Of a stretch of 44,335 bases of DNA, positions 1-44,335 are shown piece after piece. The translations under genes and the position numbers were made by a program. The notes beneath the pieces were generated by a model, which made no database searches, was not told the DNA's origin, and saw nothing but the letters and a program-made list of their open reading frames with translations. Positions within the stretch are counted from its first letter, which is position 1; the number at the start of each line of letters is the position of its first letter. The DNA is from a virus. Location of the stretch: IMG/VR virus record IMGVR_UViG_3300037501_000085, one strand, 5' to 3'.

Positions 1-468
1 GGTGGCGGAGTCGTGCGCAGCGACGATGGCGCGGCCGCGCGCCGCGACGGTGGCGCAGTCGTACGCCTTGACGGCGGCGTGGCCGTACGCCGCGACGGTA
101 GCGGAGCCGCGCGCCGTGACGGCGGCGGAGTCGGACGCCGTGACGGTAGCGGAGTCGTACGCCGTGACGGTGGCGTGGTCCAAGGCCTTAACGGCGGCGG
201 AGTCGTGCGCCGTGACGGTGGCGTGGCCGTACGCCGCGACGGTGGTGTGGTCGGACGCCGTGACGTCGGCGGAGTTGTACGCCGTGACGTCGGCGGAGTT
301 GTACGCCGTGACGGTGCCGGAGTCGTGCGCCGTGACGGTGGCGCAGTCGTACGCCTTGACGGCGGCGGAGTCGTGCGCCCCGACGTGGGCGTGGCCGTAC
401 GCCGTGACGGTGGCGTGGCCGTACGCCCTGACGATGGCGTGGCCGTACGCCGTGACGGTGGCGCGGCC
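1..468. repeat. Tandem 24-nt repeat array (coding, minus strand), left part
   Basis: Units such as gtacgccgtgacggtggcgtggcc recur head to tail with point variation. All six frames are open, which explains the artefactual plus-strand ORFs 2..799 and 13..600. Confidence 0.9.
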
Positions 469-831
469 GGATGCCGCAGCCACGACGCCGCCACCAACCT
501 CATGCTCACCATCGGTGAATACGTTGAGCTGCTCCAGGTCGGACACCGAGAGCCGACGCAACAGCCGCACGCGACGAGCGACCACCTTGCGATCTGGTGA
601 TTGCCACGCCCACGCGTCTCCGATTATGTCGGCCTCGGCCTCGAAGCATTCCGCCCCGTCGCGCCACCAGCGCGCGGGCTCGGTCGTCAGGTGTAGGCCT
701 CGATTGCAGAGCGAGATGTCGCCCTCGACCTCGTGCCACGCACCAGGCTCGCGCCCGTCCGGTAGGCTCCACGTCATCGTCCCGCCGTGGCAGGACTGAC
801 CGCTGATGAGCACCTTGTAGAGCGTGCTCAT
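1..831 (-). CDS. Octad-repeat (24-nt period) protein, 5' portion; continues across the window junction into 44301..44038
   Basis: Own translation of the minus strand. ATG at 829-831 forms an ATGA overlap with the stop of the upstream ORF. The N-terminal domain of about 121 aa reads MSTLYKVLISGQSCHGGTMTWSLPDGREPGAWHEVEGDISLCNRGLHLTTEPARWWRDGAECFEAE... It is followed by 19 consecutive 8-aa units (ATVTAYGH, AIVRAYGH, AHVGAHDS, AAVKAYDC, ATVTAHDS...). There is no minus-frame stop between 831 and 1. The ORF track misses it because its stop lies beyond the window start. Confidence 0.75.
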   Translation of the reverse strand, partial: MSTLYKVLISGQSCHGGTMTWSLPDGREPGAWHEVEGDISLCNRGLHLTTEPARWWRDGAECFEAEADIIGDAWAWQSPDRKVVARRVRLLRRLSVSDLEQLNVFTDGEHEVGGGVVAAASGRATVTAYGHAIVRAYGHATVTAYGHAHVGAHDSAAVKAYDCATVTAHDSGTVTAYNSADVTAYNSADVTASDHTTVAAYGHATVTAHDSAAVKALDHATVTAYDSATVTASDSAAVTARGSATVAAYGHAAVKAYDCATVAARGRAIVAAHDSAT

Positions 832-1291
832 GACTGCACCTCGAGTCGCCGCGCATGCTCGAGCGCTCTAGGGACGAGCGCGAGCAGTCGGACCGCCCGT
901 CTCCTCTTCTCCGCGCTGTCCGGCCACCACGGCCGGATGTCCCCCGTGCTCGGATACGGGACGCGATGCTGTCTCCCAGCGAGATCATGCCACGACGGTC
1001 CCGCCACTGCGTAGGCCAGGCGTCTGAGTCCGCTGCGGTGCTCGCAGCACGCCACATCCCGCGCCAGGCTACTGGAGGCACTCATCGCCTCCACGATATA
1101 TCGACGCAGGAGACTCACGACGTCACCTCGCGACTGTCTCTCATGCCCTCACCCATTGCAGCAACACGCACCAGGCTCGTGGCCACCGGTAGGCTCCACG
1201 TCATCGTCCCGCCGTGGCAGGACTGACCGTCGATGAGCACCTTGTAGAGCCTGCTGCTCAGGCGACGTCGGCCGCCGCGTTCCGTTTTCAT
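828..1291 (-). pseudogene. Decayed (frameshift plus in-frame TGA) tandem paralog of the N-terminal domain of the octad-repeat protein; includes ORFs 1115..1291 (58 aa, not in track) and 828..1118 (96 aa)
   Basis: Nt 1187-1246 are near-identical to 762-821, encoding LYKVLIDGQSCHGGTMTWSLP against LYKVLISGQSCHGGTMTWSLP. A 7-nt versus 8-nt difference just downstream breaks the frame. The homologous frame then hits TGA at 1149-1151 (CCNG*GHE against LCNRGLH). The 96-aa ORF carries RPWWPDSAE and AVRLLALVPRALE, matching RWWRDGAE and RRVRLLRRLSVSDLE of the full-length gene. Confidence 0.6.
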
Positions 1292-1333
1292 GTCCCTCAG
1301 GATAAGTTAGCTTAGCTGGCCATCAAGCCATAG

Positions 1334-1408
1334 TCAAGATTTTTTCTCTTCCTCGGTCGGGGTATCTCGGCTGAGAGCCTGCCGGATCTCTGGACCGGTC
1401 CAGACGTC
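1334..1408. repeat. Direct repeat, copy 1 (75 nt) of the 3' end of the primase-helicase gene
   Basis: tcaagattttttctcttcctcggtcggggtatctcggctgagagcctgccggatctctggaccggtccagacgtc is identical to 1657-1732 except for one T in the homopolymer (T6 versus T7). Confidence 0.95.
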
Positions 1409-1613
1409 ATGTCTCATCCTGCTCCTTTGGGGGGTCACCTGTATTGCCACAGGCCGCGCAATAAGGGGCCCGGAATCGGTTCCCCTCCGTCCAGGCCTCG
1501 GCCAAGGCATGCCAGAAGGCCCCGCGGGTCCCGGGTGTGACACCGGGAAATTGGGGGGCCAGGCGATCGTGGAGGGCATCCACGGACGCAATCCGGTCTT
1601 CGATCCAGGTCAT
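1407..1613 (-). CDS. Small hypothetical protein (68 aa) inside a repeat-bracketed cassette
   Basis: ATG at 1611-1613 gives MTWIEDRIASVDALHDRLAPQFPGVTPGTRGAFWHALAEAWTEGNRFRAPYCAACGNTGDPPKEQDET. Its TGA stop abuts repeat copy 1 exactly. The track ORF 1407..1817 is an upstream extension into the primase gene. Confidence 0.5.
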   Translation of the reverse strand: MTWIEDRIASVDALHDRLAPQFPGVTPGTRGAFWHALAEAWTEGNRFRAPYCAACGNTGDPPKEQDET

Positions 1614-1656
1614 TAGGGGAAGGTAGGCTAGCCTACCTAGATTGTCAAGACCTAGC
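1614..1656 (-). promoter_or_regulatory. Candidate sigma70-type promoter with embedded 18-bp palindromic operator; possibly a leaderless transcript
   Basis: The minus strand reads cTTGACA-atctaggtaggctagcc-TACCTT-ccccta-ATG. This is a consensus -35, a 17-nt spacer and a -10 with T1 A2 T6, with the ATG 6 nt later. The spacer holds the perfect palindrome aggtaggctagcctacct (1621-1638). Confidence 0.4.
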
Positions 1657-3991
1657 TCAAGATTTTTTTCTCTTCCTCGGTCGGGGTATCTCGGCTGAGA
1701 GCCTGCCGGATCTCTGGACCGGTCCAGACGTCGTGCTCCTCGGCCCATAGGATGAGCAGGTCCGTATTTAGGGCCCTGTAGTTCTGTTGGCTCAGACCCC
1801 GAGGTCTCCTCCAACATCGCCTGGCCTGGGCTAGGGCCGTGAGGGCTCGACCGATTTCGGCGATGGTAGGGGCCGGCATCTTAGCGTGCAGGTCCCAGCA
1901 CTCCTGTAGCCCATAGGCCGTGACCCACAGCTGGCCGTCTTTCACCCTGATCAAGTAGTCTCGCCGGGCATCGACACGGCGGGGGTCTCGAAGGTAGGCC
2001 AGGGCCCAGGCGCAGATCGCAGATCGAGTCCCTGACCGAACGGTCAAGGACCGGGCTAGCCGCTGGTCCGGCTGGCCGATCAAGAATCGGCCCTGAGGGA
2101 CGCCAGGCCGATGCTCTCGGAGCCACAAGGCATGCCGGGCCAGGCGGTTCTGGGTCACGATGCTGGCCGCGTCCACGGTCCGGAGGTATTGGGCCGCAGA
2201 ATCGTCGGGGATCCGGACGTGGTAGAATCGGTCCGATATCGCATCGATGTCGTGCTCGGTAAGGTCCTGGGCCGTGTCCAGGATGGTCTCTCGGTTGGCC
2301 GTCAGTACGACGCGGACACAACCTAAGATCGTGTTATCGTGGGCATATTTCTTGGTGTAGGGCCGGGCGTGATCGGCGATCAGGGAACGGAGATCGGCCA
2401 TTTTGGCGTAGCCCCGCATGTCTCTGGGGATGTCCTCGTCACCCAAGATGAGCGGACATTCTACGATCTGGTCCGACCAAGCCCCCAGGACCTGGTGTAG
2501 GGCCGTGGGCTTATCCGATTGCCAGAGCCGAGCCACGGCCGCGCCGAAGAGGCTCTTGCCCGTCGCGGGAGGGCCCGTAAACAGCAGAGCGGCGGCGGTG
2601 CGATGGAGATCCATGACGTGGGCCAGCCAGGTCTCCACGGCCGGGAGATCCGGGCCACACAGGAGGGAGAGCCAGTTGGCCACCTCGGAATCGTAGGCCG
2701 GAGTGAGGGCTCGACGGGGGCAGGGGGCTAGACGGAGGGTCTTGGCCGGACCGGGGTCCCAGGAGGGGACGTCCAGGGTCAGATCGTAGATCACCCGCTG
2801 GATCCGGTCCCCGTAGTCTGAGACCAGCTGGGACAGTGTCTTTGGGACGAGTCCCTGAGGGGTGGCCCGGTGGATCTCCACCCCGTGCGATGAGGCCGGG
2901 GCCAGAAGGTCCCGGCCCGAGTCCTCCCGATCAACGATCGGGATGTAGCGACCCCCGACCCAGATCCAGAAGTGGCGGTCCTGCTGGAGGATCCAGGCCC
3001 GATCGGTCGGGGGGCGCTCAGTCGAGGTGTAGGGTGTCTCCCGATGGGGGGTGGACGTGACGGACCAGGCCGCCCGGAGGAGGGCCCTTTGGGCCAGGAG
3101 CTGGCCCTGGGCATCAGCGTGGGCCTCCTCCCGGATCCGCTCCTGGGCTCTCTCGATTTTGGCCTGGGTCTCCTCCAGGGTCGGAGCGCCCATCAGCTGG
3201 AGGGACTGGGCGAAATGTTGAGCCAGGGTCTGAGGCTCCGCATCGGGCCAGAGCTGGGCCAGATCAGAGCAGAGCTGGAACGTCAGAGTATCCCGCTCCC
3301 CCTCCTGGGCGTAGGCCTCGCCCCGGACCAGGGCCTGGAGTGCCTGACCGAGATGGGCCCGGTTGGGATCCCTAGCCCGCAGCCAGGTCCGGGACAGGCC
3401 CTGGAGCTGGCTCCGTGTGATCTTGCGCGCCTGGGTCGGAGCCGGGGGGAGGACCGGGGAGGACAGGAGGGCGTCCACGTCCAGGGGTTCGCCCGGGAGG
3501 ACTACGTAGGAGTGATCGGACAGACGATCGGTCATGGGCACGAAAGGCCCAAAAAAGAATCGGGACGAATCCTTGCACTGACTATCCGGGGGGCAGGGCC
3601 AACGACCCGCTAGAAGGGCCCAGAACATACGCCATTCTTGGGCCAGGACCGGACGGGTGAATGGCACGCACAGACGTAGGGACCAAGGTTTGGTCGTATG
3701 GCTCCAGGTCGTATAGAGGAGGGCAGCCTGGCCGGAGGAGGTCAGGGCCTGGACCAGGTCCTGGACCTCCTGGGCCGATACTCGGTCTAGATCGAGGACG
3801 CCGAAGTGGACCTGGATCACGTTACGCTGCTGCCGTCGGCCCGTAAATTCCGCTGGACTGAAGGCCGGGAGGGAGTCCTTTGGTCCGGGGTGGTATTGGT
3901 GAGGGCCCAGAGCTTGGACGAAACTCTCCCAGGTCAGATCGTGCAGGCTCGGGTAGGGATCTTTGGCGCCCTGGAATAGGGAGATCTTCAT
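1652..3991 (-). CDS. Primase-helicase (primase-polymerase-like N-terminal region plus D5/P4-type SF3 P-loop NTPase)
   Basis: Start placed at ATG 3989-3991 (MKISLFQG..., ATGA overlap with the upstream stop) rather than track start 4114. The N-terminal region has FGVLDLDRV, TTWSH and CKDSSRFFFGP. The C-terminal region has Walker A FTGPPATGKSL and Walker B-like PLILGDED. Confidence 0.75.
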   Translation of the reverse strand: MKISLFQGAKDPYPSLHDLTWESFVQALGPHQYHPGPKDSLPAFSPAEFTGRRQQRNVIQVHFGVLDLDRVSAQEVQDLVQALTSSGQAALLYTTWSHTTKPWSLRLCVPFTRPVLAQEWRMFWALLAGRWPCPPDSQCKDSSRFFFGPFVPMTDRLSDHSYVVLPGEPLDVDALLSSPVLPPAPTQARKITRSQLQGLSRTWLRARDPNRAHLGQALQALVRGEAYAQEGERDTLTFQLCSDLAQLWPDAEPQTLAQHFAQSLQLMGAPTLEETQAKIERAQERIREEAHADAQGQLLAQRALLRAAWSVTSTPHRETPYTSTERPPTDRAWILQQDRHFWIWVGGRYIPIVDREDSGRDLLAPASSHGVEIHRATPQGLVPKTLSQLVSDYGDRIQRVIYDLTLDVPSWDPGPAKTLRLAPCPRRALTPAYDSEVANWLSLLCGPDLPAVETWLAHVMDLHRTAAALLFTGPPATGKSLFGAAVARLWQSDKPTALHQVLGAWSDQIVECPLILGDEDIPRDMRGYAKMADLRSLIADHARPYTKKYAHDNTILGCVRVVLTANRETILDTAQDLTEHDIDAISDRFYHVRIPDDSAAQYLRTVDAASIVTQNRLARHALWLREHRPGVPQGRFLIGQPDQRLARSLTVRSGTRSAICAWALAYLRDPRRVDARRDYLIRVKDGQLWVTAYGLQECWDLHAKMPAPTIAEIGRALTALAQARRCWRRPRGLSQQNYRALNTDLLILWAEEHDVWTGPEIRQALSRDTPTEEEKKILS
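1657..1732. repeat. Direct repeat, copy 2 (76 nt); the authentic 3' end of the primase-helicase gene
   Basis: See copy 1. It encodes ...HDVWTGPEIRQALSRDTPTEEEKKILS* in the primase frame. Confidence 0.95.
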
Positions 3992-4335
3992 AGGTCCAGG
4001 GCCTCCTGGAGAAGGTCTCGGGCCAGGAGCAAATTCGCGTACAAGCCACCACAGACCCAGTGCTCGGCCTCCATGGCCTCCAGGAGGGCCATGGTCGCGT
4101 CCAGGGACGAGCAAGCCGAGCGGAGGGCCGAGCGCATGGCGACGGCCCTCGTGTCGTCAGAGGCGTACTCTCGGACCAGACCCAGGGTCTGGGCCCCGGT
4201 GATAAGTCTTTGTTGGAGTTGAGGTTTCCTTATGTCCTGCCCTTGGAGCCAGCGCGCGGCCGCGTAAACGGAACAAGGCGCGGCCTCGGCTGCTAGCCGG
4301 TAGGCGTCCGGGGTCAGGGGGATGGGAGGGGGCAT
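3988..4335 (-). CDS. Hypothetical helical protein (115 aa), first gene of the long minus-strand chain
   Basis: Its ORF shares an ATGA overlap with the downstream primase-helicase. The translation is non-repetitive (…LGLVREYASDDTRAVAMRSALRSACSSLDATMALLEAMEAEHW…). No family recognised. Confidence 0.55.
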   Translation of the reverse strand: MPPPIPLTPDAYRLAAEAAPCSVYAAARWLQGQDIRKPQLQQRLITGAQTLGLVREYASDDTRAVAMRSALRSACSSLDATMALLEAMEAEHWVCGGLYANLLLARDLLQEALDL

Positions 4336-4461
4336 GTCCTACGGGGTACCAGTGTGGGAGAGAGTTGTCCAGGATCTTCCGATGACGCGCTATGACGCAG
4401 TCGCTTGCACACAGGTAAACGGCTGGCCGCTATTCTTTACTAGACGAGCGAAAATTGAATA

Positions 4462-4511
4462 TTTGTGGTTTCTACACCTACATATTATGATGTAGGTGTA
4501 GAAACCACAAA
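4462..4511. repeat. Perfect 22-bp inverted repeat with a 6-nt loop
   Basis: tttgtggtttctacacctacat-attatg-atgtaggtgtagaaaccacaaa, read directly from the sequence. Confidence 0.95.
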
Positions 4512-4613
4512 GATCAACACTCGGCCGTTAAGGGCACTTTTTTTGGATCTTAGTTTGCTGGACAGTTGGCAAGGATTTCGCTCACTTAGTATGCAATAGT
4601 TAAAGCTATTTGC

Positions 4614-4658
4614 AGCTGTGTGCTGTGTGCATTGAACGTTTGATTGGTTTGATTGGTT
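4614..4658. repeat. Short tandem iteron-like repeats
   Basis: gctgtgt occurs about 2.3 times (4614-4630) and gtttgattg about 2.3 times (4638-4658). Confidence 0.8.
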
Positions 4659-4712
4659 CATTTCTTGCATGGACCTTGACCCGGTCCGGGTCCGTGATTA
4701 GGCTCCGGGGGC

Positions 4713-5321
4713 ATGGTGTGTGCATGGAACCCGGAGAAGCCCTGGGCTCGTCAGCCCTGCGACTGCGACCTTAGTTGGGTGTGGTTCCAGGAGTATTTGG
4801 GCCTGCCCACGCCGCGGAACATGGCCCGGCTCCTCCGGCGGCCTGTACCCATGTCCCAGGACCAACTGTACATCTGGTCCTGGGAAAACATGTGGCTGGA
4901 CCGGGCCGCGGCCTGGGACGCGCACCTGGACCGGCTCCGGGAGGAGACCTGGGAGCGGGCCACGGAGAGTACTGTCCAGGATCTAGTCAGGGACCTGGCC
5001 CGGGACCTCCGAGGCGTCCGCAAGCTAGGGGCCGAGGAGATCCGCCGGCTCAGGGCTGCGGCCCGGGAGGACGGGCCTCCGGGCCTGATCCAGCCCGGCC
5101 TGGCCGTCCGGGCTGTCCTCGGGGCCGCGCCCCTAGAGCACGCCCTGGCTCAGGCCGCGGGCGTGCTCCCGACCCTGGACTCGAGTCGGGCAGAGGAGGA
5201 GGCCCTGGTCCAGGCCCTCGAGTCCGGGCTCTTGACCTCGGAGGATCTGCACCTCTATCGTGATCTCCGTGATCGGGTGGAGCAGGTGACCAGGCGACGA
5301 GGGCCCGGTGCGGCTGCCTAG
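4713..5321 (+). CDS. Hypothetical protein (202 aa), first gene of the plus-strand module; possibly DNA-binding
   Basis: This is the only frame here with an unbiased translation: a W-rich N-terminal segment (WFQEYLGLPTPRNMARLLRR…WSWENMWLDRAAAWDAHL) followed by a charged helical region. The overlapping alternative-frame ORFs are Pro/Gly/Arg-rich. Confidence 0.55.
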   Translation: MVCAWNPEKPWARQPCDCDLSWVWFQEYLGLPTPRNMARLLRRPVPMSQDQLYIWSWENMWLDRAAAWDAHLDRLREETWERATESTVQDLVRDLARDLRGVRKLGAEEIRRLRAAAREDGPPGLIQPGLAVRAVLGAAPLEHALAQAAGVLPTLDSSRAEEEALVQALESGLLTSEDLHLYRDLRDRVEQVTRRRGPGAAA

Positions 5322-5637
5322 GGCCCCGGAAGGGGCTCGGAGTCCGGAGGTGCTCAGGCTCACCCTGACCTCGGACGGGGGCCCGGACCTGACTACGGTC
5401 ACGGCCGTGGCCATGGTCATCCGAGGTCTGGACGGGTTCAGCCGGGACCTCACGGGTGGGTCCTGGGTCGCCAGCTCGGCCACGGCCGGGACCTGGACCA
5501 GGGCCTGGGCGAGCGACGGATCGGACCTCCCGGCGTCAGGAGTGTACGAGGGGTTCCCCCGGATCACGACCCCGAGCGGGGTCTACTCCTGCGAGCCCGT
5601 ACGATTCGAGGTCTACGAATTCGCGAGGGTGGCCTGA
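5308..5637 (+). CDS. Hypothetical beta-rich protein (109 aa)
   Basis: GTG start overlaps the preceding gene, and a TGATG junction links it to the next gene. The translation LRLTLTSDGGPDLTTVTAVAMVIRGL…GVYSCEPVRFEVYEF looks like a small virion-type beta-sandwich domain. Confidence 0.5.
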   Translation: MRLPRAPEGARSPEVLRLTLTSDGGPDLTTVTAVAMVIRGLDGFSRDLTGGSWVASSATAGTWTRAWASDGSDLPASGVYEGFPRITTPSGVYSCEPVRFEVYEFARVA

Positions 5638-6569
5638 TGGCGACCCTGCCGATCTTCGACCCCGGGTTTTCCCTGGGGTCCGTGTATTTCCAGGGCTCTG
5701 GCGGCCCGGACGAGGATCCGAGCCTGGTTTGGGACGACACGGACAAGCGGCTGGTCCTGGGGACGAGCACGGCCACCAAGCGCGGTCGGCTCCACGTGGC
5801 CCACCTGACCTCGCCGGCCTCGGAGCGGGGTGGGATCCTGTCCGAGGGCCCGGTAGCGTGCGGGGTGGATGCTGGGGCTGGCTCGTTCGGTTCGGCGAGC
5901 CCGTATGTCAGCATGATCCTGGGCTCGGTCGTAGACGGGGCCCCGTTCGGTGTGGGGGGACAGGGCGGGCTCTATGCGGTTGCCAGATCTGGTGCGGCCG
6001 GAGTCCCTCCGACTAACGCCCCCTACGTCGGTCTGTCGTGTTGGGACTGGGGTGACGGTCTGACGGGGGTTGATCAGGGCCGGACTCTCTACTACGGAGG
6101 AGGAGGCTGGGCGGCCCCGGACTGTACGAGTCATCAGTTCTACACGTCTGACACCTACACCGAGACTACGGACACGGGCCTACTCAGGTTCGGGATTACC
6201 AATTCCCTGGTCTACGTGCGGGAGGCACAATTCCGTTTGGAGGGGGACATATCCAGCACCTTCAGTACGAGCCAAAATAATTGGAATCCCGCGGGTTTGT
6301 CCACGGCCCAGACGATCCGGGCTACGGCCTCGGCCGCGGCCCTGTCGATCACGGGATTGGCCGGGGGAGGGGATGGTAGGATCATAATCCTGCACAATGT
6401 GGGTGCGACGAATAGCTTCACTTTGGTCCATCAATCGACTAGCTCGTCGGCGGCCAATCGATTTGCCCTGCCCGGGGCCACGGACGTGGTCATCCCGACG
6501 GACGGATCCGTGACTCTGAGGTACGATGCCTCCTCGTCTAGGTGGCGACTCCTAGCCAAGGCCCTATGA
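5637..6569 (+). CDS. Fibre-like or virion-associated protein (310 aa)
   Basis: Gly/Ser/Thr-rich. The C-terminal block is ITGLAGGGDGRIIILHNVGATNSFTLVHQSTSSSAANRFALPG…VTLRYDASSSRWRLL. It is translationally coupled on both sides. Confidence 0.6.
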   Translation: MATLPIFDPGFSLGSVYFQGSGGPDEDPSLVWDDTDKRLVLGTSTATKRGRLHVAHLTSPASERGGILSEGPVACGVDAGAGSFGSASPYVSMILGSVVDGAPFGVGGQGGLYAVARSGAAGVPPTNAPYVGLSCWDWGDGLTGVDQGRTLYYGGGGWAAPDCTSHQFYTSDTYTETTDTGLLRFGITNSLVYVREAQFRLEGDISSTFSTSQNNWNPAGLSTAQTIRATASAAALSITGLAGGGDGRIIILHNVGATNSFTLVHQSTSSSAANRFALPGATDVVIPTDGSVTLRYDASSSRWRLLAKAL

Positions 6570-6979
6570 CCCGACGTGACGCCCTCACCCTCTATCTGCG
6601 GCAGCTCCGACGGAGGGGTCAGGCCGAAGTCGAGGCCTTTTGTTTGGCCTCGAAGGAGGATCAGGACCAGGCCCTCCAGGCCTGGCTCACCCGGCAGGTG
6701 GCCCAGGTGGACGAGGCCCTGGCCGCTATCCAGGCCGAGCCCCCGGCCCCGGCCCTGGACTCGCCCGAGGAGATCCGGGCGGCCTGGATCCGGGAGCAGG
6801 CCCAGGACGTGACCGGGGCCGTCAGACTGGCCGCCCTTCTCTCGGGGGATGCCCTGGACCTGGACACCTGGGCCGAGGACCGGCGGACCAAGCTCCAGGC
6901 CAGGGCCGAGGCGAACGCCCGGCGGGTGGAGGACCTCCAGGCGATCCGCGATTCCCTGGCCCGAGGGCTCGAGCCATGA
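6566..6979 (+). CDS. Coiled-coil protein (137 aa)
   Basis: ATG 6566 forms an ATGA overlap with the previous stop. The Ala/Glu/Arg/Leu-rich translation looks helical. Another ATGA overlap leads into the next gene. Confidence 0.55.
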   Translation: MTRRDALTLYLRQLRRRGQAEVEAFCLASKEDQDQALQAWLTRQVAQVDEALAAIQAEPPAPALDSPEEIRAAWIREQAQDVTGAVRLAALLSGDALDLDTWAEDRRTKLQARAEANARRVEDLQAIRDSLARGLEP

Positions 6980-8097
6980 GCCAGATCCACGCCGAGCGGA
7001 CCCAGACGAACGTACCCCTCTACCTGTCCGTGACCCGGACCGGGGCCGGGGGCGTGGCCGGGCTGACGGCCGTGGTCGCGATCCGGGACGGTCAATCCAC
7101 CACGAGCTACCTGGATTGGTCTGACCAAACTTTCAAGACATCGGGCTGGACCACCCGGGAGGCGGCCATGGCCGATCTCGGGGGAGGATTCTACGCCCGG
7201 GCCGGCGGACTCAATCTCTCCACGATCACGAATCTGCCCGGGACCACGACTCATCTGGTAGCCGAGTATCGCGTGTCCGGGATCTACGCCGGAGTGTCGA
7301 CCGATCATATCCTCCTGGCGACCACGGTCTACGCCCCTGCTACTTCGGCCCAGGCCACGGATATTCAGGCCCGGCTCCCGGCGACCCTGAGCGGGGGCCG
7401 GATGCGGGCTCAGGTGGAGGGAATGGATGCGGGTACGGTCACGGCCTCGGCCGTGGCCACGGACGCAATCGACGGGGACGCCCTGGCCGCGTCCGCGGTC
7501 TCGGAGATCCAGGCCGGTCTGGCCACGGCTGCGGCTCTGGCCCTGGTCCAGGCAGATACGGACGATATCCAGGCCCGGCTCCCGGCGACCCTCCTAGGCG
7601 GACGCATGCGGGCTCACGTGGAGGACCTGGACCCCGGGACCATCACCAGCTCCGAGGCCCCGGCCCTGGCGAATCTGGACGTGGCCGTCTCGAGCCGGGC
7701 GATCCCCGGGGATGCCATGGCCCTGACCGTCCTGGCCCGGGACGCCGTGGCGGACGCGATCTGGGACGAGGCCCTGGCGGGGCACCTGGTGGCCGGCTCG
7801 ACGGGCAAGGCCCTGGACGACGCCAAGGACGCGGCGGATGCCTCGAGTATCGCCACGGCCGTCTTGGGGGCCTCGGTCTCGGGGCATCCCGTGGGCTCCC
7901 TCGGGGACGTCGTCCAGCTCCTCCGGCGCATGGCGCGCAATCGTCTTGAGGAGGCCCCGGGCTCGCCCGGGACCCTGATCCTCTATGCGGACGACGGGAT
8001 CACACCCCTGATCACCTGGACCCTGACGGATTTCCAGGGCAACGCTACTCTGGGCCAGGTCGGGGTCCCGAGCCGGCGGACGGCCGGGGCCCCGTGA
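6976..8097 (+). CDS. Fibre-like repeat protein (373 aa)
   Basis: Start moved to ATG 6976 (MSQIHAERTQTNVPLYLSVTRTGAGGVAGL…). An internal module duplication about 68 aa apart reads DIQARLPATLSGGRMRAQVEGMDAGTVTAS against DIQARLPATLLGGRMRAHVEDLDPGTITSS. It also carries AIWDEALAGHLVAGSTGKAL, a motif I recall from phage fibre-like proteins. Confidence 0.65.
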   Translation: MSQIHAERTQTNVPLYLSVTRTGAGGVAGLTAVVAIRDGQSTTSYLDWSDQTFKTSGWTTREAAMADLGGGFYARAGGLNLSTITNLPGTTTHLVAEYRVSGIYAGVSTDHILLATTVYAPATSAQATDIQARLPATLSGGRMRAQVEGMDAGTVTASAVATDAIDGDALAASAVSEIQAGLATAAALALVQADTDDIQARLPATLLGGRMRAHVEDLDPGTITSSEAPALANLDVAVSSRAIPGDAMALTVLARDAVADAIWDEALAGHLVAGSTGKALDDAKDAADASSIATAVLGASVSGHPVGSLGDVVQLLRRMARNRLEEAPGSPGTLILYADDGITPLITWTLTDFQGNATLGQVGVPSRRTAGAP

Positions 8098-8312
8098 GCT
8101 TCCTGGGTCGGGCCGGGCATATACCCCTGGGTCGGGCCGGGGTCTCGTTCGGATATGGGGCCGAGTCCACGATAGGCCTCCTCCAGACCGTGATCACCCT
8201 GGCCGCCGACGTCGAGCCCCTCACCCTGACCTCAGTAGTGGCCCCGGCTCTCGTGCTCGGGAGCCAGGTCTCCCCCCTGGACCTGGTCTCCCGTATCGAG
8301 CCCTCAGATTAG
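8094..8312 (+). CDS. Small hypothetical protein (72 aa)
   Basis: GTGA overlap with the preceding gene. Its end overlaps the stop of the convergent DUF932-like gene by 4 nt. Confidence 0.4.
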   Translation: MSFLGRAGHIPLGRAGVSFGYGAESTIGLLQTVITLAADVEPLTLTSVVAPALVLGSQVSPLDLVSRIEPSD

Positions 8313-9370
8313 ACGGAGAGCCCAGCATCCCTCAGGATCTGGCGGGCGATCTGACCCGCGTCGATCCCATGATCCTGGGCCGCATCGACGGTCATGCGCT
8401 CGATCGTGCCATCGGCCATGACCACCTCGACCAGCTCCTGAATTTGCTGGATTCGCTCGGCCCGGGCGCCGAACAGGAGAGAATCCAAGGCGTCCCCGCC
8501 TCGGACCTCACGGCGAGTACCGTCGGCGTGACGGTCGACGAGCCAGGTCGCGGCATTCCAGAGGGTGGCGAGGTTCCCGGGGCGAGTACCCACACGGTTC
8601 TCCGGCCTGGCCGCGGCCAGGCGGGCCTCCGTTCGGAGGTTCTCCGCTCGGGTTTTGGCGTTGGCCGAGGCCGATTCCTCGGCCTCGGGAAAGAGGGCGT
8701 CAAAGGCGGCCTGGGCCGCGGCCCGGGGCAGGATCGTCTGCTCGGCCCGGGCGAAAAGATCCCGGACCTTCTCCCCGGTCTTGATCGTGTCCGCGATCGT
8801 GGCCTGGAGGACCTGCACCTTGGTCTCGAGGGAGGCCGTGTGCCGGAGCTTGGCCATGCCCTCCCCATCCGAGCGCATGGCCGCGGACAGGGTGTTGGCA
8901 CACACGACACGGACCGACGTCGTACCAGCGGTCAGGCGCATGGAGCCGTCGAAAGAATCCGCGAGAATCAACTGCGTCCGGATCCCGTCACCCCCGACGT
9001 CGAACGTGGCGAGCACACGGGACCCGTCCCGGAGGGCGAAGGCCCCGGTCGGGGCCGCGCCCGCGACCACGGCAGCCCGGCACAGGTCCCGCCACTCGGC
9101 TGGGGTCGTGGCCCGGTAACGGTCCCCGACTGCGCCGAGGACTGCGGAGGGGTGGCCCTGGTAATGTCCGACCAGGGCCTGGACCGGGGCTCGGAGGCCT
9201 GTGGACGTGTGCAGGGGCATCAGATCCAGAGCGACGGGCCACGCGCCCGAGGATTCGCCCAGGGCGATTTGATCCTCGGCCGTGGTCATCACACCGATAT
9301 CCTCCAGGCCGTGCCAGGAGGACGCCGTCAAAACCCCGCGATGCCATTCGTGTGCCATATTCTCATCCAT
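8309..9370 (-). CDS. DUF932-family (phage/plasmid-like) protein
   Basis: It shows the pattern W-H-G…LGAVGDRY…ILADSFDGSMRL…RVVCANTL…LRHT, characteristic as recalled of DUF932/TIGR03299 proteins. The start is ambiguous among 9403, 9370 and 9358. Confidence 0.7.
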   Translation of the reverse strand: MDENMAHEWHRGVLTASSWHGLEDIGVMTTAEDQIALGESSGAWPVALDLMPLHTSTGLRAPVQALVGHYQGHPSAVLGAVGDRYRATTPAEWRDLCRAAVVAGAAPTGAFALRDGSRVLATFDVGGDGIRTQLILADSFDGSMRLTAGTTSVRVVCANTLSAAMRSDGEGMAKLRHTASLETKVQVLQATIADTIKTGEKVRDLFARAEQTILPRAAAQAAFDALFPEAEESASANAKTRAENLRTEARLAAARPENRVGTRPGNLATLWNAATWLVDRHADGTRREVRGGDALDSLLFGARAERIQQIQELVEVVMADGTIERMTVDAAQDHGIDAGQIARQILRDAGLSV

Positions 9371-9454
9371 CCTTTCGTCTTTCGACGGACTCAGGTAAAG
9401 CACGGGTTATGCCAACCTTGGAACAGGAATTTTTGGGATTTGGCTGGATCAGGG

Positions 9455-9472
9455 TATGACATAGATGTCATA
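9455..9472. promoter_or_regulatory. Operator-like palindrome 1: TATGACAT-AG-ATGTCATA
   Basis: Perfect 8+2+8 palindrome, embedded in a longer imperfect palindrome of about 70 bp (about 9427-9497). Confidence 0.6.
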
Positions 9473-9509
9473 GTTGATCCAGAAAATCCCAAATCTTGGG
9501 GCTTTTCGC

Positions 9510-9527
9510 TATGACATCCATGTCATA
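9510..9527. promoter_or_regulatory. Operator-like palindrome 2: TATGACAT-CC-ATGTCATA
   Basis: It has the same half-sites as palindrome 1, with centres 55 bp apart (about 5 helical turns). Confidence 0.6.
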
Positions 9528-9732
9528 ACCTTGCAACGTTTGCAGACTCGGATATTTAGTGGTCAGACCACATGTAAATATTGCAAGGTTGCGCATTATT
9601 TATATGGTCGGTTTTTCGCCGAGATTTGCGATTTTGAGAAAAAATCGTGACTTTTTTGCATAGCCTGATCTCGATTATGTCTCCAAAAATCCCTAATCCA
9701 AGGTTGGCACATGCCGTGCAGTAGCTCCAATC

Positions 9733-10020
9733 ATGAACACCTACTCCAAACTCCGTGACGGCTCGTGGGGCGTGCGCGTGGCTGGGCCAGCTAAGGCCGG
9801 GGCGGCCGTGACCGTGACCAAGAAATCTGGCGAGACCAAGACCGAGACGATCGGCCGGGTTCTCTGGACCGACGGTAAGGTCAGCCTGTGCACGATCGTG
9901 TCCTCGACCGCGTCCAGGCGGTCGGACCGGTCGGCCCATCCTTGGACCGGCTGTGCGTGTGGCTCTCGTGAGGGCTATCCGCAGGACTCGGATTGCTGGC
10001 AGTGTCAGCACGACTACTAG
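9733..10020 (+). CDS. Small protein with SWGV-type N-terminal domain and Cys-rich C-terminus (95 aa)
   Basis: MNTYSKLRDGSWGVRVAGPAKAGAAVTVTKKSGETKTETIGRVLW… followed by …CACGSREGYPQDSDCWQCQHDY, a possible zinc-binding tail. The N-terminal pattern is recalled from small phage/plasmid proteins of unknown function. Confidence 0.55.
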   Translation: MNTYSKLRDGSWGVRVAGPAKAGAAVTVTKKSGETKTETIGRVLWTDGKVSLCTIVSSTASRRSDRSAHPWTGCACGSREGYPQDSDCWQCQHDY

Positions 10021-10055
10021 CGCGGTCAGGCTTGACCCTGGCCCGCGTCGTGCAA

Positions 10056-10262
10056 ATGGTGAAACGCATGTACTACATCGTTAGCGTGGACCAGCGTATG
10101 GGTCCGTTCCGGACTCCGGCCGAAGCGGGCCGGGTCTGGCGTGATCTGCCCTGCCAGTTCCGGGGCCGAATTGAGGCCTCGGACGGACGTCCGGCCACGG
10201 CCCGGGAACTGGACGAGGCCCTGGGGGAGATCCTCAGCCGGACCGTCCAAGAGGCTTTGTGA
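10056..10262 (+). CDS. Small hypothetical protein (68 aa)
   Basis: ATG 10056 (or 10068). A GTGA overlap leads into the next gene. Confidence 0.45.
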   Translation: MVKRMYYIVSVDQRMGPFRTPAEAGRVWRDLPCQFRGRIEASDGRPATARELDEALGEILSRTVQEAL

Positions 10263-10474
10263 AAGGGGAGATCACGGCCCTGTCCATGCGCCTTCGGCTG
10301 GCCGAGACTCGAGACGAGGCCAGGGCGGAGGTCCTGGCCGCCTACGCTCGGACCCGGAGCCTGGGCCGGACCGCGGCCCAGCTCGGGGTCAGTCTGGGCA
10401 CCCTGCGTCGGGTGGTGGACGAGGATCCGATCCTGAGGTCCTGGATAGTCCAGATCCGGGCTAACGGACCCTGA
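10259..10474 (+). CDS. Helix-turn-helix DNA-binding protein (71 aa), candidate regulator
   Basis: GTG start. The segment SLGRTAAQLGVSLGTLRRVV is a typical HTH. Its 3' end overlaps the convergent tail-fibre gene by 14 nt. Confidence 0.6.
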   Translation: MKGEITALSMRLRLAETRDEARAEVLAAYARTRSLGRTAAQLGVSLGTLRRVVDEDPILRSWIVQIRANGP

Positions 10475-11702
10475 GGGATAGGGCGTGGTAGACCGCGCCC
10501 GCGGCCTGGTAGCCGGCGACCATGAACCGTTGACCCACGTCCCGACAGATCGTCATGATCGGATCTGGGGTCAGGGCGAAATGCCTCCCCAGGGGGTTCG
10601 GGACCAGGGCCCAGGTCTGCCCCTGGTCCCGGCTGTAGGCGATCCAGCGAAATCCGTCCCTGATCACGACACAGGCCACGATCGAGCCCCGGACGCAGGC
10701 CGAGCCGTGGACGATCTCCGAGGTCCGGATCACGTCCCCCGCCACGTCCCGGCGGACCCAGGTCCCGGATGCACCGTCTACGCTGGTGTAGATCCGAGAG
10801 TCCGCCACGCCCGTATCGCAGGCTAGGAACATGAACATGCCGTCGGCTGGGAGGTAGAGCAGGTCCGCGATTTCGGTGGAGGCAGGATCGGGATAGGTGA
10901 TGGCTGTCGAGTTGGTGTCCGAATCCTGCCAGCGCCAAATCGTATCCAGGGTCCCAGCGATTTTGTACGTAGGGCCCGCGGCCAGGGTGTCCACCACGAT
11001 ATTCCCTGTTGTGGCCGGATGTCGGGTAGAGATCGTGACCGGGCTACCTCCATTGTCGTCGTCGATCCTGAAAATGCCGGGATTTGGGCCCGCGATCTGT
11101 CCACCGGCCCAGTACACATCCAGGTACGGATCCCCGATGATCTTCCGGAGGACCGTGCTCCCGGTGACGGCCACGGTCCCCCATGGATCGGCGATTCCGG
11201 TCAGAGCCACCCGACCGGCCCCACCTACCTCATAGATCGTAGCCGTGCTCCCGTCCGTGGCTCCGGAGCCTTTCCGCTGGGCCATGCCCTGGATCACAGC
11301 ACCGCCCCCGATCGTGAAATCGGCGGTCCAAGTGTATCCCCCGTCCGCCGAGACCCGGATCACGTCCTCGTTATTTGCGTGGTAGAGCCACCTCGCCGGA
11401 TGCCAGGGTGCCCAGGCCAGATCGCCGGTCACGGATCCCCCGGACCCGATCGATCCTGACGTGGGTCCGGGTTCGGGCCACGTGAGGATGTCCAGGCCGT
11501 CCAGGTACTCGAGAAAGGCATAGACCAGATTTTGCCAGTAATTTTGATACTGTGCAGGGGGTCTCTCGGAGGGCTCCCACCCCTCGGCTAGCTTGCCGGC
11601 CGAGGGCGCGACCTTGGTTGGGGTCCCGTTCCAGGGGTTGCCTCCGGCGGGGTAGGATGCGTCGGTGGCCCACGGGGGTACGGCTCCTGAGGGTCTGGCC
11701 AT
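10461..11702 (-). CDS. Tail fibre / receptor-binding protein with Asp-box (BNR-like) beta-propeller C-terminal region
   Basis: The N-terminus PPWATDASYPAGGNPWNGTPTKVAPSAGKLAEGWEPSERPPAQYQNYWQNLV is typical of phage fibre anchoring regions. Three SxDxGxTW-type motifs follow: SADGGYTW, SVDGASGTW and SRDQGQTW. It is the last gene of the tail module. Confidence 0.7.
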   Translation of the reverse strand: MARPSGAVPPWATDASYPAGGNPWNGTPTKVAPSAGKLAEGWEPSERPPAQYQNYWQNLVYAFLEYLDGLDILTWPEPGPTSGSIGSGGSVTGDLAWAPWHPARWLYHANNEDVIRVSADGGYTWTADFTIGGGAVIQGMAQRKGSGATDGSTATIYEVGGAGRVALTGIADPWGTVAVTGSTVLRKIIGDPYLDVYWAGGQIAGPNPGIFRIDDDNGGSPVTISTRHPATTGNIVVDTLAAGPTYKIAGTLDTIWRWQDSDTNSTAITYPDPASTEIADLLYLPADGMFMFLACDTGVADSRIYTSVDGASGTWVRRDVAGDVIRTSEIVHGSACVRGSIVACVVIRDGFRWIAYSRDQGQTWALVPNPLGRHFALTPDPIMTICRDVGQRFMVAGYQAAGAVYHALSLRVR

Positions 11703-11705
11703 GGG

Positions 11706-12320
11706 CTAGGACGCTATCACGGACTGGAGCTGACCGCCCACCCCGACCGTCAGACTGTCGCCGTATCCCAGATCGTCTGAGGTCTCCTGAGGACTGGTCT
11801 GGGAGGCGAACGTGAACGAGTCCGCTGGGGCGGCCTGACTCCAGAGCAGGAACAGCCGCACGCCCGCGGCCTTGGTCGTGACCAGATTCTGCCAGAGCAC
11901 GAGGATCGCCCAGGTCACGGCCCCGTCCACCTGGATAGTCACGGCCGCGGGATAGTGCTCGGTCAGGGACAGGGCGAATCCTGAGGGCAGGCTCAGGACC
12001 CCGACCGCGATCAGGTCCTCGGTCGTACCGCTGGAGCGGTTGATCCGGATCTGGGCTCGGAGGGCGATTCGGTAGTCCTCGTCCGATAGATCCCCTCGGC
12101 CTCGGCCTACGATCCGTCCCAGCATGTCCAGGGCCGCGTCCTCGGCCACATCTAGGGCTCGGAGGGTGATCACCTCCCAGGTGGCATCCTCCAGTTCCTG
12201 AATCCGACGTAGGTACGATCGGAGTAGAGCCTCGAGCTTGGATTTGCCTCGAAATTGCTCCAGGAGCCTGGACAGGCCCTGGTCTACGTGCGTGGTTTTG
12301 GGCTGGGGGTTCCAGGTCAT
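11706..12320 (-). CDS. Baseplate/tail-fibre-proximal protein (DUF2612-like, P2 gpI / Mu gp48 position)
   Basis: Start moved to ATG 12320 (ATGA overlap). The pattern LSRLLEQFRGKSKLEALLRSYLRRIQELED…LDMLGRIVG…YRIALRAQIRINRSSGT and its position directly before the fibre gene support the call. Confidence 0.55.
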   Translation of the reverse strand: MTWNPQPKTTHVDQGLSRLLEQFRGKSKLEALLRSYLRRIQELEDATWEVITLRALDVAEDAALDMLGRIVGRGRGDLSDEDYRIALRAQIRINRSSGTTEDLIAVGVLSLPSGFALSLTEHYPAAVTIQVDGAVTWAILVLWQNLVTTKAAGVRLFLLWSQAAPADSFTFASQTSPQETSDDLGYGDSLTVGVGGQLQSVIAS

Positions 12321-13591
12321 GACCCCTCGAGAGCCCGGGCGCAGCACCAGGAGGCCGCGCTAGCGCACCAGGGGACTTCGTCCGAGGCCTTTGGCCCGAG
12401 GACTCGACGGCCGCCCTGCTGACCCAGGCCGGCCCTCGGCGGGCCTCCTCGGCGGGCCCCGGCATGGTACTCCTGGATTCGGGGATGGGAGCCTGGGCCT
12501 CGGACCTCTCGGATTCCTCGGGCCAGCTCGGCCCGGGCTGCGGCCAGGGCCCGGAGACCTAGATCATCCGGGTAGACGATCCACCCGAGGACTCGACCTA
12601 GATCTAGGGGCGCTCGAGTCCAGGTATCCCCCTCGTTGCCTCCGATTGTGATCAGGCCCTCGGGATAGGTTCCCTCCACTCTCTCTACGTGGCCCGATCC
12701 GCCCGTGCGAGGGTCCTGGCCCAGGCGCCCGGATATGGCCAGGTCCCCGGGCTGGGGGACGTGCGCGTCCCGGTCCCGCCACGTGCCCAGGGCTCGGGCG
12801 TCGGACACCAGTTCTGCGACCGAGCACCGATAACCATGCGGGGCTCGGCTCGGAGGAGGCTCGGACCGGGCCAGGGACGCGGCGATGAATTCGGCCAGGC
12901 CCTCCCCGAGGGCTCGGACGGGAGCCAGGACCTCCGAGGTCAGGCTCAGGCCCTCGGCCCGGCCAAAGACCGAGGCCAAGAGCCTGGGCATGACCTCCCT
13001 CTGCTGCTGGATGTGGGCCTCCCGATCTATGTCCTGGCTGGGGAAAAGCTCCACATGTAAGCCGGGGGCCTGGACGGGCTGACCCACCTCCAGGACGTGG
13101 CCTAGAGCGGCCTCTAGGACATGGCGTGTGGACGTAGCTCGGCCGGGCTGGCCGACCGGGATCCGCTCCGTGTAGCCCATGCTCGTGGCCGTCATGACCA
13201 GGCGGACTGAGCCCTCCCGGGCCCGGCCGAGCAATCGGCGCCAGACGTCTATATGGACGGGATTGGGTGGGATGCTCGAATGCGTGCCATCGAATACGGC
13301 CACGCCCCGGATCAGGTCCTCGGGCACGGCCCGGCCGATTAGGGCCGCCCGGACGGACTGGCACCCGGCCGAGTACCCGATCAGGAGCAGGCCCGCGTCC
13401 GGAGGGGCTCCGGCCAGGACCCGAGCGGCCTGGACGTCTCCCTGGGACACTCCCAGGGGAGCCTGGTCCGAGGCCACGATCCCCCAGCCGGGCAGAGCCT
13501 CCTGGAGAGCCCGGTCCATGTGCGAGCCCACGAGCCAGCACAGGGCTAGGCCCCTAGGGCGTAGGGAGGGATAACGCTGGACGAGTCTCAC
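12317..13591 (-). CDS. Two-domain cell-envelope hydrolase: GYSxG esterase-like N-terminal domain plus NlpC/P60-CHAP-like peptidase, with an extra orphan half-domain at the C-terminus
   Basis: GTG start in a GTGA overlap. LLLIGYSAGCQSV is a GxSxG nucleophile elbow of the cutinase/LysB-like GYSxG type. The core YRCSVAELV…PQPGDLAISG…GSGHVERV…ITIGGNEGD has Cys before His. The C-terminal REVRGPGSHPRIQEY…DEVPWCASAASWC resembles the first half of a TIGR02594-type domain and ends 10 aa later. Confidence 0.65.
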   Translation of the reverse strand: MRLVQRYPSLRPRGLALCWLVGSHMDRALQEALPGWGIVASDQAPLGVSQGDVQAARVLAGAPPDAGLLLIGYSAGCQSVRAALIGRAVPEDLIRGVAVFDGTHSSIPPNPVHIDVWRRLLGRAREGSVRLVMTATSMGYTERIPVGQPGRATSTRHVLEAALGHVLEVGQPVQAPGLHVELFPSQDIDREAHIQQQREVMPRLLASVFGRAEGLSLTSEVLAPVRALGEGLAEFIAASLARSEPPPSRAPHGYRCSVAELVSDARALGTWRDRDAHVPQPGDLAISGRLGQDPRTGGSGHVERVEGTYPEGLITIGGNEGDTWTRAPLDLGRVLGWIVYPDDLGLRALAAARAELARGIREVRGPGSHPRIQEYHAGARRGGPPRAGLGQQGGRRVLGPKASDEVPWCASAASWCCARALEGS

Positions 13592-13794
13592 GGCTCAGGC
13601 GGAGGGTCCGTATCGTGGAGGGCCACGCGCTCTCGGTCGATCCGAGCATCGATGGAGTCCCAGGCGGCCAGGTCCGGGGGCATGGGGCCGAGCTGATGCC
13701 GGCCCCAGAAATCGATCAGGAGCGGGGCCACGCCCGGGATCCGGGGGATGACCTCCCGGGCGAAGGCTACGAGGAGACCGAGGGCCTCAGACAT
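13588..13794 (-). CDS. Small protein with hydrophobic N-terminus (68 aa), possibly membrane-associated
   Basis: MSEALGLLVAFAREVIPRIPGVAPLLIDFW…; coupled to both neighbours. Confidence 0.4.
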   Translation of the reverse strand: MSEALGLLVAFAREVIPRIPGVAPLLIDFWGRHQLGPMPPDLAAWDSIDARIDRERVALHDTDPPPEP

Positions 13795-14080
13795 GGCCAC
13801 ACTTCTCGGGCTCAAATGCACACCAGGCCCGGCGGACGGCCTCCAGGGCCTCTCGGACGGGCCGGTAGCGCTCCCTCACCCCGTGGATACACGGATCGAT
13901 CTGAGGCCCAGGGAGGGAGAGGCAACGCCTTTGGTCCGCCTCGTATGTCTCCCTGAGGAGGGCATCCGCAAGGCTCACGGCCTGGAGCCCGGTTCGGGCG
14001 AGGTCCAGAGCGGTCTGGATCTCGTGCTGGGCCGGCGCGCAGCCTGCCAGGATGAGGGCGAGGGGGAGGAGGGACCTCAT
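13787..14080 (-). CDS. Lipoprotein (97 aa; o-spanin-like or other envelope lipoprotein)
   Basis: MRSLLPLALILAGC is a signal peptide plus lipobox (L-A-G-C). The mature part carries four further Cys residues. Confidence 0.65.
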   Translation of the reverse strand: MRSLLPLALILAGCAPAQHEIQTALDLARTGLQAVSLADALLRETYEADQRRCLSLPGPQIDPCIHGVRERYRPVREALEAVRRAWCAFEPEKCGHV

Positions 14081-14364
14081 TTCGGGGCCCCGTCCCGGTA
14101 GGAATTGATCCCCATCGCTCCCAGGGCAGCCGTGGCCGAGGTCAGGCCCAGGGCCTCCCAGCTCGCGTCCGTGGTCAGGCCCAGAGCTAGGGTCGGGAGG
14201 GTGGCCAGGATCAGGACGTAGGCCCGCTTGGCCCAGGGATTGGTGAGCCGCTCGCCAATCCAGGGTGCGCGCTTGGATAGCGCGACTACGGCGAATAGGA
14301 GTCCGGCCGCGACCAGACGGCCCTCGCCGGACGTGAGTAGAGTCAGGATCTCGGCCTCGGTCAT
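14077..14364 (-). CDS. Small multi-pass membrane protein (95 aa), holin-like
   Basis: Hydrophobic segments LVAAGLLFAVVAL, AYVLILATLPTLALGL and ALGLTSATAALGAMGI. ATGA overlaps on both sides. Confidence 0.5.
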   Translation of the reverse strand: MTEAEILTLLTSGEGRLVAAGLLFAVVALSKRAPWIGERLTNPWAKRAYVLILATLPTLALGLTTDASWEALGLTSATAALGAMGINSYRDGAPK

Positions 14365-15587
14365 GTCCCGGAGGTTAGCAGAGTGATGTCACCCACGGCC
14401 AGAGTGACCTGTTCTCGGGGACCGATGACCAGATCGGTGTTGGCCGCTCCGTAAGGTGAGCCCGTATACTGGATATTGATGTAGGAGACGGCGACTACAC
14501 CAGCCAGGTCCATGAGGGTCTCTACATACTCGCTCCACCGGACCTTACCCCCTGGCTTCTGGACGGCCAGCACGCGATCGGCTAGAGCCTGTTTCGCGGC
14601 CGTGTCGCCCACGTACGTGGCCGCGTCGATCGTCAGGATCGTGTCCATCTTGATGGACCGGATCGTGGGCCGGGTGAAGGGGACGATGTGTGAGTCTCCG
14701 ACCGCATCCATGGCCGTCCCAGAGATCGAGCCGTAGGCCTGGATCCCGGCGGGTTTGGAATCCCAGATCACCTGGGCGATCACGGAGTTGGGCGTGGCCG
14801 CCGCGACTCCGTCATAGACCAGACACTCCAGGCTGTGCGGGGGGAGGCCCAGGACCGGATCGGTGAAATCCTGAACGTTCTCGAATACGGTGCACTCAAG
14901 GACGGGCTTGGTGCCCTCGTATGTCAGGGCCAGGAGGTCCGCCCGGATCGCGTCCACGGTCCCGGCCCCGGTCGCGCGTAGCTCCTCTTCCCGCCGCTCC
15001 CGGAGCTGGGCGTCCGTGTCCTCATCCGTCCCAGGGATCGCGTCCTGGGTGTTGGTGACAGAATTCCACCCCACGACCGGGGTGGCGATCACGGTTAGGG
15101 TCCCGGCATTAGCCAGGAATCCGGAGCCCGCGGTCTCGGCCTCCATCGTGACCAGGACGTTGGCCGGGCTCCCTCCCGAATTGGTGACGTCCTCGGTCGT
15201 GACCCAGCGGTTGGTCGGTTGGCCCACGACGTGGGCGACCGAGCCGGCCGGTAGGGTGGTCGTGGCGTTCAGGTTGACGGTCGCTTTGCGCGAGCCTGCT
15301 AGCTGCCCCTTGGTCGCCGGGGCTCGGAGGGTCCCGGTGAGAGCGCTCAGGGCCTCCAGGAGGAACCCCTCGGCTGCGTCTGGATCGCATCCCTGCCAGG
15401 CGATCAGGAGGGTCTCCCAGGCTTCCCTCAGGTGAGAGGCGAAAATTCCGTTCAGTTGCCCGATCGGGCCGTCTGGGTTTGTGTTCAGGAGGGGATCAAT
15501 TTCCGCCCTTTGCTCCTGGCTCAGATCAGCCAGGAGGTCCTCCACGGTCGGGATCTGGAGTCCGGCGGACGTGACATAGACGGCCAT
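14361..15587 (-). CDS. Baseplate J-like protein (P2 gpJ / Mu gp47 family)
   Basis: Start moved to ATG 15587 (MAVYVTSAGLQIPTVEDLLADL…). Its size (408 aa), sequence pattern and position after the gp25-like gene fit the family. Confidence 0.7.
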   Translation of the reverse strand: MAVYVTSAGLQIPTVEDLLADLSQEQRAEIDPLLNTNPDGPIGQLNGIFASHLREAWETLLIAWQGCDPDAAEGFLLEALSALTGTLRAPATKGQLAGSRKATVNLNATTTLPAGSVAHVVGQPTNRWVTTEDVTNSGGSPANVLVTMEAETAGSGFLANAGTLTVIATPVVGWNSVTNTQDAIPGTDEDTDAQLRERREEELRATGAGTVDAIRADLLALTYEGTKPVLECTVFENVQDFTDPVLGLPPHSLECLVYDGVAAATPNSVIAQVIWDSKPAGIQAYGSISGTAMDAVGDSHIVPFTRPTIRSIKMDTILTIDAATYVGDTAAKQALADRVLAVQKPGGKVRWSEYVETLMDLAGVVAVSYINIQYTGSPYGAANTDLVIGPREQVTLAVGDITLLTSGT

Positions 15588-15594
15588 GGGCACC

Positions 15595-16053
15595 TCAGGG
15601 CAAAATGAAGGGCTCGTCCTGAGCCACGATGATCGCACCGTTTTCTAGCTGGGCCTCGAAATCCATACTCAGGATCCGGGCCGGACGATCGAAATCCAGA
15701 GTGAAGGCCCGGACCGAGGCCACACCAGGGGTATCCAGGAGGGCCTGGCGGAACGTGTTCGTGATCAGGACAAGATCTGGATTTTTCACGAGAAATCGGC
15801 TGTAGTATGGCATGCCTAGCCGTTGATCCAGGAACCACTCCCCCAGGAAAAATCGGAACCTGGTCCGGATCCGCTGGGCTACGGCCTCGGCCCCGCGGAT
15901 GATCTGGGGCTGGGCCGGCAGGTCCCCGGTCAGGGAGTCCAGGCCCAGCTCGGCATACTGGAGGGGCTGAACGAATCCTACCTCGCCGGGCTGGGCCTCA
16001 GAGGGGATGACAGCCGGGGCCGTCGGGGCGAGGGTATAGGACCAGGTAATCAT
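15595..16053 (-). CDS. Baseplate wedge protein, gp25/GPW-like
   Basis: RIRTRFRFFLGEWFLDQRLGMPYY is the motif typical of gp25-like baseplate proteins. Confidence 0.65.
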   Translation of the reverse strand: MITWSYTLAPTAPAVIPSEAQPGEVGFVQPLQYAELGLDSLTGDLPAQPQIIRGAEAVAQRIRTRFRFFLGEWFLDQRLGMPYYSRFLVKNPDLVLITNTFRQALLDTPGVASVRAFTLDFDRPARILSMDFEAQLENGAIIVAQDEPFILP

Positions 16054-16481
16054 GCCTCGTTCGCGTCCTGGTCCAGGGCCCGGACTCGGATCGTGGGGGC
16101 CGAGATCCAGCCCCCGCCCCGGGTCAAGGTGAAGGAAAATCCGTTGGTTATTGCGGTCTTAGCCCCGGTATAGGGGTACAGGAACCCCTCCAGATCCGTG
16201 TAGGCCACTTCCCGGATCTGGGCTTGATCGATCTGGATCTCGAGCAGGCCCAGGCCTGGGGCCAGGTCCGTGACCTGGCACGTGATCGAATCGTAGGGTC
16301 CGAGCTGGCTCCCTGCTGTGGGGGAGATCCCAGACACGACCGGGGCCGTGGCGTCCTTCCCTGCACCTCCCAGGATCCCCTGAGAGAATATAAATACCCA
16401 GGAATTTTGTGCTTCGCAGGACTCGATCGGGCCCTGCGAAGCAGTGAAAGACCAAGAATCCTGAGCCTGAAACTCGGCCAT
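16050..16481 (-). CDS. Hypothetical baseplate-module protein (143 aa)
   Basis: ATGA overlap with the downstream gene. DATAPVVSGISPTAGSQLGPYDSITCQVTD suggests an Ig-like fold. No family assigned. Confidence 0.5.
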   Translation of the reverse strand: MAEFQAQDSWSFTASQGPIESCEAQNSWVFIFSQGILGGAGKDATAPVVSGISPTAGSQLGPYDSITCQVTDLAPGLGLLEIQIDQAQIREVAYTDLEGFLYPYTGAKTAITNGFSFTLTRGGGWISAPTIRVRALDQDANEA

Positions 16482-16483
16482 GA

Positions 16484-17440
16484 TCAGACTGAGGGGACGG
16501 TCCCGTCCCAGGGTAGGCTAATGTCAGCCATCACGATCCTGTCTCGGGTGGTGGAGACGGTCAGGGTATCACCTGTAGTCCTGGACGTGCCGGTCCATCG
16601 GAGCAGGCTCGATTGGCCCTTGAACCCGGGATTGGCGAGGGCCGATCGCCTCGCGTAAATGGCCGGAAATCTTTCATCTTTCGCGTTTATGGGATTGGTC
16701 GGTAGCGCATTGGGTGAGACATCTCCGGATCCCGTGGCGTAACGACACGTGGGCCAATGCACATACGAGGATCCAGGAGAGGCGGAAATGATCTGACTCC
16801 AGGCTGCTCGGGAGGTAGCCGCGCCCGCCTCATTTTGTAGCGCTGCGAGACTGAGTTGAGACTGTCCGGAAACCCCAACCAGGAATATATAGATATCCGC
16901 GTCCGTGGCTGTCGTATCCAGTAGCGGATCCAGGATCAGGACAGCTTGAGGGGCCCCCCCGCCTGTCGGGAATGCTACGGCCCACCAGCCATACGGGCTT
17001 GCCCCGTCCGAGGCACAATTCCATCGGTAGGTTCCGTCGGCCGCGAAAAGACTGGAGAATGTGGGCGATGCATCCGTGCCCGCTCCGATCGCGATCAGTT
17101 CGTCGGTGGCACTAGGGGTCTGCGTCGTTCCAGGAGACCCTCCTGTAAATCCTGCGGTTCGTGACCGCTTGATGCGCCAGACCAGATTCGTGGTGCCCCT
17201 TTGACAGGTAAATTCTTGCGATCCTGCTCCGGCCGGGCTCCGGATCCGGAACCAGGCGGAGTTATTGGCCATTCCGCCGGCCCCGGATCCAGCGGAGGAG
17301 ATTTGATCTCCTGAGGCGTTGTACGTGGTCCCGTCTGAGGAACTCTGGACCGTCCAACCCTGCAATTTCAATAGGGTTTTTAGGTTGAAGATGGCCTCGG
17401 CTCCAGTGGCCGGCGTCGATTTGTTGAACGAAAACGCCAT
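16484..17440 (-). CDS. Hypothetical Ser/Thr/Gly/Ala-rich protein (318 aa) in the baseplate module
   Basis: Tightly packed between the spike gene and the 143-aa ORF. The nucleotide composition is visibly less GC-rich than its neighbours. No family recognised. Confidence 0.55.
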   Translation of the reverse strand: MAFSFNKSTPATGAEAIFNLKTLLKLQGWTVQSSSDGTTYNASGDQISSAGSGAGGMANNSAWFRIRSPAGAGSQEFTCQRGTTNLVWRIKRSRTAGFTGGSPGTTQTPSATDELIAIGAGTDASPTFSSLFAADGTYRWNCASDGASPYGWWAVAFPTGGGAPQAVLILDPLLDTTATDADIYIFLVGVSGQSQLSLAALQNEAGAATSRAAWSQIISASPGSSYVHWPTCRYATGSGDVSPNALPTNPINAKDERFPAIYARRSALANPGFKGQSSLLRWTGTSRTTGDTLTVSTTRDRIVMADISLPWDGTVPSV

Positions 17441-17441
17441 C

Positions 17442-18071
17442 TTATTCTGCCTTTACCTTGGCCGCGGCCACGGCCGCGGGGACGTAAGGGGTCCCGTACG
17501 TGACAGGGAGGGACGAGCCATCCAGGGCCGTGGAGAGGGTTATCTGGATTTTTTGTAATTCTGTCAGCACCTTAGCTGCGAGTGCGACATATTCGACTGC
17601 GCCCAGGCCCAGGCGGATTTCCGTGCCCTCCACGATCAGGGCCGGCTGGGAGGCCTGGGCCAGGGGGGTCGTAGCCGGGGCCAGGCATGGGATGGCCATG
17701 GCCGAGCCTAGGTGGTGGAGTCGGAGGTCCCCGGGGTCGGAGGGCTGGCCCGAGGTCCTCCAGGCCTGGGGGCTGAGGGTCGCGATTACTAGGAGGACGT
17801 GATCGCCGGGCTGGAGGGGCCAGGTGATGGCGTAGCCCCCTCCTCTGGGGAACAGCACGGGCACGTTGGGCAGGACGGGCAGATCCTCATGGATCGGGGG
17901 CTCCTCCTCGTCTGCCTGCGGAACGGGCCGGCGGACGGTCGGGAGTACGTCCGCGGTCTGGGTCGCGGAGTCGTACGACTCCACCCGACCGGGGAGACAC
18001 GTCCACACGTCCGAGATCCGAGACTCGAGGGCTCGGCGGATGATCTCGGCCTGGCTGGGGACGGAGGGCAT
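17442..18071 (-). CDS. Baseplate central spike protein (gpV / Gp138-N-like)
   Basis: GRVESYDSATQTADVLPTV…LPVLPNVPVLFPRGGGYAITWPLQPGDHVLLV…LRLHHLGSAMAIP matches the recalled gpV/gp138 N-terminal OB-fold pattern. Confidence 0.65.
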   Translation of the reverse strand: MPSVPSQAEIIRRALESRISDVWTCLPGRVESYDSATQTADVLPTVRRPVPQADEEEPPIHEDLPVLPNVPVLFPRGGGYAITWPLQPGDHVLLVIATLSPQAWRTSGQPSDPGDLRLHHLGSAMAIPCLAPATTPLAQASQPALIVEGTEIRLGLGAVEYVALAAKVLTELQKIQITLSTALDGSSLPVTYGTPYVPAAVAAAKVKAE

Positions 18072-18073
18072 GG

Positions 18074-18904
18074 CTAATACCTACGGGCCTCCAGATCGAT
18101 GTACCAGTCTGAGCCGTGCGTGTCACCCACGTGTGTGGTGGACTCGATCCGATATTGGCCCTTCAGCCGCTCGCTATCCAGGACCAGGAGCCGGCCCGGG
18201 AACACGTCCGGGGCCATTAGCATCCGGGCGGACAGGACCCCGGCATTATCCACGCTCGGGGAGTCCACGAGGCCCGTACTCGGACTCAGGAGGACCGCGG
18301 CCCCGGCCAGGGCCGTAGCCAGGGGGAGGAGCTGGAGCTTGCCATCCTGGATGGACCAGGTCAGCCCGAGCGATCGGCACAGATGGGTCATCTCCCGGGC
18401 CGCGTTCCCGGTCAGGACCGTGCCTTGGGCGAAGAGCTGGCCAACCGTCGAGAATTTCAGGGTTTTTGTGGCGTCCGCCAGGTTGCCCTCGCCTACCCCG
18501 AGGGCCCGGGCCACATCCCGGAGAACTACATCCGCGCTGGTCTGCTTCCGGACCGAGACTGAGACCCGGGCCGAGCGGATTTGTTTCTCACCGTCTCCGG
18601 CCCCGAGCGAGGTCACGAGGTCCGGGCCGTCCCGGACCGTAAGGGCGGTCCGGAGAGTGCCCAGGAACAGGGTGGAGGACCCCGCCTCGTATCCCGCGTC
18701 GAGTTGGACCGGGACCTCCTGGAGTTGCTCCAGCTGTGCTCGGGAGGCCTCGGACAGATTGTAGACCGAGATTTCCGCCTTATTTGGTTCTGGTTTCAAG
18801 GACTTAGCCACGGAGAACGTGACCCGGAGCCCGGTCACGTTCAGGGTCCCGACCACGAGCCGAACGGACCGGAGGAACAGGGGGACGGGTGCTGCCGAGG
18901 TCAT
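18074..18904 (-). CDS. Baseplate hub protein (Mu gp44 / P2 gpD-like position)
   Basis: Start moved to ATG 18904 (MTSAAPVPLFLRS…, ATGA overlap). It is 276 aa and sits immediately before the spike gene. Confidence 0.55.
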   Translation of the reverse strand: MTSAAPVPLFLRSVRLVVGTLNVTGLRVTFSVAKSLKPEPNKAEISVYNLSEASRAQLEQLQEVPVQLDAGYEAGSSTLFLGTLRTALTVRDGPDLVTSLGAGDGEKQIRSARVSVSVRKQTSADVVLRDVARALGVGEGNLADATKTLKFSTVGQLFAQGTVLTGNAAREMTHLCRSLGLTWSIQDGKLQLLPLATALAGAAVLLSPSTGLVDSPSVDNAGVLSARMLMAPDVFPGRLLVLDSERLKGQYRIESTTHVGDTHGSDWYIDLEARRY

Positions 18905-19245
18905 GTCACGGTCTGGGGGAAATACAGGAGTCGGACTCGACGGCCGAGATCGTAAAATCCGGGGGGGCTGGTGTCCGGAGAGAAACTCTGGGCGATCAGG
19001 GGCCCGGGCGGGGCCTCTGGGGCGACCAGTCGACGGAGGAGAGGCCAATTACTCACGATCTTGACCCCCCTCATGAGCTGGATCCCGTCTACGGTCTCCA
19101 GGCTGAGATACCACCGGCCCTCCCGGCCGTTCCAGTCCAGACGGATCAGATACTCCCGGCCGTCGAGCGTAGTCCGCTCGTCCCAGAGAGGTGTGTCCAG
19201 GGCGATCGGGATCTCGATCGGGTCCGTGATCTGGATCGTCGTCAT
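18901..19245 (-). CDS. Small baseplate-module protein (114 aa)
   Basis: ATGA overlaps on both sides. …GREYLIRLDWNGREGRWYLSLETVDGIQLMRGVKIVSNWPLL… resembles recalled small baseplate plug-type proteins. Confidence 0.45.
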   Translation of the reverse strand: MTTIQITDPIEIPIALDTPLWDERTTLDGREYLIRLDWNGREGRWYLSLETVDGIQLMRGVKIVSNWPLLRRLVAPEAPPGPLIAQSFSPDTSPPGFYDLGRRVRLLYFPQTVT

Positions 19246-19937
19246 AGGACCCCCGCCCCCTCCAGGAGCTTCAGGGCGAGGCTCTTACTCGAGACGGCCT
19301 CGGGGCCCGTCACCGGCTTGGTGGCCTGGGCCCCCTTCTGGACCTTCGGACTTCCTCGTGGTTCTACGGGTTTAGGTGCCTCGACTGTGGCCGTCTGGAT
19401 GACCCGGATCTGGACGAGATCGATCTCGAAGGAGGCCCCCCCGGGCTCGTCCCGGGGGAGACCGACGCGGGAGATCACCAGATCGGTGTACTCCAGGGTG
19501 GAGGAGATCAGACGGAGCAGGGTCGCGGCCAGACGGAGCCGGGTAAGCTGTTGCTGGACCTCCAGGATCCGATCGAATGGCTGATCGAACGTGAGGATGG
19601 TCGGCTGGGGTGGTGGACTCGGGGAAAGATCTTGGCCCAGGGCCCGGAACGCGGACCCGGGTGTGGGCTCGGGTGGGGGTGTGTAGGTCGGGATGGACAC
19701 GGACACGGTCCCCTCCAGGCCCCGGTCCTGGAAGATGTCCCGTTCCAGGGGTGTGTTGGTCACGTAGCCTTGGAGACTCACGGTCAGGGGATTTGGTCTG
19801 ACGTGATCCACGACGTTGACCCCGGTCTCGACCGGGTGACTCGTGATCTCCGAGGTCTCTTCATAGACCTCACTAAGGGTCAGATCGAAATAGACGATAT
19901 CCGTGGGATCCGTCTGAGAGATCAGGAACACGGCCAT
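19242..19937 (-). CDS. Tail-tip/baseplate protein following the tape measure (Mu gp43-N / distal-tail-like)
   Basis: The motif EITSHPVETGVNVVDHVRPNPLTVSLQGYVTNTP and its position directly after the tape measure gene. Confidence 0.5.
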   Translation of the reverse strand: MAVFLISQTDPTDIVYFDLTLSEVYEETSEITSHPVETGVNVVDHVRPNPLTVSLQGYVTNTPLERDIFQDRGLEGTVSVSIPTYTPPPEPTPGSAFRALGQDLSPSPPPQPTILTFDQPFDRILEVQQQLTRLRLAATLLRLISSTLEYTDLVISRVGLPRDEPGGASFEIDLVQIRVIQTATVEAPKPVEPRGSPKVQKGAQATKPVTGPEAVSSKSLALKLLEGAGVL

Positions 19938-19940
19938 GGG

Positions 19941-21581
19941 CTAGACCGTGGCCTCCAGGGCCGCGAGCATGGCCCGGCGCTCGTCGGATAGAGCCTGGGA
20001 CACACCCGAGCGGACAGCGTTGGCGAGGTCTTGGCCCGGGCCCATCCCCACAGATACCGTGATCTGATTCCGTTGGTCTACCCGGGCCCCGCCTGAGCTG
20101 GGACCAGTCCTGGCCGAGGGGACGGCCGGGGCGAAGGCCTCGGACGTGGCAGCTTGGATCCCTGGAGCCCCCGAGGCCAGGCCCAAAATGAGGCCCTGAT
20201 CGATGTCTCGGCCCAGTTCGAACATGACCCGGCTCGGGGACTTGGCCGCGAAAATGTCCTTGAGTGGCTCCTTCACCCCACCTGTAGCCAGATTAATGGC
20301 CGCGGTCTTGACTCGATCCACGCCCGCTTGGAGCCCATTTACCAGCCCATCGATCAGGCTAGTAATCGCCTCGTCTGCGATCCGTGTAAATTCCGCCTGG
20401 AGTGTAGATAGCGGACCAAGAATTGTCTGGAGGATTGAATCAATAACGCCCCGTTTTTCTTCTGGATTTAAACTGGCCCAAAATATGCTAACAGCCTCGG
20501 GGATGTCCTGGGCGAAGAACCGGACGAGGCTCTCTCCCACCTGACTGAAGGCCTCCTCCACCTTCGCGCCCACGCCCGGGATCTCGGCCAGAGTCTTGGT
20601 CAGGTCCTGGAAATCCTCCCTCATATCGCGGGCGATCTGGGCCGCGTCTTCGGCACCGAAGATGGTCTCGAGGAGTTTGCCGAAGGCACTTTCTCCACCC
20701 TCGAAGAACGTGATCAGATCGTCCACGATCAGGATCAGGGCTGCCAGGAGGACGGCCAGGGGAATGAAACGAGCGTACAGTTTGATCACGCTCGCGGCCC
20801 CGGCCGTCCCGAGGACCACGAGTGCGGCCCGGAAAATGTTGGTCCCCTGGGTAGTCTTGGTCAGGGTGCCTAAGGCCTTCGTGAGGAAGGCCAAGAGCTG
20901 GTTGATCGCCGGGAACAGGGAGACGGCTAACCTGGATTTCAGGCTCAAGATCGCGAAATTCCACTCGTCTGTCCGGTCCCCGGCCTCACCAAGAACCTCT
21001 AGGGCCTCCCCGGACAGGCCCCCGCCTAGCTCGTCGACCTTGGCCAGGAGCTTATCTACGCCCTCCCCTCCCTGGGCGAAAATGGGGGCGAGTTTGGTCC
21101 CGCTCTTGCCCAGGATATCCATGGCCGCTGCCGTGCGTTCGGCCTCCGAGGGCAGGCTAGCGATGGCCACGCCCACGTCTCGGAGCACGTCCGTGCTCGG
21201 ACGCAGGTTGCCCGAGGCGTCTTTGACCGATACCCCTAGGGCATCAAATTTTGCCGCCCCGTCCACCATGTTCCGCTGGAGGACCCGGATCCCGGCTGAG
21301 AGATCCTGGGCCTCGGCCCCGGAGAGCTTGGCTGCTAGCTGCCAGCGCTGGAGGGCATCCGCCGAGACTCCGAGCTGAGCGGATGTGTCGATCAGGGCGT
21401 CGGCCGCGCCGATCAGCTCTCCAGCGAAGCTCTGGATCCCGGAGATCAGGGCCCCGCCGATCAGGAGGCCACCCACCTCCTTCAGCCGATTTGAGAATGA
21501 ATCTACGGCCTTACCAGCACCCTGGAGCTTTTTGTCGTCGACCTGGAACCCAAAGCTAGCGAGGACTTCTCGGAGTGCCAT
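19941..21581 (-). CDS. Tail tape measure protein
   Basis: 546 aa and Ala/Gly/Leu-rich (helical-looking), with a hydrophobic central segment (ALVVLGTAGAASVIKLYARFIPLAVLLAALILIV). It follows the frameshifted chaperone pair. Confidence 0.8.
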   Translation of the reverse strand: MALREVLASFGFQVDDKKLQGAGKAVDSFSNRLKEVGGLLIGGALISGIQSFAGELIGAADALIDTSAQLGVSADALQRWQLAAKLSGAEAQDLSAGIRVLQRNMVDGAAKFDALGVSVKDASGNLRPSTDVLRDVGVAIASLPSEAERTAAAMDILGKSGTKLAPIFAQGGEGVDKLLAKVDELGGGLSGEALEVLGEAGDRTDEWNFAILSLKSRLAVSLFPAINQLLAFLTKALGTLTKTTQGTNIFRAALVVLGTAGAASVIKLYARFIPLAVLLAALILIVDDLITFFEGGESAFGKLLETIFGAEDAAQIARDMREDFQDLTKTLAEIPGVGAKVEEAFSQVGESLVRFFAQDIPEAVSIFWASLNPEEKRGVIDSILQTILGPLSTLQAEFTRIADEAITSLIDGLVNGLQAGVDRVKTAAINLATGGVKEPLKDIFAAKSPSRVMFELGRDIDQGLILGLASGAPGIQAATSEAFAPAVPSARTGPSSGGARVDQRNQITVSVGMGPGQDLANAVRSGVSQALSDERRAMLAALEATV

Positions 21582-21852
21582 GGTGGTGTGCCTGCTCTCG
21601 TGCTCGTCTCTCGGCGTCCTCTAGGGCGTCCAGGACCAGGTGGGCATCCAGGACATCGTCCAGGCTCCAGGACTCGGATAGGTCCCGGAGGGTGACGTGG
21701 ATCCTACCACACGTCAGTATCCGCCACAGGAACCAGTCTACCCCTTCGGGGACGGGGACTCGGACGGAGCCCGGCGGAGGAGGCCGCCGAGGCCTTCCCC
21801 CGCCGCGTCGAAAAAATCCGAGTAGTTGACCTGGATCGCGAACGCGAGCCAA
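21556..21852 (-). CDS. Tail assembly chaperone extension (T-like), reached by a -1 frameshift from 21738..22199
   Basis: This -1 frame ORF overlaps the 3' end of the chaperone gene and has no convincing start of its own. After slippage the reading continues FF-RRGGGRPRRPPPPGSVRVPVPEGVDWFLWRILTCGRIHVTLRDL…. Confidence 0.65.
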   Translation of the reverse strand: MARVRDPGQLLGFFRRGGGRPRRPPPPGSVRVPVPEGVDWFLWRILTCGRIHVTLRDLSESWSLDDVLDAHLVLDALEDAERRAREQAHHHGTPRSPR

Positions 21853-22199
21853 CCGATCATGCTCGAGTAGCGGCCCCGGAAATGGGTGTCGAAGATCGGG
21901 CTCAGATCCTGGGGCAGGGTCCCGGCCCCGGCCACGGTTTGGGTTGGGAGCAAGACCTTGGTCGAGGCCGCGAAAGCCTCACACAGGCCGTCCAGGTCGT
22001 CCGCGGTCACGGACCTGGCTAGGCCTCCGAGGGCCGCGGCCAGGCTCTCTTCGGCCCCTCCCTTCCCGGCTTTGGCTAGGTCGGCCATGGCCGGGCCGAT
22101 AGCCCGGAACAGGGTCACGAGGACTCGGCGGCCCTGCCGGGCTCCGAGTTGGGTCACCTGGTAGGTGTAGTCCCCGATTGTTTTGCTCTGCGTCTCCAT
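21738..22199 (-). CDS. Tail assembly chaperone (G-like, zero-frame product)
   Basis: 153 aa between the tube and tape measure genes. It contains the slippery site near its 3' end. Confidence 0.7.
   Translation of the reverse strand: METQSKTIGDYTYQVTQLGARQGRRVLVTLFRAIGPAMADLAKAGKGGAEESLAAALGGLARSVTADDLDGLCEAFAASTKVLLPTQTVAGAGTLPQDLSPIFDTHFRGRYSSMIGWLAFAIQVNYSDFFDAAGEGLGGLLRRAPSESPSPKG
21810..21816 (-). other. Slippery heptamer T_TTT_TTC for a programmed -1 ribosomal frameshift
   Basis: The minus strand reads GAT TTT TTC in the zero frame (D F F), giving X_XXY_YYZ = T_TTT_TTC, inside the overlap of the two chaperone ORFs. Confidence 0.65.
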
Positions 22200-22211
22200 G
22201 CGCCTCCCTCT

Positions 22212-22294
22212 ATCCGGCCCCCCAGTGAGAGCCCGTCCTACGCTCGGGAGGGGGGCGTCCTCGCGCCAGACGGGCCCTCACTCCGAGGCCGGAT
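22212..22294 (-). terminator. Long imperfect stem-loop between the tube and chaperone genes (attenuator/terminator or mRNA-processing structure)
   Basis: atccggcc (22212-22219) pairs with ggccggat (22287-22294). agtgagagcccgtc (22224-22237) pairs with gacgggccctcact (22269-22282) with one mismatch. The structure starts at the tube stop codon. No U-tract follows. Confidence 0.3.
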
Positions 22295-22734
22295 CAGTTG
22301 CCTCCGTCGAACCGCTCCCCCCGGTCGGCCATGATGATCCACTCCCGATCCGTGGCGTCGGCCGTGTACTCCACCGTTGCGGGGGGGCCTTCTAGCCAGG
22401 CCGCCGGGGCGGAAAAGATGCTCAGACCCTGCCGATCCCGGATCAGGACGGGACCCACCCCGGCCCCGTTGCTCGCCAGGCGGTCCACGTTGGAGAATGT
22501 GGACAGGATAGCGTTGGCTGGGGAAGTCTGGAGTAAGGTCACGGTGATCTTGGTCAGCCGCTTGTTTGTCTTGCTCCGGGCTACACTCCCATCCGTCCCC
22601 TCCTTCGTGACGAAATCCGGGGTGAGCTGCTCGATCTTGATCGCCCCGCCCTCGCCGAATCCCCCCTCGATCGGGACCCCCAGGAAGACCAGGGAGATTT
22701 CATTCAGATCGTAGATTTTGGTCGGATCGCTCAT
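22294..22734 (-). CDS. Tail tube protein
   Basis: 146 aa directly downstream of the sheath gene (ATGA overlap). YDLNEISLVFLGVPIEGGFGEGGAIKIEQ… resembles the recalled DUF3277-type tube family. Confidence 0.7.
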   Translation of the reverse strand: MSDPTKIYDLNEISLVFLGVPIEGGFGEGGAIKIEQLTPDFVTKEGTDGSVARSKTNKRLTKITVTLLQTSPANAILSTFSNVDRLASNGAGVGPVLIRDRQGLSIFSAPAAWLEGPPATVEYTADATDREWIIMADRGERFDGGN

Positions 22735-24077
22735 ACGCTCAGGATCCCCTCAATCTGGAGTTTGTGGATCGCTCCGGCCAAGGTGGCCGTGAAGTTGACG
22801 TCCGGCAAGATCCTGGCCGCTCGATCGGCCGGGTCCACGTCCGTGACCTTCGGCGCGGTCACGACCGGAGCTGGATCGGCGGCCAGGCCACCCTGTTGGA
22901 TCCCCCGGGTCAGGACGGACAGAATCAGTCCTCGGACGACGTCCACGCCCGCGTCCGTGTAGGGGATCTTTTTCCCGCTGGCGCTCGCCTGGGCGAGTGC
23001 GGCGAAGATCGTCTCCTGGATCCGAGCGAAGAGGAAGTCCACGAAATGGGTCACGTCCAAGAATTCCCCCGAGCTAGAGTAGCCCTGCCGGGTGACGTTG
23101 ATCCCACCGAGATTTGTGTAATGATTCGCACGTTTGGTGTCTGCGTTCGTCGCCTGGCCGCCCGTCAGGGCGTCGACCGTGATCCCTGCCAGAGTCCGGT
23201 AGATCCAGGTCCCAGCCCCGGGGTCGGTCGGGAGCATGCCCCCCATCCAGGCCGCAGCCGGATAGTTGAGCATCTGTCGGCCGTAGTACATGATCGCGGT
23301 CCTGGCGTAGTTGGCTGTTTTCAGGTCCGAGGCGATGTCCGTGGTCACGGCGTTGTCCAGGACATCGGAGTCCATCGTGGACGCGATGAACAGCTTGCGT
23401 CGGGTCTCCACGGCCGCGGCCAGGGCGTTGATCTCGGCCTCGGAGTTGGAATCAATCAGGATCCCGTACCAGGTCGTGGAGTCGATCGCCTCCACGTCCG
23501 TCAGGTCGGCCACGATCCCTCCCGAGCCGGGGTTGGCCGTCACGGTCAGGACCTTCATGTCCGAGGGTCTGGGCATGTCCCGGAGGTCGAACAGGTCCCC
23601 CGCCGTCGTCGGTGTGACCGTGACGTGTGTGGTCGCGTCGACGGCGTCTACTCCGACCAGGGGATTGATCAGGGCCGTGAGGGCGGTCACGATGCTGGCC
23701 ACGGTTGCGGCGCCCGGGACCGTGTAGCTGATCGTGGTCTCCACGCCGGCCGGTGTCACGACCACGAACGAGTACACGAATCCCTGGGTGATCGTGACTG
23801 GAATCAGGCGGACGGTCTGGGTGTGAACTCGAGTTCGCTTGCCCACCACAACGCTGGTGGGCCGGGGATTTTGCGAGAAACACGCCTGGGCCATCTTGTA
23901 GACCGGATGGTTGACCGAGAACCCTGCGTCCGTGATTTCCTTGATCGATTTGTACGATCGGACCACCTCGGGAGTGACCGTGTGGTAGGCCAGGAGGAGG
24001 GGGATCCCGAAGCCGAGCCGAGTCGGAAATACGGTCTGAGTCGTGATCGTGAGCTGTACGACGTCGTCCAGGGACAT
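22731..24077 (-). CDS. Contractile tail sheath protein
   Basis: 448 aa immediately upstream of the tube gene. It resembles the recalled DUF3383-type sheath family. Confidence 0.7.
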   Translation of the reverse strand: MSLDDVVQLTITTQTVFPTRLGFGIPLLLAYHTVTPEVVRSYKSIKEITDAGFSVNHPVYKMAQACFSQNPRPTSVVVGKRTRVHTQTVRLIPVTITQGFVYSFVVVTPAGVETTISYTVPGAATVASIVTALTALINPLVGVDAVDATTHVTVTPTTAGDLFDLRDMPRPSDMKVLTVTANPGSGGIVADLTDVEAIDSTTWYGILIDSNSEAEINALAAAVETRRKLFIASTMDSDVLDNAVTTDIASDLKTANYARTAIMYYGRQMLNYPAAAWMGGMLPTDPGAGTWIYRTLAGITVDALTGGQATNADTKRANHYTNLGGINVTRQGYSSSGEFLDVTHFVDFLFARIQETIFAALAQASASGKKIPYTDAGVDVVRGLILSVLTRGIQQGGLAADPAPVVTAPKVTDVDPADRAARILPDVNFTATLAGAIHKLQIEGILSV

Positions 24078-24081
24078 AGGG

Positions 24082-24546
24082 CTACCTCCGTAGATACCAG
24101 CCCAGGGCCGCGCTGGCTAGGGCTACGGCCAAGGCCCCCAGGGTGGCGGCGGCCCAGCGGGTCCAGTGTCTCCGGGCCTCCGACACCTGAGCCAGTTCGG
24201 CCTGAGCCTTGGCCAGGTCCCGGGCAGCCAGACGGGCGTCCAGAGCCGCATGGAGGGCCGGGGCGTGGCGCACCCCGGTAATGTCTTCTAGGGCTTCTCG
24301 GGTGGAGTCCATGACATTGATCCTCTCCCGATTCTCTTGGACCCGCCTCCGGAGGCGGTCCAGAGCTTCATGGATTTCTTGGGCGTCCTCCCGACGTCGT
24401 TTGTCCAGGAGAACGATCTGGGCCGCTATCTCGCCCACGGCCTGGCTCAGGTCGTGGTAGGCCTGGGCAAGCATGGCGAGCTTGGGGGCTAGACCCTCCA
24501 GACGAACGAGTCTGGCCTCGTGATCGTCCTGACCGTTGGTTCTCAT
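24082..24546 (-). CDS. Coiled-coil protein with a C-terminal transmembrane anchor (154 aa)
   Basis: Charged heptad-like helical sequence, then WAAATLGALAVALASAALGWYLRR at the C-terminus. Confidence 0.5.
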   Translation of the reverse strand: MRTNGQDDHEARLVRLEGLAPKLAMLAQAYHDLSQAVGEIAAQIVLLDKRRREDAQEIHEALDRLRRRVQENRERINVMDSTREALEDITGVRHAPALHAALDARLAARDLAKAQAELAQVSEARRHWTRWAAATLGALAVALASAALGWYLRR

Positions 24547-25133
24547 GGGGGTAGGATCCCCGTGAGGTTGCCTTGGATCACAGTATCGGGGGGCACGCCG
24601 TGTTTCAGGGTGGCCGTGGCCTCGATCGTGGCGATGTAGCCGTACCGGACAGGATCGACCTCCGAGGTCCGGGACCGGATCCGGAGGTCTAGGGCGGCCC
24701 GAGAAGTCTGTCGATCATCCACGGGTAGGCTGAGATCTTGGACCTCGCCCGAGCTGATCAGAGCACAGCCGACCTCGCGGAACGCGGCCAGGCTGGACCG
24801 GCGATAGAGGCGGCCCCGGACCCTCTCGAGGTACGTCCAGGCCGTCTCGCCATCCTGCTGACTCAGGCTCTCAGCCAGGAGGGTCAGGGTCAGGGCCCGG
24901 ATCGTGATCAGGGTGTCGCCCAGCTCCTGGTTCAGGGGCCGGGCGGCGTCGAAGTCCACCTGACGATCGTCGGTCACGCCCAGGGTCCGGACCGGACCGA
25001 GGCTCAGGCGGATCAGGTATCGGCATGAGGGATCGATATAGGGCTGGGGTTGATCCGCCCATACTGCGGTCCCGTCCTCTGTCAGGGTCTCCACGAGCTG
25101 GAGCAGAGCCGGACGGATGTCGGCCCAGTTCAT
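24543..25133 (-). CDS. Neck / tail-completion protein (196 aa)
   Basis: Positioned between the head-tail joining genes and the sheath gene, with ATGA overlaps. No firm family. Confidence 0.45.
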   Translation of the reverse strand: MNWADIRPALLQLVETLTEDGTAVWADQPQPYIDPSCRYLIRLSLGPVRTLGVTDDRQVDFDAARPLNQELGDTLITIRALTLTLLAESLSQQDGETAWTYLERVRGRLYRRSSLAAFREVGCALISSGEVQDLSLPVDDRQTSRAALDLRIRSRTSEVDPVRYGYIATIEATATLKHGVPPDTVIQGNLTGILPP

Positions 25134-25585
25134 GGGGTCACCCGATGTCGGATCGATGCTCGGAGCTGGCCCGTGTCGATGAGAGGGGTGCTGGAGCCCT
25201 TCCGGGCCACGGTGGCCGGGGCCAAAGGTGGAGGGATTCCACCGGCCATGCGGGCCTGGACGGCTCCGACAAACGCGAGGCCCACCTGGTCCAGGGCGAC
25301 CTTGGCTGAGGGGACCTGACCCTTGACCACCCGGATGGCGGCCTGTTGAAGGGCTCGCTCGTTCTCGGCCTGGGCTCCATCGGCCCAGGCCCGGATGAAG
25401 GACCGCTCCGGGACGCCTAGGCCGTACTCGTGGATTGTGGCGATGTCTCCGACCGTGAGACCATGGCCGTGGCTCGCCCCGCCCTCCTCCCCGTGTACTC
25501 CCACGGTTAGGGTGAGCCTAGCCCCTCGGACTCGAGCTAGGAGGGCCCGCATGCCTCGGTCTGTGTCTCGGACTCGGGAGGCCAT
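25130..25585 (-). CDS. Head-tail joining protein, HK97 gp10-like
   Basis: IATIHEYGLGVPERSFIR fits the hEfG…P-R-pF motif of the gp10 family. Confidence 0.55.
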   Translation of the reverse strand: MASRVRDTDRGMRALLARVRGARLTLTVGVHGEEGGASHGHGLTVGDIATIHEYGLGVPERSFIRAWADGAQAENERALQQAAIRVVKGQVPSAKVALDQVGLAFVGAVQARMAGGIPPPLAPATVARKGSSTPLIDTGQLRASIRHRVTP

Positions 25586-25588
25586 CGA

Positions 25589-25870
25589 TCAGATCACCCT
25601 GAGACCGATGGTAACCTGGGCCTCGAGTCGGGCAAACTGCCGTCCATACGTGGTCTCACCCTTCTCGGAGGTGAGCCGGGCAAACTGACCATTCGGGGCG
25701 AGGGCCAGGGTGTGGGCCGCGAGGAGGCCCTGTCCCTGATCGGCGAGGGTACCCCAGACCGAGGCATCGATCCTGGCCAGGGCACGGTCCAGGTAGGCCT
25801 GGACCAGGGCGTCCGGAGCCGAGGCAAATTCGGGGTACTGGGTCCTCCAGGTCTGGAGACTGAGGGCCAT
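25589..25870 (-). CDS. Head-tail connector/adaptor (DUF4054-like)
   Basis: …WRTQYPEFASAPDALVQAYLDRA…LLAAHTLALAP… fits the recalled DUF4054 pattern. It is 93 aa. Confidence 0.5.
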   Translation of the reverse strand: MALSLQTWRTQYPEFASAPDALVQAYLDRALARIDASVWGTLADQGQGLLAAHTLALAPNGQFARLTSEKGETTYGRQFARLEAQVTIGLRVI

Positions 25871-25875
25871 GGCCC

Positions 25876-26193
25876 TTAGCCTAAGGCCTCGGCTCGGGCC
25901 GCGATGGCCTCCAGGACGGCCTTGCGTCGCTCGCCCTTGGCCAGGGCCTGGAGGGCAGCCAGACTCGTCTCAGCCTGGATCAGGGCCAGGATCTGCTCCT
26001 CCGTCGGCTTGGCCGGGGCCGGCATCTTGGCCCGGCCCTCCACCAGAGTCCCGTCCAGGATGAGGGGGGATCCTCTCACGGCCTCGGCCGTGGCCTGGTC
26101 CAGGTCCAGGGTGAGGGTCTCCCCCGGCAGGATCCGATGCCCTCGGCAGGGGTAGACCAGGCGAGCGCTGGTGTTGGTCAGGGTGATGGGCAC
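25876..26193 (-). CDS. Hypothetical head-module protein (105 aa)
   Basis: Compact ORF directly downstream of the capsid gene. Confidence 0.45.
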   Translation of the reverse strand: MPITLTNTSARLVYPCRGHRILPGETLTLDLDQATAEAVRGSPLILDGTLVEGRAKMPAPAKPTEEQILALIQAETSLAALQALAKGERRKAVLEAIAARAEALG

Positions 26194-26196
26194 GGG

Positions 26197-27153
26197 TCAC
26201 ACTCCGTCTGCGTAGACCATGGCCAGAGGGTAGCGGATGGACACGCCACCGATCCGAGCATGGCAGGGGACCTCGAAGGACAGGTTTCGGGCCTGTGGCG
26301 GAAACTGCTCGAATTCCTGGGGAATGACCAGCTCCACGACCTCCGGCGATCGCTCGTACGCGACTGCCCGAGTAATCCCGCCCGTCCCCGCCGTGTCGAG
26401 GAACGACCACTGATCCACGTTCCGGATCCAGGGACTGGTCCGGAGGAACACGGACAGGATCGTGTCCGGGATGGTCGTGGAGAAGCTCCTGGTCGCGACG
26501 ATGCTGTATCGGCTGACCGGGAGGAGCATCGTGTCGGGCCTGTGAGTGTCCAGGGTCTGCTCCACGATCTTGTTCGCGATCTCGTGCAGATCGTCCAGGA
26601 TCTGGGCCGATGTCGCGGCGGGCCAGTTGGCGTTGATCGTGGGATTGGTCAGGATCGGAACGTTGGCGTTGTTGAGGAAGCCCGGCAGATCGGCCATGCT
26701 GTCGCCTACGGCCGCAAGCTTCTCGATCCGGTTCTCGACCGCTCGGCGGGCGGCCATCGCCTTCCGGGCGTCCAGGTTCGTCCCGGCCATGCTCGCGGCC
26801 CGGATGTCCTGGATCGTGTAGTCGTAGCTGGCGCCCAAGCTCTTGATTCCCTGGACATTTTCCTTGCCCAAGACCGTGACCTTGGGCAGATCGTCGGCGT
26901 AATTTGCCAGGATCTTGGCCATGCCGGCCCAGTCCCAGCTTCGCCAGGTGAAGCTCTCCGCGCCGCTCGGGACCTCGGAGTCCACCGGGAGAAATTGCCG
27001 AGCCTTCAGCTCCAGATATTTGACGTCGTATGTGCGGGCCTTGACGTACTCGAGCTGGCGGACGAAGGCCGCCGTTTCTCCCGCATCGGCGCGGTAACCC
27101 ATCGTCTGGAGCATGTGAGCGGCCTGGGCAAGCATTTCGGGGGTCGGGGGCAT
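26197..27153 (-). CDS. Major capsid protein (DUF2184-type, HK97-fold)
   Basis: 318 aa. …FVRQLEYVKARTYDVKYLELKARQFLPV…ANYADDLPKV…YDYTIQDIRAA… fits the family, as does synteny with a DUF1073-type portal and a DUF2213-type protein. Confidence 0.75.
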   Translation of the reverse strand: MPPTPEMLAQAAHMLQTMGYRADAGETAAFVRQLEYVKARTYDVKYLELKARQFLPVDSEVPSGAESFTWRSWDWAGMAKILANYADDLPKVTVLGKENVQGIKSLGASYDYTIQDIRAASMAGTNLDARKAMAARRAVENRIEKLAAVGDSMADLPGFLNNANVPILTNPTINANWPAATSAQILDDLHEIANKIVEQTLDTHRPDTMLLPVSRYSIVATRSFSTTIPDTILSVFLRTSPWIRNVDQWSFLDTAGTGGITRAVAYERSPEVVELVIPQEFEQFPPQARNLSFEVPCHARIGGVSIRYPLAMVYADGV

Positions 27154-27172
27154 GGCTGATTCTTCTCCGGGG

Positions 27173-27673
27173 TCAGGGCAGGTTGATCTCTACCAGGGCC
27201 ACGGCCCCGATGCTCGCCCCTCGGATGACCTTGGCCGAGCCGAGGACCGTAGCTGAGGCATCGGCCGTCCCTCGGATCGTACCGGCATCGGTCCCGCTGT
27301 GGATCACGAACACCTGACCGTCGTCCAAGGCCGCTGCTCCGGTCACCGGGACCCAGATCCGACCTTTTCCGAGGACCGGAACGGCGTCCTTGTCCTGCCA
27401 GATCACGGCCGTCGGGATGGGGTAGGCGTTGGGCTCCATCATTGGCGAGAGCGCCAGGAACCCAAGGGCGTCATTCGTGACGTCGGCCGAGGCCGTGGGG
27501 AGCTTGGCCTGGTCCGTCGCGGTGCCCTTGACCAGGAGTCGACCAGGGGCCGCCCCTCCGGACTGTTCGAGGATCCGGGTTTGGACGTCACGGAATGCGC
27601 TGTCCGCGATCAGGCCCCCTACACCAAAGGAGGGCTCCAGGACGTAGGTGGTCTGTACGGGGGTCGTGGCCAT
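27173..27673 (-). CDS. Head decoration/cement-like protein (166 aa)
   Basis: Beta-rich ORF between the scaffold/protease-like gene and the capsid gene. Confidence 0.4.
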   Translation of the reverse strand: MATTPVQTTYVLEPSFGVGGLIADSAFRDVQTRILEQSGGAAPGRLLVKGTATDQAKLPTASADVTNDALGFLALSPMMEPNAYPIPTAVIWQDKDAVPVLGKGRIWVPVTGAAALDDGQVFVIHSGTDAGTIRGTADASATVLGSAKVIRGASIGAVALVEINLP

Positions 27674-27676
27674 GGG

Positions 27677-28975
27677 TCAGTCCTTCCGGTAGGAGAGCAG
27701 AGGCTTTTGCCAGGCGGTTCTTGAGTCCTGGATCATCCGGGCTCGGGCCTGGGCCGCGTCGGGCTCGGGGGCCTTGGGTTGGCCCTTGCGCAGGGCCAGG
27801 ATGGAATCCTGGGCCGGGGCCTGGGGCGCAGGCGGAGCCTTGGGTTCCTCGTCCTCGGGCAGGGCCGGACCATCGGCCGGGGCCTGGGTCGCGGCCATCT
27901 TGGCTAGGGCCGGCTTGACCAGGGCCGCGAACGCGCCACGGATGTAATCCTCCGATTTGCCCTCCGGGGAAAACTCCGGGTCGATCATGCGGACCATCTC
28001 TACCATCATGGCCAGATCGTCCGTGGCGGCCATGGCCTCGTCCGAGCGCCTGATCCCGAGGCGTCGGGCCTGATCCAGGAGCTGGGCCCGGGCCGTGATC
28101 CGGGCCTGGATAGCCTTCGGGTCCTGGGCCTGGGCCAGGAGTTTGTCCGCGGCATCGGCGCGTCCACGGGCCTCATCCCTCTCCCTGGCCATCTCGAGGA
28201 GCATGGATTCCAGGAGCCGGACGTGCTCCGGCGATCCTTCGATGACGTCGCGGCCATCGATCCGGATCTTGACCACGGGTGCGGGGGTGTGCTCGGGGGC
28301 AGGCATGAGATCCTGGATACCGTCCCCCGAGTCCAAATGCAAGGCCACCTGAGGACCGGCCCGTCCCCAGCCGACCGGGCCCAGGGCCACGTGATTGTAC
28401 CTGATCCCTCGCTGGACGGCATCGTAGGGCTCTCCCCGGAATACACCAGGGGTCGGATCCAAGGTGGCCTGGTATCCACAGGAGACCTCCTTCCGGGCCC
28501 CGGACTCGATCAGGGCCAAGGTCGAGGCGTCCTGGATGGCCAGGACGGCCTGGACCAAATCCCCTCGGCCTTCGGCCGGGCCGACGTGCCCGACCGAGAC
28601 CTGTTTCCAGGTCTCGGCCGTGACCGGGGTGGGGGGATGGAGGTCCGTCACCGGACAGTCCGTCAGGGTGGCCAGACTATCTGGATGGAGGACCTCCTCC
28701 GGCGGGCGGAGCTCCCGGCGGATCGTGCCGTCGGTCAGGCGGTAGGGGAACACCCCGACCCGGGTCAGGGTGGCGGGGACTCGAGCCCCACCGGAGGGGG
28801 TAGGCTCGGCCCTGTCGAGGATCCCACCGTGATCGTAGCGGCGGACCGAAGGCCGGGAATCCTCGGCCTCGGCCTGGAGCTTACCGCAGATTCGGCGAGC
28901 CTCCTCCTCGGTATGTCCCCGATCCTGTTGATCGATCACACAGGCCTCGAACGTGTCGTAACCGGCGAAGGGCAT
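27677..28975 (-). CDS. Scaffold / prohead protease-like protein (DUF2213-type)
   Basis: …ATLTRVGVFPYRLTDGTIRRELRPPEEV…VTDLHP…KEVSCGYQATLD… followed by a helical C-terminal half and a Pro/Ala-rich tail. Confidence 0.6.
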   Translation of the reverse strand: MPFAGYDTFEACVIDQQDRGHTEEEARRICGKLQAEAEDSRPSVRRYDHGGILDRAEPTPSGGARVPATLTRVGVFPYRLTDGTIRRELRPPEEVLHPDSLATLTDCPVTDLHPPTPVTAETWKQVSVGHVGPAEGRGDLVQAVLAIQDASTLALIESGARKEVSCGYQATLDPTPGVFRGEPYDAVQRGIRYNHVALGPVGWGRAGPQVALHLDSGDGIQDLMPAPEHTPAPVVKIRIDGRDVIEGSPEHVRLLESMLLEMARERDEARGRADAADKLLAQAQDPKAIQARITARAQLLDQARRLGIRRSDEAMAATDDLAMMVEMVRMIDPEFSPEGKSEDYIRGAFAALVKPALAKMAATQAPADGPALPEDEEPKAPPAPQAPAQDSILALRKGQPKAPEPDAAQARARMIQDSRTAWQKPLLSYRKD

Positions 28976-28984
28976 GGCCAGAGT

Positions 28985-29776
28985 CTACTCCAGGTCCTGA
29001 TCCGAGGGCAGGATTGGGATCGCCACGCATCGACACTGATAATCGTCCCCAGGATGCCCTGTCCGCCCATCCTCGGACACGACCGGGGGTGAGGCCCAGG
29101 ACTGGATCGTGCCATCCAGTTCGGCGTGGACGGGCCGGACCCGTTCGTCCTGGCTCGTGCTCCAGGTGTACTGCTCTATCCCCGCGTTCTGTTGGCGCAT
29201 TTGGTTGAGCTGGCCCGATAGTTTTAGGGTCTGGTCCCGGGCCAAAAGCTCGGCCCGGGACTCGGCCACCTGGAAACGCTCTCGGATCTGATCCGTGAGG
29301 TCCTCGACCCGGAGCCCGGTCCGCTCGGCCTCCTCCAGGATCGGGATCAGGTCATCGATTTGCCGGCGGGCCAGGGACACGATCAGGTCCGTATTCCGCG
29401 CCCGGAAGGCCTCTAGGGCCGCAGGTACGCCTACCTCCGAGTGTAGGCTCAGGCCGATCACCCGGCGCAGCTCCTCCCCTCCTCGCCTGGATACCCTCCG
29501 GGCGACGATCCCGATCTGCTCATCCAGGGCCGGATCCTGGACGATCTCCTCCATCCTCAGGCGCAAGCGGCCGATCCGAGTCTGGACCCAGGGCGAGGCG
29601 TCCGCACGGCCGGGACCGTGTGCGACCGGATTCGCCTGCCAGCCCTCGATCAGGATGGCTTGGGCCGCCTGGAGCCAACGCGCGACCAGGGCCCTGAGGA
29701 AGGCCTGATAGGTCAGGACTGCCGCATCAGGGCGACGGAGGCGGACTCGGAGGGGTCGACGACGGGGCAAGGCCAA
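28985..29776 (-). CDS. Head morphogenesis protein, Mu F / SPP1 gp7-like
   Basis: ERVRPVHAELDGTIQSW…GHPGDDYQCRCVAIPIL is the family signature. Its 5' end overlaps the portal gene by 50 nt, so the true start is uncertain. Confidence 0.75.
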   Translation of the reverse strand: MALPRRRPLRVRLRRPDAAVLTYQAFLRALVARWLQAAQAILIEGWQANPVAHGPGRADASPWVQTRIGRLRLRMEEIVQDPALDEQIGIVARRVSRRGGEELRRVIGLSLHSEVGVPAALEAFRARNTDLIVSLARRQIDDLIPILEEAERTGLRVEDLTDQIRERFQVAESRAELLARDQTLKLSGQLNQMRQQNAGIEQYTWSTSQDERVRPVHAELDGTIQSWASPPVVSEDGRTGHPGDDYQCRCVAIPILPSDQDLE

Positions 29777-31016
29777 ATCTCCGGGCCCTGACCTCTTCCG
29801 GGGTCAGGACCTCCCGGTCCAGGTAGATCGCATCGGTGTCGGCCAGGAGTTTGTCCGCCTCTCGTCGCTCTTTGGGAGTCTCCTGGAATAGGCTGGGAAA
29901 TATGACCCCATGCTCTCCCCGGATGCCCAGGGCCAGGGCCGTCACGTGGACGAGCTGGATCAGGATCGGGGCCAGGATGTTGGCCTGATCGGATTTGATC
30001 CGATCGTAGAAAATCCGCAGGTCCGTGTCCCCCGTGGCGTTCAAACCGGCGGGGGCCTGGCCCATCAAGAGAGTGACCGGGATCTCGGATGAGGCGGCCA
30101 GACGGTTGGCCGCTCGGTCCATCATCTCGGGGACCCCCGCGAATTGTGTGGCAATTTTTTCGTACCTCTCCCCGCCCTCGGCGTCCAGCATGACTGCCCT
30201 GGCCACCGATCGACCCATGTCCAGGAGCACGGCCCGACTCATCAGATCCTGCTTTTGGCCTCCGGCGAGGGCCGAGATCAGGCCCCGCATGGTGAATACG
30301 GCCTGACTGGCATCGCTCAGCATCAGGGTCCCGGCCTGGTGGGCCGTGTTGAACATCTGTAGGGCCGGGTAGCACACCTGGAGGACGGACAGGTCCCAGC
30401 CGTCTAACTCCTCCTGCTCCTCCTGGGCCGTATGGGCGCCGGAGAATCGGATCGTCCGGGACACGTGGACCGTGGACGACTGCCCGCGGATGGGCTGGAT
30501 CCGGTAGACCTCGGGCTCCTGGTAGTCCGGACTGGCCGGGTCCTCATTCCGGCGCTCGACCGTGAGTCGACGGCGATCGTAGACCTGAAGATAGGCCACA
30601 CCCCGGCCCACGATCCTGTCCAGAGCGAGGGGCTGGTCCGCCGGGAGGCCATCGTCCACGCCCAGGATCAGGAGGGCCCCCCCGAACAGACGGCCCCACA
30701 GGAGCCCGTCCAGGACCTGCCGGGTCGCGTCCAGGTCCGTCAGGGTGGTCTGGATCTGGTCCGAGCCCGGGCCCGTCACCCGGTAGCCCTGCCGGAGCAT
30801 TTCCCGGGGGACTATCTCCACGATCTTCCTGGCCATGTCGTCGCCATGGTAGAGCGCAGACAGTTCGGGGTCGGACAGGCGGAGGGACGGGGCGAAGATC
30901 GTGTGACTCAGTTTGTCCCGGCTCGTCCCGAAGCCCGTGAACGGATTCTGCCAGCCGTCGGCCCGGCCCAGGCCGAGGGCTCCGGATAGATCGCGGAGAC
31001 GGTCATGGATCGTCAC
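29727..31016 (-). CDS. Portal protein (DUF1073-type)
   Basis: …GWQNPFTGFGTSRDKLSHTIFAP…LSDPELSALYHGDDMARKIVEIVPREMLRQG… It lies directly downstream of TerL (ATGA overlap). Confidence 0.75.
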   Translation of the reverse strand: MTIHDRLRDLSGALGLGRADGWQNPFTGFGTSRDKLSHTIFAPSLRLSDPELSALYHGDDMARKIVEIVPREMLRQGYRVTGPGSDQIQTTLTDLDATRQVLDGLLWGRLFGGALLILGVDDGLPADQPLALDRIVGRGVAYLQVYDRRRLTVERRNEDPASPDYQEPEVYRIQPIRGQSSTVHVSRTIRFSGAHTAQEEQEELDGWDLSVLQVCYPALQMFNTAHQAGTLMLSDASQAVFTMRGLISALAGGQKQDLMSRAVLLDMGRSVARAVMLDAEGGERYEKIATQFAGVPEMMDRAANRLAASSEIPVTLLMGQAPAGLNATGDTDLRIFYDRIKSDQANILAPILIQLVHVTALALGIRGEHGVIFPSLFQETPKERREADKLLADTDAIYLDREVLTPEEVRARRFGLAPSSTPPSPPPSP

Positions 31017-32479
31017 GTATCCTCACCTCTAACACGGGCCATCGCCCGGCTGAAGTCCTCGCCGTGCCGTCGCAGACGGCCTAGGGCCTGGCTGGTCATG
31101 TCCACCATGTCATCATGGGCCGATCGAGGGAAGGCCTCGTGCTGGGCCTGATAGGCTTTCACCCACCCGGCCAGGCTCGGGTGAGGGATCAGGACCCGGC
31201 CCGAAGCGAAGGCCGGGGTGCAGGCATGGGCCCGGGCCTCCTTCCCGCCCTCGGGCGAAACGAGGGTTATCCCTCGGATCTCCCGGCGGAGAGCGTCTTC
31301 TACGGCGGGCCCGTTGGCCTTGTCCTCGACCAACTTATCGTGAGCCCTGGGCCACTTAGCGGTCATGTGGCGCATGGCGTCAAGGGTCTGGGTGAAGGTC
31401 ATGCGCTCACAGATTAGGTCCATGAGTAGATACTGACCCCGGGCGGCCCACCAGACCCCCCCGCAGACGAAATCCGACCCGTCCGAGCCCTTGAAGGTCA
31501 GGTCCCAGGACTGGATCTGAATCCCATGCCCCTCCGGGGGGAGGGGCTGGCCTCGGTCCTGATCGTCAGGGTGCCAGTATCGCCACCAGTCCCGGCGGAA
31601 GATCCCCCCTCCCCGCCGGGTCGGGCGTTGCTGAAGCTGCGCCGCAGCCACGTCCGGTCCCATCTCCTCCACCTCCAGCCGGCGGACGGCCTCCTCGGGG
31701 TAGCGGTCGGGGCAGAGGAGGGCCCCGGGCTCGGTTCGCCGGTCTCCTCCCCAGGCCGTCCGGCAGGGCTCGTCCTCCTCGTATCGCATGGGTAGACGGA
31801 GGAGGGTGTATCCGGCTCGGATGCATTCCCCGGCCAGGTCATCCTCGTGTAGACGCTGCATGATCACGACCCGGCGGAAGGACCGAGGATCCCGGGCTCG
31901 GCTGGCCATCGTCTGTCGCCACCAGGAGCTGACCGCCTCCAGGGCCGTCCGAGAGTGATTCACGCCTCCACTGGCGTCCCGAGGCTTGATCGGATCGTCC
32001 ACGATCTGGATGTCGGCGTGGCGCCCGGTCACCTTCCCGGCCACGGACGTGGAAAAGCGGAAACCCCCGAGAAGGTTGGAGAAATTGGCCAGGGCCAGGT
32101 TGCCCTTAGGGCATAGATTTCCCCAGCGCTCCAGGTACCAGTCCGAGCGGAGCAGGGTGATCAATTTGGCTGCGTCCCGGGTGGCCAGAGTGCCGTCGTA
32201 ACTGGCACAGATCCAGGACGTTCGGGGTCGCAAAGACCATTCCCAGGCCTGCCAGAAGACCCCGACGGCCAAGGACTTGCCTGTCCCCGGGGGGACGTTG
32301 ATCACCAACCTGGTGATCTCTCCCCGACTCACGGCCTCCAGGTGTCGGCATATCTCCTCCAGGTGCCAGGAGGGAACGAAGCCCGGGCCTTCTACGTGGG
32401 GCCAGGCAAGGAGGAGGAATTGGTAGAGGCCCCCCGTGCGGATGAGGGCCCGATCGATGGAGGGGAGACTAGCCCCCAT
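31013..32479 (-). CDS. terL: Terminase large subunit
   Basis: Walker A VINVPPGTGKSL and Walker B DIQIVDDP, with acidic nuclease-type residues in the C-terminal half. Located upstream of the portal gene. Confidence 0.85.
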   Translation of the reverse strand: MGASLPSIDRALIRTGGLYQFLLLAWPHVEGPGFVPSWHLEEICRHLEAVSRGEITRLVINVPPGTGKSLAVGVFWQAWEWSLRPRTSWICASYDGTLATRDAAKLITLLRSDWYLERWGNLCPKGNLALANFSNLLGGFRFSTSVAGKVTGRHADIQIVDDPIKPRDASGGVNHSRTALEAVSSWWRQTMASRARDPRSFRRVVIMQRLHEDDLAGECIRAGYTLLRLPMRYEEDEPCRTAWGGDRRTEPGALLCPDRYPEEAVRRLEVEEMGPDVAAAQLQQRPTRRGGGIFRRDWWRYWHPDDQDRGQPLPPEGHGIQIQSWDLTFKGSDGSDFVCGGVWWAARGQYLLMDLICERMTFTQTLDAMRHMTAKWPRAHDKLVEDKANGPAVEDALRREIRGITLVSPEGGKEARAHACTPAFASGRVLIPHPSLAGWVKAYQAQHEAFPRSAHDDMVDMTSQALGRLRRHGEDFSRAMARVRGEDT

Positions 32480-33095
32480 CTGGTTCCCAGGCCTGCGAGA
32501 ATTCCCGATCGGCGAAGAGGTCAGCCAGGCCTGTGATCTGCTTCAGTCTCCGGACCTCATCCTCACACATGCCTAATTCCTCTTGGATCTTGTCGTCTCT
32601 CCATCCTGCCCGGTAGAGCATCCGGACGACATCTCCCCTGGCCTCCACCCGATGGTCCCCCCGAGCCCGGTTGTGTTCTACTGTGGCAGCGATTCTAGCT
32701 GCCTTGTCCGAGCGCTCGGCTCGGATCTGGGTGACGGGTAGGTGGCCCAAGGTGCTCTGCCGGATTCTAGGATGCTCCTTCCCTACCCGATGTCGGTGGA
32801 ATCCGTCGACCACTACCACCCCTTGATCGTCTTGATGGGTGACAATGGGCATGGTGTAGCCATTTGCCTCTACTGAATGGGCCAGGAGCTTCATTTCAGG
32901 GGGCGCGACCGTATTGGGGTTGTAGTCATTGCCCCTCACCTCCTCTGCTCGGACCCACCGAACGAAGTCTACGGGGTGATCTCGGAGGGGGGAAATCTGG
33001 TGGAGTGCTTCTCGGATCTCGTTCAAGGCGTCAATTCGATCCTCTTCCGGGAGAACCAGAAGGATTTGGATCAATTTCTCTAGAGAGGCTCTCAT
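32469..33095 (-). CDS. ParB/Srx-like nuclease-domain protein (IbrB-like)
   Basis: Start placed at ATG 33095 (ATGA overlap with the GNAT stop). Contains …PIVTHQDDQGVVVVDGFHRHRVG… (ParB N-domain DGxHR motif) and a C-terminal helical segment. Confidence 0.7.
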   Translation of the reverse strand: MRASLEKLIQILLVLPEEDRIDALNEIREALHQISPLRDHPVDFVRWVRAEEVRGNDYNPNTVAPPEMKLLAHSVEANGYTMPIVTHQDDQGVVVVDGFHRHRVGKEHPRIRQSTLGHLPVTQIRAERSDKAARIAATVEHNRARGDHRVEARGDVVRMLYRAGWRDDKIQEELGMCEDEVRRLKQITGLADLFADREFSQAWEPDGG

Positions 33096-33460
33096 CGGGG
33101 ATCTCTCCGGAGCCATACCCCCCCACGGCCGGCCTTCCAGCGCACAAATCCAGCAAGCTTATGGGCTCTCATGGAGGCCGCACAGCCATCGGGAATGAAG
33201 GCTACGAACGTCTTATGTGGGTGGGCTGCATAATAAGCCTGAACCAGACCCTTGGCCCGATAAGCAGGGAGCACGAAAATCGGTCCCAGGCGCCACCCAG
33301 ACTGTGTCTCGTGAGGGGTGACGAAGCCCACGATCTGCCCCTCGTATCGTAGGGGCTCGCGTCTCGTACTAGAGATGATCACCCGAGGACCTATCAAGGG
33401 ATCCTTTCGGGCCTCCTGGATGATGGTCATGGGGATCCCTCGTTCATCTACAGATTCCAT
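33092..33460 (-). CDS. Small GNAT-family acetyltransferase-like protein
   Basis: WRLGPIFVLPAYRAKGLVQAYY fits the GNAT acetyl-CoA-binding motif A context. It is 112-122 aa depending on the start (33430 or 33460). Confidence 0.5.
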   Translation of the reverse strand: MESVDERGIPMTIIQEARKDPLIGPRVIISSTRREPLRYEGQIVGFVTPHETQSGWRLGPIFVLPAYRAKGLVQAYYAAHPHKTFVAFIPDGCAASMRAHKLAGFVRWKAGRGGVWLRRDPR

Positions 33461-34683
33461 AGTGCCCTCCTCTTCTTCATAATCTTGCGGTAGCGCTCAA
33501 ATGACGTCTCTGTACTTCTCTGTTGGGAGAACGAAAGACCTCGACACATCCGGTCATTTTTTAGCAAGACCTTAGCCACCCGACGCCAGGTTGGGGCCTG
33601 TCGTTTGGCCTCCACGGAATGAGGGGCCTCGTCCTCGATCTCCCGACCGCGGTGATTTCTCCACCAGGCTCGAAAGACCGCGATCTTATTCTCATAATGC
33701 TCCCGTTCATGGGCCGGGAGAGAGTCCAGAAGGAATCTAACGTAGCTCTCCCAGGAGGGGTGAGAAGAGGGCAGGTTGACTCGGCCATCTCCCAGGACGT
33801 TACCCCTCTGTCCAGCATAGATGGATCCGAAGTTAGCTCCGCTCACCCGAGCCACTACACGATTCCAGGCCTCTGGCTCAATTACATGCCACATGGCTAG
33901 GCTTCTTCTTTGGTCGTCTCCATAGGGCTGGCAAATTCGTTGCTGGTGAATGGACAGGCCTGCCTTGTACATGAGGTCATAGAGCTGATTATAAGGCAGG
34001 CCGGTCTTGCCGACGTAGGTCCAAATGTCTTCCGTCCTCCAATCGTAGATGGGATAGACATTGAACAGGCTCCCTCCCTTCCAGGCCGTCCAAGGACGGC
34101 CCTCGAGTCGACTCTTGCGCCGCTTGACGATTGCCCTCCAGCGATTGAGACTCTCATCTGTCCGGATGGCCACGAAACAGGCCGTGGACTTGTCCCCTCC
34201 GTACCAATGACCAAATTGCTCCACGAATTCTTCGAATTCCTGGGCCCCTCCGGACCAGGGGGGGCGATAGAAGGGATACCTGGACTCGTCTGTGACAGCC
34301 TGGGCCGGTGGCTCTCGGACCCATCTCCCCTTCGCCCGGGGGTCCCAACACACCCAGTAAGGCTCCTTCATACTGACAGCGTTCCGCAGGCGGAGGGGGA
34401 GGGCCACCCAATGGGGATCGATCACATCCTGATAGAGGGCGAACATTTCTCGTACGTGTGTGATCGTGGCCGAGTATTGGGCCTCTAAATCCACGTACAG
34501 GACACCGATAGTTCGGCGCCTTCGTCGGGCCTCCTGGCAGACCAGGTGCATCATGACACTGGAGTCCTTGCCAGATGGCCCAGATAGGTAGATGCGCTCA
34601 AAGGAGTCGAAGGCCCATAGGATCCTGTCTCGGGCCGCGTCCAGGACATTGATTTCCAGATATCGCTTGGCTAGGTCAGCCAC
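33448..34683 (-). CDS. PAPS-reductase-family (PP-loop ATPase) protein with DUF3440-like C-terminal region (IbrA-like)
   Basis: PP-loop YLSGPSGKDSSVMMHL. The C-terminal …APTWRRVAKVLLKNDRMCRGLSFSQ resembles the recalled conserved end of IbrA/DUF3440 proteins. Confidence 0.75.
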   Translation of the reverse strand: MADLAKRYLEINVLDAARDRILWAFDSFERIYLSGPSGKDSSVMMHLVCQEARRRRRTIGVLYVDLEAQYSATITHVREMFALYQDVIDPHWVALPLRLRNAVSMKEPYWVCWDPRAKGRWVREPPAQAVTDESRYPFYRPPWSGGAQEFEEFVEQFGHWYGGDKSTACFVAIRTDESLNRWRAIVKRRKSRLEGRPWTAWKGGSLFNVYPIYDWRTEDIWTYVGKTGLPYNQLYDLMYKAGLSIHQQRICQPYGDDQRRSLAMWHVIEPEAWNRVVARVSGANFGSIYAGQRGNVLGDGRVNLPSSHPSWESYVRFLLDSLPAHEREHYENKIAVFRAWWRNHRGREIEDEAPHSVEAKRQAPTWRRVAKVLLKNDRMCRGLSFSQQRSTETSFERYRKIMKKRRALWNL

Positions 34684-35243
34684 GCCTGAGCCTCCTTCTG
34701 GGAAAGTATTTTCAGGGAAGGCCCGGCCCCGAGCAAATGACGGGATCCCTCCCGATATACTTCATAGATTCGGCCATGTCGGAGTCGAAAGACGCGTTGT
34801 CCGTTCACGACCACGAAGCCCAATCGTCTGGGCGTACCCAGGCCCGAAACCTCGGCGACCCAAGGACGATCGGCCGGGTCATCGGGGACTCGAAGGATCG
34901 TCACCGGGTCTTGATGACCCTCGACCAAGGCCAAAGCTTCTAGAGCGTCCAGCGGCTTCTGTTTCCCTCGGTCCAACAGGAAAAATTCCCGAGACACATA
35001 GCGCTTAGAAGGTTTTCCTCGACATCGACTGACCTCATATAGATGACCATCCCGGAGAGGGAAGCAGGCCACTACCCCATACAAATTCCCACTCCAGGCC
35101 TTTCGAGCCTCGGCCCAATCGTTCAGAGGAGAGACGAATTCTCTCTGGAGACCGTAGCGTTCGTCCGGGCCGTCGATTCGGGCGACCCAGGGCCTGGGCG
35201 GGGGACCCCCATGGAAGTGTCCATCTACGCTGATCCTAAGCAT
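34671..35243 (-). CDS. Hypothetical protein (190 aa)
   Basis: ATG 35243 lies 2 nt after the methyltransferase stop (alternative start 35258). MLRISVDGHFHGGPPPRPWVARIDGPDERYGLQREFVSPL… No family recognised. Confidence 0.5.
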   Translation of the reverse strand: MLRISVDGHFHGGPPPRPWVARIDGPDERYGLQREFVSPLNDWAEARKAWSGNLYGVVACFPLRDGHLYEVSRCRGKPSKRYVSREFFLLDRGKQKPLDALEALALVEGHQDPVTILRVPDDPADRPWVAEVSGLGTPRRLGFVVVNGQRVFRLRHGRIYEVYREGSRHLLGAGPSLKILSQKEAQAWLT

Positions 35244-35245
35244 GC

Positions 35246-36067
35246 TTATAGAGCCCATGCCCTGACCTCCTCTCGATCGGCATCCCTCCGGGCCCTCCGC
35301 TCGGCCGAGGGCCCAGGCTGCGGGGCCTGATCCTCGTACGGGGCCGCCAGCCATCGATCGATCCTCTCCCTCTCTCCGGGGCTAAGAGGCCCGGCCAACC
35401 GAGCGTTGGCCCGGTCGACCCAGACCGGATCCAGTTCCCACGCGGCGCACCGTCGACCCAGAAGCTGGCACGCTCTGCTCACAGTTCCTGATCCGGCGAA
35501 CAGGTCAAGGACCAGGTCCCCTGGCCTCGAGAACCACGAGACCAGATCCAGGGCCTGGTCCAAGGGCTTCTCCGCGCGGTGCTTGGTTTCTCCCCGAAGA
35601 GCCAGATGAGCTAAATGCGTGAGAGACCCTGGCCCGAACCAGGCCTTCGCCCCTGCCTGACGACCCCAGGTGACCAGTAGATGCTCCAGGCCCGTCGGGG
35701 GCCGATCGCCGGAGAGCTGAGGCATGCTCCAGCGAACCCAGGGCAGGGTCCGGATGTAGGTCGCGCCCTGAGCCTGAGCAGCCAGGCGGAGCCACGTCGA
35801 CGATTCTACGTCCGAGTAGATCACGGACCAGGTCCGGACCAGGGCCGCAGCCCGGGCGACCGTCCTTCGGACGGCCCGAGCCATGGGCTCAAAGCCCATG
35901 TCCCGGTGCCTAACCCCGCGGCGAGGGGACTGGCTCGTGGCCGAGGCGTGGACGTGGGCCGAGTAGGGCGGATCCGTGATCAGGACGTCACCCCAGGACA
36001 GGACCTCGGGAGGGATCTGGGTCGCGTCCCCGAGCTGGACGAGGTCAATGGGGGACTCGGCCGTCAT
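35246..36067 (-). CDS. DNA methyltransferase (N6-adenine or N4-cytosine, beta-class order)
   Basis: Catalytic DPPY (VLITDPPYS) precedes the AdoMet motif DLVLDLFAGSGTV. No adjacent restriction endonuclease is recognisable. Confidence 0.8.
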   Translation of the reverse strand: MTAESPIDLVQLGDATQIPPEVLSWGDVLITDPPYSAHVHASATSQSPRRGVRHRDMGFEPMARAVRRTVARAAALVRTWSVIYSDVESSTWLRLAAQAQGATYIRTLPWVRWSMPQLSGDRPPTGLEHLLVTWGRQAGAKAWFGPGSLTHLAHLALRGETKHRAEKPLDQALDLVSWFSRPGDLVLDLFAGSGTVSRACQLLGRRCAAWELDPVWVDRANARLAGPLSPGERERIDRWLAAPYEDQAPQPGPSAERRARRDADREEVRAWAL

Positions 36068-36642
36068 TGGCGCACTGTCACGATCTGGTCATCGTAGAAT
36101 CGCACGCCCGGGATGGCCTCTAGGCCCCCTGCCTCCAGGTGAGCCCGGATCCTCTCGGGATCCGGGCTACAGAATTGTCGCGGGACACGATCGGGATCCG
36201 TAATCTCGAATCGTCGGACGGTCCGGACGTTGACCCCCGGAGCCTCGGGGGGAGCGGACATGGGCACGACCGCGAGCACGCCGGCCCCGTGCAGGGCCGC
36301 CTGAGTCTCCATGGCCTGGGTTCGGGCCTGGGCCTCGGCCGCGGTATGGGCGGCCAACTTGGCCTTGAGGACGGCCTCGGCCTCGGCCAGCGAACCCAGG
36401 ACCGGGGCGAACAGTGCATTGACCGAGCGGATGGCGTTGGTCAGAGGTCCGGTGATTTCCTTACGTCGATTATCGAGAGCTTTCCAACGGGCCTTCACCT
36501 CTCGGCAGATTTCGGAGGCGATCGCGAACGAGGACTGATCGTGGACCGAGAGATTGCGGATCAGATCCAGGGCCTCCGAGGCCTCTCCGGAGTCTCGAGC
36601 GATCTCAGCCTGGGTCTGGATTACGAGGGGATGTGCAGTCAT
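36064..36642 (-). CDS. Gp157-like protein (phage recombination/host-interaction accessory)
   Basis: ATG 36642 is preceded by GGAAGGAG at 7 nt. A coiled-coil N-terminal half is followed by the C-terminal pattern …RRFEITDPDRVPRQFCSPDPERIRAHLEAGGLEAIPGVRFYDD…, recalled from the Siphovirus Gp157 family. Confidence 0.5.
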   Translation of the reverse strand: MTAHPLVIQTQAEIARDSGEASEALDLIRNLSVHDQSSFAIASEICREVKARWKALDNRRKEITGPLTNAIRSVNALFAPVLGSLAEAEAVLKAKLAAHTAAEAQARTQAMETQAALHGAGVLAVVPMSAPPEAPGVNVRTVRRFEITDPDRVPRQFCSPDPERIRAHLEAGGLEAIPGVRFYDDQIVTVRQ

Positions 36643-37190
36643 TTGGGCTCCTTCCATGTCAGGACCGAATGCCAGAGACGCCAACGGGCCCTCCAGGGGC
36701 CTGGGCCGGCCTGGCATCTACCCGATAGCCCGGATAGGCGATCCTCCGGAAGGAGCCGTCGGCAGAGCCCGAGAGAGCCCCGGGCGACCAGGAGAGCCCT
36801 GGACGCGGCCAGGTCCCGGGAGGCGAATAGACGGCGTAGAGTGATGGGCCCGTCCGCGTCCTCCCCCCATGCGTGGACCTGCCACACAGATGCCGCGGCC
36901 CCGGAATCACACCGAGTCCGCCATCGGCCCCGACGATGGCACGGACCCACGTCCGCATCCCGGGCCAGACCGGACTCCCCGACCGCGAGCGCGATCAGGA
37001 GGGCGGCCTCCTGCCGGTCCGTCAGACCGTCGGGTCTCTCCTCCGGGGCCTCGGCCTGGGCCAGGATGGCCTGGGCGATCAGGGCGTAGCGGTCCCGGAC
37101 CTCCTCGGGGGCCTCCTCGTGGCCCGGGAACCGGGGCAGTTTCTCGGGCGGGGCGAAATGCAGGAGAGCGGCCAAAATCCAGGATTTCAT
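36639..37190 (-). CDS. Putative lytic-transglycosylase-like protein with a hydrophobic N-terminus
   Basis: MKSWILAALLHFA… then …LLIALAVGESGLARDADVG…DSGAAASVWQV, reminiscent of the E-S … D-x-G … Q pattern of SLT-type enzymes. The assignment is weak. Confidence 0.35.
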   Translation of the reverse strand: MKSWILAALLHFAPPEKLPRFPGHEEAPEEVRDRYALIAQAILAQAEAPEERPDGLTDRQEAALLIALAVGESGLARDADVGPCHRRGRWRTRCDSGAAASVWQVHAWGEDADGPITLRRLFASRDLAASRALLVARGSLGLCRRLLPEDRLSGLSGRCQAGPGPWRARWRLWHSVLTWKEPK

Positions 37191-37396
37191 TCACACAGCT
37201 CCTGAATACTTACCTGTCCGCCCGTGGCCTCGCTAACGGCCCGGGCCAGGGCGTAACGAGTCAGCCGAGCCCCTCGATCGACGCTGGATAGAGTCACGAC
37301 CGACACCCCCGCCATGGCGGACAGATCCTCCATGATCGCCCTCCGGGATAGACCGAGAGCTTCCGATCGCTCGGTGATCCATTCGTGTAGGGTCAT
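37187..37396 (-). CDS. XRE-like helix-turn-helix protein (69 aa)
   Basis: MTLHEWITERSEALGLSRRAIMEDLSAMAGVSVVTLSSVDRGARL… ATGA overlaps on both sides. The track ORF 37187..37789 is an upstream extension. Confidence 0.6.
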   Translation of the reverse strand: MTLHEWITERSEALGLSRRAIMEDLSAMAGVSVVTLSSVDRGARLTRYALARAVSEATGGQVSIQELCE

Positions 37397-37830
37397 CGCA
37401 ATCCCTCTCTCCCTAGCCACCAGAGCCCGAGGCCGATGGCGTCCCAGACGTTGTGCCGGTAGCTCGCGGCCACCCGGAGAGCCAAGGCCTCGGCCCGCTC
37501 CCGCTCCCGCGGCCTCAGGGCTCGGGCCACCCTCTGGTGATGAATCTCTTTCGGGGTGGAGCCCTTCCATTGACCGGGCTCTACCAGGTCCACCTTTACG
37601 CCCTGACAGTAGTACCATTCCACAATCCGACCGACACGGATCGAGAGCTGGATCACGTCCCGGACATCGACCGCGGCATGGCTCGGTTGCTCGCATACCA
37701 CGAACGCGCCCTCCGGTCGGACAGGCCTCTCCTGGGGCCACCGAAATAGGCCTGCGTCCCGGAGCTGGCCGTCCCAGTAGATAGCCCATCCCCCATGTGC
37801 GCCAGGATCTAGGGCTAGGAGGCCTGCCAT
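37393..37830 (-). CDS. RuvC-like Holliday junction resolvase
   Basis: Start at ATG 37830. LLALDPGAHGGWAI (Asp 1), FVVCEQP (Glu), …HNVWDAIGLGLWW (Asp-Ala-Ile). Confidence 0.65.
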   Translation of the reverse strand: MAGLLALDPGAHGGWAIYWDGQLRDAGLFRWPQERPVRPEGAFVVCEQPSHAAVDVRDVIQLSIRVGRIVEWYYCQGVKVDLVEPGQWKGSTPKEIHHQRVARALRPRERERAEALALRVAASYRHNVWDAIGLGLWWLGREGLR

Positions 37831-39656
37831 GGTACGAGCCTCCCGTCCTGGTATGCGGGCTTCGCCCTCTTGCTCCATCGACGCATGGCCGCTACCTCCA
37901 CATGGATTTGGACGCCCGGGAGCCAAGGCCGGGCCGCCTCGATCATGAGCCTGGCCAGTTCCTGGCCCGCGTCGTGGACCGTCTCCTCCGGCCCTCCCTC
38001 CAGGATCAATTCGTCATGGACGAAATTGACGATCCGCCAGCCTGTGAGGGGGCCCTCGTCCGCGCCGTAGCACTGCCTCGAGACGAGCCACCCGGCGGCC
38101 TTGGCCACGTCCGCCCCGAGGCCTTGGAACATCGTATTGCACGCCTCAGTGTACGATACCCCGCCGCGCCAGCGATCGGCATAGATCTGCCGAATCTGAG
38201 GAAAGGGCTTGTCCGTGTGGCTGGCTATCCAGCGGAAATAGTCCATCATTTCTGGCCAGGACCGGATCCAGGCGTCTTTCAGGTCCCGGGCCTGATCCTC
38301 CGAGACCTGGACTCCGTAGCCGGATCGGGCGTAATGGACGAGGGCTCCGGGGCCGAGGCCCCCCGGAAAGCCGAAATTCGCGACTTTGCCCACCTGCCTG
38401 GCCCTCTCCACGTCCTGGTCCCCGGCCTTGCGCCGGGCCTGGGCCTCGGCGTAGGGGATCCCCAGGATCGCGGCACCGACCTCCAGATGCGGGTCGCGGC
38501 CTTCGTTCAGAGCCTGGGCGAGGGCACTCCGGCCCAGGACTTCCAGGCATACCTGGGCCAGGGTGCATAGTTCCAGGCCGCCGTAGTCCGCGGCCAGGAA
38601 GACCAGACCAGCCTGGCGCGGGACGAAGCACTCTCGCACGCCCGGGGCTCGGCTGAGATTCTGGAGATTGGGGGACATGCTCGTGCGCCCGGTCTCCAGG
38701 ATCGTCTCTACATGCGGGTGGATTGGATGGTCTACACCTCGGAGGAGCATGGGGATGTCCTTGGCCAGGAGGGCGTTGACCCGGCCGTATCGGCCGTAGG
38801 CCTCCAAGACCGGGTCTCCGGACTCTTCGCACGCGGTCAGCTCCAGGCTCGGGCGGCCCGTATCGGTCCGGGGATAGTCCCGGCCCTGGGCCTGATAGGC
38901 CCGGATTAGGGCCTGGCCCGCGGCCTTCGTGTCTCGGGTCTCGGCCCGGCCGACGGTCCGGAGGAATCCGGCTACCCGGAGATCCTGGGCCAGGGCCCTC
39001 CGCTCGGACTCGACGCGGGCCCGGAAGGCCTCCACCCCCTCTCGATCCGTGACCATGCCCCAAGCTGACATCAGCCGGAGCCAGAAGGCGGCCCGGGCCT
39101 GCCGATACTGATCGGCTAGGTATCCCTCCGAGGCCACCTCCTGGGCCCTCCAGACTGCCAGGGTAGCCCGGGCGTCCGCCAGGGGATACTCCCGGGCCTC
39201 CTGAGGCCACCAATCCAGGGGCACGTCTCGGAGGGGGCCGTAGCCCGTCTGCCATTCCTTATCCAGGGTCAGGCCCAGGTGGCGTCGGGCGAGGTCCGCC
39301 AGGCTGTAGCCGATCTTCTCCCTCCTCCCGTCCACGGTCGTGTATCCCCGATACACCCCTCCGGCCACGTCCGAGAGCTGCTGCCGGAGCATGGTATCGG
39401 TCACTCGATCGTCCTGATAGGCCCTCCAGATCAGGGGCTGGAGGTCCGGCCATTCCTGGGCCAGAACTCCCATGTCGTAGGCCACGTTATGGCCCACGAT
39501 CTGATCCTGACCCTGCAAGATCTCCCGGACCACCTCCCGGGCCTCGTAATGGGCCCAAAGGGTGGCAGAGTCCTGGGTCGCCAGACTGACACACACGAGG
39601 GGAGGGGCCTGGAGCCCGGGCTGGATCAGGGCCGTTTCCGTGTCGAGAGCGATCAC
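37815..39656 (-). CDS. Family A DNA polymerase with 3'-5' exonuclease domain
   Basis: Exo motifs VIALDTET and IVGHNVAYDMGVL. Pol motif A is LAADYGGLELCTLA, motif B is RARQVGKVANFGFPGGLG and motif C is VNFVHDELILE. Start proposed at GTG 39656 (GTGA overlap with the upstream stop). The track start 39875 adds a Pro/Gly/Arg-rich overlap with the upstream gene. Confidence 0.85.
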   Translation of the reverse strand: MIALDTETALIQPGLQAPPLVCVSLATQDSATLWAHYEAREVVREILQGQDQIVGHNVAYDMGVLAQEWPDLQPLIWRAYQDDRVTDTMLRQQLSDVAGGVYRGYTTVDGRREKIGYSLADLARRHLGLTLDKEWQTGYGPLRDVPLDWWPQEAREYPLADARATLAVWRAQEVASEGYLADQYRQARAAFWLRLMSAWGMVTDREGVEAFRARVESERRALAQDLRVAGFLRTVGRAETRDTKAAGQALIRAYQAQGRDYPRTDTGRPSLELTACEESGDPVLEAYGRYGRVNALLAKDIPMLLRGVDHPIHPHVETILETGRTSMSPNLQNLSRAPGVRECFVPRQAGLVFLAADYGGLELCTLAQVCLEVLGRSALAQALNEGRDPHLEVGAAILGIPYAEAQARRKAGDQDVERARQVGKVANFGFPGGLGPGALVHYARSGYGVQVSEDQARDLKDAWIRSWPEMMDYFRWIASHTDKPFPQIRQIYADRWRGGVSYTEACNTMFQGLGADVAKAAGWLVSRQCYGADEGPLTGWRIVNFVHDELILEGGPEETVHDAGQELARLMIEAARPWLPGVQIHVEVAAMRRWSKRAKPAYQDGRLVPWQAS

Positions 39657-40309
39657 GTCCTCGGCTTCCAGACTCGGCCGTCCCACACGTGTCGCCCGTC
39701 CGGGGACAGGACCTCGGAGGGAGGGGGCGGGGCGAAGGCCGGCGGAGGGGGTGGGGGAGGGGCCATCGGTGCGGGCTGGATCGGAGTGCGCCCGACCGGA
39801 CTCCGGCCCAGGGCCAGGATCGCCTGGATGTCCGGCGGTTCGGCCGAGGCCCCGGCGAAATCGAAGGGGGTCCATCGTATGGCCGTGAAATCAGTGCCCT
39901 TCTGGGTGAGAGTCTGGAAAGCCTCGGCGTGGACGAACATGCCGGACAGAGGGTTCGCCTCGCTGACCACGTGATCCATGATCGTCTCAATCACGGGATC
40001 GACCTGCATCCCGATCGTCTGGATGTCTCGGCGAGGATCCAGATTGAGGACAGCCAAGAGGAACTCTTTGATCGCGCTGAAGGCGATCGAAGGGCTGGCC
40101 ATCTTCTGGAACCAGGTAGCGATCGAACCCACCGGGTGTGCCTGGGCCGTACTGGAGATCACCTCGAATTCCACGATGAACCCCAGGCCCGATTTCTGGG
40201 TCTGCTTCAGGAGAGCCCGATTGACGCTCAGGTCGTAGGACCCCGGGCTCAGGTAGTTACCGCGCTCGAACACTTGGGCCTGTCGCAAGCCCTGCCAAAG
40301 ATTAGACAT
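39653..40309 (-). CDS. Putative ssDNA-binding / DUF669-like protein with a proline linker and SPDGxHxWDGxxW tail
   Basis: Start at ATG 40309 (MSNLWQGL…). YLSPGSYDLSVNRALLKQTQKSGLGFIVEFEVISS…HPVGS… resembles the recalled DUF669 pattern. The C-terminus is PPPPPPPAFAPPPPSEVLSPDGRHVWDGRVWKPRT. Confidence 0.4.
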   Translation of the reverse strand: MSNLWQGLRQAQVFERGNYLSPGSYDLSVNRALLKQTQKSGLGFIVEFEVISSTAQAHPVGSIATWFQKMASPSIAFSAIKEFLLAVLNLDPRRDIQTIGMQVDPVIETIMDHVVSEANPLSGMFVHAEAFQTLTQKGTDFTAIRWTPFDFAGASAEPPDIQAILALGRSPVGRTPIQPAPMAPPPPPPPAFAPPPPSEVLSPDGRHVWDGRVWKPRT

Positions 40310-42029
40310 TTTCCGGTTTCTCCCATCTTGGCCCCCGGAGGGAGGCAATTTCATTCGCCGATGGCATCATGCTGTCGGCATAGAGAATCTTCTGGGCCTG
40401 ACCCGTCGAGGCCTCGACGTAAGCCGCATCGGCCTGGGCCTGCCACCAGGCCGTGGCGTGCTCCAGGCACGTGACCAGGACATCCACCGTTACCTCGTCG
40501 GCCTCCTGACCCTCCCGGTGAGTCCGGCCTAGGATCTGCTCCCACTGCATGCCGTTGGGCGGAGGGCTCACGAGGAGATTCCGGCTCCAGGCCTGGAGAT
40601 TCCTGCCCTCGGCGTTACTCGCAGCCGAGGCGATCAGGGGGTCGTGCCTGGAGTGTTGCTCGATCATCCTGCCCGACTGATCTGTACCACCTCGACCGTA
40701 GTAAGTCAAGCCCGATAGGCTAGCTAGTCTCTCCCCGAAGGCAATGTGCTCCACCCAGACGATCCCGGGCTGACGATCATGGGCCCACCTCTGGACCAAC
40801 CGGAGAACGGAGTCGGTCAGCCAGACGGCCTCGGTCCGGGGCTGGAATGAGTCTCGGACCGCCCTCCACCGGGTCAGGGCCTGGACCGCGCCAGGGTAAT
40901 GACCCTCGTCCACGGCCCGGGTGACGGCCAGCTCGGAGTCCAGGGACCGGCGGTTATCAGCCAGGAGGGCCCGGCAGGTCCGGGCCCAGTCTCGGCGGGG
41001 CTGGAGCCAGGAGTCCGGCGGGCGAGGGGTCCATCGGTAGTAAAATCCCAGGGCCAGTTCCCGGGCCGTGCGCCAGACCTGCATGCCGTCGGTCAGGGGC
41101 CAGCCGTCCGGAGTTTCCCAGGCGTCTCGGAGTCGATGGAAGGCGTCCTCTAGGGCCTGGTCCGGCGGCCCAGGCAGATAGAGGGGGGCGATCTGGAGGG
41201 AGGCCCCGGTATGGCCCTCGGTCGTGGCGACCGTCCCGAGAGTGTCCACGAGCCGGCGCCGGAACGCGAGCCGGGCCGCGTGCCTGGGCTGGTGCTTCCG
41301 CTCCTCGGGACTGGCCAGGCTCAGGAGCGCGCCCGGGGCGACGGGCTGGGCCCGAGGATCGGTCCGCTCGTCTAGGGCCTCGGCCCAGTCCTCCAATTCT
41401 TGCCAGGAGTTGGGTATGGGGGCCTCGGCCGGCGGATAGATCCACCTCAGTATGTGGGCGTAGTCCCGGAGGGACCGTTTGGTGATCGTCCCGGACAGGG
41501 CCACGAACCTGGTATCCGGGTGGGCCTGCATGTACCTCTCCACCCGCCTAGTGACGGCGGCCTTGCGATTTTTCAGTTTATGGGCCTCGTCGGCCACGAT
41601 CAGGTCCGGGAGGTACCGATCGAGTAGGTGGACGGACTGGACCCGACCCAGTAGCTCGTATGACTCCAGCCTAATCCAGTTGGGTATGGGCCAATGATGG
41701 GACAGGGCAACCATTTCCCTCTTGGTCTTCTGGACGAGCTTGGCCGGCAGGAGTAAGAGGGGCCGTCGACTGGACAGGACGAAGGGCGCGAGGAGGGAGA
41801 GCAAGGTCTTCCCTCCACCCACACGGATCGGAGCGAAGAGACCCCCTCGCTGGGCACACTCCAGGAGAGCCAGGGCCTGGATCGGCCGGAGGGCCTGGGT
41901 CCCCCGGGCCAGGGCCTGAGTCAGGTCCTGGGCCAGGGCCGAGGCCTCCGGCTCGGTCCAGGCCCTCCGGGGCAGGGCCGCGATCCTGGCCAGTTCCCGA
42001 GAGTATTGGACGGCCCTAGGGGCTTGCAT
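40302..42029 (-). CDS. SNF2/DEAD-like superfamily 2 helicase
   Basis: Start at ATG 42029 (MQAPRAV…), 5 nt after the exonuclease stop. Motif I is IRVGGGKTLL, motif II is IVADEAHKLKN and motif VI is QILGRTHREGQ. The track start 42518 is an out-of-frame overlap with the exonuclease gene. Confidence 0.8.
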   Translation of the reverse strand: MQAPRAVQYSRELARIAALPRRAWTEPEASALAQDLTQALARGTQALRPIQALALLECAQRGGLFAPIRVGGGKTLLSLLAPFVLSSRRPLLLLPAKLVQKTKREMVALSHHWPIPNWIRLESYELLGRVQSVHLLDRYLPDLIVADEAHKLKNRKAAVTRRVERYMQAHPDTRFVALSGTITKRSLRDYAHILRWIYPPAEAPIPNSWQELEDWAEALDERTDPRAQPVAPGALLSLASPEERKHQPRHAARLAFRRRLVDTLGTVATTEGHTGASLQIAPLYLPGPPDQALEDAFHRLRDAWETPDGWPLTDGMQVWRTARELALGFYYRWTPRPPDSWLQPRRDWARTCRALLADNRRSLDSELAVTRAVDEGHYPGAVQALTRWRAVRDSFQPRTEAVWLTDSVLRLVQRWAHDRQPGIVWVEHIAFGERLASLSGLTYYGRGGTDQSGRMIEQHSRHDPLIASAASNAEGRNLQAWSRNLLVSPPPNGMQWEQILGRTHREGQEADEVTVDVLVTCLEHATAWWQAQADAAYVEASTGQAQKILYADSMMPSANEIASLRGPRWEKPENV

Positions 42030-42034
42030 GGGTG

Positions 42035-43147
42035 TTACCGGAGCACCCCCGCCCGGAGAGCCTCGGCGATCTGAGCCAGGCCCTCGGCCATCTTTTCGAT
42101 GCCCTGCTCCAGAAGGAGTTGGCCCTGGTTCTTGGGCTCGGGCATGGGGGCCTGGGCCGGCGGCGGGGAGGCCTCGGCTGCGGGGGCCTGGCGAGGCTGG
42201 GCCGGAGTCCCGTCCTTCCGGGGTCGGCCGGGACCTCGGGCGGGAGAAGAGGCCGGAGGAGGGGCCGGAGGAGGGGCTGGCACGGTCTGCACCGGGATCC
42301 AGGCCTGGCCGTCCCAGGTATGGGTCCCATCCGGGGATAGGATTGGGGCCGGCGGCGGGGGTGGGGCCTGGTCCTGGGCCGGCGGGTTGATCTGCCCCGC
42401 CTGGGCCCGGATCCGGGCCAGAAATTCCTCTTTCGATTGTACGGCGGATTGTTGGGACATGATGGACCTCATACGATTTGCTGGGGTTAGGTCGGTACAC
42501 AGAGGAAGATATGGACATCCCCCGAAGGCCTCACATGCATCAGGATTAGGAGGGATGGCCAGGGGCTCGGGACGGGCCCGATAAAGCACGTGTATCTCTT
42601 CAGCCAGGCCCTGGATCTGATCCAGGGTCGGGGTGAGATCCTGGGCCCGGAGCCGGAGGGTGATGGCCTCGGCCCGATATGGGGTACGGGTCCGGTAGTA
42701 GACCCAGGTCAGATCGGCCGCAGGACCGGACTCGAGAGCTGCCCGGGCATAGAGGACAGCCTGGACGTTAGTCCGCAGTTCTGCCGGGGTTTTGGCCCAA
42801 CGGAAATCCTTAGTAGTTTTGTGGTCCCAGACCTGGGCCCCGAGCCTCAGATCCATCCGGCCCCCGAACGTGTAGGAGCCAACCTGGAGGAGGAAATCCG
42901 ACTCTACCTCCAGGCCTGGGGTCCCAGGAGGAGGGAGCAGGTGGAGGCCGGCCAGGGCGATCTGCCCGGGCTTGGACGTGAGGTCGAGGGGCGTCCCGGA
43001 CAGGTAGTAGGCCTCCAGTTGGGCGTGTACGTCCAGACCGAGCTGGGCGGACGGGTTGGGTGGGGCCTGGAGGCCCCCGAGCTTGCGCCAGGCCCATCGG
43101 CGTGGGCACAGGACGTAGTCCTGGATTTGGGTCGCGGACAGGATCAC
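42035..43147 (-). CDS. PD-(D/E)xK exonuclease of Cas4/RecB type with a C-terminal extension of about 140 aa
   Basis: GTG start (GTGA overlap with the ParB-like stop). GRMDL…VWDHK…NVQAVLY gives the D, DxK and QxxxY motifs. Four Cys residues are C14 plus CEAFGGCPYLPLC. The extension has a proline linker, ILSPDGTHTWDGQAWIPV, the AT-hook-like GPGRPRKDG and a helical end. Confidence 0.75.
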   Translation of the reverse strand: MILSATQIQDYVLCPRRWAWRKLGGLQAPPNPSAQLGLDVHAQLEAYYLSGTPLDLTSKPGQIALAGLHLLPPPGTPGLEVESDFLLQVGSYTFGGRMDLRLGAQVWDHKTTKDFRWAKTPAELRTNVQAVLYARAALESGPAADLTWVYYRTRTPYRAEAITLRLRAQDLTPTLDQIQGLAEEIHVLYRARPEPLAIPPNPDACEAFGGCPYLPLCTDLTPANRMRSIMSQQSAVQSKEEFLARIRAQAGQINPPAQDQAPPPPPAPILSPDGTHTWDGQAWIPVQTVPAPPPAPPPASSPARGPGRPRKDGTPAQPRQAPAAEASPPPAQAPMPEPKNQGQLLLEQGIEKMAEGLAQIAEALRAGVLR

Positions 43148-44037
43148 GAAGACCGGAGGATTTTTCTCACGCTGGCATGAACCTCGGGATACTCCCGGAG
43201 CCCCTTACCGGTCGGATCCTCCCCGAGAATCACCAAGATGAGCCTATGGGCCAGCTCCACCCCATCGTTTTCGTAGGGGTACTCCTCGGTCGGGGCCAAC
43301 TGCTCCTCCAGGGCCCGAAGGGCTTTACGGCTGAGGGCCACACCACGGCGGGTCTCGGCCGGCTCTCGGTGGCGCTTGGCCCTCTCCCGGCCCTCCTGTC
43401 CCGTCAGAGGGCCTTGGGCCTGGAGGGCCTCCAGGGCGGGGCCCTGATCGTCCGGGGTGAGTTTGCCCAGTTCGTATCCGACCGATACCGGGACCGAGCC
43501 CTGGGCCACCTGAGCTTGGATGGCTGGGGTCAGGGAAAGGAGGGATCGCCAGTGGCCCAGGGTCTGGCTCGTCACACCGAAGTAGGCCCGGATCTCGGGC
43601 TCGCCGTGGCCGAGATCCCGCAAGCGCTGAGCCTTCCGGGCTCGGGTCAGGGGATGGTCCTCGAAACGGTGCTCGTTCGCCAGGACGAGCATGCCCGCAG
43701 CCCCAGGGAGGTCCGGGCTCCGGTCCATGACGGCGGGCACGCGGATTTTGGCATCCTGTCCCCGGAGAGTCCGATTGGCCAGTCGGGCGGCCCGGACCCT
43801 CTGACGGCCATCCACGACCACCAGGAGGTCCTGGACTCGACGGAGAGTGATGGGCAGGCGGATCCCGTGCTCCAGGACGGATTGGACCAGGGACTTGAGG
43901 GGAGGGGATTTGAGCCGGTCCGGATCGGCCAGTTCGGGGCACATATCCTCCGGGACGTCCTCCCCGACGATGGTCAGGGCCTCGGGCGCGAACCAGAGGC
44001 CTTGAAACTTGGCCACGGCTCCTTGGATTTGTCTCAT
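43144..44037 (-). CDS. ParB/Spo0J-like protein (ParB N-terminal domain plus HTH)
   Basis: ATG 44037 is preceded by GGAGGAGG. …LLVVVDGRQRVRAARLA… is the ParB box; …IRAYFGVTSQTLGHWRSLL… is the HTH. Confidence 0.75.
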   Translation of the reverse strand: MRQIQGAVAKFQGLWFAPEALTIVGEDVPEDMCPELADPDRLKSPPLKSLVQSVLEHGIRLPITLRRVQDLLVVVDGRQRVRAARLANRTLRGQDAKIRVPAVMDRSPDLPGAAGMLVLANEHRFEDHPLTRARKAQRLRDLGHGEPEIRAYFGVTSQTLGHWRSLLSLTPAIQAQVAQGSVPVSVGYELGKLTPDDQGPALEALQAQGPLTGQEGRERAKRHREPAETRRGVALSRKALRALEEQLAPTEEYPYENDGVELAHRLILVILGEDPTGKGLREYPEVHASVRKILRSS

Positions 44038-44335
44038 TTACAACCTCCTCCGATGGGTGCGGGCTGGCCGGCGAAACGATGTTACCTCCGACTGTGGCGG
44101 CGCCGCGACGGTGGCGCAGTTGCGCGCCGTGACGGTGGCGGAGTCGTGCGCAGCGACGATGGCGCGGCCGCGCGCCGCGACGGTGGCGCAGTCGTACGCC
44201 TTGACGGCGGCGTGGCCGTACGCCGCGACGGTGGCGGAGCCGCACGCCGTAACGGTGGCGCAGTCGTACGCCTTGACGGTGGCGCAGTCGTACGCCTTGA
44301 CGGTGGCGGAGTCGTGCGCAGCGACGATGGCGCGG
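44038..44335 (-). CDS. Octad-repeat protein, 3' portion (stop TAA at 44038-44040, abutting the ParB-like ATG)
   Basis: Own translation: …AIVAAHDS ATVKAYDC ATVKAYDC ATVTACGS ATVAAYGH AAVKAYDC ATVAARGR AIVAAHDS ATVTARNC ATVAAPPQSEVTSFRRPARTHRRRL*. The frame (first codon bases at positions divisible by 3) matches that of 1..831 once the 34-nt overlap is collapsed. Confidence 0.7.
   Translation of the reverse strand, partial: RAIVAAHDSATVKAYDCATVKAYDCATVTACGSATVAAYGHAAVKAYDCATVAARGRAIVAAHDSATVTARNCATVAAPPQSEVTSFRRPARTHRRRL
44098..44335. repeat. Tandem 24-nt repeat array (coding, minus strand), right part
   Basis: Same unit family as 1-468. Nt 44134-44232 are identical to nt 1-99. Confidence 0.9.

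What the first reader, a model, noticed from the sequence alone, without database searches (positions are those of the whole stretch)
1..831. Hidden gene spanning the window junction: N-terminal globular domain fused to about 28 tandem octad (24-nt) repeats
Seen in sequence: the minus strand carries an ORF that the supplied track misses. ATG 831 opens a 121-aa domain (…KVLISGQSCHGGTMTWSLPDGREPGAWHEVEGDISLCNRGLH…RWWRDGAE…). Head-to-tail 8-aa units follow, with a fixed A-x-V-x-A core and variable positions 2, 4 and 6-8 (ATVTAYGH, AAVKAYDC, ATVTAHDS, ADVTAYNS…). The ORF leaves the window at nt 1 and re-enters in the same frame at the right end, stopping at 44038 directly before the ParB-like ATG. 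Joined across the 34-nt overlap it is about 364 aa. Inference: an 8-residue period with alternating small hydrophobic residues suggests a beta-solenoid, as in ice-nucleation-type octads (AGYGSTxT). From memory, uncharacterised phage and bacterial proteins pair a similar C-x-x-G-x-H N-domain with ATAGDxST-type octads. The gene sits first in the early replication/recombination operon, so a host-takeover or anti-defence role (for example a nucleic-acid mimic or surface scaffold) is conceivable but entirely unproven.
Basis: partly seen in the sequence, partly recalled or inferred. Interest (0 to 1): 0.8.

Follow-up and report, generated by a model that had tools for sequence, protein, structure and literature searches.

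The report
Phage repeat-rod protein with RIIB-like head
The two ends of this phage contig carry one real gene for a protein with a small conserved head domain, distantly related to part of the classic T4 RIIB protein, followed by about 28 eight-residue repeats predicted to form a rigid beta-solenoid rod; it belongs to a large but uncharacterised phage protein family, so it is genuine and mildly interesting rather than new.

Summary
The minus-strand ORF starts at ATG 831 and leaves the window at nt 1. It re-enters in frame through a 34-nt terminal overlap and stops at TAA 44040-44038, directly before the ParB-like ATG. The joined product is 364 aa: a 121-aa head, 28 octads (x-x-A-x-V-x-A-x) and a 19-aa basic tail. 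The repeat number is not fixed, because nt 1-99 are also identical to 44134-44232, a 7-octad higher-order repeat.

The protein belongs to a large uncharacterised phage family (Pfam DUF7666 head plus octad array; PHROG 15773). A profile search found about 3,000 representative clusters. AlphaFold2 gives a confident model (pLDDT 85) with 28 regular strand-turn units, which supports a beta-solenoid.

The head links to the C-terminal domain of T4 RIIB by fold and by transitive profile matches.

The gene is not first in its operon. The near-neutral array argues against a nucleic-acid mimic. The ice-nucleation resemblance is only the shared period.

Function remains inferred. I favour an early accessory or host-interaction factor, possibly counter-defence by analogy with RIIB.

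Verdict: new member of a known, unstudied kind.

The parts
469..831 (-). Codons 1-121: N-terminal globular head domain (DUF7666-type, RIIB-C-like), start ATG 831-829
   Evidence: The translation is. Family alignments A1/A2 show invariant K6, S13, G16, G17, P24, G30, W32, C42, H47, T49, P52, K82, R89 and L90. Pfam DUF7666 scores E 0.0019, below its cut-off. hhalign of A2 against C-type DUF7666 gives prob 95.4%, E 2e-8. AF2 pLDDT is about 90.
1..468 (-). Left part of the octad array (codons 122-277, 19.5 octads), running off the window at nt 1
   Evidence: TRF finds a 24-nt period, 19.3 copies, score 450.
44098..44335 (-). Right part of the octad array (codons 278-345 at 44098-44301, plus the 34-nt overlap 44302-44335 that duplicates window 1-34)
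   Evidence: It is in frame with the left part across the 34-nt overlap.
44038..44097 (-). 19-aa basic, predicted-disordered tail (PPQSEVTSFRRPARTHRRRL) and stop TAA 44040-44038, abutting the ParB-like ATG at 44037. The family's usual C-terminal cap is absent.
   Evidence: One search gives the sequence. pLDDT is below 50 for residues 341-364. No cap motif occurs in any frame of the window.
839..842 (-). GAGG Shine-Dalgarno-like site 7 nt upstream of ATG 831
   Evidence: Read directly from the sequence.
828..1118 (-). Upstream 96-aa ORF whose TGA stop (830-828) overlaps ATG 831-829 as ATGA, an arrangement typical of translational coupling within an operon
   Evidence: It has no detectable homologues or conserved counterpart upstream of family members.
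44134..44232 (.). 99-nt stretch identical to window 1-99: the core of a 168-nt (7-octad) higher-order repeat that makes the junction and the copy number ambiguous
   Evidence: Longest common substring. Unit similarity peaks at lag 7.
1165..1255 (-). 92%-identical partial duplicate (1-nt gap) of 737-828, that is codons 2-32 of the gene, about 424 nt upstream
   Evidence: blastn and tblastn.

Best explanation
SHOWN
- This is a genuine minus-strand protein-coding gene. It was split only because the assembler opened a circularly closing phage contig inside the gene's own repeat array.
- The product, about 364 aa as assembled, has three parts:
  (i) A 115-120-aa alpha/beta head of the DUF7666 type with a conserved C-x-x-G-L-H motif.
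  (ii) About 28 octads with inward-type A-x-V-x-A cores and G/D/N turn residues. AlphaFold2 models them as 28 regular four-residue strands separated by four-residue turns, that is a beta-solenoid rod.
  (iii) A short basic disordered tail in place of the family's usual cap.
- It belongs to a very large, functionally uncharacterised family found in early/replication regions of phages and prophages.
- It sits mid-operon between a primase/helicase-like gene and a ParB-like gene. Its start overlaps the upstream stop, and its stop abuts the downstream start.

INFERRED
- The protein is a cytoplasmic early accessory factor. The conserved head does the conserved job.
- The solenoid is a rigid platform or spacer of adjustable length. 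Its solvent-exposed residues (octad positions 1, 2, 4, 6, 8) vary from unit to unit.
- The head is remotely homologous to the C-terminal domain of T4 RIIB. RIIB is needed by T-even phages to overcome RexAB and is sensed by CARD/gasdermin systems (PMC10312443).
- The most likely functional class is therefore host interaction or counter-defence during early infection. I put about 0.25-0.3 on that function. The gene, family and fold assignment rate about 0.85.
For: Gene and frame
- The head aligns to family members at 38-54% identity with 14 invariant residues.
- The plus-strand products have no family hits.
- Across the 28 units there are only 9 differences from the consensus at third codon positions, against 94 at first and second positions. 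The A3, V5 and A7 codons are essentially fixed, which fits only the minus-strand frame.

Family
- The search for homologous proteins gave 954 hits, and the best carry PF24703 plus octads.
- PHROG 15773 matches at E 3e-28.
- The exhaustive profile search gave 3,042 representative clusters at E <= 1e-3 and 1,321 at E <= 1e-10.
- 81 of the 137 newly listed proteins among the 150 best hits carry at least 3 octads.

Fold
- The AF2 model has mean pLDDT 85.3 and pTM 0.77. Confidence is 96-98 over the first 12 or so octads.

RIIB link
- Foldseek against BFVD aligns the head (103-118 columns, rmsd 3.4-5.8 A, prob 0.90-1.00) to RIIB proteins of at least 8 phages and to giant-virus DUF7666 proteins.
- The DUF7666 domain of P0029 hits RIIB PHROGs at E 4e-4 and 8e-4.
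- hhalign of A2 against A4 gives 95.4% (E 2e-8), and A4 against the T4 RIIB C-terminal profile A3 gives 93.8% (E 1.8e-7).

Context
- Homologues in Squirty, a Porphyromonas phage and three metagenomic contigs all lie among early or replication genes.
Against: - The direct comparison of the N-type head with RIIB is weak: hhalign prob 14.7%, E 0.0018.
- T4 RIIB does not hit Pfam DUF7666, and no N-type member hits an RIIB PHROG.
- The window protein itself is below Pfam's DUF7666 cut-off, 19.1 against 27 bits.
- No family member has any published functional data.
- RIIB's own mechanism is unknown, so the analogy transfers a phenotype, not a mechanism.
- AF2 tends to over-regularise repeats. I could not inspect coordinates, so the coil size (2 or 3 octads per turn) and the oligomeric state are unresolved.
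- The protein lacks the conserved C-terminal cap, so it could be a truncated or decaying copy.
Confidence: 0.6

Rival explanations
1. The octads form a T4 gp5-like, three-chain intertwined beta-helix. The protein would then be a trimeric needle or fibre, possibly virion-associated.
For: - Pfam Gp5_trimer_C is the best Pfam hit (E 9.9e-7, 29.3 bits), and many homologues have it precomputed.
- gp5C is also built of 8-residue repeats (PMC3004832, found).
- PHROG 9992 'baseplate assembly protein' hits weakly at 2.6e-6.
- A 72-nt (3-octad) period scores slightly better than the 24-nt period at the right end.
Against: - The score is below Pfam's cut-off of 30.9 bits.
- The motif differs: A-x-V-x-A with a G/D/N turn, against V-x-G.
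- The gene sits in the replication module, far from the tape-measure and tail genes at about 14-22 kb. Homologues are likewise in early regions.
- The AF2 monomer is already confident.
- Repeat-to-repeat HMM matches are prone to compositional convergence.
Confidence: 0.1
2. It is a decaying or truncated copy of a family member with little or no function. It would have been left by recombination at the ParB module boundary and kept open only by high GC and the repeat structure.
For: - It lacks the C-terminal cap present in nearly all N-type homologues aligned.
- A 92-nt partial duplicate of its 5' end lies 424 nt upstream, indicating recent rearrangement.
- The array is stop-free in four frames regardless of coding.
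Against: - All 14 invariant head residues are retained.
- There is a Shine-Dalgarno site, and the start and stop are tightly packed against the neighbouring genes.
- The A/V/A core codons are perfectly kept over 28 units.
- The AF2 model is confident.
Confidence: 0.1
3. The solenoid is a nucleic-acid mimic, like Qnr/MfpA or Ocr, that decoys a DNA-binding host enzyme or restriction system.
For: It is a rod-shaped repeat protein in an early operon. The same head domain is fused to pentapeptide repeats in another phage (Rheinheimera phage Barba28A).
Against: - The array is near neutral, with pI 6.72 and 16 D+E against 14 K+R.
- The surface positions are mainly T, Y, H, S, C and K.
- Homologues often have K/R/E mixed at position 6.
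Confidence: 0.05
4. It is not a gene. The feature would be a non-coding or antisense-coded tandem DNA repeat, or an assembly artefact at the contig ends.
For: - The contig ends fall inside the repeat and the join is ambiguous.
- Long plus-strand ORFs exist at 2-799 and 13-600.
Against: - The head domain has thousands of homologues, and only in the minus-strand frame.
- The plus-strand products have no family matches.
- The same head-plus-array architecture occurs in finished isolate phage genomes.
Confidence: 0.03

Closest known systems
Pfam DUF7666 (PF24703) proteins with octad arrays / PHROG 15773 (e.g. metagenomic P0001, P0002, P0012; mycobacteriophage Squirty gp51)
   Same: The head domain has the same conserved residues and C-x-x-G-L-H motif. 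The 8-residue S/A-A-T-V-x-A-x-G/D repeat is the same. The early-region location in phages is the same.
   Different: - The window protein scores below the Pfam cut-off.
- It has one of the longest arrays seen: 28 octads, against 9-20 typically and 27-31 at most.
- Its turns are unusually rich in His and Cys.
- It lacks the C-terminal cap.
- Squirty gp51 and relatives have the reverse domain order, with the array first and the head last.
T4 RIIB (C-terminal domain)
   Same: The small alpha/beta domain shares an initial Y/W-K-V strand, a P-G, the C-x-x-G-L-H motif and a late K...R. This is supported by fold similarity and transitive profile-profile matches. Both are early phage proteins.
   Different: RIIB has an N-terminal HTH and a middle region instead of a solenoid. 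It works with RIIA. Direct sequence similarity to the window head is weak. The window protein is not an RIIB orthologue.
T4 gp5 C-terminal triple-stranded beta-helix (PF22178)
   Same: Both have 8-residue repeats with alternating small inward-facing residues. It is the best Pfam hit to the array.
   Different: - The score is below the cut-off, and the motif is different.
- There is no OB-fold or lysozyme part.
- The gene is not in a tail module.
- Here a single chain is predicted to fold confidently on its own.
Ice-nucleation protein octads / insect TxT antifreeze solenoids
   Same: The period is 8, and many units here carry T-V-T on the strand.
   Different: There is no sequence-family match. 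T at position 6 is replaced by K/R/E/A in many units and in homologues. The protein is cytoplasmic and encoded by a phage.
Pentapeptide-repeat and ankyrin-repeat proteins carrying DUF7666/DUF5758 heads (phages, giant viruses)
   Same: The logic is the same: a repeat scaffold fused to the same small head.
   Different: The scaffold type and repeat period differ.

Membership tests
Pfam DUF7666 (PF24703) | Match to the family HMM at or above the gathering score (27 bits) | tested here: not met
   19.1 bits, E 0.0019, residues 4-99 against profile positions 3-92. Close homologues P0002 (35.8 bits) and P0012 (43.5 bits) pass.
Pfam DUF7666 (PF24703) | Homology of the head to bona fide DUF7666 domains at profile level, with conserved C-x-x-G-L-H | tested here: met
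   hhalign of A2 against A4 gives prob 95.4%, E 2e-8 over 86 columns. A4 member P0029 hits PF24703 at 7.9e-12. C42 and H47 are invariant in A2 and G45 is in at least 90% of its sequences.
PHROG 15773 (octad-array phage proteins, unknown function) | Significant match to the PHROG profile | tested here: met
   E 3.3e-28, 99.9 bits. The match is to the array. The profile's C-terminal part corresponds to a C-type DUF7666 head.
N-type DUF7666-octad subfamily | C-terminal cap motif (V-x-L-x3-A-x-[IV]-D-[RQ]-R) after the array | tested here: not met
   The cap is absent from the protein and from all six frames of the window.
T4 RIIB | C-terminal RIIB domain | tested here: inconclusive
   The direct comparison A2 against A3 gives prob 14.7%, E 0.0018. 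The transitive link A4 against A3 gives 93.8%. Foldseek gives prob 0.90-1.00 to RIIB proteins of at least 8 phages. No RIIB PHROG is hit by N-type heads.
T4 RIIB | N-terminal helix-turn-helix region and RIIB-length architecture | tested here: not met
   T4 RIIB shows HTH hits at residues 7-50. The window protein has none, and its head is N-terminal and followed by repeats.
T4 RIIB | Partner rIIA gene; rII phenotype (needed on Rex+ lysogens) | not tested
   No rIIA search of the window was made. The phenotype needs experiments.
T4 gp5 C-terminal beta-helix (PF22178) | HMM match at or above the gathering score (30.9 bits) | tested here: not met
   29.3 bits, E 9.9e-7.
T4 gp5 C-terminal beta-helix (PF22178) | Three intertwined chains; part of a tail spike with OB-fold/lysozyme; tail-module location | tested here: not met
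   There are no such domains. The gene lies in the replication module. The trimeric state itself is not testable with these tools.
Ice-nucleation protein repeats | AGYGSTxT-type octads within 16/48-residue super-repeats; Pfam Ice_nucleation match | tested here: not met
   There is no such Pfam hit at E <= 1. The consensus here is G/D-S/H-A-T-V-T-A-Y, and the only super-period is lag 7, from a recent duplication.
DNA-mimic solenoids (Qnr/MfpA type) | Pentapeptide period and strongly acidic surface | tested here: not met
   The period is 8 and the array pI is 6.72.

The most novel reading that the evidence does not exclude
The DUF7666 head may be the portable functional module of RIIB. If so, the thousands of head-plus-solenoid proteins, this one included, would be an unrecognised and phylogenetically very broad class of RIIB-like immune-evasion factors. 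They occur in actinophages, Bacteroidota phages, CPR-associated phages and giant viruses. They would also be potential triggers of effector-sensing defences. The octad rod would supply a length- and surface-variable platform that evolves by unit gain and loss and by diversification of exposed residues.
Probability: 0.15. Interest if true: 0.65.

Novelty: new member of a known kind. Interest (0 to 1): 0.4.

Why it matters
For this genome, the result adds a real 364-aa gene and shows that the contig closes on itself inside that gene. It also warns that the repeat number is not reliable.

More generally, these arrays break short-read assemblies: three other contigs fetched here end in or at the array. 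Members of this abundant family are therefore systematically truncated, mis-framed or missed.

The remote link between the head and the C-terminal domain of RIIB is the most useful outcome. The mechanism of RIIB is still described as unclear in the 2023 preprint read here (PMC10312443). A minimal, widely distributed version of one of its domains, fused naturally to different scaffolds and present in genetically tractable mycobacteriophages, gives a concrete experimental handle. That link is a family-level lead, not proof of function for this protein.

Tried and rejected
- PDB sequence searches with the protein and with the head profile found nothing meaningful.
- Foldseek against the PDB found no significant match, either with the whole model (best E 0.35, generic beta-helices) or with a head-only model (best E 2.1). 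A weak Arr/ADP-ribosyltransferase hit (prob 0.44) did not reappear with the head-only model, so I dropped it.
- Literature searches for DUF7666, DUF5758, PF24703, PF19062, PF20080 and ALTTAQ returned no papers.
- PADLOC gave only low-complexity hits, to Csx3 and to a Type I specificity subunit.
- The promoter/terminator scan of 1-5000 found nothing near the gene.
- I looked for a conserved upstream partner ORF. There is none.
- I searched for the missing C-terminal cap in other frames. There is none.
- I sought an independent assembly across the junction:
  - The only other contig with the ParB gene breaks in the array.
  - Three upstream products are not on record.
- Genome-collection scans did not resolve the host:
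  - The single-protein scan found nothing.
  - A degenerate DNA pattern found only two MAG contigs, from Parcubacteria and Polyangiaceae.
- A DGR-like adenine-targeted mechanism for unit variation was rejected, because the variable sites include C/T positions.
- A 2- or 3-octad super-period that would reveal coil size was not found. Only lag 7 stands out.

Full report
**1. What is in the sequence**

On the minus strand an ORF opens at ATG 831-829. A GAGG site lies 7 nt upstream, and the ATG overlaps the TGA stop of an upstream 96-aa ORF as ATGA. The ORF is open down to nt 1.

The first 34 nt of the window equal the last 34 (1-34 = 44302-44335). This is the only terminal overlap between 10 and 400 nt. 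After removing one copy, the frame continues from 44301 to TAA 44040-44038, directly followed by the ATG (44037) of a ParB_N-like gene.

The joined product is 364 aa:
- Residues 1-121 are non-repetitive.
- Residues 122-345 are exactly 28 octads.
- Residues 346-364 are a basic tail.

In the octads position 5 is V in 28/28 units, position 7 is A in 28/28 and position 3 is A in 26/28. Position 1 is D, G or N. Positions 2, 4, 6 and 8 vary. Tandem Repeats Finder scores the two halves 450 and 249 at period 24.

**2. Caveats on the join**

Window 1-99 is also identical to 44134-44232. As joined, the array holds a 7-octad (168-nt) higher-order duplication with a 99-nt exact core, and unit similarity peaks at lag 7.

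A short-read assembler can traverse such a loop any number of times, so 28 units is a provisional figure. The one other public contig carrying the identical ParB gene (Logan, SRR12686701; 7,177 nt, 100% identical) starts at window 44159, inside the array. It gives no independent support. Searches for contigs carrying three upstream gene products found none.

Contiguity is nevertheless very likely. The left end has a head plus an array with no end. The right end has an array plus a stop with no beginning. Homologues have exactly head + array + short C-terminus.

**3. Which frame codes**

The array is stop-free in four frames, and the codon-aligned antisense frame even reads as a mirror octad (AVTVAxSY). 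Three lines of evidence pick the minus-strand frame.
- Only that frame continues into a domain with homologues. Alignments A1/A2 are 38-54% identical to the head, with K6, S13, G16, G17, P24, G30, W32, C42, H47, T49, P52, K82, R89 and L90 invariant.
- The plus-strand products hit no Pfam family of relevance.
- Among the 28 units there are only 9 differences from the consensus at third codon positions, against 94 at first and second positions. The Ala3, Val5 and Ala7 codons are fixed, even to the choice of GCC against GCG.

The third pattern indicates recent amplification or homogenisation of one unit. Amino-acid diversification is confined to five residues per unit.

**4. What family it is**

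PHROG 15773 (unknown function) matches at E 3e-28. Pfam gives Gp5_trimer_C (29.3 bits, cut-off 30.9) on the array and DUF7666 (19.1 bits, cut-off 27) on the head. Both are below threshold.

The 5.8-billion-protein search gave 954 hits. The best (P0001, P0002, P0008, P0012 and others; 46-55% identity) have the same head, carry PF24703 above threshold, and are followed by S-A-T-V-x-A-x-G/D octads.

An exhaustive HMMER search with the head profile found 3,042 representative clusters at E <= 1e-3 and 1,321 at <= 1e-10. Of the 137 newly listed proteins among the 150 best hits, 81 carry at least 3 consecutive octads. Arrays are typically 9-20 units and reach 27-31 at most.

Other architectures exist:
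- Array first and head last (Squirty gp51, P0024, P0029, P0057, P0113).
- An unrelated N-domain plus array (a Porphyromonas phage protein, P0014, P0021).
- Tandem heads fused to a 300-aa C-terminal region (P0134, P0142).
- Head plus pentapeptide or ankyrin repeats.

In annotated phages all members are 'hypothetical protein'. They lie in early or replication regions, as do three metagenomic homologues. No paper mentions DUF7666 or related accessions.

**5. Differences from the family**

Nearly all N-type homologues end with a conserved cap (V-x-L-x3-A-x-[IV]-D-[RQ]-R). This protein does not, and no frame of the window encodes one. Its array is among the longest seen. Its turn positions are rich in His and Cys where the family has Ser.

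**6. Structure**

AlphaFold2 with alignment A1 gives mean pLDDT 85.3 and pTM 0.77. It predicts a compact head, then 28 repeats of four strand residues and four turn residues. Confidence is 96-98 over the first dozen octads and falls to about 80 towards the end. The tail is disordered.

This supports a beta-solenoid. I had only confidence values and DSSP, not coordinates. I therefore cannot say whether a coil has two or three octads, nor exclude a gp5-like trimer.

Foldseek against the PDB finds nothing significant for the whole model (best E 0.35, assorted beta-helices) or for a head-only model (best E 2.1). PDB sequence searches are empty.

**7. The head resembles the C-terminal domain of RIIB**

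Foldseek against predicted viral structures returns DUF7666 proteins (E 4e-8). With the head alone aligned (103-118 columns, rmsd 3.4-5.8 A, prob 0.90-1.00) it also returns RIIB proteins of at least eight phages, plus giant-virus ankyrin/DUF7666 proteins.

At sequence level the evidence is as follows:
- The C-type DUF7666 domain of P0029 hits two RIIB PHROGs (E 4e-4 and 8e-4).
- Profile-profile comparison gives N-type head against C-type DUF7666 at 95.4% (E 2e-8).
- C-type DUF7666 against a T4 RIIB C-terminal profile gives 93.8% (E 1.8e-7).
- The direct N-type against RIIB comparison is weak (14.7%, E 0.0018), but it aligns the same motifs: Y/W-K-V, P-G and C-x-x-G-L-H.
- T4 RIIB does not hit Pfam DUF7666, and N-type heads do not hit RIIB PHROGs.

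I therefore call the relationship remote and transitive. It is credible but not proven.

RIIB is needed by T-even phages to overcome RexAB. Its expression alone triggers CARD/gasdermin defence, and its mechanism is unknown (PMC10312443).

**8. Genome context**

The window is a complete-looking tailed-phage genome of 65% GC. On the minus strand it carries terminase, portal, protease, tape measure, DNA polymerase A, a DEAD helicase, a PD-(D/E)XK nuclease, ParB and a primase/helicase-like protein. It is distant from all isolates, with TerL at most 38% identical.

Reading the minus strand around the circle, the order is:
- the divergent region at about 4335-4713;
- a 115-aa ORF;
- the primase/helicase-like ORF (4114..1652);
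- small ORFs;
- the target gene;
- ParB.

The gene is thus internal to the operon, not first.

**9. Mechanism**

Shown: it is a real gene, a family member, a head plus a regular repeat rod, and placed in an early operon with its start overlapping the upstream stop and its stop abutting the ParB start.

Inferred: it is a cytoplasmic early accessory protein, since I see no obvious signal peptide (by eye, not tested). The conserved head carries the activity, and the solenoid provides a rigid module of adjustable length with a diversified surface. By analogy with RIIB the most likely class is host interaction or counter-defence, at about 0.25-0.3.

Rivals:
- gp5-like trimeric needle, 0.1.
- Decaying copy, 0.1.
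- DNA mimic, 0.05. It is disfavoured by pI 6.7.
- Not a gene, 0.03.

**10. Verdict**

This is a new member of a known but unstudied family. Interest is moderate and rests mainly on the RIIB lead and on the assembly lesson.

Noticed in passing
window 1165-1255 (-) versus 737-828 (-): A 92-nt copy (92% identical, one 1-nt gap) of codons 2-32 of the target gene lies about 424 nt upstream, inside a 58-aa ORF (1291..1115). Identity stops abruptly, and the gap shifts the frame. It looks like a recent partial duplication or recombination scar.
   Followed up: partly
window 1-831 and 44038-44335, plus strand: The array is stop-free in four of six frames. The codon-aligned antisense frame reads as a mirror octad (AVTVAxSY) and gives a 364-codon open stretch with no family match. 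Gene callers can easily pick the wrong strand. P0090 from another assembly is visibly mis-framed in its array.
   Followed up: yes
L001 (starts at window 44159); L002 10001-10383; L009 4510-5129: Public contigs carrying this gene or its homologues repeatedly end in or at the octad array. The family is probably systematically truncated or missed in short-read metagenomes.
   Followed up: partly
window 1-468 and 44098-44335 (array): Turn positions here are unusually rich in His, Cys and Asp (position 2: S11, H8, C6, R3; position 8: Y14, H5, R4), whereas the family consensus is Y-G/D-S. Ladders of possible metal ligands along the rod are conceivable but untested.
   Followed up: no
window 1-468 and 44098-44335 (array): Between-unit differences are almost all non-synonymous: 94 at codon positions 1 and 2 against 9 at position 3. 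They are confined to five of the eight residues. This suggests diversification of exposed residues on a recently amplified unit.
   Followed up: partly
window 4713-9514 (+): This is the only plus-strand block. Its three long ORFs (310, 485 and 381 aa) have no PHROG hit. ORF 4713-5321 has a weak small-terminase-like hit, although the large terminase is at 31013-32479 on the other strand.
   Followed up: no
proteins P0134, P0142, P0139, P0223: The N-type head also occurs without octads, fused to an unrelated C-terminal region of about 200-350 aa: as a tandem pair in P0134, P0142 and P0139, and as a single copy in P0223. This is a further uncharacterised architecture of the same domain.
   Followed up: no
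window 1652-4114 (-): The listed 820-aa ORF starts at TTG 4114. An ATG at 3991, right after the stop of the 115-aa ORF (3988-4335), is the more plausible start. The product is primase/helicase-like (DUF5906, PHROG DNA primase).
   Followed up: partly

Follow-up and report, generated by a model that had tools for sequence, protein, structure and literature searches.

What are the genes of a membrane protein, a lipoprotein, a small protein and a hydrolase doing between two genes of a phage baseplate, and why does the hydrolase end in what appears to be an orphan half of a domain? Both questions are raised by a locus in 44,335 nt of viral DNA (IMG/VR record IMGVR_UViG_3300037501_000085; the whole stretch is called the window here), where positions 12317-14364 of the minus strand carry four ORFs of 95, 97, 68 and 424 aa, flanked by a Baseplate_J gene and a DUF2612 gene (Table 1). 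We suggest that the four genes are probably a myovirus lysis cassette situated at the J/DUF2612 junction, and that one domain of its endolysin is circularly permuted.

Organisation of the locus

All four cassette ORFs have a coding-type GC3 (0.79-0.82), and start and stop overlap at 5/5 junctions from J through DUF2612. The overlap is ATGA between J and the 95-aa gene, between the 95-aa and 97-aa genes and between the 424-aa and DUF2612 genes, GTGA between the 68-aa and 424-aa genes, and ATGTCTGA between the 97-aa and 68-aa genes, where the latter begins with the ATG at 13794; the true start of the DUF2612 gene is the ATG at 12320, overlapping the hydrolase stop. An earlier note on this DNA, made from the letters alone, had described four coupled genes between Baseplate_J and DUF2612, and the ORFs, their GC3 and the overlaps bear this out; the motifs it quoted from the hydrolase (GYSAGC, GSGHVERV, GGNEGD and VPWCASAASWC) are likewise all found as given. 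The GC content of the cassette is 70.1% vs ~65% in the flanks. A position inside the baseplate operon is also what would be expected of a virion-associated enzyme.

Table 1. Features of the cassette, of the hydrolase domains and of the flanking genes in the window
Feature	Position	Strand	Basis
Baseplate_J-like wedge gene, upstream flank	14361..15638	-	PF04865 1.8e-13; phrog_6 5.8e-48
95-aa membrane protein, candidate holin	14077..14364	-	three hydrophobic segments; GC3 0.82; ATGA overlaps both sides
97-aa lipoprotein	13787..14080	-	signal peptide and LAGC lipobox (Cys14)
68-aa protein	13588..13794	-	overlaps lipoprotein stop (ATGTCTGA) and hydrolase GTG (GTGA)
Hydrolase residues 1-210, alpha/beta-hydrolase-fold domain	12962..13591	-	AF2, Foldseek, conserved predicted triad
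Hydrolase residues 211-245, interdomain linker	12857..12961	-	low confidence, pLDDT 47-60
Hydrolase residues 246-339, His/Asn-bearing beta-sheet half of TIGR02594/CHAP-type peptidase	12575..12856	-	profile and Foldseek matches
Hydrolase residues 340-424, N-terminal half of that peptidase, relocated	12320..12574	-	leading helix, loop, Cys helix
DUF2612 baseplate gene, downstream flank	11706..12320	-	PF11041 9.5e-9

Gene order in relatives

The most similar baseplates, those of L032 and L040, have hub, p209, W, J and DUF2612 genes homologous to the ones in the window, and in L040 the fibre N-terminus is homologous too. In both of them the DUF2612 orthologue follows immediately after J with nothing in between, and in phiEcoM-GJ1 J is followed by a 213-aa structural protein of the same size as the DUF2612 gene product, so the normal adjacency of the two genes, claimed earlier, was recovered by the synteny comparison. 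Homologous hydrolase genes, accompanied by those of the lipoprotein and the small membrane protein, lie after the fibres or elsewhere, some among early genes, and none was inside the baseplate module in the relatives' loci examined.

Where relatives have the hydrolase cassette (membrane protein, lipoprotein, small protein and hydrolase), it is located 3' of the tail-fibre genes: in L001, L003, L004, L007, L033, L034 and L037 the post-fibre end of the structural operon holds the hydrolase together with membrane, lipoprotein and small ORFs, and in L040 the same spot is occupied by membrane proteins and an Amidase_2/PG_binding_1 endolysin cassette. As to the host, relatives were found only on Polyangiaceae MAG contigs.

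The standard myovirus late operon, as represented by phiEcoM-GJ1, runs W-J-(213-aa structural protein)-fibres-holin-endolysin, and the layout of L040 matches this order exactly. The window shares with phiEcoM-GJ1 the gene set and direction, the lysis genes being co-oriented with the tail genes, but they stand two genes upstream, splitting J from DUF2612, and the usual post-fibre position is empty of lysis genes. Elsewhere in the window the Pfam search found no other muralytic family.

Lysis, entry or exclusion

The earlier note had hesitated between a lysis cassette in an unusual location and a set of entry enzymes delivered by the baseplate. The gene order of relatives, the peptidoglycan-binding domains of family members and the lack of another muralytic family in the window favour lysis. 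Were the hydrolase a lysin of the virion tail tip or baseplate that opens the envelope, with the small proteins helping its assembly or delivery, its place inside the baseplate operon, translationally coupled on both sides, would be readily understood, and virion-associated lysins do often carry CHAP domains. In the PDB the C-terminal domain has its best fold match in a baseplate hub protein, in the CHAP domain of that of phi812 (9eum); at E = 0.08 this is a weak match, explained by the CHAP fold in general. We find such an entry role unlikely. Relatives have the gene away from the baseplate module, either past the fibres or among the early genes. The whole hydrolase is made up of two enzyme domains and a linker and has no domain of structural or adaptor type, and its partners in the cassette, a multi-TM protein and a lipoprotein bearing an export signal, are not parts of a virion. 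PG_binding domains, which are typical of endolysins, occur in family members, and the window would otherwise be left without an endolysin, whereas L040 has one after its fibres.

The cassette could also be a moron that modifies the host envelope or excludes superinfecting phages, with the hydrolase as an auxiliary or competition enzyme and not a part of the phage lysis system. Its deviant GC content would agree with that, and a lipoprotein with a small membrane protein is a frequent pattern among exclusion genes. TIGR02594-type domains are, moreover, known from T6SS effectors (PMC13055248, PMC13340143). We consider this quite improbable, as the cassette lies in a late structural operon and no promoter or terminator of its own was found, the arrangement and position in relatives match those of lysis cassettes, and the window yielded no other lysin.

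The small proteins

The 95-aa product had been described as a multi-pass membrane protein, which agrees with its hydrophobic segments at residues 17-31, 50-64 and 72-86, whose hydropathy peaks (2.18, 2.07 and 1.44) are comparable to those of lambda S105, run as a control. Its C-terminal tail is short and charged (RDGAPK), its gene lies three genes upstream of the lysin gene, and by position it is the counterpart of the multi-TM N-terminal half of ORFs that are fused in L001, L003, L004, L007 and L033. It matches no Pfam, PHROG or NCBIfam family; with its three TMDs it may be the holin of the cassette.

The LAGC lipobox reported for the second protein is present at the N-terminus of the 97-aa product, whose mature part is helical and has four further Cys. 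This lipoprotein is homologous to the C-terminal halves of hydrolase-adjacent ORFs in L004 (3e-9) and L001 (6e-7), while the database homologue search gave itself alone. A weak match to LprI (0.044) was not repeated with relatives.

The 68-aa protein begins with a short stretch that is hydrophobic or amphipathic and ends in an acidic region rich in Pro. The hydrophobic N-terminus noticed before does exist, with ~10 hydrophobic residues, but it is not a convincing transmembrane segment. Immediately ahead of the hydrolase gene, where the window has the 68-aa gene, L001, L003, L033 and L037 have ORFs of 58-70 aa; the sequence similarity between them is not significant. A two-component spanin was rejected: the lipoprotein is there, but its 68-aa partner has neither a convincing TMD nor a coiled coil, and there is no canonical i-spanin; the coiled-coil protein of the relatives' loci is absent from the window. 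Searches of Pfam, PHROG, NCBIfam and databases gave no holin, spanin or other family match for any of the three small proteins. The lipoprotein and the 68-aa protein would be conserved accessory envelope proteins.

The N-terminal domain of the hydrolase

Residues 1-210 were modelled by AF2 with pLDDT >90. In the model the motif G72-Y-S74-A-G76 forms a nucleophile elbow, with strand 68-73, Ser74 and helix 76-85, and Asp101 comes directly after strand 94-100. The predicted triad is completed by His193 (codons 13370-13372 for Ser74, 13289-13291 for Asp101 and 13013-13015 for His193). S74, G76, R81, D101, T155 and H193 are invariant among 17 diverse members (alignment A4), the Ser, Gly, Asp and His also among 45 more distant ones (A5), and both alignments keep the Ser-acid-His order S74, D101, H193.

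Foldseek matched this domain to thioesterases, lipases and esterases (5d3z, 7al5, 8w2d, 5v41, 3d0k and 8fjd) at probabilities of 0.9-0.98 and E-values from 8.5e-4 to 1e-2, the TM-scores being low with a two-domain model as the query; the top matches are PKS/NRPS thioesterases, and the BFVD search returned phage 'esterases'. Residues 1-19 form two confident beta-strands, and the 424-aa hydrolase is therefore considered to have no signal peptide.

By sequence the domain falls into no Pfam or PHROG family, and GenBank phage records gave no match to it. The profiles did not place it in the Pfam Abhydrolase or Cutinase families (Cutinase E = 0.1; Abhydrolase_6 0.0022 in 1/17 members; Abhydrolase_1 0.0014 in 2/45), the PDB profile search reached esterases only at E of at least 0.36, and no significant sequence match to any characterised enzyme was found. 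It does match metagenomic proteins in at least 1,388 clusters at 50% identity, and in relatives it is fused to PG_binding_1/3, CHAP, Amidase_2, Glucosaminidase, Peptidase_M15_4 or SpoIID; being joined to such muralytic or peptidoglycan-binding modules, it is therefore itself a module of lysins. The model indicates an alpha/beta-hydrolase fold of an uncharacterised family with a predicted Ser-Asp-His triad, whose spacing resembles that of thioesterase-type enzymes, and its substrate may be, as a guess, an ester-linked component of the envelope.

A cutinase- or LysB-like character had been proposed for this domain, which the Cutinase score does not support, and 3HC7 is not among the top fold matches. 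Mycobacteriophage LysB is a mycolylarabinogalactan esterase, sometimes combined with PG_binding_1, and modular LysA endolysins are assembled from interchangeable catalytic modules (PMC3314691, PMC7022511). The window domain has in common with LysB that it belongs to a phage lysis protein and has a Ser-Asp-His alpha/beta-hydrolase fold with a GxSxG elbow. It differs in that its cutinase membership is not significant, its acid stands 27 residues past the Ser, as in thioesterase-type folds, it is fused to a peptidase instead of being a separate gene, and its context (the lipobox lipoprotein, E217/PB1-like virion genes and relatives on Polyangiaceae MAGs) points to a Gram-negative-type host and not to mycolata.

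A circularly permuted peptidase domain

Residues 246-339 match positions 38-77 of the CHAP profile and 75-130 of TIGR02594, and in Foldseek CHAP lysins match this His/Asn half over ~80-94 columns. Residues 340-424 align to the segment that lies upstream of the His half in canonical relatives, and their homology to this Cys segment reaches E down to 4e-12. Against the profile, the native sequence gives two separate stretches whose order is swapped, and BLAST against canonical relatives gives two HSPs, swapped in the same way; the doubled sequence gives one contiguous HSP spanning the junction (P0068, 4e-33), and the de-permuted sequence covers in a single stretch TIGR02594 positions 10-130 of 132 and CHAP positions 4-77 of 81. 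With CHAP (PF05257) the full protein scores 15.8 bits, its native C-terminal domain 18.3 and the de-permuted sequence 24.9, all below the cut-off of 26, and TIGR02594 scores 27.9-28.8 bits against a curated cut-off of 70.55.

The conserved Cys, His and polar third residue of CHAP/TIGR02594 enzymes are all present, with His301 (codon 12689-12691) ahead of Cys409 (12365-12367), whereas these families have the Cys helix before the His strand; the domain ends with its predicted catalytic Cys helix, as do those of permuted NlpC/P60 enzymes. Permuted relatives keep His301 in 48/48 cases and Asn319 (12635-12637) likewise in 48/48; in canonical relatives the figures are 92/95 and 93/95. The WC[AS] motif comes after the His segment in 47/48 of the permuted members and before it in 89/95 of the canonical ones. 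W408, C409, A410 and S411 (W163, C164, A165 and S166 of the C-terminal domain) are invariant in alignment A3. Modelled alone, the domain is one compact unit (pTM 0.89). In the AF2 model Cys409 is the first residue of helix 409-422 and His301 opens strand 301-309; together with the compact unit, this is an indirect sign that the Cys and His side chains may lie side by side. The two-domain family also has members in canonical order, at ~40% identity, and one relative, P0053, has a PG_binding_1 domain where the window hydrolase has its linker.

These data strongly support a circular permutation, by which the Cys-helix half of the one TIGR02594/CHAP-type domain has come to lie at the C-terminus as the apparent half-domain, and the predicted active site is likely C409, H301 and N319. 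By homology, the enzyme would be a cysteine peptidase or amidase cutting peptidoglycan peptides. The earlier note had seen in residues around YRCSV a complete Cys-then-His core and left open whether the C-terminal segment was a truncated duplication or supplied the catalytic Cys of a permuted domain; the former view of C256 fails, Cys occurring there in only 5/95 canonical relatives, and of the two options the motif order and the doubled-sequence HSP back the permutation against the duplication. That the segment is a dead remnant of a second CHAP/TIGR02594 domain, with C256 as the nucleophile, is scarcely credible, for even if C256 stands two residues ahead of helix 258-268 and is Cys in 42/48 permuted members, it is replaced in the other 6/48 and by A, V, I or L in 77/95 canonical relatives, while the C-terminal segment is strongly conserved, homologous to the canonical Cys segment and confidently modelled within one compact domain, and no member with both upstream and downstream Cys segments was found.

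Compared with TIGR02594/CHAP, which comprises cysteine amidases/endopeptidases of phages and bacteria acting on peptidoglycan, the permuted domain retains homologous PRIxEY...DExPWCA (Cys helix), the GD strand, GHVxxV (His) and GGN(E/Q) (Asn), but has the His/Asn half first and the Cys helix last, and a loop before the Cys helix ~15 residues longer. Circularly permuted NlpC/P60 families are already known, the LRAT-like and the YaeF/YiiX-like C92 (Xu et al. 2011, PMC3142127; papain-like classification, PMC10318531), both linked to lipid or acyl-transfer chemistry. The window domain belongs to the same superfamily and shows the same type of rearrangement, the catalytic Cys helix having moved to the C-terminus. 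However, it is nested among TIGR02594/CHAP lysins that degrade peptidoglycan, and canonical sisters share its architecture, which implies a permutation event separate from that of LRAT/C92 and more recent. A Pfam scan of the domain at E <= 1 gave CHAP alone, without LRAT (PF04970) or Peptidase_C92 (PF05708), and no LRAT, HRASLS or YiiX structure is among its 50 best PDB fold matches.

Proposed function and implications

We propose that the cassette was acquired by, or moved as a unit into, the J/DUF2612 junction of the late baseplate operon, where it would be expressed by translational coupling to the structural genes. The three-TMD protein, as a putative holin, would let the endolysin, which lacks a signal sequence, pass to the periplasm, where its permuted C-terminal domain, with the Cys409 helix after the His301/Asn319 sheet, may cut peptidoglycan peptides and the Ser74-Asp101-His193 domain may act as a second catalytic module on an ester-linked envelope component. 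The lipoprotein and the 68-aa protein might assist in late lysis or at the outer membrane.

A further speculation, in which we place little confidence, is that the N-terminal domain is an esterase of envelope lipids or lipoproteins serving the outer-membrane step of lysis in a host of Gram-negative type, a functional analogue of LysB fused to the endolysin, that this large, metagenome-only family partly or wholly replaces spanins, and that the permuted CHAP clade is a recent, traceable natural permutation of an active enzyme.

An apparent orphan half-domain is thus resolved as a circular permutation within the peptidoglycan-lytic CHAP/TIGR02594 lineage, and the presence of permuted and canonical forms in one protein family offers a clean natural system for the study of permutation tolerance and fixation. 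Annotation pipelines should be warned that the permuted form scores under the Pfam and TIGRFAM cut-offs. The analysis also reveals a large lysin module with a conserved predicted serine-hydrolase triad, whose substrate could be a new target in diderm envelopes, a point that matters to the design of enzybiotics. The locus shows that an entire lysis cassette can fit without a seam between two wedge genes of the baseplate; the position of a phage hydrolase gene therefore says little about whether the enzyme serves the virion or lysis.

A four-gene cassette between the Baseplate_J and DUF2612 genes

The four ORFs that the earlier note had placed between the Baseplate_J and DUF2612 genes are real according to our analysis, on which gene order, codon usage and junctions agree: their third-position GC of 0.79-0.82 is that of real genes of this 66% GC sequence, and start and stop codons overlap at all five junctions from J through DUF2612 (ATGA, ATGA, ATGTCTGA, GTGA and ATGA). 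No promoter- or terminator-like sites, tRNA or Rfam elements were found in or near the cassette, which, together with the overlapping junctions, indicates that it is expressed as a section of the late baseplate operon.

The window, a complete JGI contig of 44,335 bp, represents a myovirus with E217/PB1/Pam3-like virion genes, whose protein identity to any cultured phage is below 40%. The baseplate genes (hub, 209-aa protein, W, J and DUF2612) of two metagenomic relatives, L032 and L040, are homologous to those of the window, with J 44-45% identical, and in L040 the homology reaches the fibre N-terminus as well. DUF2612 directly follows J in both, so that the cassette splits in the window two genes that are contiguous in these relatives, as had been supposed; in the cultured phage phiEcoM-GJ1 the order is W, J, a 213-aa structural protein, fibres, holin and endolysin. 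The GC content of the cassette is 70.1%, in contrast to 64.8-65.3% in its flanks and in the structural module. The same operon contains a second extra block, a 318-aa and a 143-aa gene without family matches. The 209-aa spike-like gene and the W/gp25-like gene flank it, and these two are neighbours in L040 and in another relative, L041; the GC of the block is 60.2% versus about 65% for the operon. Elsewhere, the structural operon is separated at its terminase end from the next gene block by a gene-poor stretch of lower GC (0.556-0.589), which has short repeats only and no Rfam matches and may serve in regulation or as an origin.

Coordinates of the features discussed (window unless a locus is named)
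Feature	Location	Strand	Remarks
Baseplate_J gene	14361-15638	minus	PF04865 1.8e-13, phrog_6 5.8e-48
Four cassette ORFs	between Baseplate_J and DUF2612 genes	minus	95, 97, 68 (77 if started at upstream GTG) and 424 aa
DUF2612 gene	11706-12320	minus	PF11041 9.5e-9
Fibre-like gene	after DUF2612 gene	minus	413 aa
Loop before Cys helix	12400-12470		hydrolase residues ~375-397
Cys256 codon	12824-12826		
Second extra block	16050-17440	minus	143-aa gene 16050-16481, 318-aa gene 16484-17440
Gene-poor region	32500-35200		
Fused multi-TM/lipoprotein ORF	L001 9129-9698		
Fused multi-TM/lipoprotein ORF	L003 8807-9490		
Fused multi-TM/lipoprotein ORF	L004 3917-4576		
Fused multi-TM/lipoprotein ORF	L007 6351-6929		
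Fused multi-TM/lipoprotein ORF	L033 6051-6644		
SGNH/GDSL-like gene	L004 2612-3244		210 aa

Circular permutation of the C-terminal domain of the hydrolase

The 424-aa hydrolase ends in a TIGR02594/CHAP-type domain whose His half precedes its Cys half. The search returned 73 homologues, most of which share this order in the alignment, and the canonical one, 'PRIxEY...PWCA' upstream of 'HGxRxSVAEL...GHVERV...GGNE', is found in the family proteins P0029, P0042, P0045, P0048, P0052, P0053 and P0068. When the window's C-domain was doubled, canonical relatives gave one contiguous HSP across the junction (4e-33 for P0068, 2e-30 for P0053), whereas the native sequence gave them two HSPs, with the order swapped (in the case of P0068, 3e-19 for the His half and 4e-12 for the Cys half). 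The de-permuted sequence matches positions 10-130 of 132 of TIGR02594 in one stretch, and its CHAP match extends from positions 38-77 (E = 0.0033) to 4-77 (E = 2.9e-5). The terminal segment had been thought to be either a truncated duplication or part of a circularly permuted arrangement; the doubled-sequence test, with its single HSP over the junction, is clear-cut, and duplication is rejected in favour of permutation.

Column statistics were taken over 143 family members (48 permuted, 95 canonical): His301 is conserved in 48/48 and 92/95, Asn319 in 48/48 and 93/95, and a WC[AS] motif is present in 47/48 permuted members after the His segment and in 89/95 canonical ones before it. Cys256, which the earlier note had considered as catalytic in a complete Cys-His core, is a Cys in 42 of the 48 permuted members but in only 5 of the 95 canonical ones (A, V or I otherwise), so it is not, on these numbers, the nucleophile; this Cys was apparently acquired with the permutation, perhaps for a disulfide or a redox function. 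In the AF2 model of the hydrolase (pLDDT 90.3; C-domain alone, pLDDT 91.3 and pTM 0.89) the terminal helix starts with Cys409 and His301 stands at a strand start, a predicted placement that is a papain-like signature. In fold searches the matches to CHAP, TIGR02594 and PlyB-type lysins covered no more than about 70-94 columns, as expected from a sequential aligner on a permuted domain. Foldseek with the isolated C-domain found no permuted NlpC/P60 structures, only CHAP alignments over half the domain (E = 0.08), and since it aligns sequentially, this search neither proves nor disproves the topology.

Permuted members are closer to each other (53% identity) than to canonical ones (40%) and nest inside a canonical cluster, which suggests that the permutation arose once or a few times. 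Among 211 family members no tandem (Cys-His-Cys) intermediate was found. An upstream xWC[AS] motif was also flagged in P0009 and P0010; in P0009, the one whose sequence was inspected, this 'AWCA' is a chance occurrence inside an unrelated N-terminal domain. P0009 and P0018 keep the permuted CHAP domain, with an unrelated N-terminal domain replacing the alpha/beta-hydrolase module, which also attests to domain shuffling within this family. Permuted members also have a lengthened loop before the Cys helix, whose consensus ARRGGxPxAGMPGHE resembles the His-strand motif ARAGGDPxxGGxGHVE only faintly (hmmsearch E 0.2-1, not significant), and this echo could be a rearrangement relic or chance.

Movement of the Cys helix to the C-terminus by circular permutation is known in the NlpC/P60 superfamily, in the LRAT and YaeF/YiiX families (PMC3142127, PMC10318531), but these have no sequence or fold match to the window's hydrolase, and in our literature search no account of a permuted CHAP endolysin turned up. 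Neither the locus DNA nor the hydrolase protein had matches in 50,697 GenBank phage records, and a genome scan with a narrower alignment had them only in two Polyangiaceae MAG contigs and one Hyphomicrobiaceae fragment. The Polyangiaceae MAG Bin8.16 contains a permuted copy of the hydrolase (L004) and a canonical-order copy (L005) on different contigs. Upstream of the L004 cassette, beside tail-fibre-like genes, lies a gene with a GDSxxD start motif (SGNH/GDSL-like).

The N-terminal serine-hydrolase module

Residues 1-210 are modelled as an alpha/beta sandwich with pLDDT above 90, in which Ser74 occupies a strand-turn-helix elbow (GYSAG) and Asp101 comes right after the following strand. S74, G76, R81, D101, T155 and H193 are invariant across 17 diverse members, and the S, G, D and H remain so across 45 more distant ones. 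The affinity to LysB and cutinases proposed before is unsupported, as the domain belongs by sequence to no family in Pfam, PHROG, NCBIfam or PDB; a phmmer search of PDB with the hydrolase gave no matches, and the domain profile gave sub-threshold noise only (ABC-transporter NBDs E = 0.1, esterases 0.36-1). By structure, Foldseek relates it to PKS/NRPS thioesterases, PA1622, lipases, PHB depolymerase and chlorophyllase (E 8.5e-4 to 1e-2, probability 0.9-0.98), and the BFVD matches are phage 'esterases'. The 27-residue Ser-to-Asp spacing presumably fits thioesterase-type alpha/beta-hydrolases such as SrfTE and DEBS TE.

An exhaustive profile search retrieved at least 1,388 clusters (50% identity), 604 of them at E <= 1e-10; almost all consist of proteins of 380-530 aa that carry this domain at the N-terminus. 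Among 45 members whose C-terminus is other than the CHAP type analysed here, the Pfam partners were PG_binding_1 (16), CHAP (14), PG_binding_3 (12) and Amidase_2 (6), more rarely Glucosaminidase (4), Peptidase_M15_4 (3), SpoIID (1) and GDSL (1). Fused to such varied cell-wall domains, it is, judging from these architectures, a recurrent module of modular cell-wall lysins. Its presence alongside peptidases, amidases and glycosidases alike suggests a complementary activity, and we therefore favour an esterase, with an envelope ester as the substrate we infer.

Small cassette proteins

Homologues of the 97-aa lipoprotein form the C-terminal half of hydrolase-adjoining ORFs in L004 (3e-9) and L001 (6e-7), and in five relatives (see the table) the multi-TM protein and the lipobox-bearing domain form a single ORF, so the 95-aa and 97-aa genes of the window are a split version of a conserved pair. 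The fused ORF consists of TM segments, an internal lipobox and a Cys-containing helical domain; in L001, L003, L004 and L033 it is preceded by a coiled-coil protein with a hydrophobic '...GG' tail, which is absent from the window. Several relatives have a 58-70-aa ORF immediately upstream of the hydrolase. No described family was found for any of the three small proteins, and a database search with the lipoprotein returned itself only; its weak match to the lysozyme inhibitor LprI (E = 0.044) was reproduced by 0/4 relatives, and this reading was dropped. As the hydrolase has no signal peptide, a holin would be needed, and the 95-aa protein, with three hydrophobic segments and lambda-S-like hydropathy, would be the obvious candidate. 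A canonical spanin pair is not present.

Probable role of the cassette

In all relatives examined the hydrolase gene is located either downstream of the fibre genes, where the structural operon ends, or among early genes, and never within baseplate genes. In L040, which shares the window's baseplate, the fibre gene is followed by membrane proteins and an endolysin of the Amidase_2+PG_binding_1 type; at this position the window has oppositely oriented genes only. No other muralytic family was detected in the window. Of the two roles offered in the earlier note, lysis is favoured by this evidence, and we consider it quite probable that the four genes are a complete lysis cassette transplanted into the J/DUF2612 junction. 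A virion-associated entry enzyme, the other role offered there, is improbable, given where the relatives keep their hydrolase. A superinfection-exclusion moron is slightly less probable still.

Three features stand out here as variants of what is known: a CHAP/TIGR02594 lysin domain that is permuted, a serine-hydrolase lysin module that is large and unannotated, and an unusual position of the cassette.

Follow-up and report, generated by a model that had tools for sequence, protein, structure and literature searches.

Gene layout and composition upstream of TerL

The window, meaning the whole 44,335-nucleotide stretch of IMG/VR record IMGVR_UViG_3300037501_000085, is a complete 44.3-kb genome of what is apparently a virulent, myovirus-like phage. 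The original prediction had placed five consecutive, coupled genes directly upstream of the large terminase gene, and all five were confirmed on the minus strand with matching coordinates. The features are as follows.

31013..32479, minus strand: large terminase TerL, given as context (phrog_38, E 1.8e-87; Terminase_6C)
32469..33116, minus strand: IbrB-type protein with a ParB/Srx N-domain and a C-terminal HTH, 215 aa (phrog_2159)
33092..33460, minus strand: minimal GNAT-fold acyltransferase, 122 aa (AlphaFold2 and Foldseek)
33448..34683, minus strand: IbrA-type PP-loop ATP pyrophosphatase, 411 aa (PAPS_reduct and DUF3440)
34671..35258, minus strand: tandem-beta protein, the earlier "unknown ORF", 195 aa
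35246..36067, minus strand: orphan beta-class N6/N4 DNA methyltransferase, 273 aa (PF01555)
32469..35258, no strand assigned: compositional island, equal to the four-gene cassette (per-gene GC and GC3)

The junctions of the cassette and of TerL are overlaps of 11–25 nt, including the predicted overlap of the ParB-like gene's stop with the TerL start (32469 versus 32479), and the exo/methyltransferase junction is a 4-nt overlap. The tandem-beta, IbrA and GNAT starts are each preceded, at a distance of about 7 nt, by a Shine-Dalgarno sequence (GAGGAGG or AAGGAGG). More than 20 independent metagenomic loci share the gene order of the window, so it is not a chance arrangement. The unit consists of four genes, encoding tandem-beta, IbrA, GNAT and IbrB, and it recurs in many uncultured phages; in this genome it lies in the early (replication) operon.

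Composition sets the same four genes apart. Per-gene GC is 0.570–0.585 and GC3 0.60–0.66 across 32469–35258, against GC of 0.65–0.70 and GC3 of 0.70–0.85 in the flanking genes (methyltransferase, GC 0.681 and GC3 0.78; exo, GC 0.651; TerL, GC 0.665). A low-GC stretch had been proposed at 32480–34700: the dip is real, but its limits were wrong, as it extends over 32469–35258 and takes in the formerly unknown ORF. Because the island matches the four-gene cassette exactly, horizontal acquisition as one unit is indicated, with 32469–35258 being a recently inserted IbrA/IbrB-type module.

The methyltransferase matches Pfam N6_N4_Mtase (PF01555, E 6.6e-13) and carries DPPY before FAGSGT, the beta-class order, in support of its earlier description as an orphan beta-class DPPY enzyme. 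No homologue of it was found beside cassettes in loci seeded with the tandem-beta protein or with the window's IbrA. With a GC content similar to that of the genome at large, it lies outside the compositional island and adjoins the cassette without belonging to the unit.

The four proteins of the cassette

The profile check proposed with the original prediction (PAPS_reduct, DUF3440, ParBc, Acetyltransf) supported the PP-loop/IbrA, GNAT and ParB/Srx family assignments. The 411-aa PP-loop enzyme matched PAPS_reduct (E 4.9e-14), DUF3440 (E 1.4e-33) and phrog_2302 (E 5e-84); both strings on which its assignment had been based, SGPSGKDS and the IbrA/DUF3440-like C-terminal WRRVAKVLLKNDRMCRGLSF, are present, and Pfam and PHROG agree. 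The PP-loop residues G38, K39, D40 and S41 are invariant across the IbrA family, C251 is the sole invariant cysteine, and no Fe-S motif was found in IbrA. The protein, presumed to be the catalytic adenylating enzyme, falls below the CysH and DndC family thresholds.

IbrB matched Pfam ParB_N weakly (E 0.044) and phrog_2159 strongly (E 7e-62), the latter bearing out the ParB/Srx-fold assignment; its family profile reached the N-domains of Noc/ParB in the PDB at E 0.0035–0.04, and it also matched the ParB part of the phrog_498 methyltransferases. Invariant residues form a Box II-like set (D104, G105, H107, R108) and a Box III-like set (N149, A151, R152, G153), and the C-terminus is HTH-like. We presume that IbrB is an NTP-dependent DNA-binding or loading partner. 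A ParB gene was present in 78/80 IbrA loci, and the predicted IbrA/IbrB pairing is correct.

The GNAT-like protein, predicted at about 115 aa, measures 122 aa. Its Pfam Acetyltransf_18 score (21.9 bits) lies just below the 22.7 cut-off, and its fold is supported by an AlphaFold2 model (pLDDT 94.5) with 57 Foldseek matches in the PDB at E<=1e-3, of which all 50 listed are GNAT acetyltransferases. The closest structural neighbours are SpeG, RimI and Ard1, which are polyamine and protein N-acetyltransferases. The window's GNAT family comprises 43 clusters. The cassettes draw on two GNAT families that diverge strongly, and in the contexts examined each of them occurred only next to IbrA, inside IbrAB cassettes. 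A GNAT between IbrA and IbrB had been called unusual; it is indeed the minority state, yet a recurrent one, occurring in 11/80 IbrA-seeded viral loci and in 8/14 loci found via the tandem-beta protein. The GNAT is an optional but dedicated component, with a putative tailoring role.

The protein earlier left as a 190-aa unknown is present, with that length counted from M38 and 195 aa from M33, the start of the public gene call (P0001). It had no match in Pfam, PHROG, PADLOC or NCBIfam, and belongs to a family of about 90 homologous clusters. The AlphaFold2 model (pLDDT 96.1) is all-beta with two domains, which arose by internal duplication (hhalign probability 96.6%), and a fold search of the PDB gave no match (best E 0.03, TM<0.25). 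Its gene lies directly 5' of IbrA in 22/24 informative loci. In one natural protein (P0276) its N-domain is fused to the IbrA N-terminus, and a SWIM zinc finger is present in P0140. These data overturn the view of the functional unit as a PAPS-reductase/GNAT/ParB trio beside a bystander ORF: the bystander is the partner most tightly linked to IbrA. IbrAB loci generally have a third gene: across the 80 IbrA-seeded viral loci it was tandem-beta in 12 and an unrelated helical "mid" domain in 59, the two never occurring together. In this IbrAB subtype the third core member is the tandem-beta protein, a new all-beta protein. It is probably an adaptor or substrate-recognition subunit of IbrA, a role that is a guess because the fold is without a known relative.

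Comparison with known systems

The cassette shares its two core proteins with known IbrA/IbrB systems, namely PAPS_reduct plus DUF3440 with an intact PP-loop and ParB/Srx plus HTH, encoded by adjacent, co-oriented genes. The order differs: tandem-beta, IbrA, GNAT, IbrB in the window, against IbrB, "mid", IbrA and "mid", IbrA, IbrB as the commonest arrangements. Unlike the window, the IbrA-IbrB pair of E. coli PhiR5_2 has no annotated gene immediately adjacent. Our literature search found no paper describing IbrAB third components or a GNAT, nor one giving a mechanism for IbrAB.

Several DNA-modification systems offer partial parallels, and in DndB, DpdB and the ParB-methyltransferase fusions the ParB-like part has a role comparable to that proposed for IbrB. 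Dnd phosphorothioation likewise pairs a ParB-superfamily protein (DndB) with a PAPS-reductase-family PP-loop ATP pyrophosphatase (DndC), and that pair acts on DNA. IbrA differs from DndC in lacking the Fe-S cysteines and the cysteine dyad, and the PADLOC DndC model scored only 17 bits; DndA, DndD and DndE were not found in the ORFs scanned from the complete genome. With one invariant cysteine and no Fe-S motif in IbrA, Dnd-like thiolation is unlikely. In DpdA-DpdB, which inserts 7-deazaguanine into DNA, a ParB-like NTPase is again the obligate helper of a DNA-base-modifying enzyme, DpdB being a ParB-like ATPase required for preQ0 insertion; catalysis there falls to a TGT transglycosylase instead of a PP-loop enzyme, and no TGT or preQ0 pathway genes were present in the scanned ORFs. 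The phage ParB-CTPase fold binds CTP, ATP or GTP and is often fused to DNA methyltransferases, with acetyltransferase fusions among those assayed (PMC12704722). Such fusions likewise couple a ParB N-domain, as an NTP-binding, DNA-associated module, to a DNA-modifying enzyme, whereas in the window the enzyme partner belongs to another superfamily and is encoded as its own polypeptide.

Small GNAT-fold enzymes also occur within phage DNA-modification gene clusters: PaMx11 gp48 acetylates 5-NmdU in phage DNA (PMC8989533), and Mu Mom glycylates dA (PMC13219725). In PaMx11 the GNAT performs an optional last tailoring step. The window GNAT has no detectable sequence similarity to either enzyme (tblastn against 50,697 phage records, no match), and the upstream chemistry in those systems involves a 5-hmdU kinase/transferase or Gly-tRNA, as opposed to the PP-loop adenylation proposed here.

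Candidate functions of the cassette

The packaging proposal, in which IbrB replaces or assists a missing small terminase by recognizing phage DNA for TerL, finds some footing in the locus itself. As the original prediction had observed, no recognizable small terminase gene precedes TerL, and the IbrB stop overlaps the TerL start; none was found among the seven proteins upstream of TerL, nor is one recognizable in the complete genome. In the locus with the closest TerL relative (L042), which runs exo, two small genes, TerL and has no cassette, a 143-aa basic zinc-ribbon gene without a homologue in the window sits where the window has IbrB. Comparison does not sustain the proposal: none of more than 100 related cassettes adjoins TerL, and a TerL of the window's type lies 3.5–4.5 kb downstream in 2/80 loci and is otherwise absent. 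A small-terminase role is unsupported because this adjacency is not conserved. IbrB is always paired with IbrA and not with terminases, several unannotated ORFs could encode the small terminase, and since the cassette is a recent insert, DNA packaging in the phage lineage predates it; we therefore consider the proposal very unlikely. It is still more improbable, to the point of being negligible, that IbrA is a true PAPS reductase (CysH) acting as an auxiliary metabolic gene product that boosts host sulfate assimilation. The Pfam PAPS_reduct domain is present, and IbrA-type proteins are routinely annotated as "phosphoadenosine phosphosulfate reductase"; however, NCBIfam CysH and PAPS-reductase models gave 37–47 bits against cut-offs of 154–254, the C-terminus showed no conserved catalytic cysteine motif, and IbrA has an additional DUF3440 domain and an obligate ParB partner.

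Two further explanations are unlikely but weightier. IbrB could activate transcription of late or prophage genes or relieve their silencing, with IbrA and the accessory proteins supplying or controlling a nucleotide cofactor; here the late operon starting at TerL would be turned on by the cassette. E. coli genetics by Sandt and colleagues in 2002 reportedly assigned IbrAB the activation of prophage gene expression, which is to our knowledge the only published IbrAB phenotype and is not DNA modification. The HTH-like C-terminus of IbrB and the position of the cassette exactly at the early/late boundary, on a minus strand with no predicted promoter or terminator, fit such a regulator. However, where the cassette stands relative to late genes varies between loci, most cassettes having replication genes around them or integrases nearby, and it is not obvious why a regulator would require an invariant PP-loop enzyme together with a dedicated GNAT and a fused substrate-recognition-like domain. 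It is likewise doubtful that the complex serves defence or counter-defence through a non-DNA target, by adenylating or acylating a host protein, a tRNA or a signalling nucleotide, or by depleting nucleotides through the ParB/Srx domain, so that host immunity is neutralized or, in prophages, other phages are excluded. For PP-loop enzymes tRNA is a common target, as proteins, tRNA and polyamines are for GNATs, and ParB/Srx proteins can be NTPases or nucleases; the GNAT's structural neighbours, the behaviour of the cassette as a mobile accessory island and its frequent proximity to integrases in prophage-like contigs are consistent with such a target. On the other side, PADLOC defence models matched neither IbrB, GNAT nor tandem-beta, and IbrA drew only the low DndC score, while a ParB N-domain with an HTH and a DNA-metabolism gene neighbourhood point to DNA. 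Superinfection exclusion is also less natural in this apparently virulent phage, as no integrase was found in its scanned ORFs.

The best reading, which we hold tentatively and at somewhat less than an even chance, is that the complex modifies DNA, driven by ATP through adenylation and with acyl tailoring as a further step; one of the two original hypotheses likewise proposed covalent DNA modification with an acyl step. The sequence data show which genes are present, that their motifs are intact, how strictly they are linked, the fusion in P0276 and the compositional island; from the chemistry of the domains, from context and from precedent we infer DNA as the substrate, along with the reaction and the biological role. 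The reading is favoured by the invariant catalytic G-K-D-S of the IbrA PP-loop, by the NTP-pocket residues and HTH-like C-terminus kept in IbrB, by the linkage and natural fusion of tandem-beta to IbrA together with the SWIM zinc finger, and by the restriction of two divergent GNAT families to IbrAB cassettes, phage base-modifying GNATs being experimentally established. Context argues in the same direction: related cassettes are usually surrounded by replication and recombination genes, often with DNA-modification genes nearby (a methyltransferase in the window, Mom in L011, methyltransferases in L039 and L062, and a type I R-M protein in Mwe-JY13). Against it, the scanned ORFs of the genome encode no cysteine desulfurase, TGT, QueC or hydroxymethylase as donor-supplying enzymes, the GNAT most resembles polyamine and protein N-acetyltransferases, and the tandem-beta fold stands alone.

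In the proposed DNA-modification mechanism, IbrB would bind DNA through its ParB/Srx NTP-binding domain and HTH and recruit or license the enzyme, with the tandem-beta protein serving as the substrate-recognition or adaptor subunit of IbrA. IbrA, using its intact PP-loop, would activate an oxygen of a DNA base or of the backbone by adenylation, and a nucleophile (an amine, ammonia or sulfur) would displace AMP from the adenylated DNA. In cassettes that have it, the small GNAT may then add an optional tailoring step by acylating the amine that was newly installed or exposed. Phage DNA modified in this way would resist host nucleases. The DNA-modification reading is also favoured by the movement of the cassette, as a compositional island, between unrelated phage backbones, the behaviour expected of an accessory counter-defence module.

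Layout and limits of the cassette

The window carries a 34-bp exact terminal direct repeat (1-34 and 44302-44335) and is probably a complete phage genome of 44.3 kb that was assembled as a circle; no tRNA genes were found in it. Its virion genes (Baseplate_J, a DUF3383 sheath-like protein, a Mu-F-like head protein, a head maturation protease and a major head protein) indicate a myovirus-like particle. A blastn comparison with the INPHARED phages returned no close relatives, just short matches of about 70% identity. The cassette region occupies the minus strand where the replication operon reaches its 3' end. This operon specifies ParB-like, RuvC-like and exonuclease-like (exo) proteins, a helicase and PolA, and it continues straight into the TerL, portal and head genes.

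Genes of the cassette region, in order of transcription
36067..35246, minus strand: beta-class N6/N4 methyltransferase, 273 aa; PF01555 E 6.6e-13
35258..34671, minus strand: tandem-beta (unannotated) protein, 195 aa; no family match
34683..33448, minus strand: IbrA-type enzyme, 411 aa; PAPS_reduct and DUF3440; phrog_2302 E 4.9e-84
33460..33092, minus strand: GNAT-like protein, 122 aa; fold match
33116..32469, minus strand: IbrB-type ParB/Srx protein, 215 aa; phrog_2159 E 7e-62
32479..31013, minus strand: TerL, 488 aa; phrog_38 E 1.8e-87

Overlaps of 11-25 nt occur at the cassette and TerL junctions, and one of 4 nt at the exo/methyltransferase junction. Strong Shine-Dalgarno sequences precede the tandem-beta, IbrA and GNAT starts. 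From 30.5 to 38.5 kb, prediction on the minus strand gave neither a sigma-70-like promoter nor an intrinsic terminator. The original prediction had described five coupled genes upstream of TerL, and this description was therefore accurate; its interpretation is supported in part.

GC content of the cassette genes and their neighbours
Tandem-beta gene: 0.582
IbrA: 0.570
GNAT: 0.585
IbrB: 0.583
Methyltransferase: 0.681
Exo: 0.651
TerL: 0.665
Portal: 0.663

GC3 was 0.60-0.66 in the four cassette genes, whereas it was 0.74-0.84 in the methyltransferase, exo, TerL and portal genes. The low-GC block thus spans 32469-35258, with the tandem-beta gene inside and the methyltransferase outside. The grouping of IbrA, GNAT and IbrB into a trio accordingly grows into a four-gene cassette, and the treatment of the tandem-beta gene as a mere neighbouring ORF does not hold, since that gene lies inside the low-GC block and is linked to IbrA. 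The methyltransferase was ruled out as a cassette member by its composition (GC 0.681) and by its lack of conservation beside cassettes. It scores 49.6 bits against PF01555 (cut-off 26.7), its motif IV (ITDPPY, near residue 32) precedes motif I (DLFAGSGT, near residue 190) in beta-class order, and no endonuclease gene adjoins it.

The closest TerL relative in IMG/VR, at 48% identity, is encoded on contig L042 in the order exo, DUF3310-like gene, basic zinc-ribbon gene, TerL, with neither cassette nor methyltransferase, a layout consistent with a putative insertion of accessory genes at the exo-TerL junction. The exo-TerL gap of this contig (6145-6997) holds the DUF3310-like ORF, which has no homologue in the window, and a very basic 143-aa protein with a C-terminal Cys4 motif, whose gene overlaps the TerL start; this protein could be a small terminase, whereas none was recognisable in the window. 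L042 also keeps, as an 85-aa gene (4922-5179), the Cro/C1-like HTH that forms the last ~70 aa of a 200-aa ORF in the window (37187-37789, minus strand; MTLHEWI...VTLSSVDRGARLTR...), where the true gene probably covers far less than the ORF.

Components of the cassette

IbrA exceeds the cut-offs of PF01507 (PAPS_reduct; 53.2 bits vs 22.5) and of PF11922 (DUF3440, located after PAPS_reduct; 116.6 bits vs 25). Its PP-loop is intact, with G38, K39, D40 and S41 invariant across 17-22 sequences, and reads SGPSGKDS in the window clade and SFSGGKDS in other clades. The sole invariant cysteine is C251, in RICQPYGDD; C380 is the only other conserved cysteine, and no conserved C-terminal catalytic cysteine motif was seen. 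Assignment as CysH/PAPS reductase failed against TIGR02057 (46.8 bits vs 254.2), cysH (36.8 vs 165.1) and PRK02090 (36.5 vs 154), and the candidate assignment as a DndC orthologue was rejected on a PADLOC DndC match of E 5e-4 and 17 bits and on the single invariant cysteine. Because of the equivalog failures and the 17-bit DndC match, IbrA is, judged from its sequence, not an enzyme of sulfate assimilation and not orthologous to DndC. No DndA, DndD or DndE partner was present among the window's scanned ORFs, and the PADLOC defence models returned nothing meaningful for the cassette.

IbrB matches phrog_2159 at E 7e-62, together with several further ParB PHROGs, and scores 14.3 bits against Pfam ParB_N, below the 26.3 cut-off. 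Searched against the PDB, its family profile retrieves the N-domains of Noc and ParB (E 0.0035-0.04). The family conserves a Box I-like element, a Box II-like one (DGFHR) and a Box III-like one (HNRARG); D104, G105, H107 and R108 of Box II (GxxR) and N149, A151, R152 and G153 of Box III (N..R), which form a predicted nucleotide pocket, are invariant in the family alignment. The C-terminus is HTH-like, with a weak HTH_23 match (E 0.083, residues 154-192) and a conserved LGM..DEV.RLKQITG. A second, larger ParB-like protein of 297 aa (43144-44037, minus strand; phrog_1033 E 3e-20) is encoded at the head of the replication operon, and in Pseudomonas phage Amjad_SA a 296-aa ParB-like gene lies directly upstream of IbrB (L010 3119-4009).

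The tandem-beta protein has no match in Pfam, PHROG, PADLOC or NCBIfam, and its ~90 homologous clusters are all without annotation. Its AlphaFold2 model (pLDDT 96.1) is all-beta with two domains; Foldseek found no fold neighbour in the PDB (best E 0.03, TM<0.25), and the matches in BFVD are unnamed small phage proteins only. The N- and C-domains are an internal duplication, aligned by hhalign at a probability of 96.6% (E 5.5e-10). An exhaustive search with the N-domain profile retrieved 1,010 representative proteins at E<=1e-3, and stand-alone copies of ~115 aa make up most of the best 150 of these; P0171 carries two N-domains in tandem. In GTDB the family occurs in only 1 of 185,579 species genomes.

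We collected 24 informative loci from IMG/VR, JGI metagenomes, GTDB genomes and an exact-protein look-up, deduplicated at 95% identity. The tandem-beta gene lies directly 5' of the IbrA gene in 22 of them, and in one more a methyltransferase-like gene stands between. In P0276 (535 aa) the N-domain is fused to a full IbrA comprising PAPS_reduct and DUF3440. Both this fusion and the strict adjacency suggest that the tandem-beta protein and IbrA are physical partners. In P0140 an N-terminal SWIM zinc finger is fused to a full-length tandem-beta protein, and locus L037 (2495-3796) places two family members upstream of IbrA, a full-length 203-aa protein and an N-domain-only protein of 132 aa that abuts IbrA.

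The window GNAT falls narrowly under the Pfam Acetyltransf_18 cut-off (21.9 bits vs 22.7), and its AlphaFold2 model (pLDDT 94.5) has 57 PDB matches at E<=1e-3 with TM up to 0.65; the 50 of these that are listed are all GNATs, including SpeG, RimI and Ard1/Naa10. Motif A (R/Q-x-x-G-x-G/A), the GNAT element for acyl-CoA binding, reads R68-A-K-G71-L-V, in which R68 is invariant, G71 is kept in at least 90% and V replaces G/A, and an invariant H100 occupies the expected position of the motif-B tyrosine, as judged from the motif pattern. The family comprises 43 clusters, and a search of 50,697 deposited phage genomes gave no match; all contexts examined (the window, L002, L013, L022, L037, L038 and L039) lie inside IbrAB cassettes.

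A second GNAT family, which exceeds the Pfam Acetyltransf_1 threshold, occupies the same slot between IbrA and IbrB in L011, L015, L028, L030 and L066, and in L067 it is parted from IbrA by an extra 213-aa gene. Treating the two families as one was rejected, with just a 38-column core aligning (hhalign probability 68%). A GNAT was present in eight of 14 loci found through the tandem-beta protein (four of the first family, four of the second; six had none) and in 11 of the 80 loci found through IbrA, where it took three different positions and accompanied cassettes with either kind of third gene or with neither. From these frequencies and positions the GNAT is therefore an optional, recurrent and apparently dedicated component, and its pattern of occurrence fits a tailoring enzyme.

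Third genes and genomic settings of IbrAB cassettes

The IbrA profile retrieved at least 346 relatives in IMG/VR, and the best 80 of these loci (L068-L147) were classed with HMMs built for this analysis.

Third gene directly upstream of IbrA in the best 80 of at least 346 IbrA loci
'Mid' domain: 59/80 loci; median gap to IbrA start -7 nt
Tandem-beta protein: 12/80 loci; median gap to IbrA start -24 nt
Neither type: 9/80 loci
Both types: 0/80 loci

The commonest third component, immediately 5' of IbrA, is thus the 'mid' domain, an apparently helical domain of ~140 aa with the motif HTYDKWEC...EW..SCEHYL..NRIAWIGQA and no match in Pfam. It was seen in L003-L007, L009, L010 and 59 of L068-L147, standing free in some loci and joined to the IbrB C-terminus in L004-L007. 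Remote homology between 'mid' and the tandem-beta protein was ruled out (hhalign probability 0.4%). ParB/IbrB is present in 78 of the 80 loci, and cassettes are commonly ordered IbrB-mid-IbrA, mid-IbrA-IbrB or tandem-beta-IbrA-IbrB. Locus L039 (4099-8774) is arranged as methyltransferase, 101-aa gene, GNAT of the window family, 287-aa unknown, IbrA, IbrB and a second, stand-alone PAPS_reduct protein (292 aa, SGGKDS).

Related cassettes adjoin replication and recombination genes, for example in Microcystis phage Mwe-JY13 (primase and YqaJ/RecT), Pseudomonas phage Amjad_SA (helicase) and mycobacteriophage Gaia, where the neighbour is an exonuclease and a helicase follows a few genes further downstream. 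Others lie near integrases in prophage-like contigs. DNA-modification genes are recurrent but not fixed neighbours, among them Mom (L011), methyltransferases (L039, L062) and a type I R-M protein (Mwe-JY13). The window also has a gene for a DUF932 protein at 8309-9403 (minus strand), and a DUF932 gene lies two genes downstream of IbrB in L011 (9155-10201); DUF932 may be recurrently associated with IbrAB. Two cassettes are decaying: in L015 (6549-7842) IbrA is frameshifted and broken into several frames, and in the L066 prophage (2241-5016), from a Polyangiaceae MAG, an IS1595-family transposase interrupts IbrA. Such decay fits a dispensable accessory function.

Candidate functions

The IbrAB pair is of a known kind, as the original prediction had proposed; we found no paper that gives its mechanism, only annotation-level mentions. 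PP-loop enzymes of the ThiI, TilS, QueC, GuaA and DndC type activate oxygens through adenylation. DNA-modifying enzymes repeatedly have NTP-binding proteins of the ParB fold as partners or fused to them, as in DndB, DpdB and ParB-methyltransferase fusions (PMC12704722 for the fusions), and two GNATs have been shown experimentally to act on phage DNA bases: PaMx11 gp48 acetylates 5-NmdU (PMC8989533) and Mom glycylates dA (PMC13219725). Because of this PP-loop chemistry, the ParB partner precedents and the GNATs acting on phage DNA, we tentatively favor, at somewhat less than an even chance, a model in which the cassette performs an ATP-driven modification on DNA. IbrB would target the complex, the tandem-beta protein would serve as adaptor or reader, IbrA would catalyse the adenylation and the GNAT would add an optional final N-acylation; the modified product may shield phage DNA from host nucleases.

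Other functions were weighed against this model. The original genetic definition of IbrA, to which its database names refer, is reportedly activation of prophage gene expression. A role as a transcription or anti-silencing regulator is an unlikely alternative. We give similarly little credence to counter-defence or defence directed at a target other than DNA. A surrogate for the small terminase, the other role originally suggested for the genes next to TerL, is very improbable: neither IbrB nor the other proteins compared upstream of TerL matched a TerS PHROG, the window has no homologue of Aeromonas phage 56 gp47 or of the L042 gene preceding TerL, and the TerL adjacency is not conserved, since TerL never adjoins the related cassettes and a window-type TerL lies 3.5-4.5 kb downstream in two of the 80 loci. 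A CysH-type auxiliary metabolic gene scarcely merits consideration at equivalog scores of 37-47 bits vs cut-offs of 154-254.

Extended to the family, the DNA-modification model becomes more doubtful. IbrAB loci would then be three- to four-component systems (a tandem-beta or 'mid' adaptor, IbrA, an IbrB ParB-NTPase and sometimes a GNAT) that install a new class of DNA hypermodification by adenylation-activated substitution on polymer DNA, with N-acylation in some lineages. If true, this chemistry would be unrelated to the known 5-hmdU, 7-deazaguanine, Mom and Dnd pathways.

IbrA/IbrB pairs are widespread, with 162 deposited phage records in addition to the IMG/VR loci, and are routinely labelled 'ParB partition protein' or, in the sense of a sulfur auxiliary metabolic gene, 'PAPS reductase'; both labels misfit these findings. 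No paper that we found describes the architecture of four components, the beta-domain partner, which is new, or the GNATs dedicated to the cassette. The pair is nearly always accompanied by a third, unannotated protein, one version of which is modelled with confidence in a fold unmatched in the PDB and occurs naturally fused to IbrA, and dedicated GNATs have repeatedly been added. A vague 'co-activator' label thereby gives way to a defined, compact and clonable cassette of ~2.8 kb, directly testable for new modification chemistry on DNA or other nucleic acids and for counter-defence activity.
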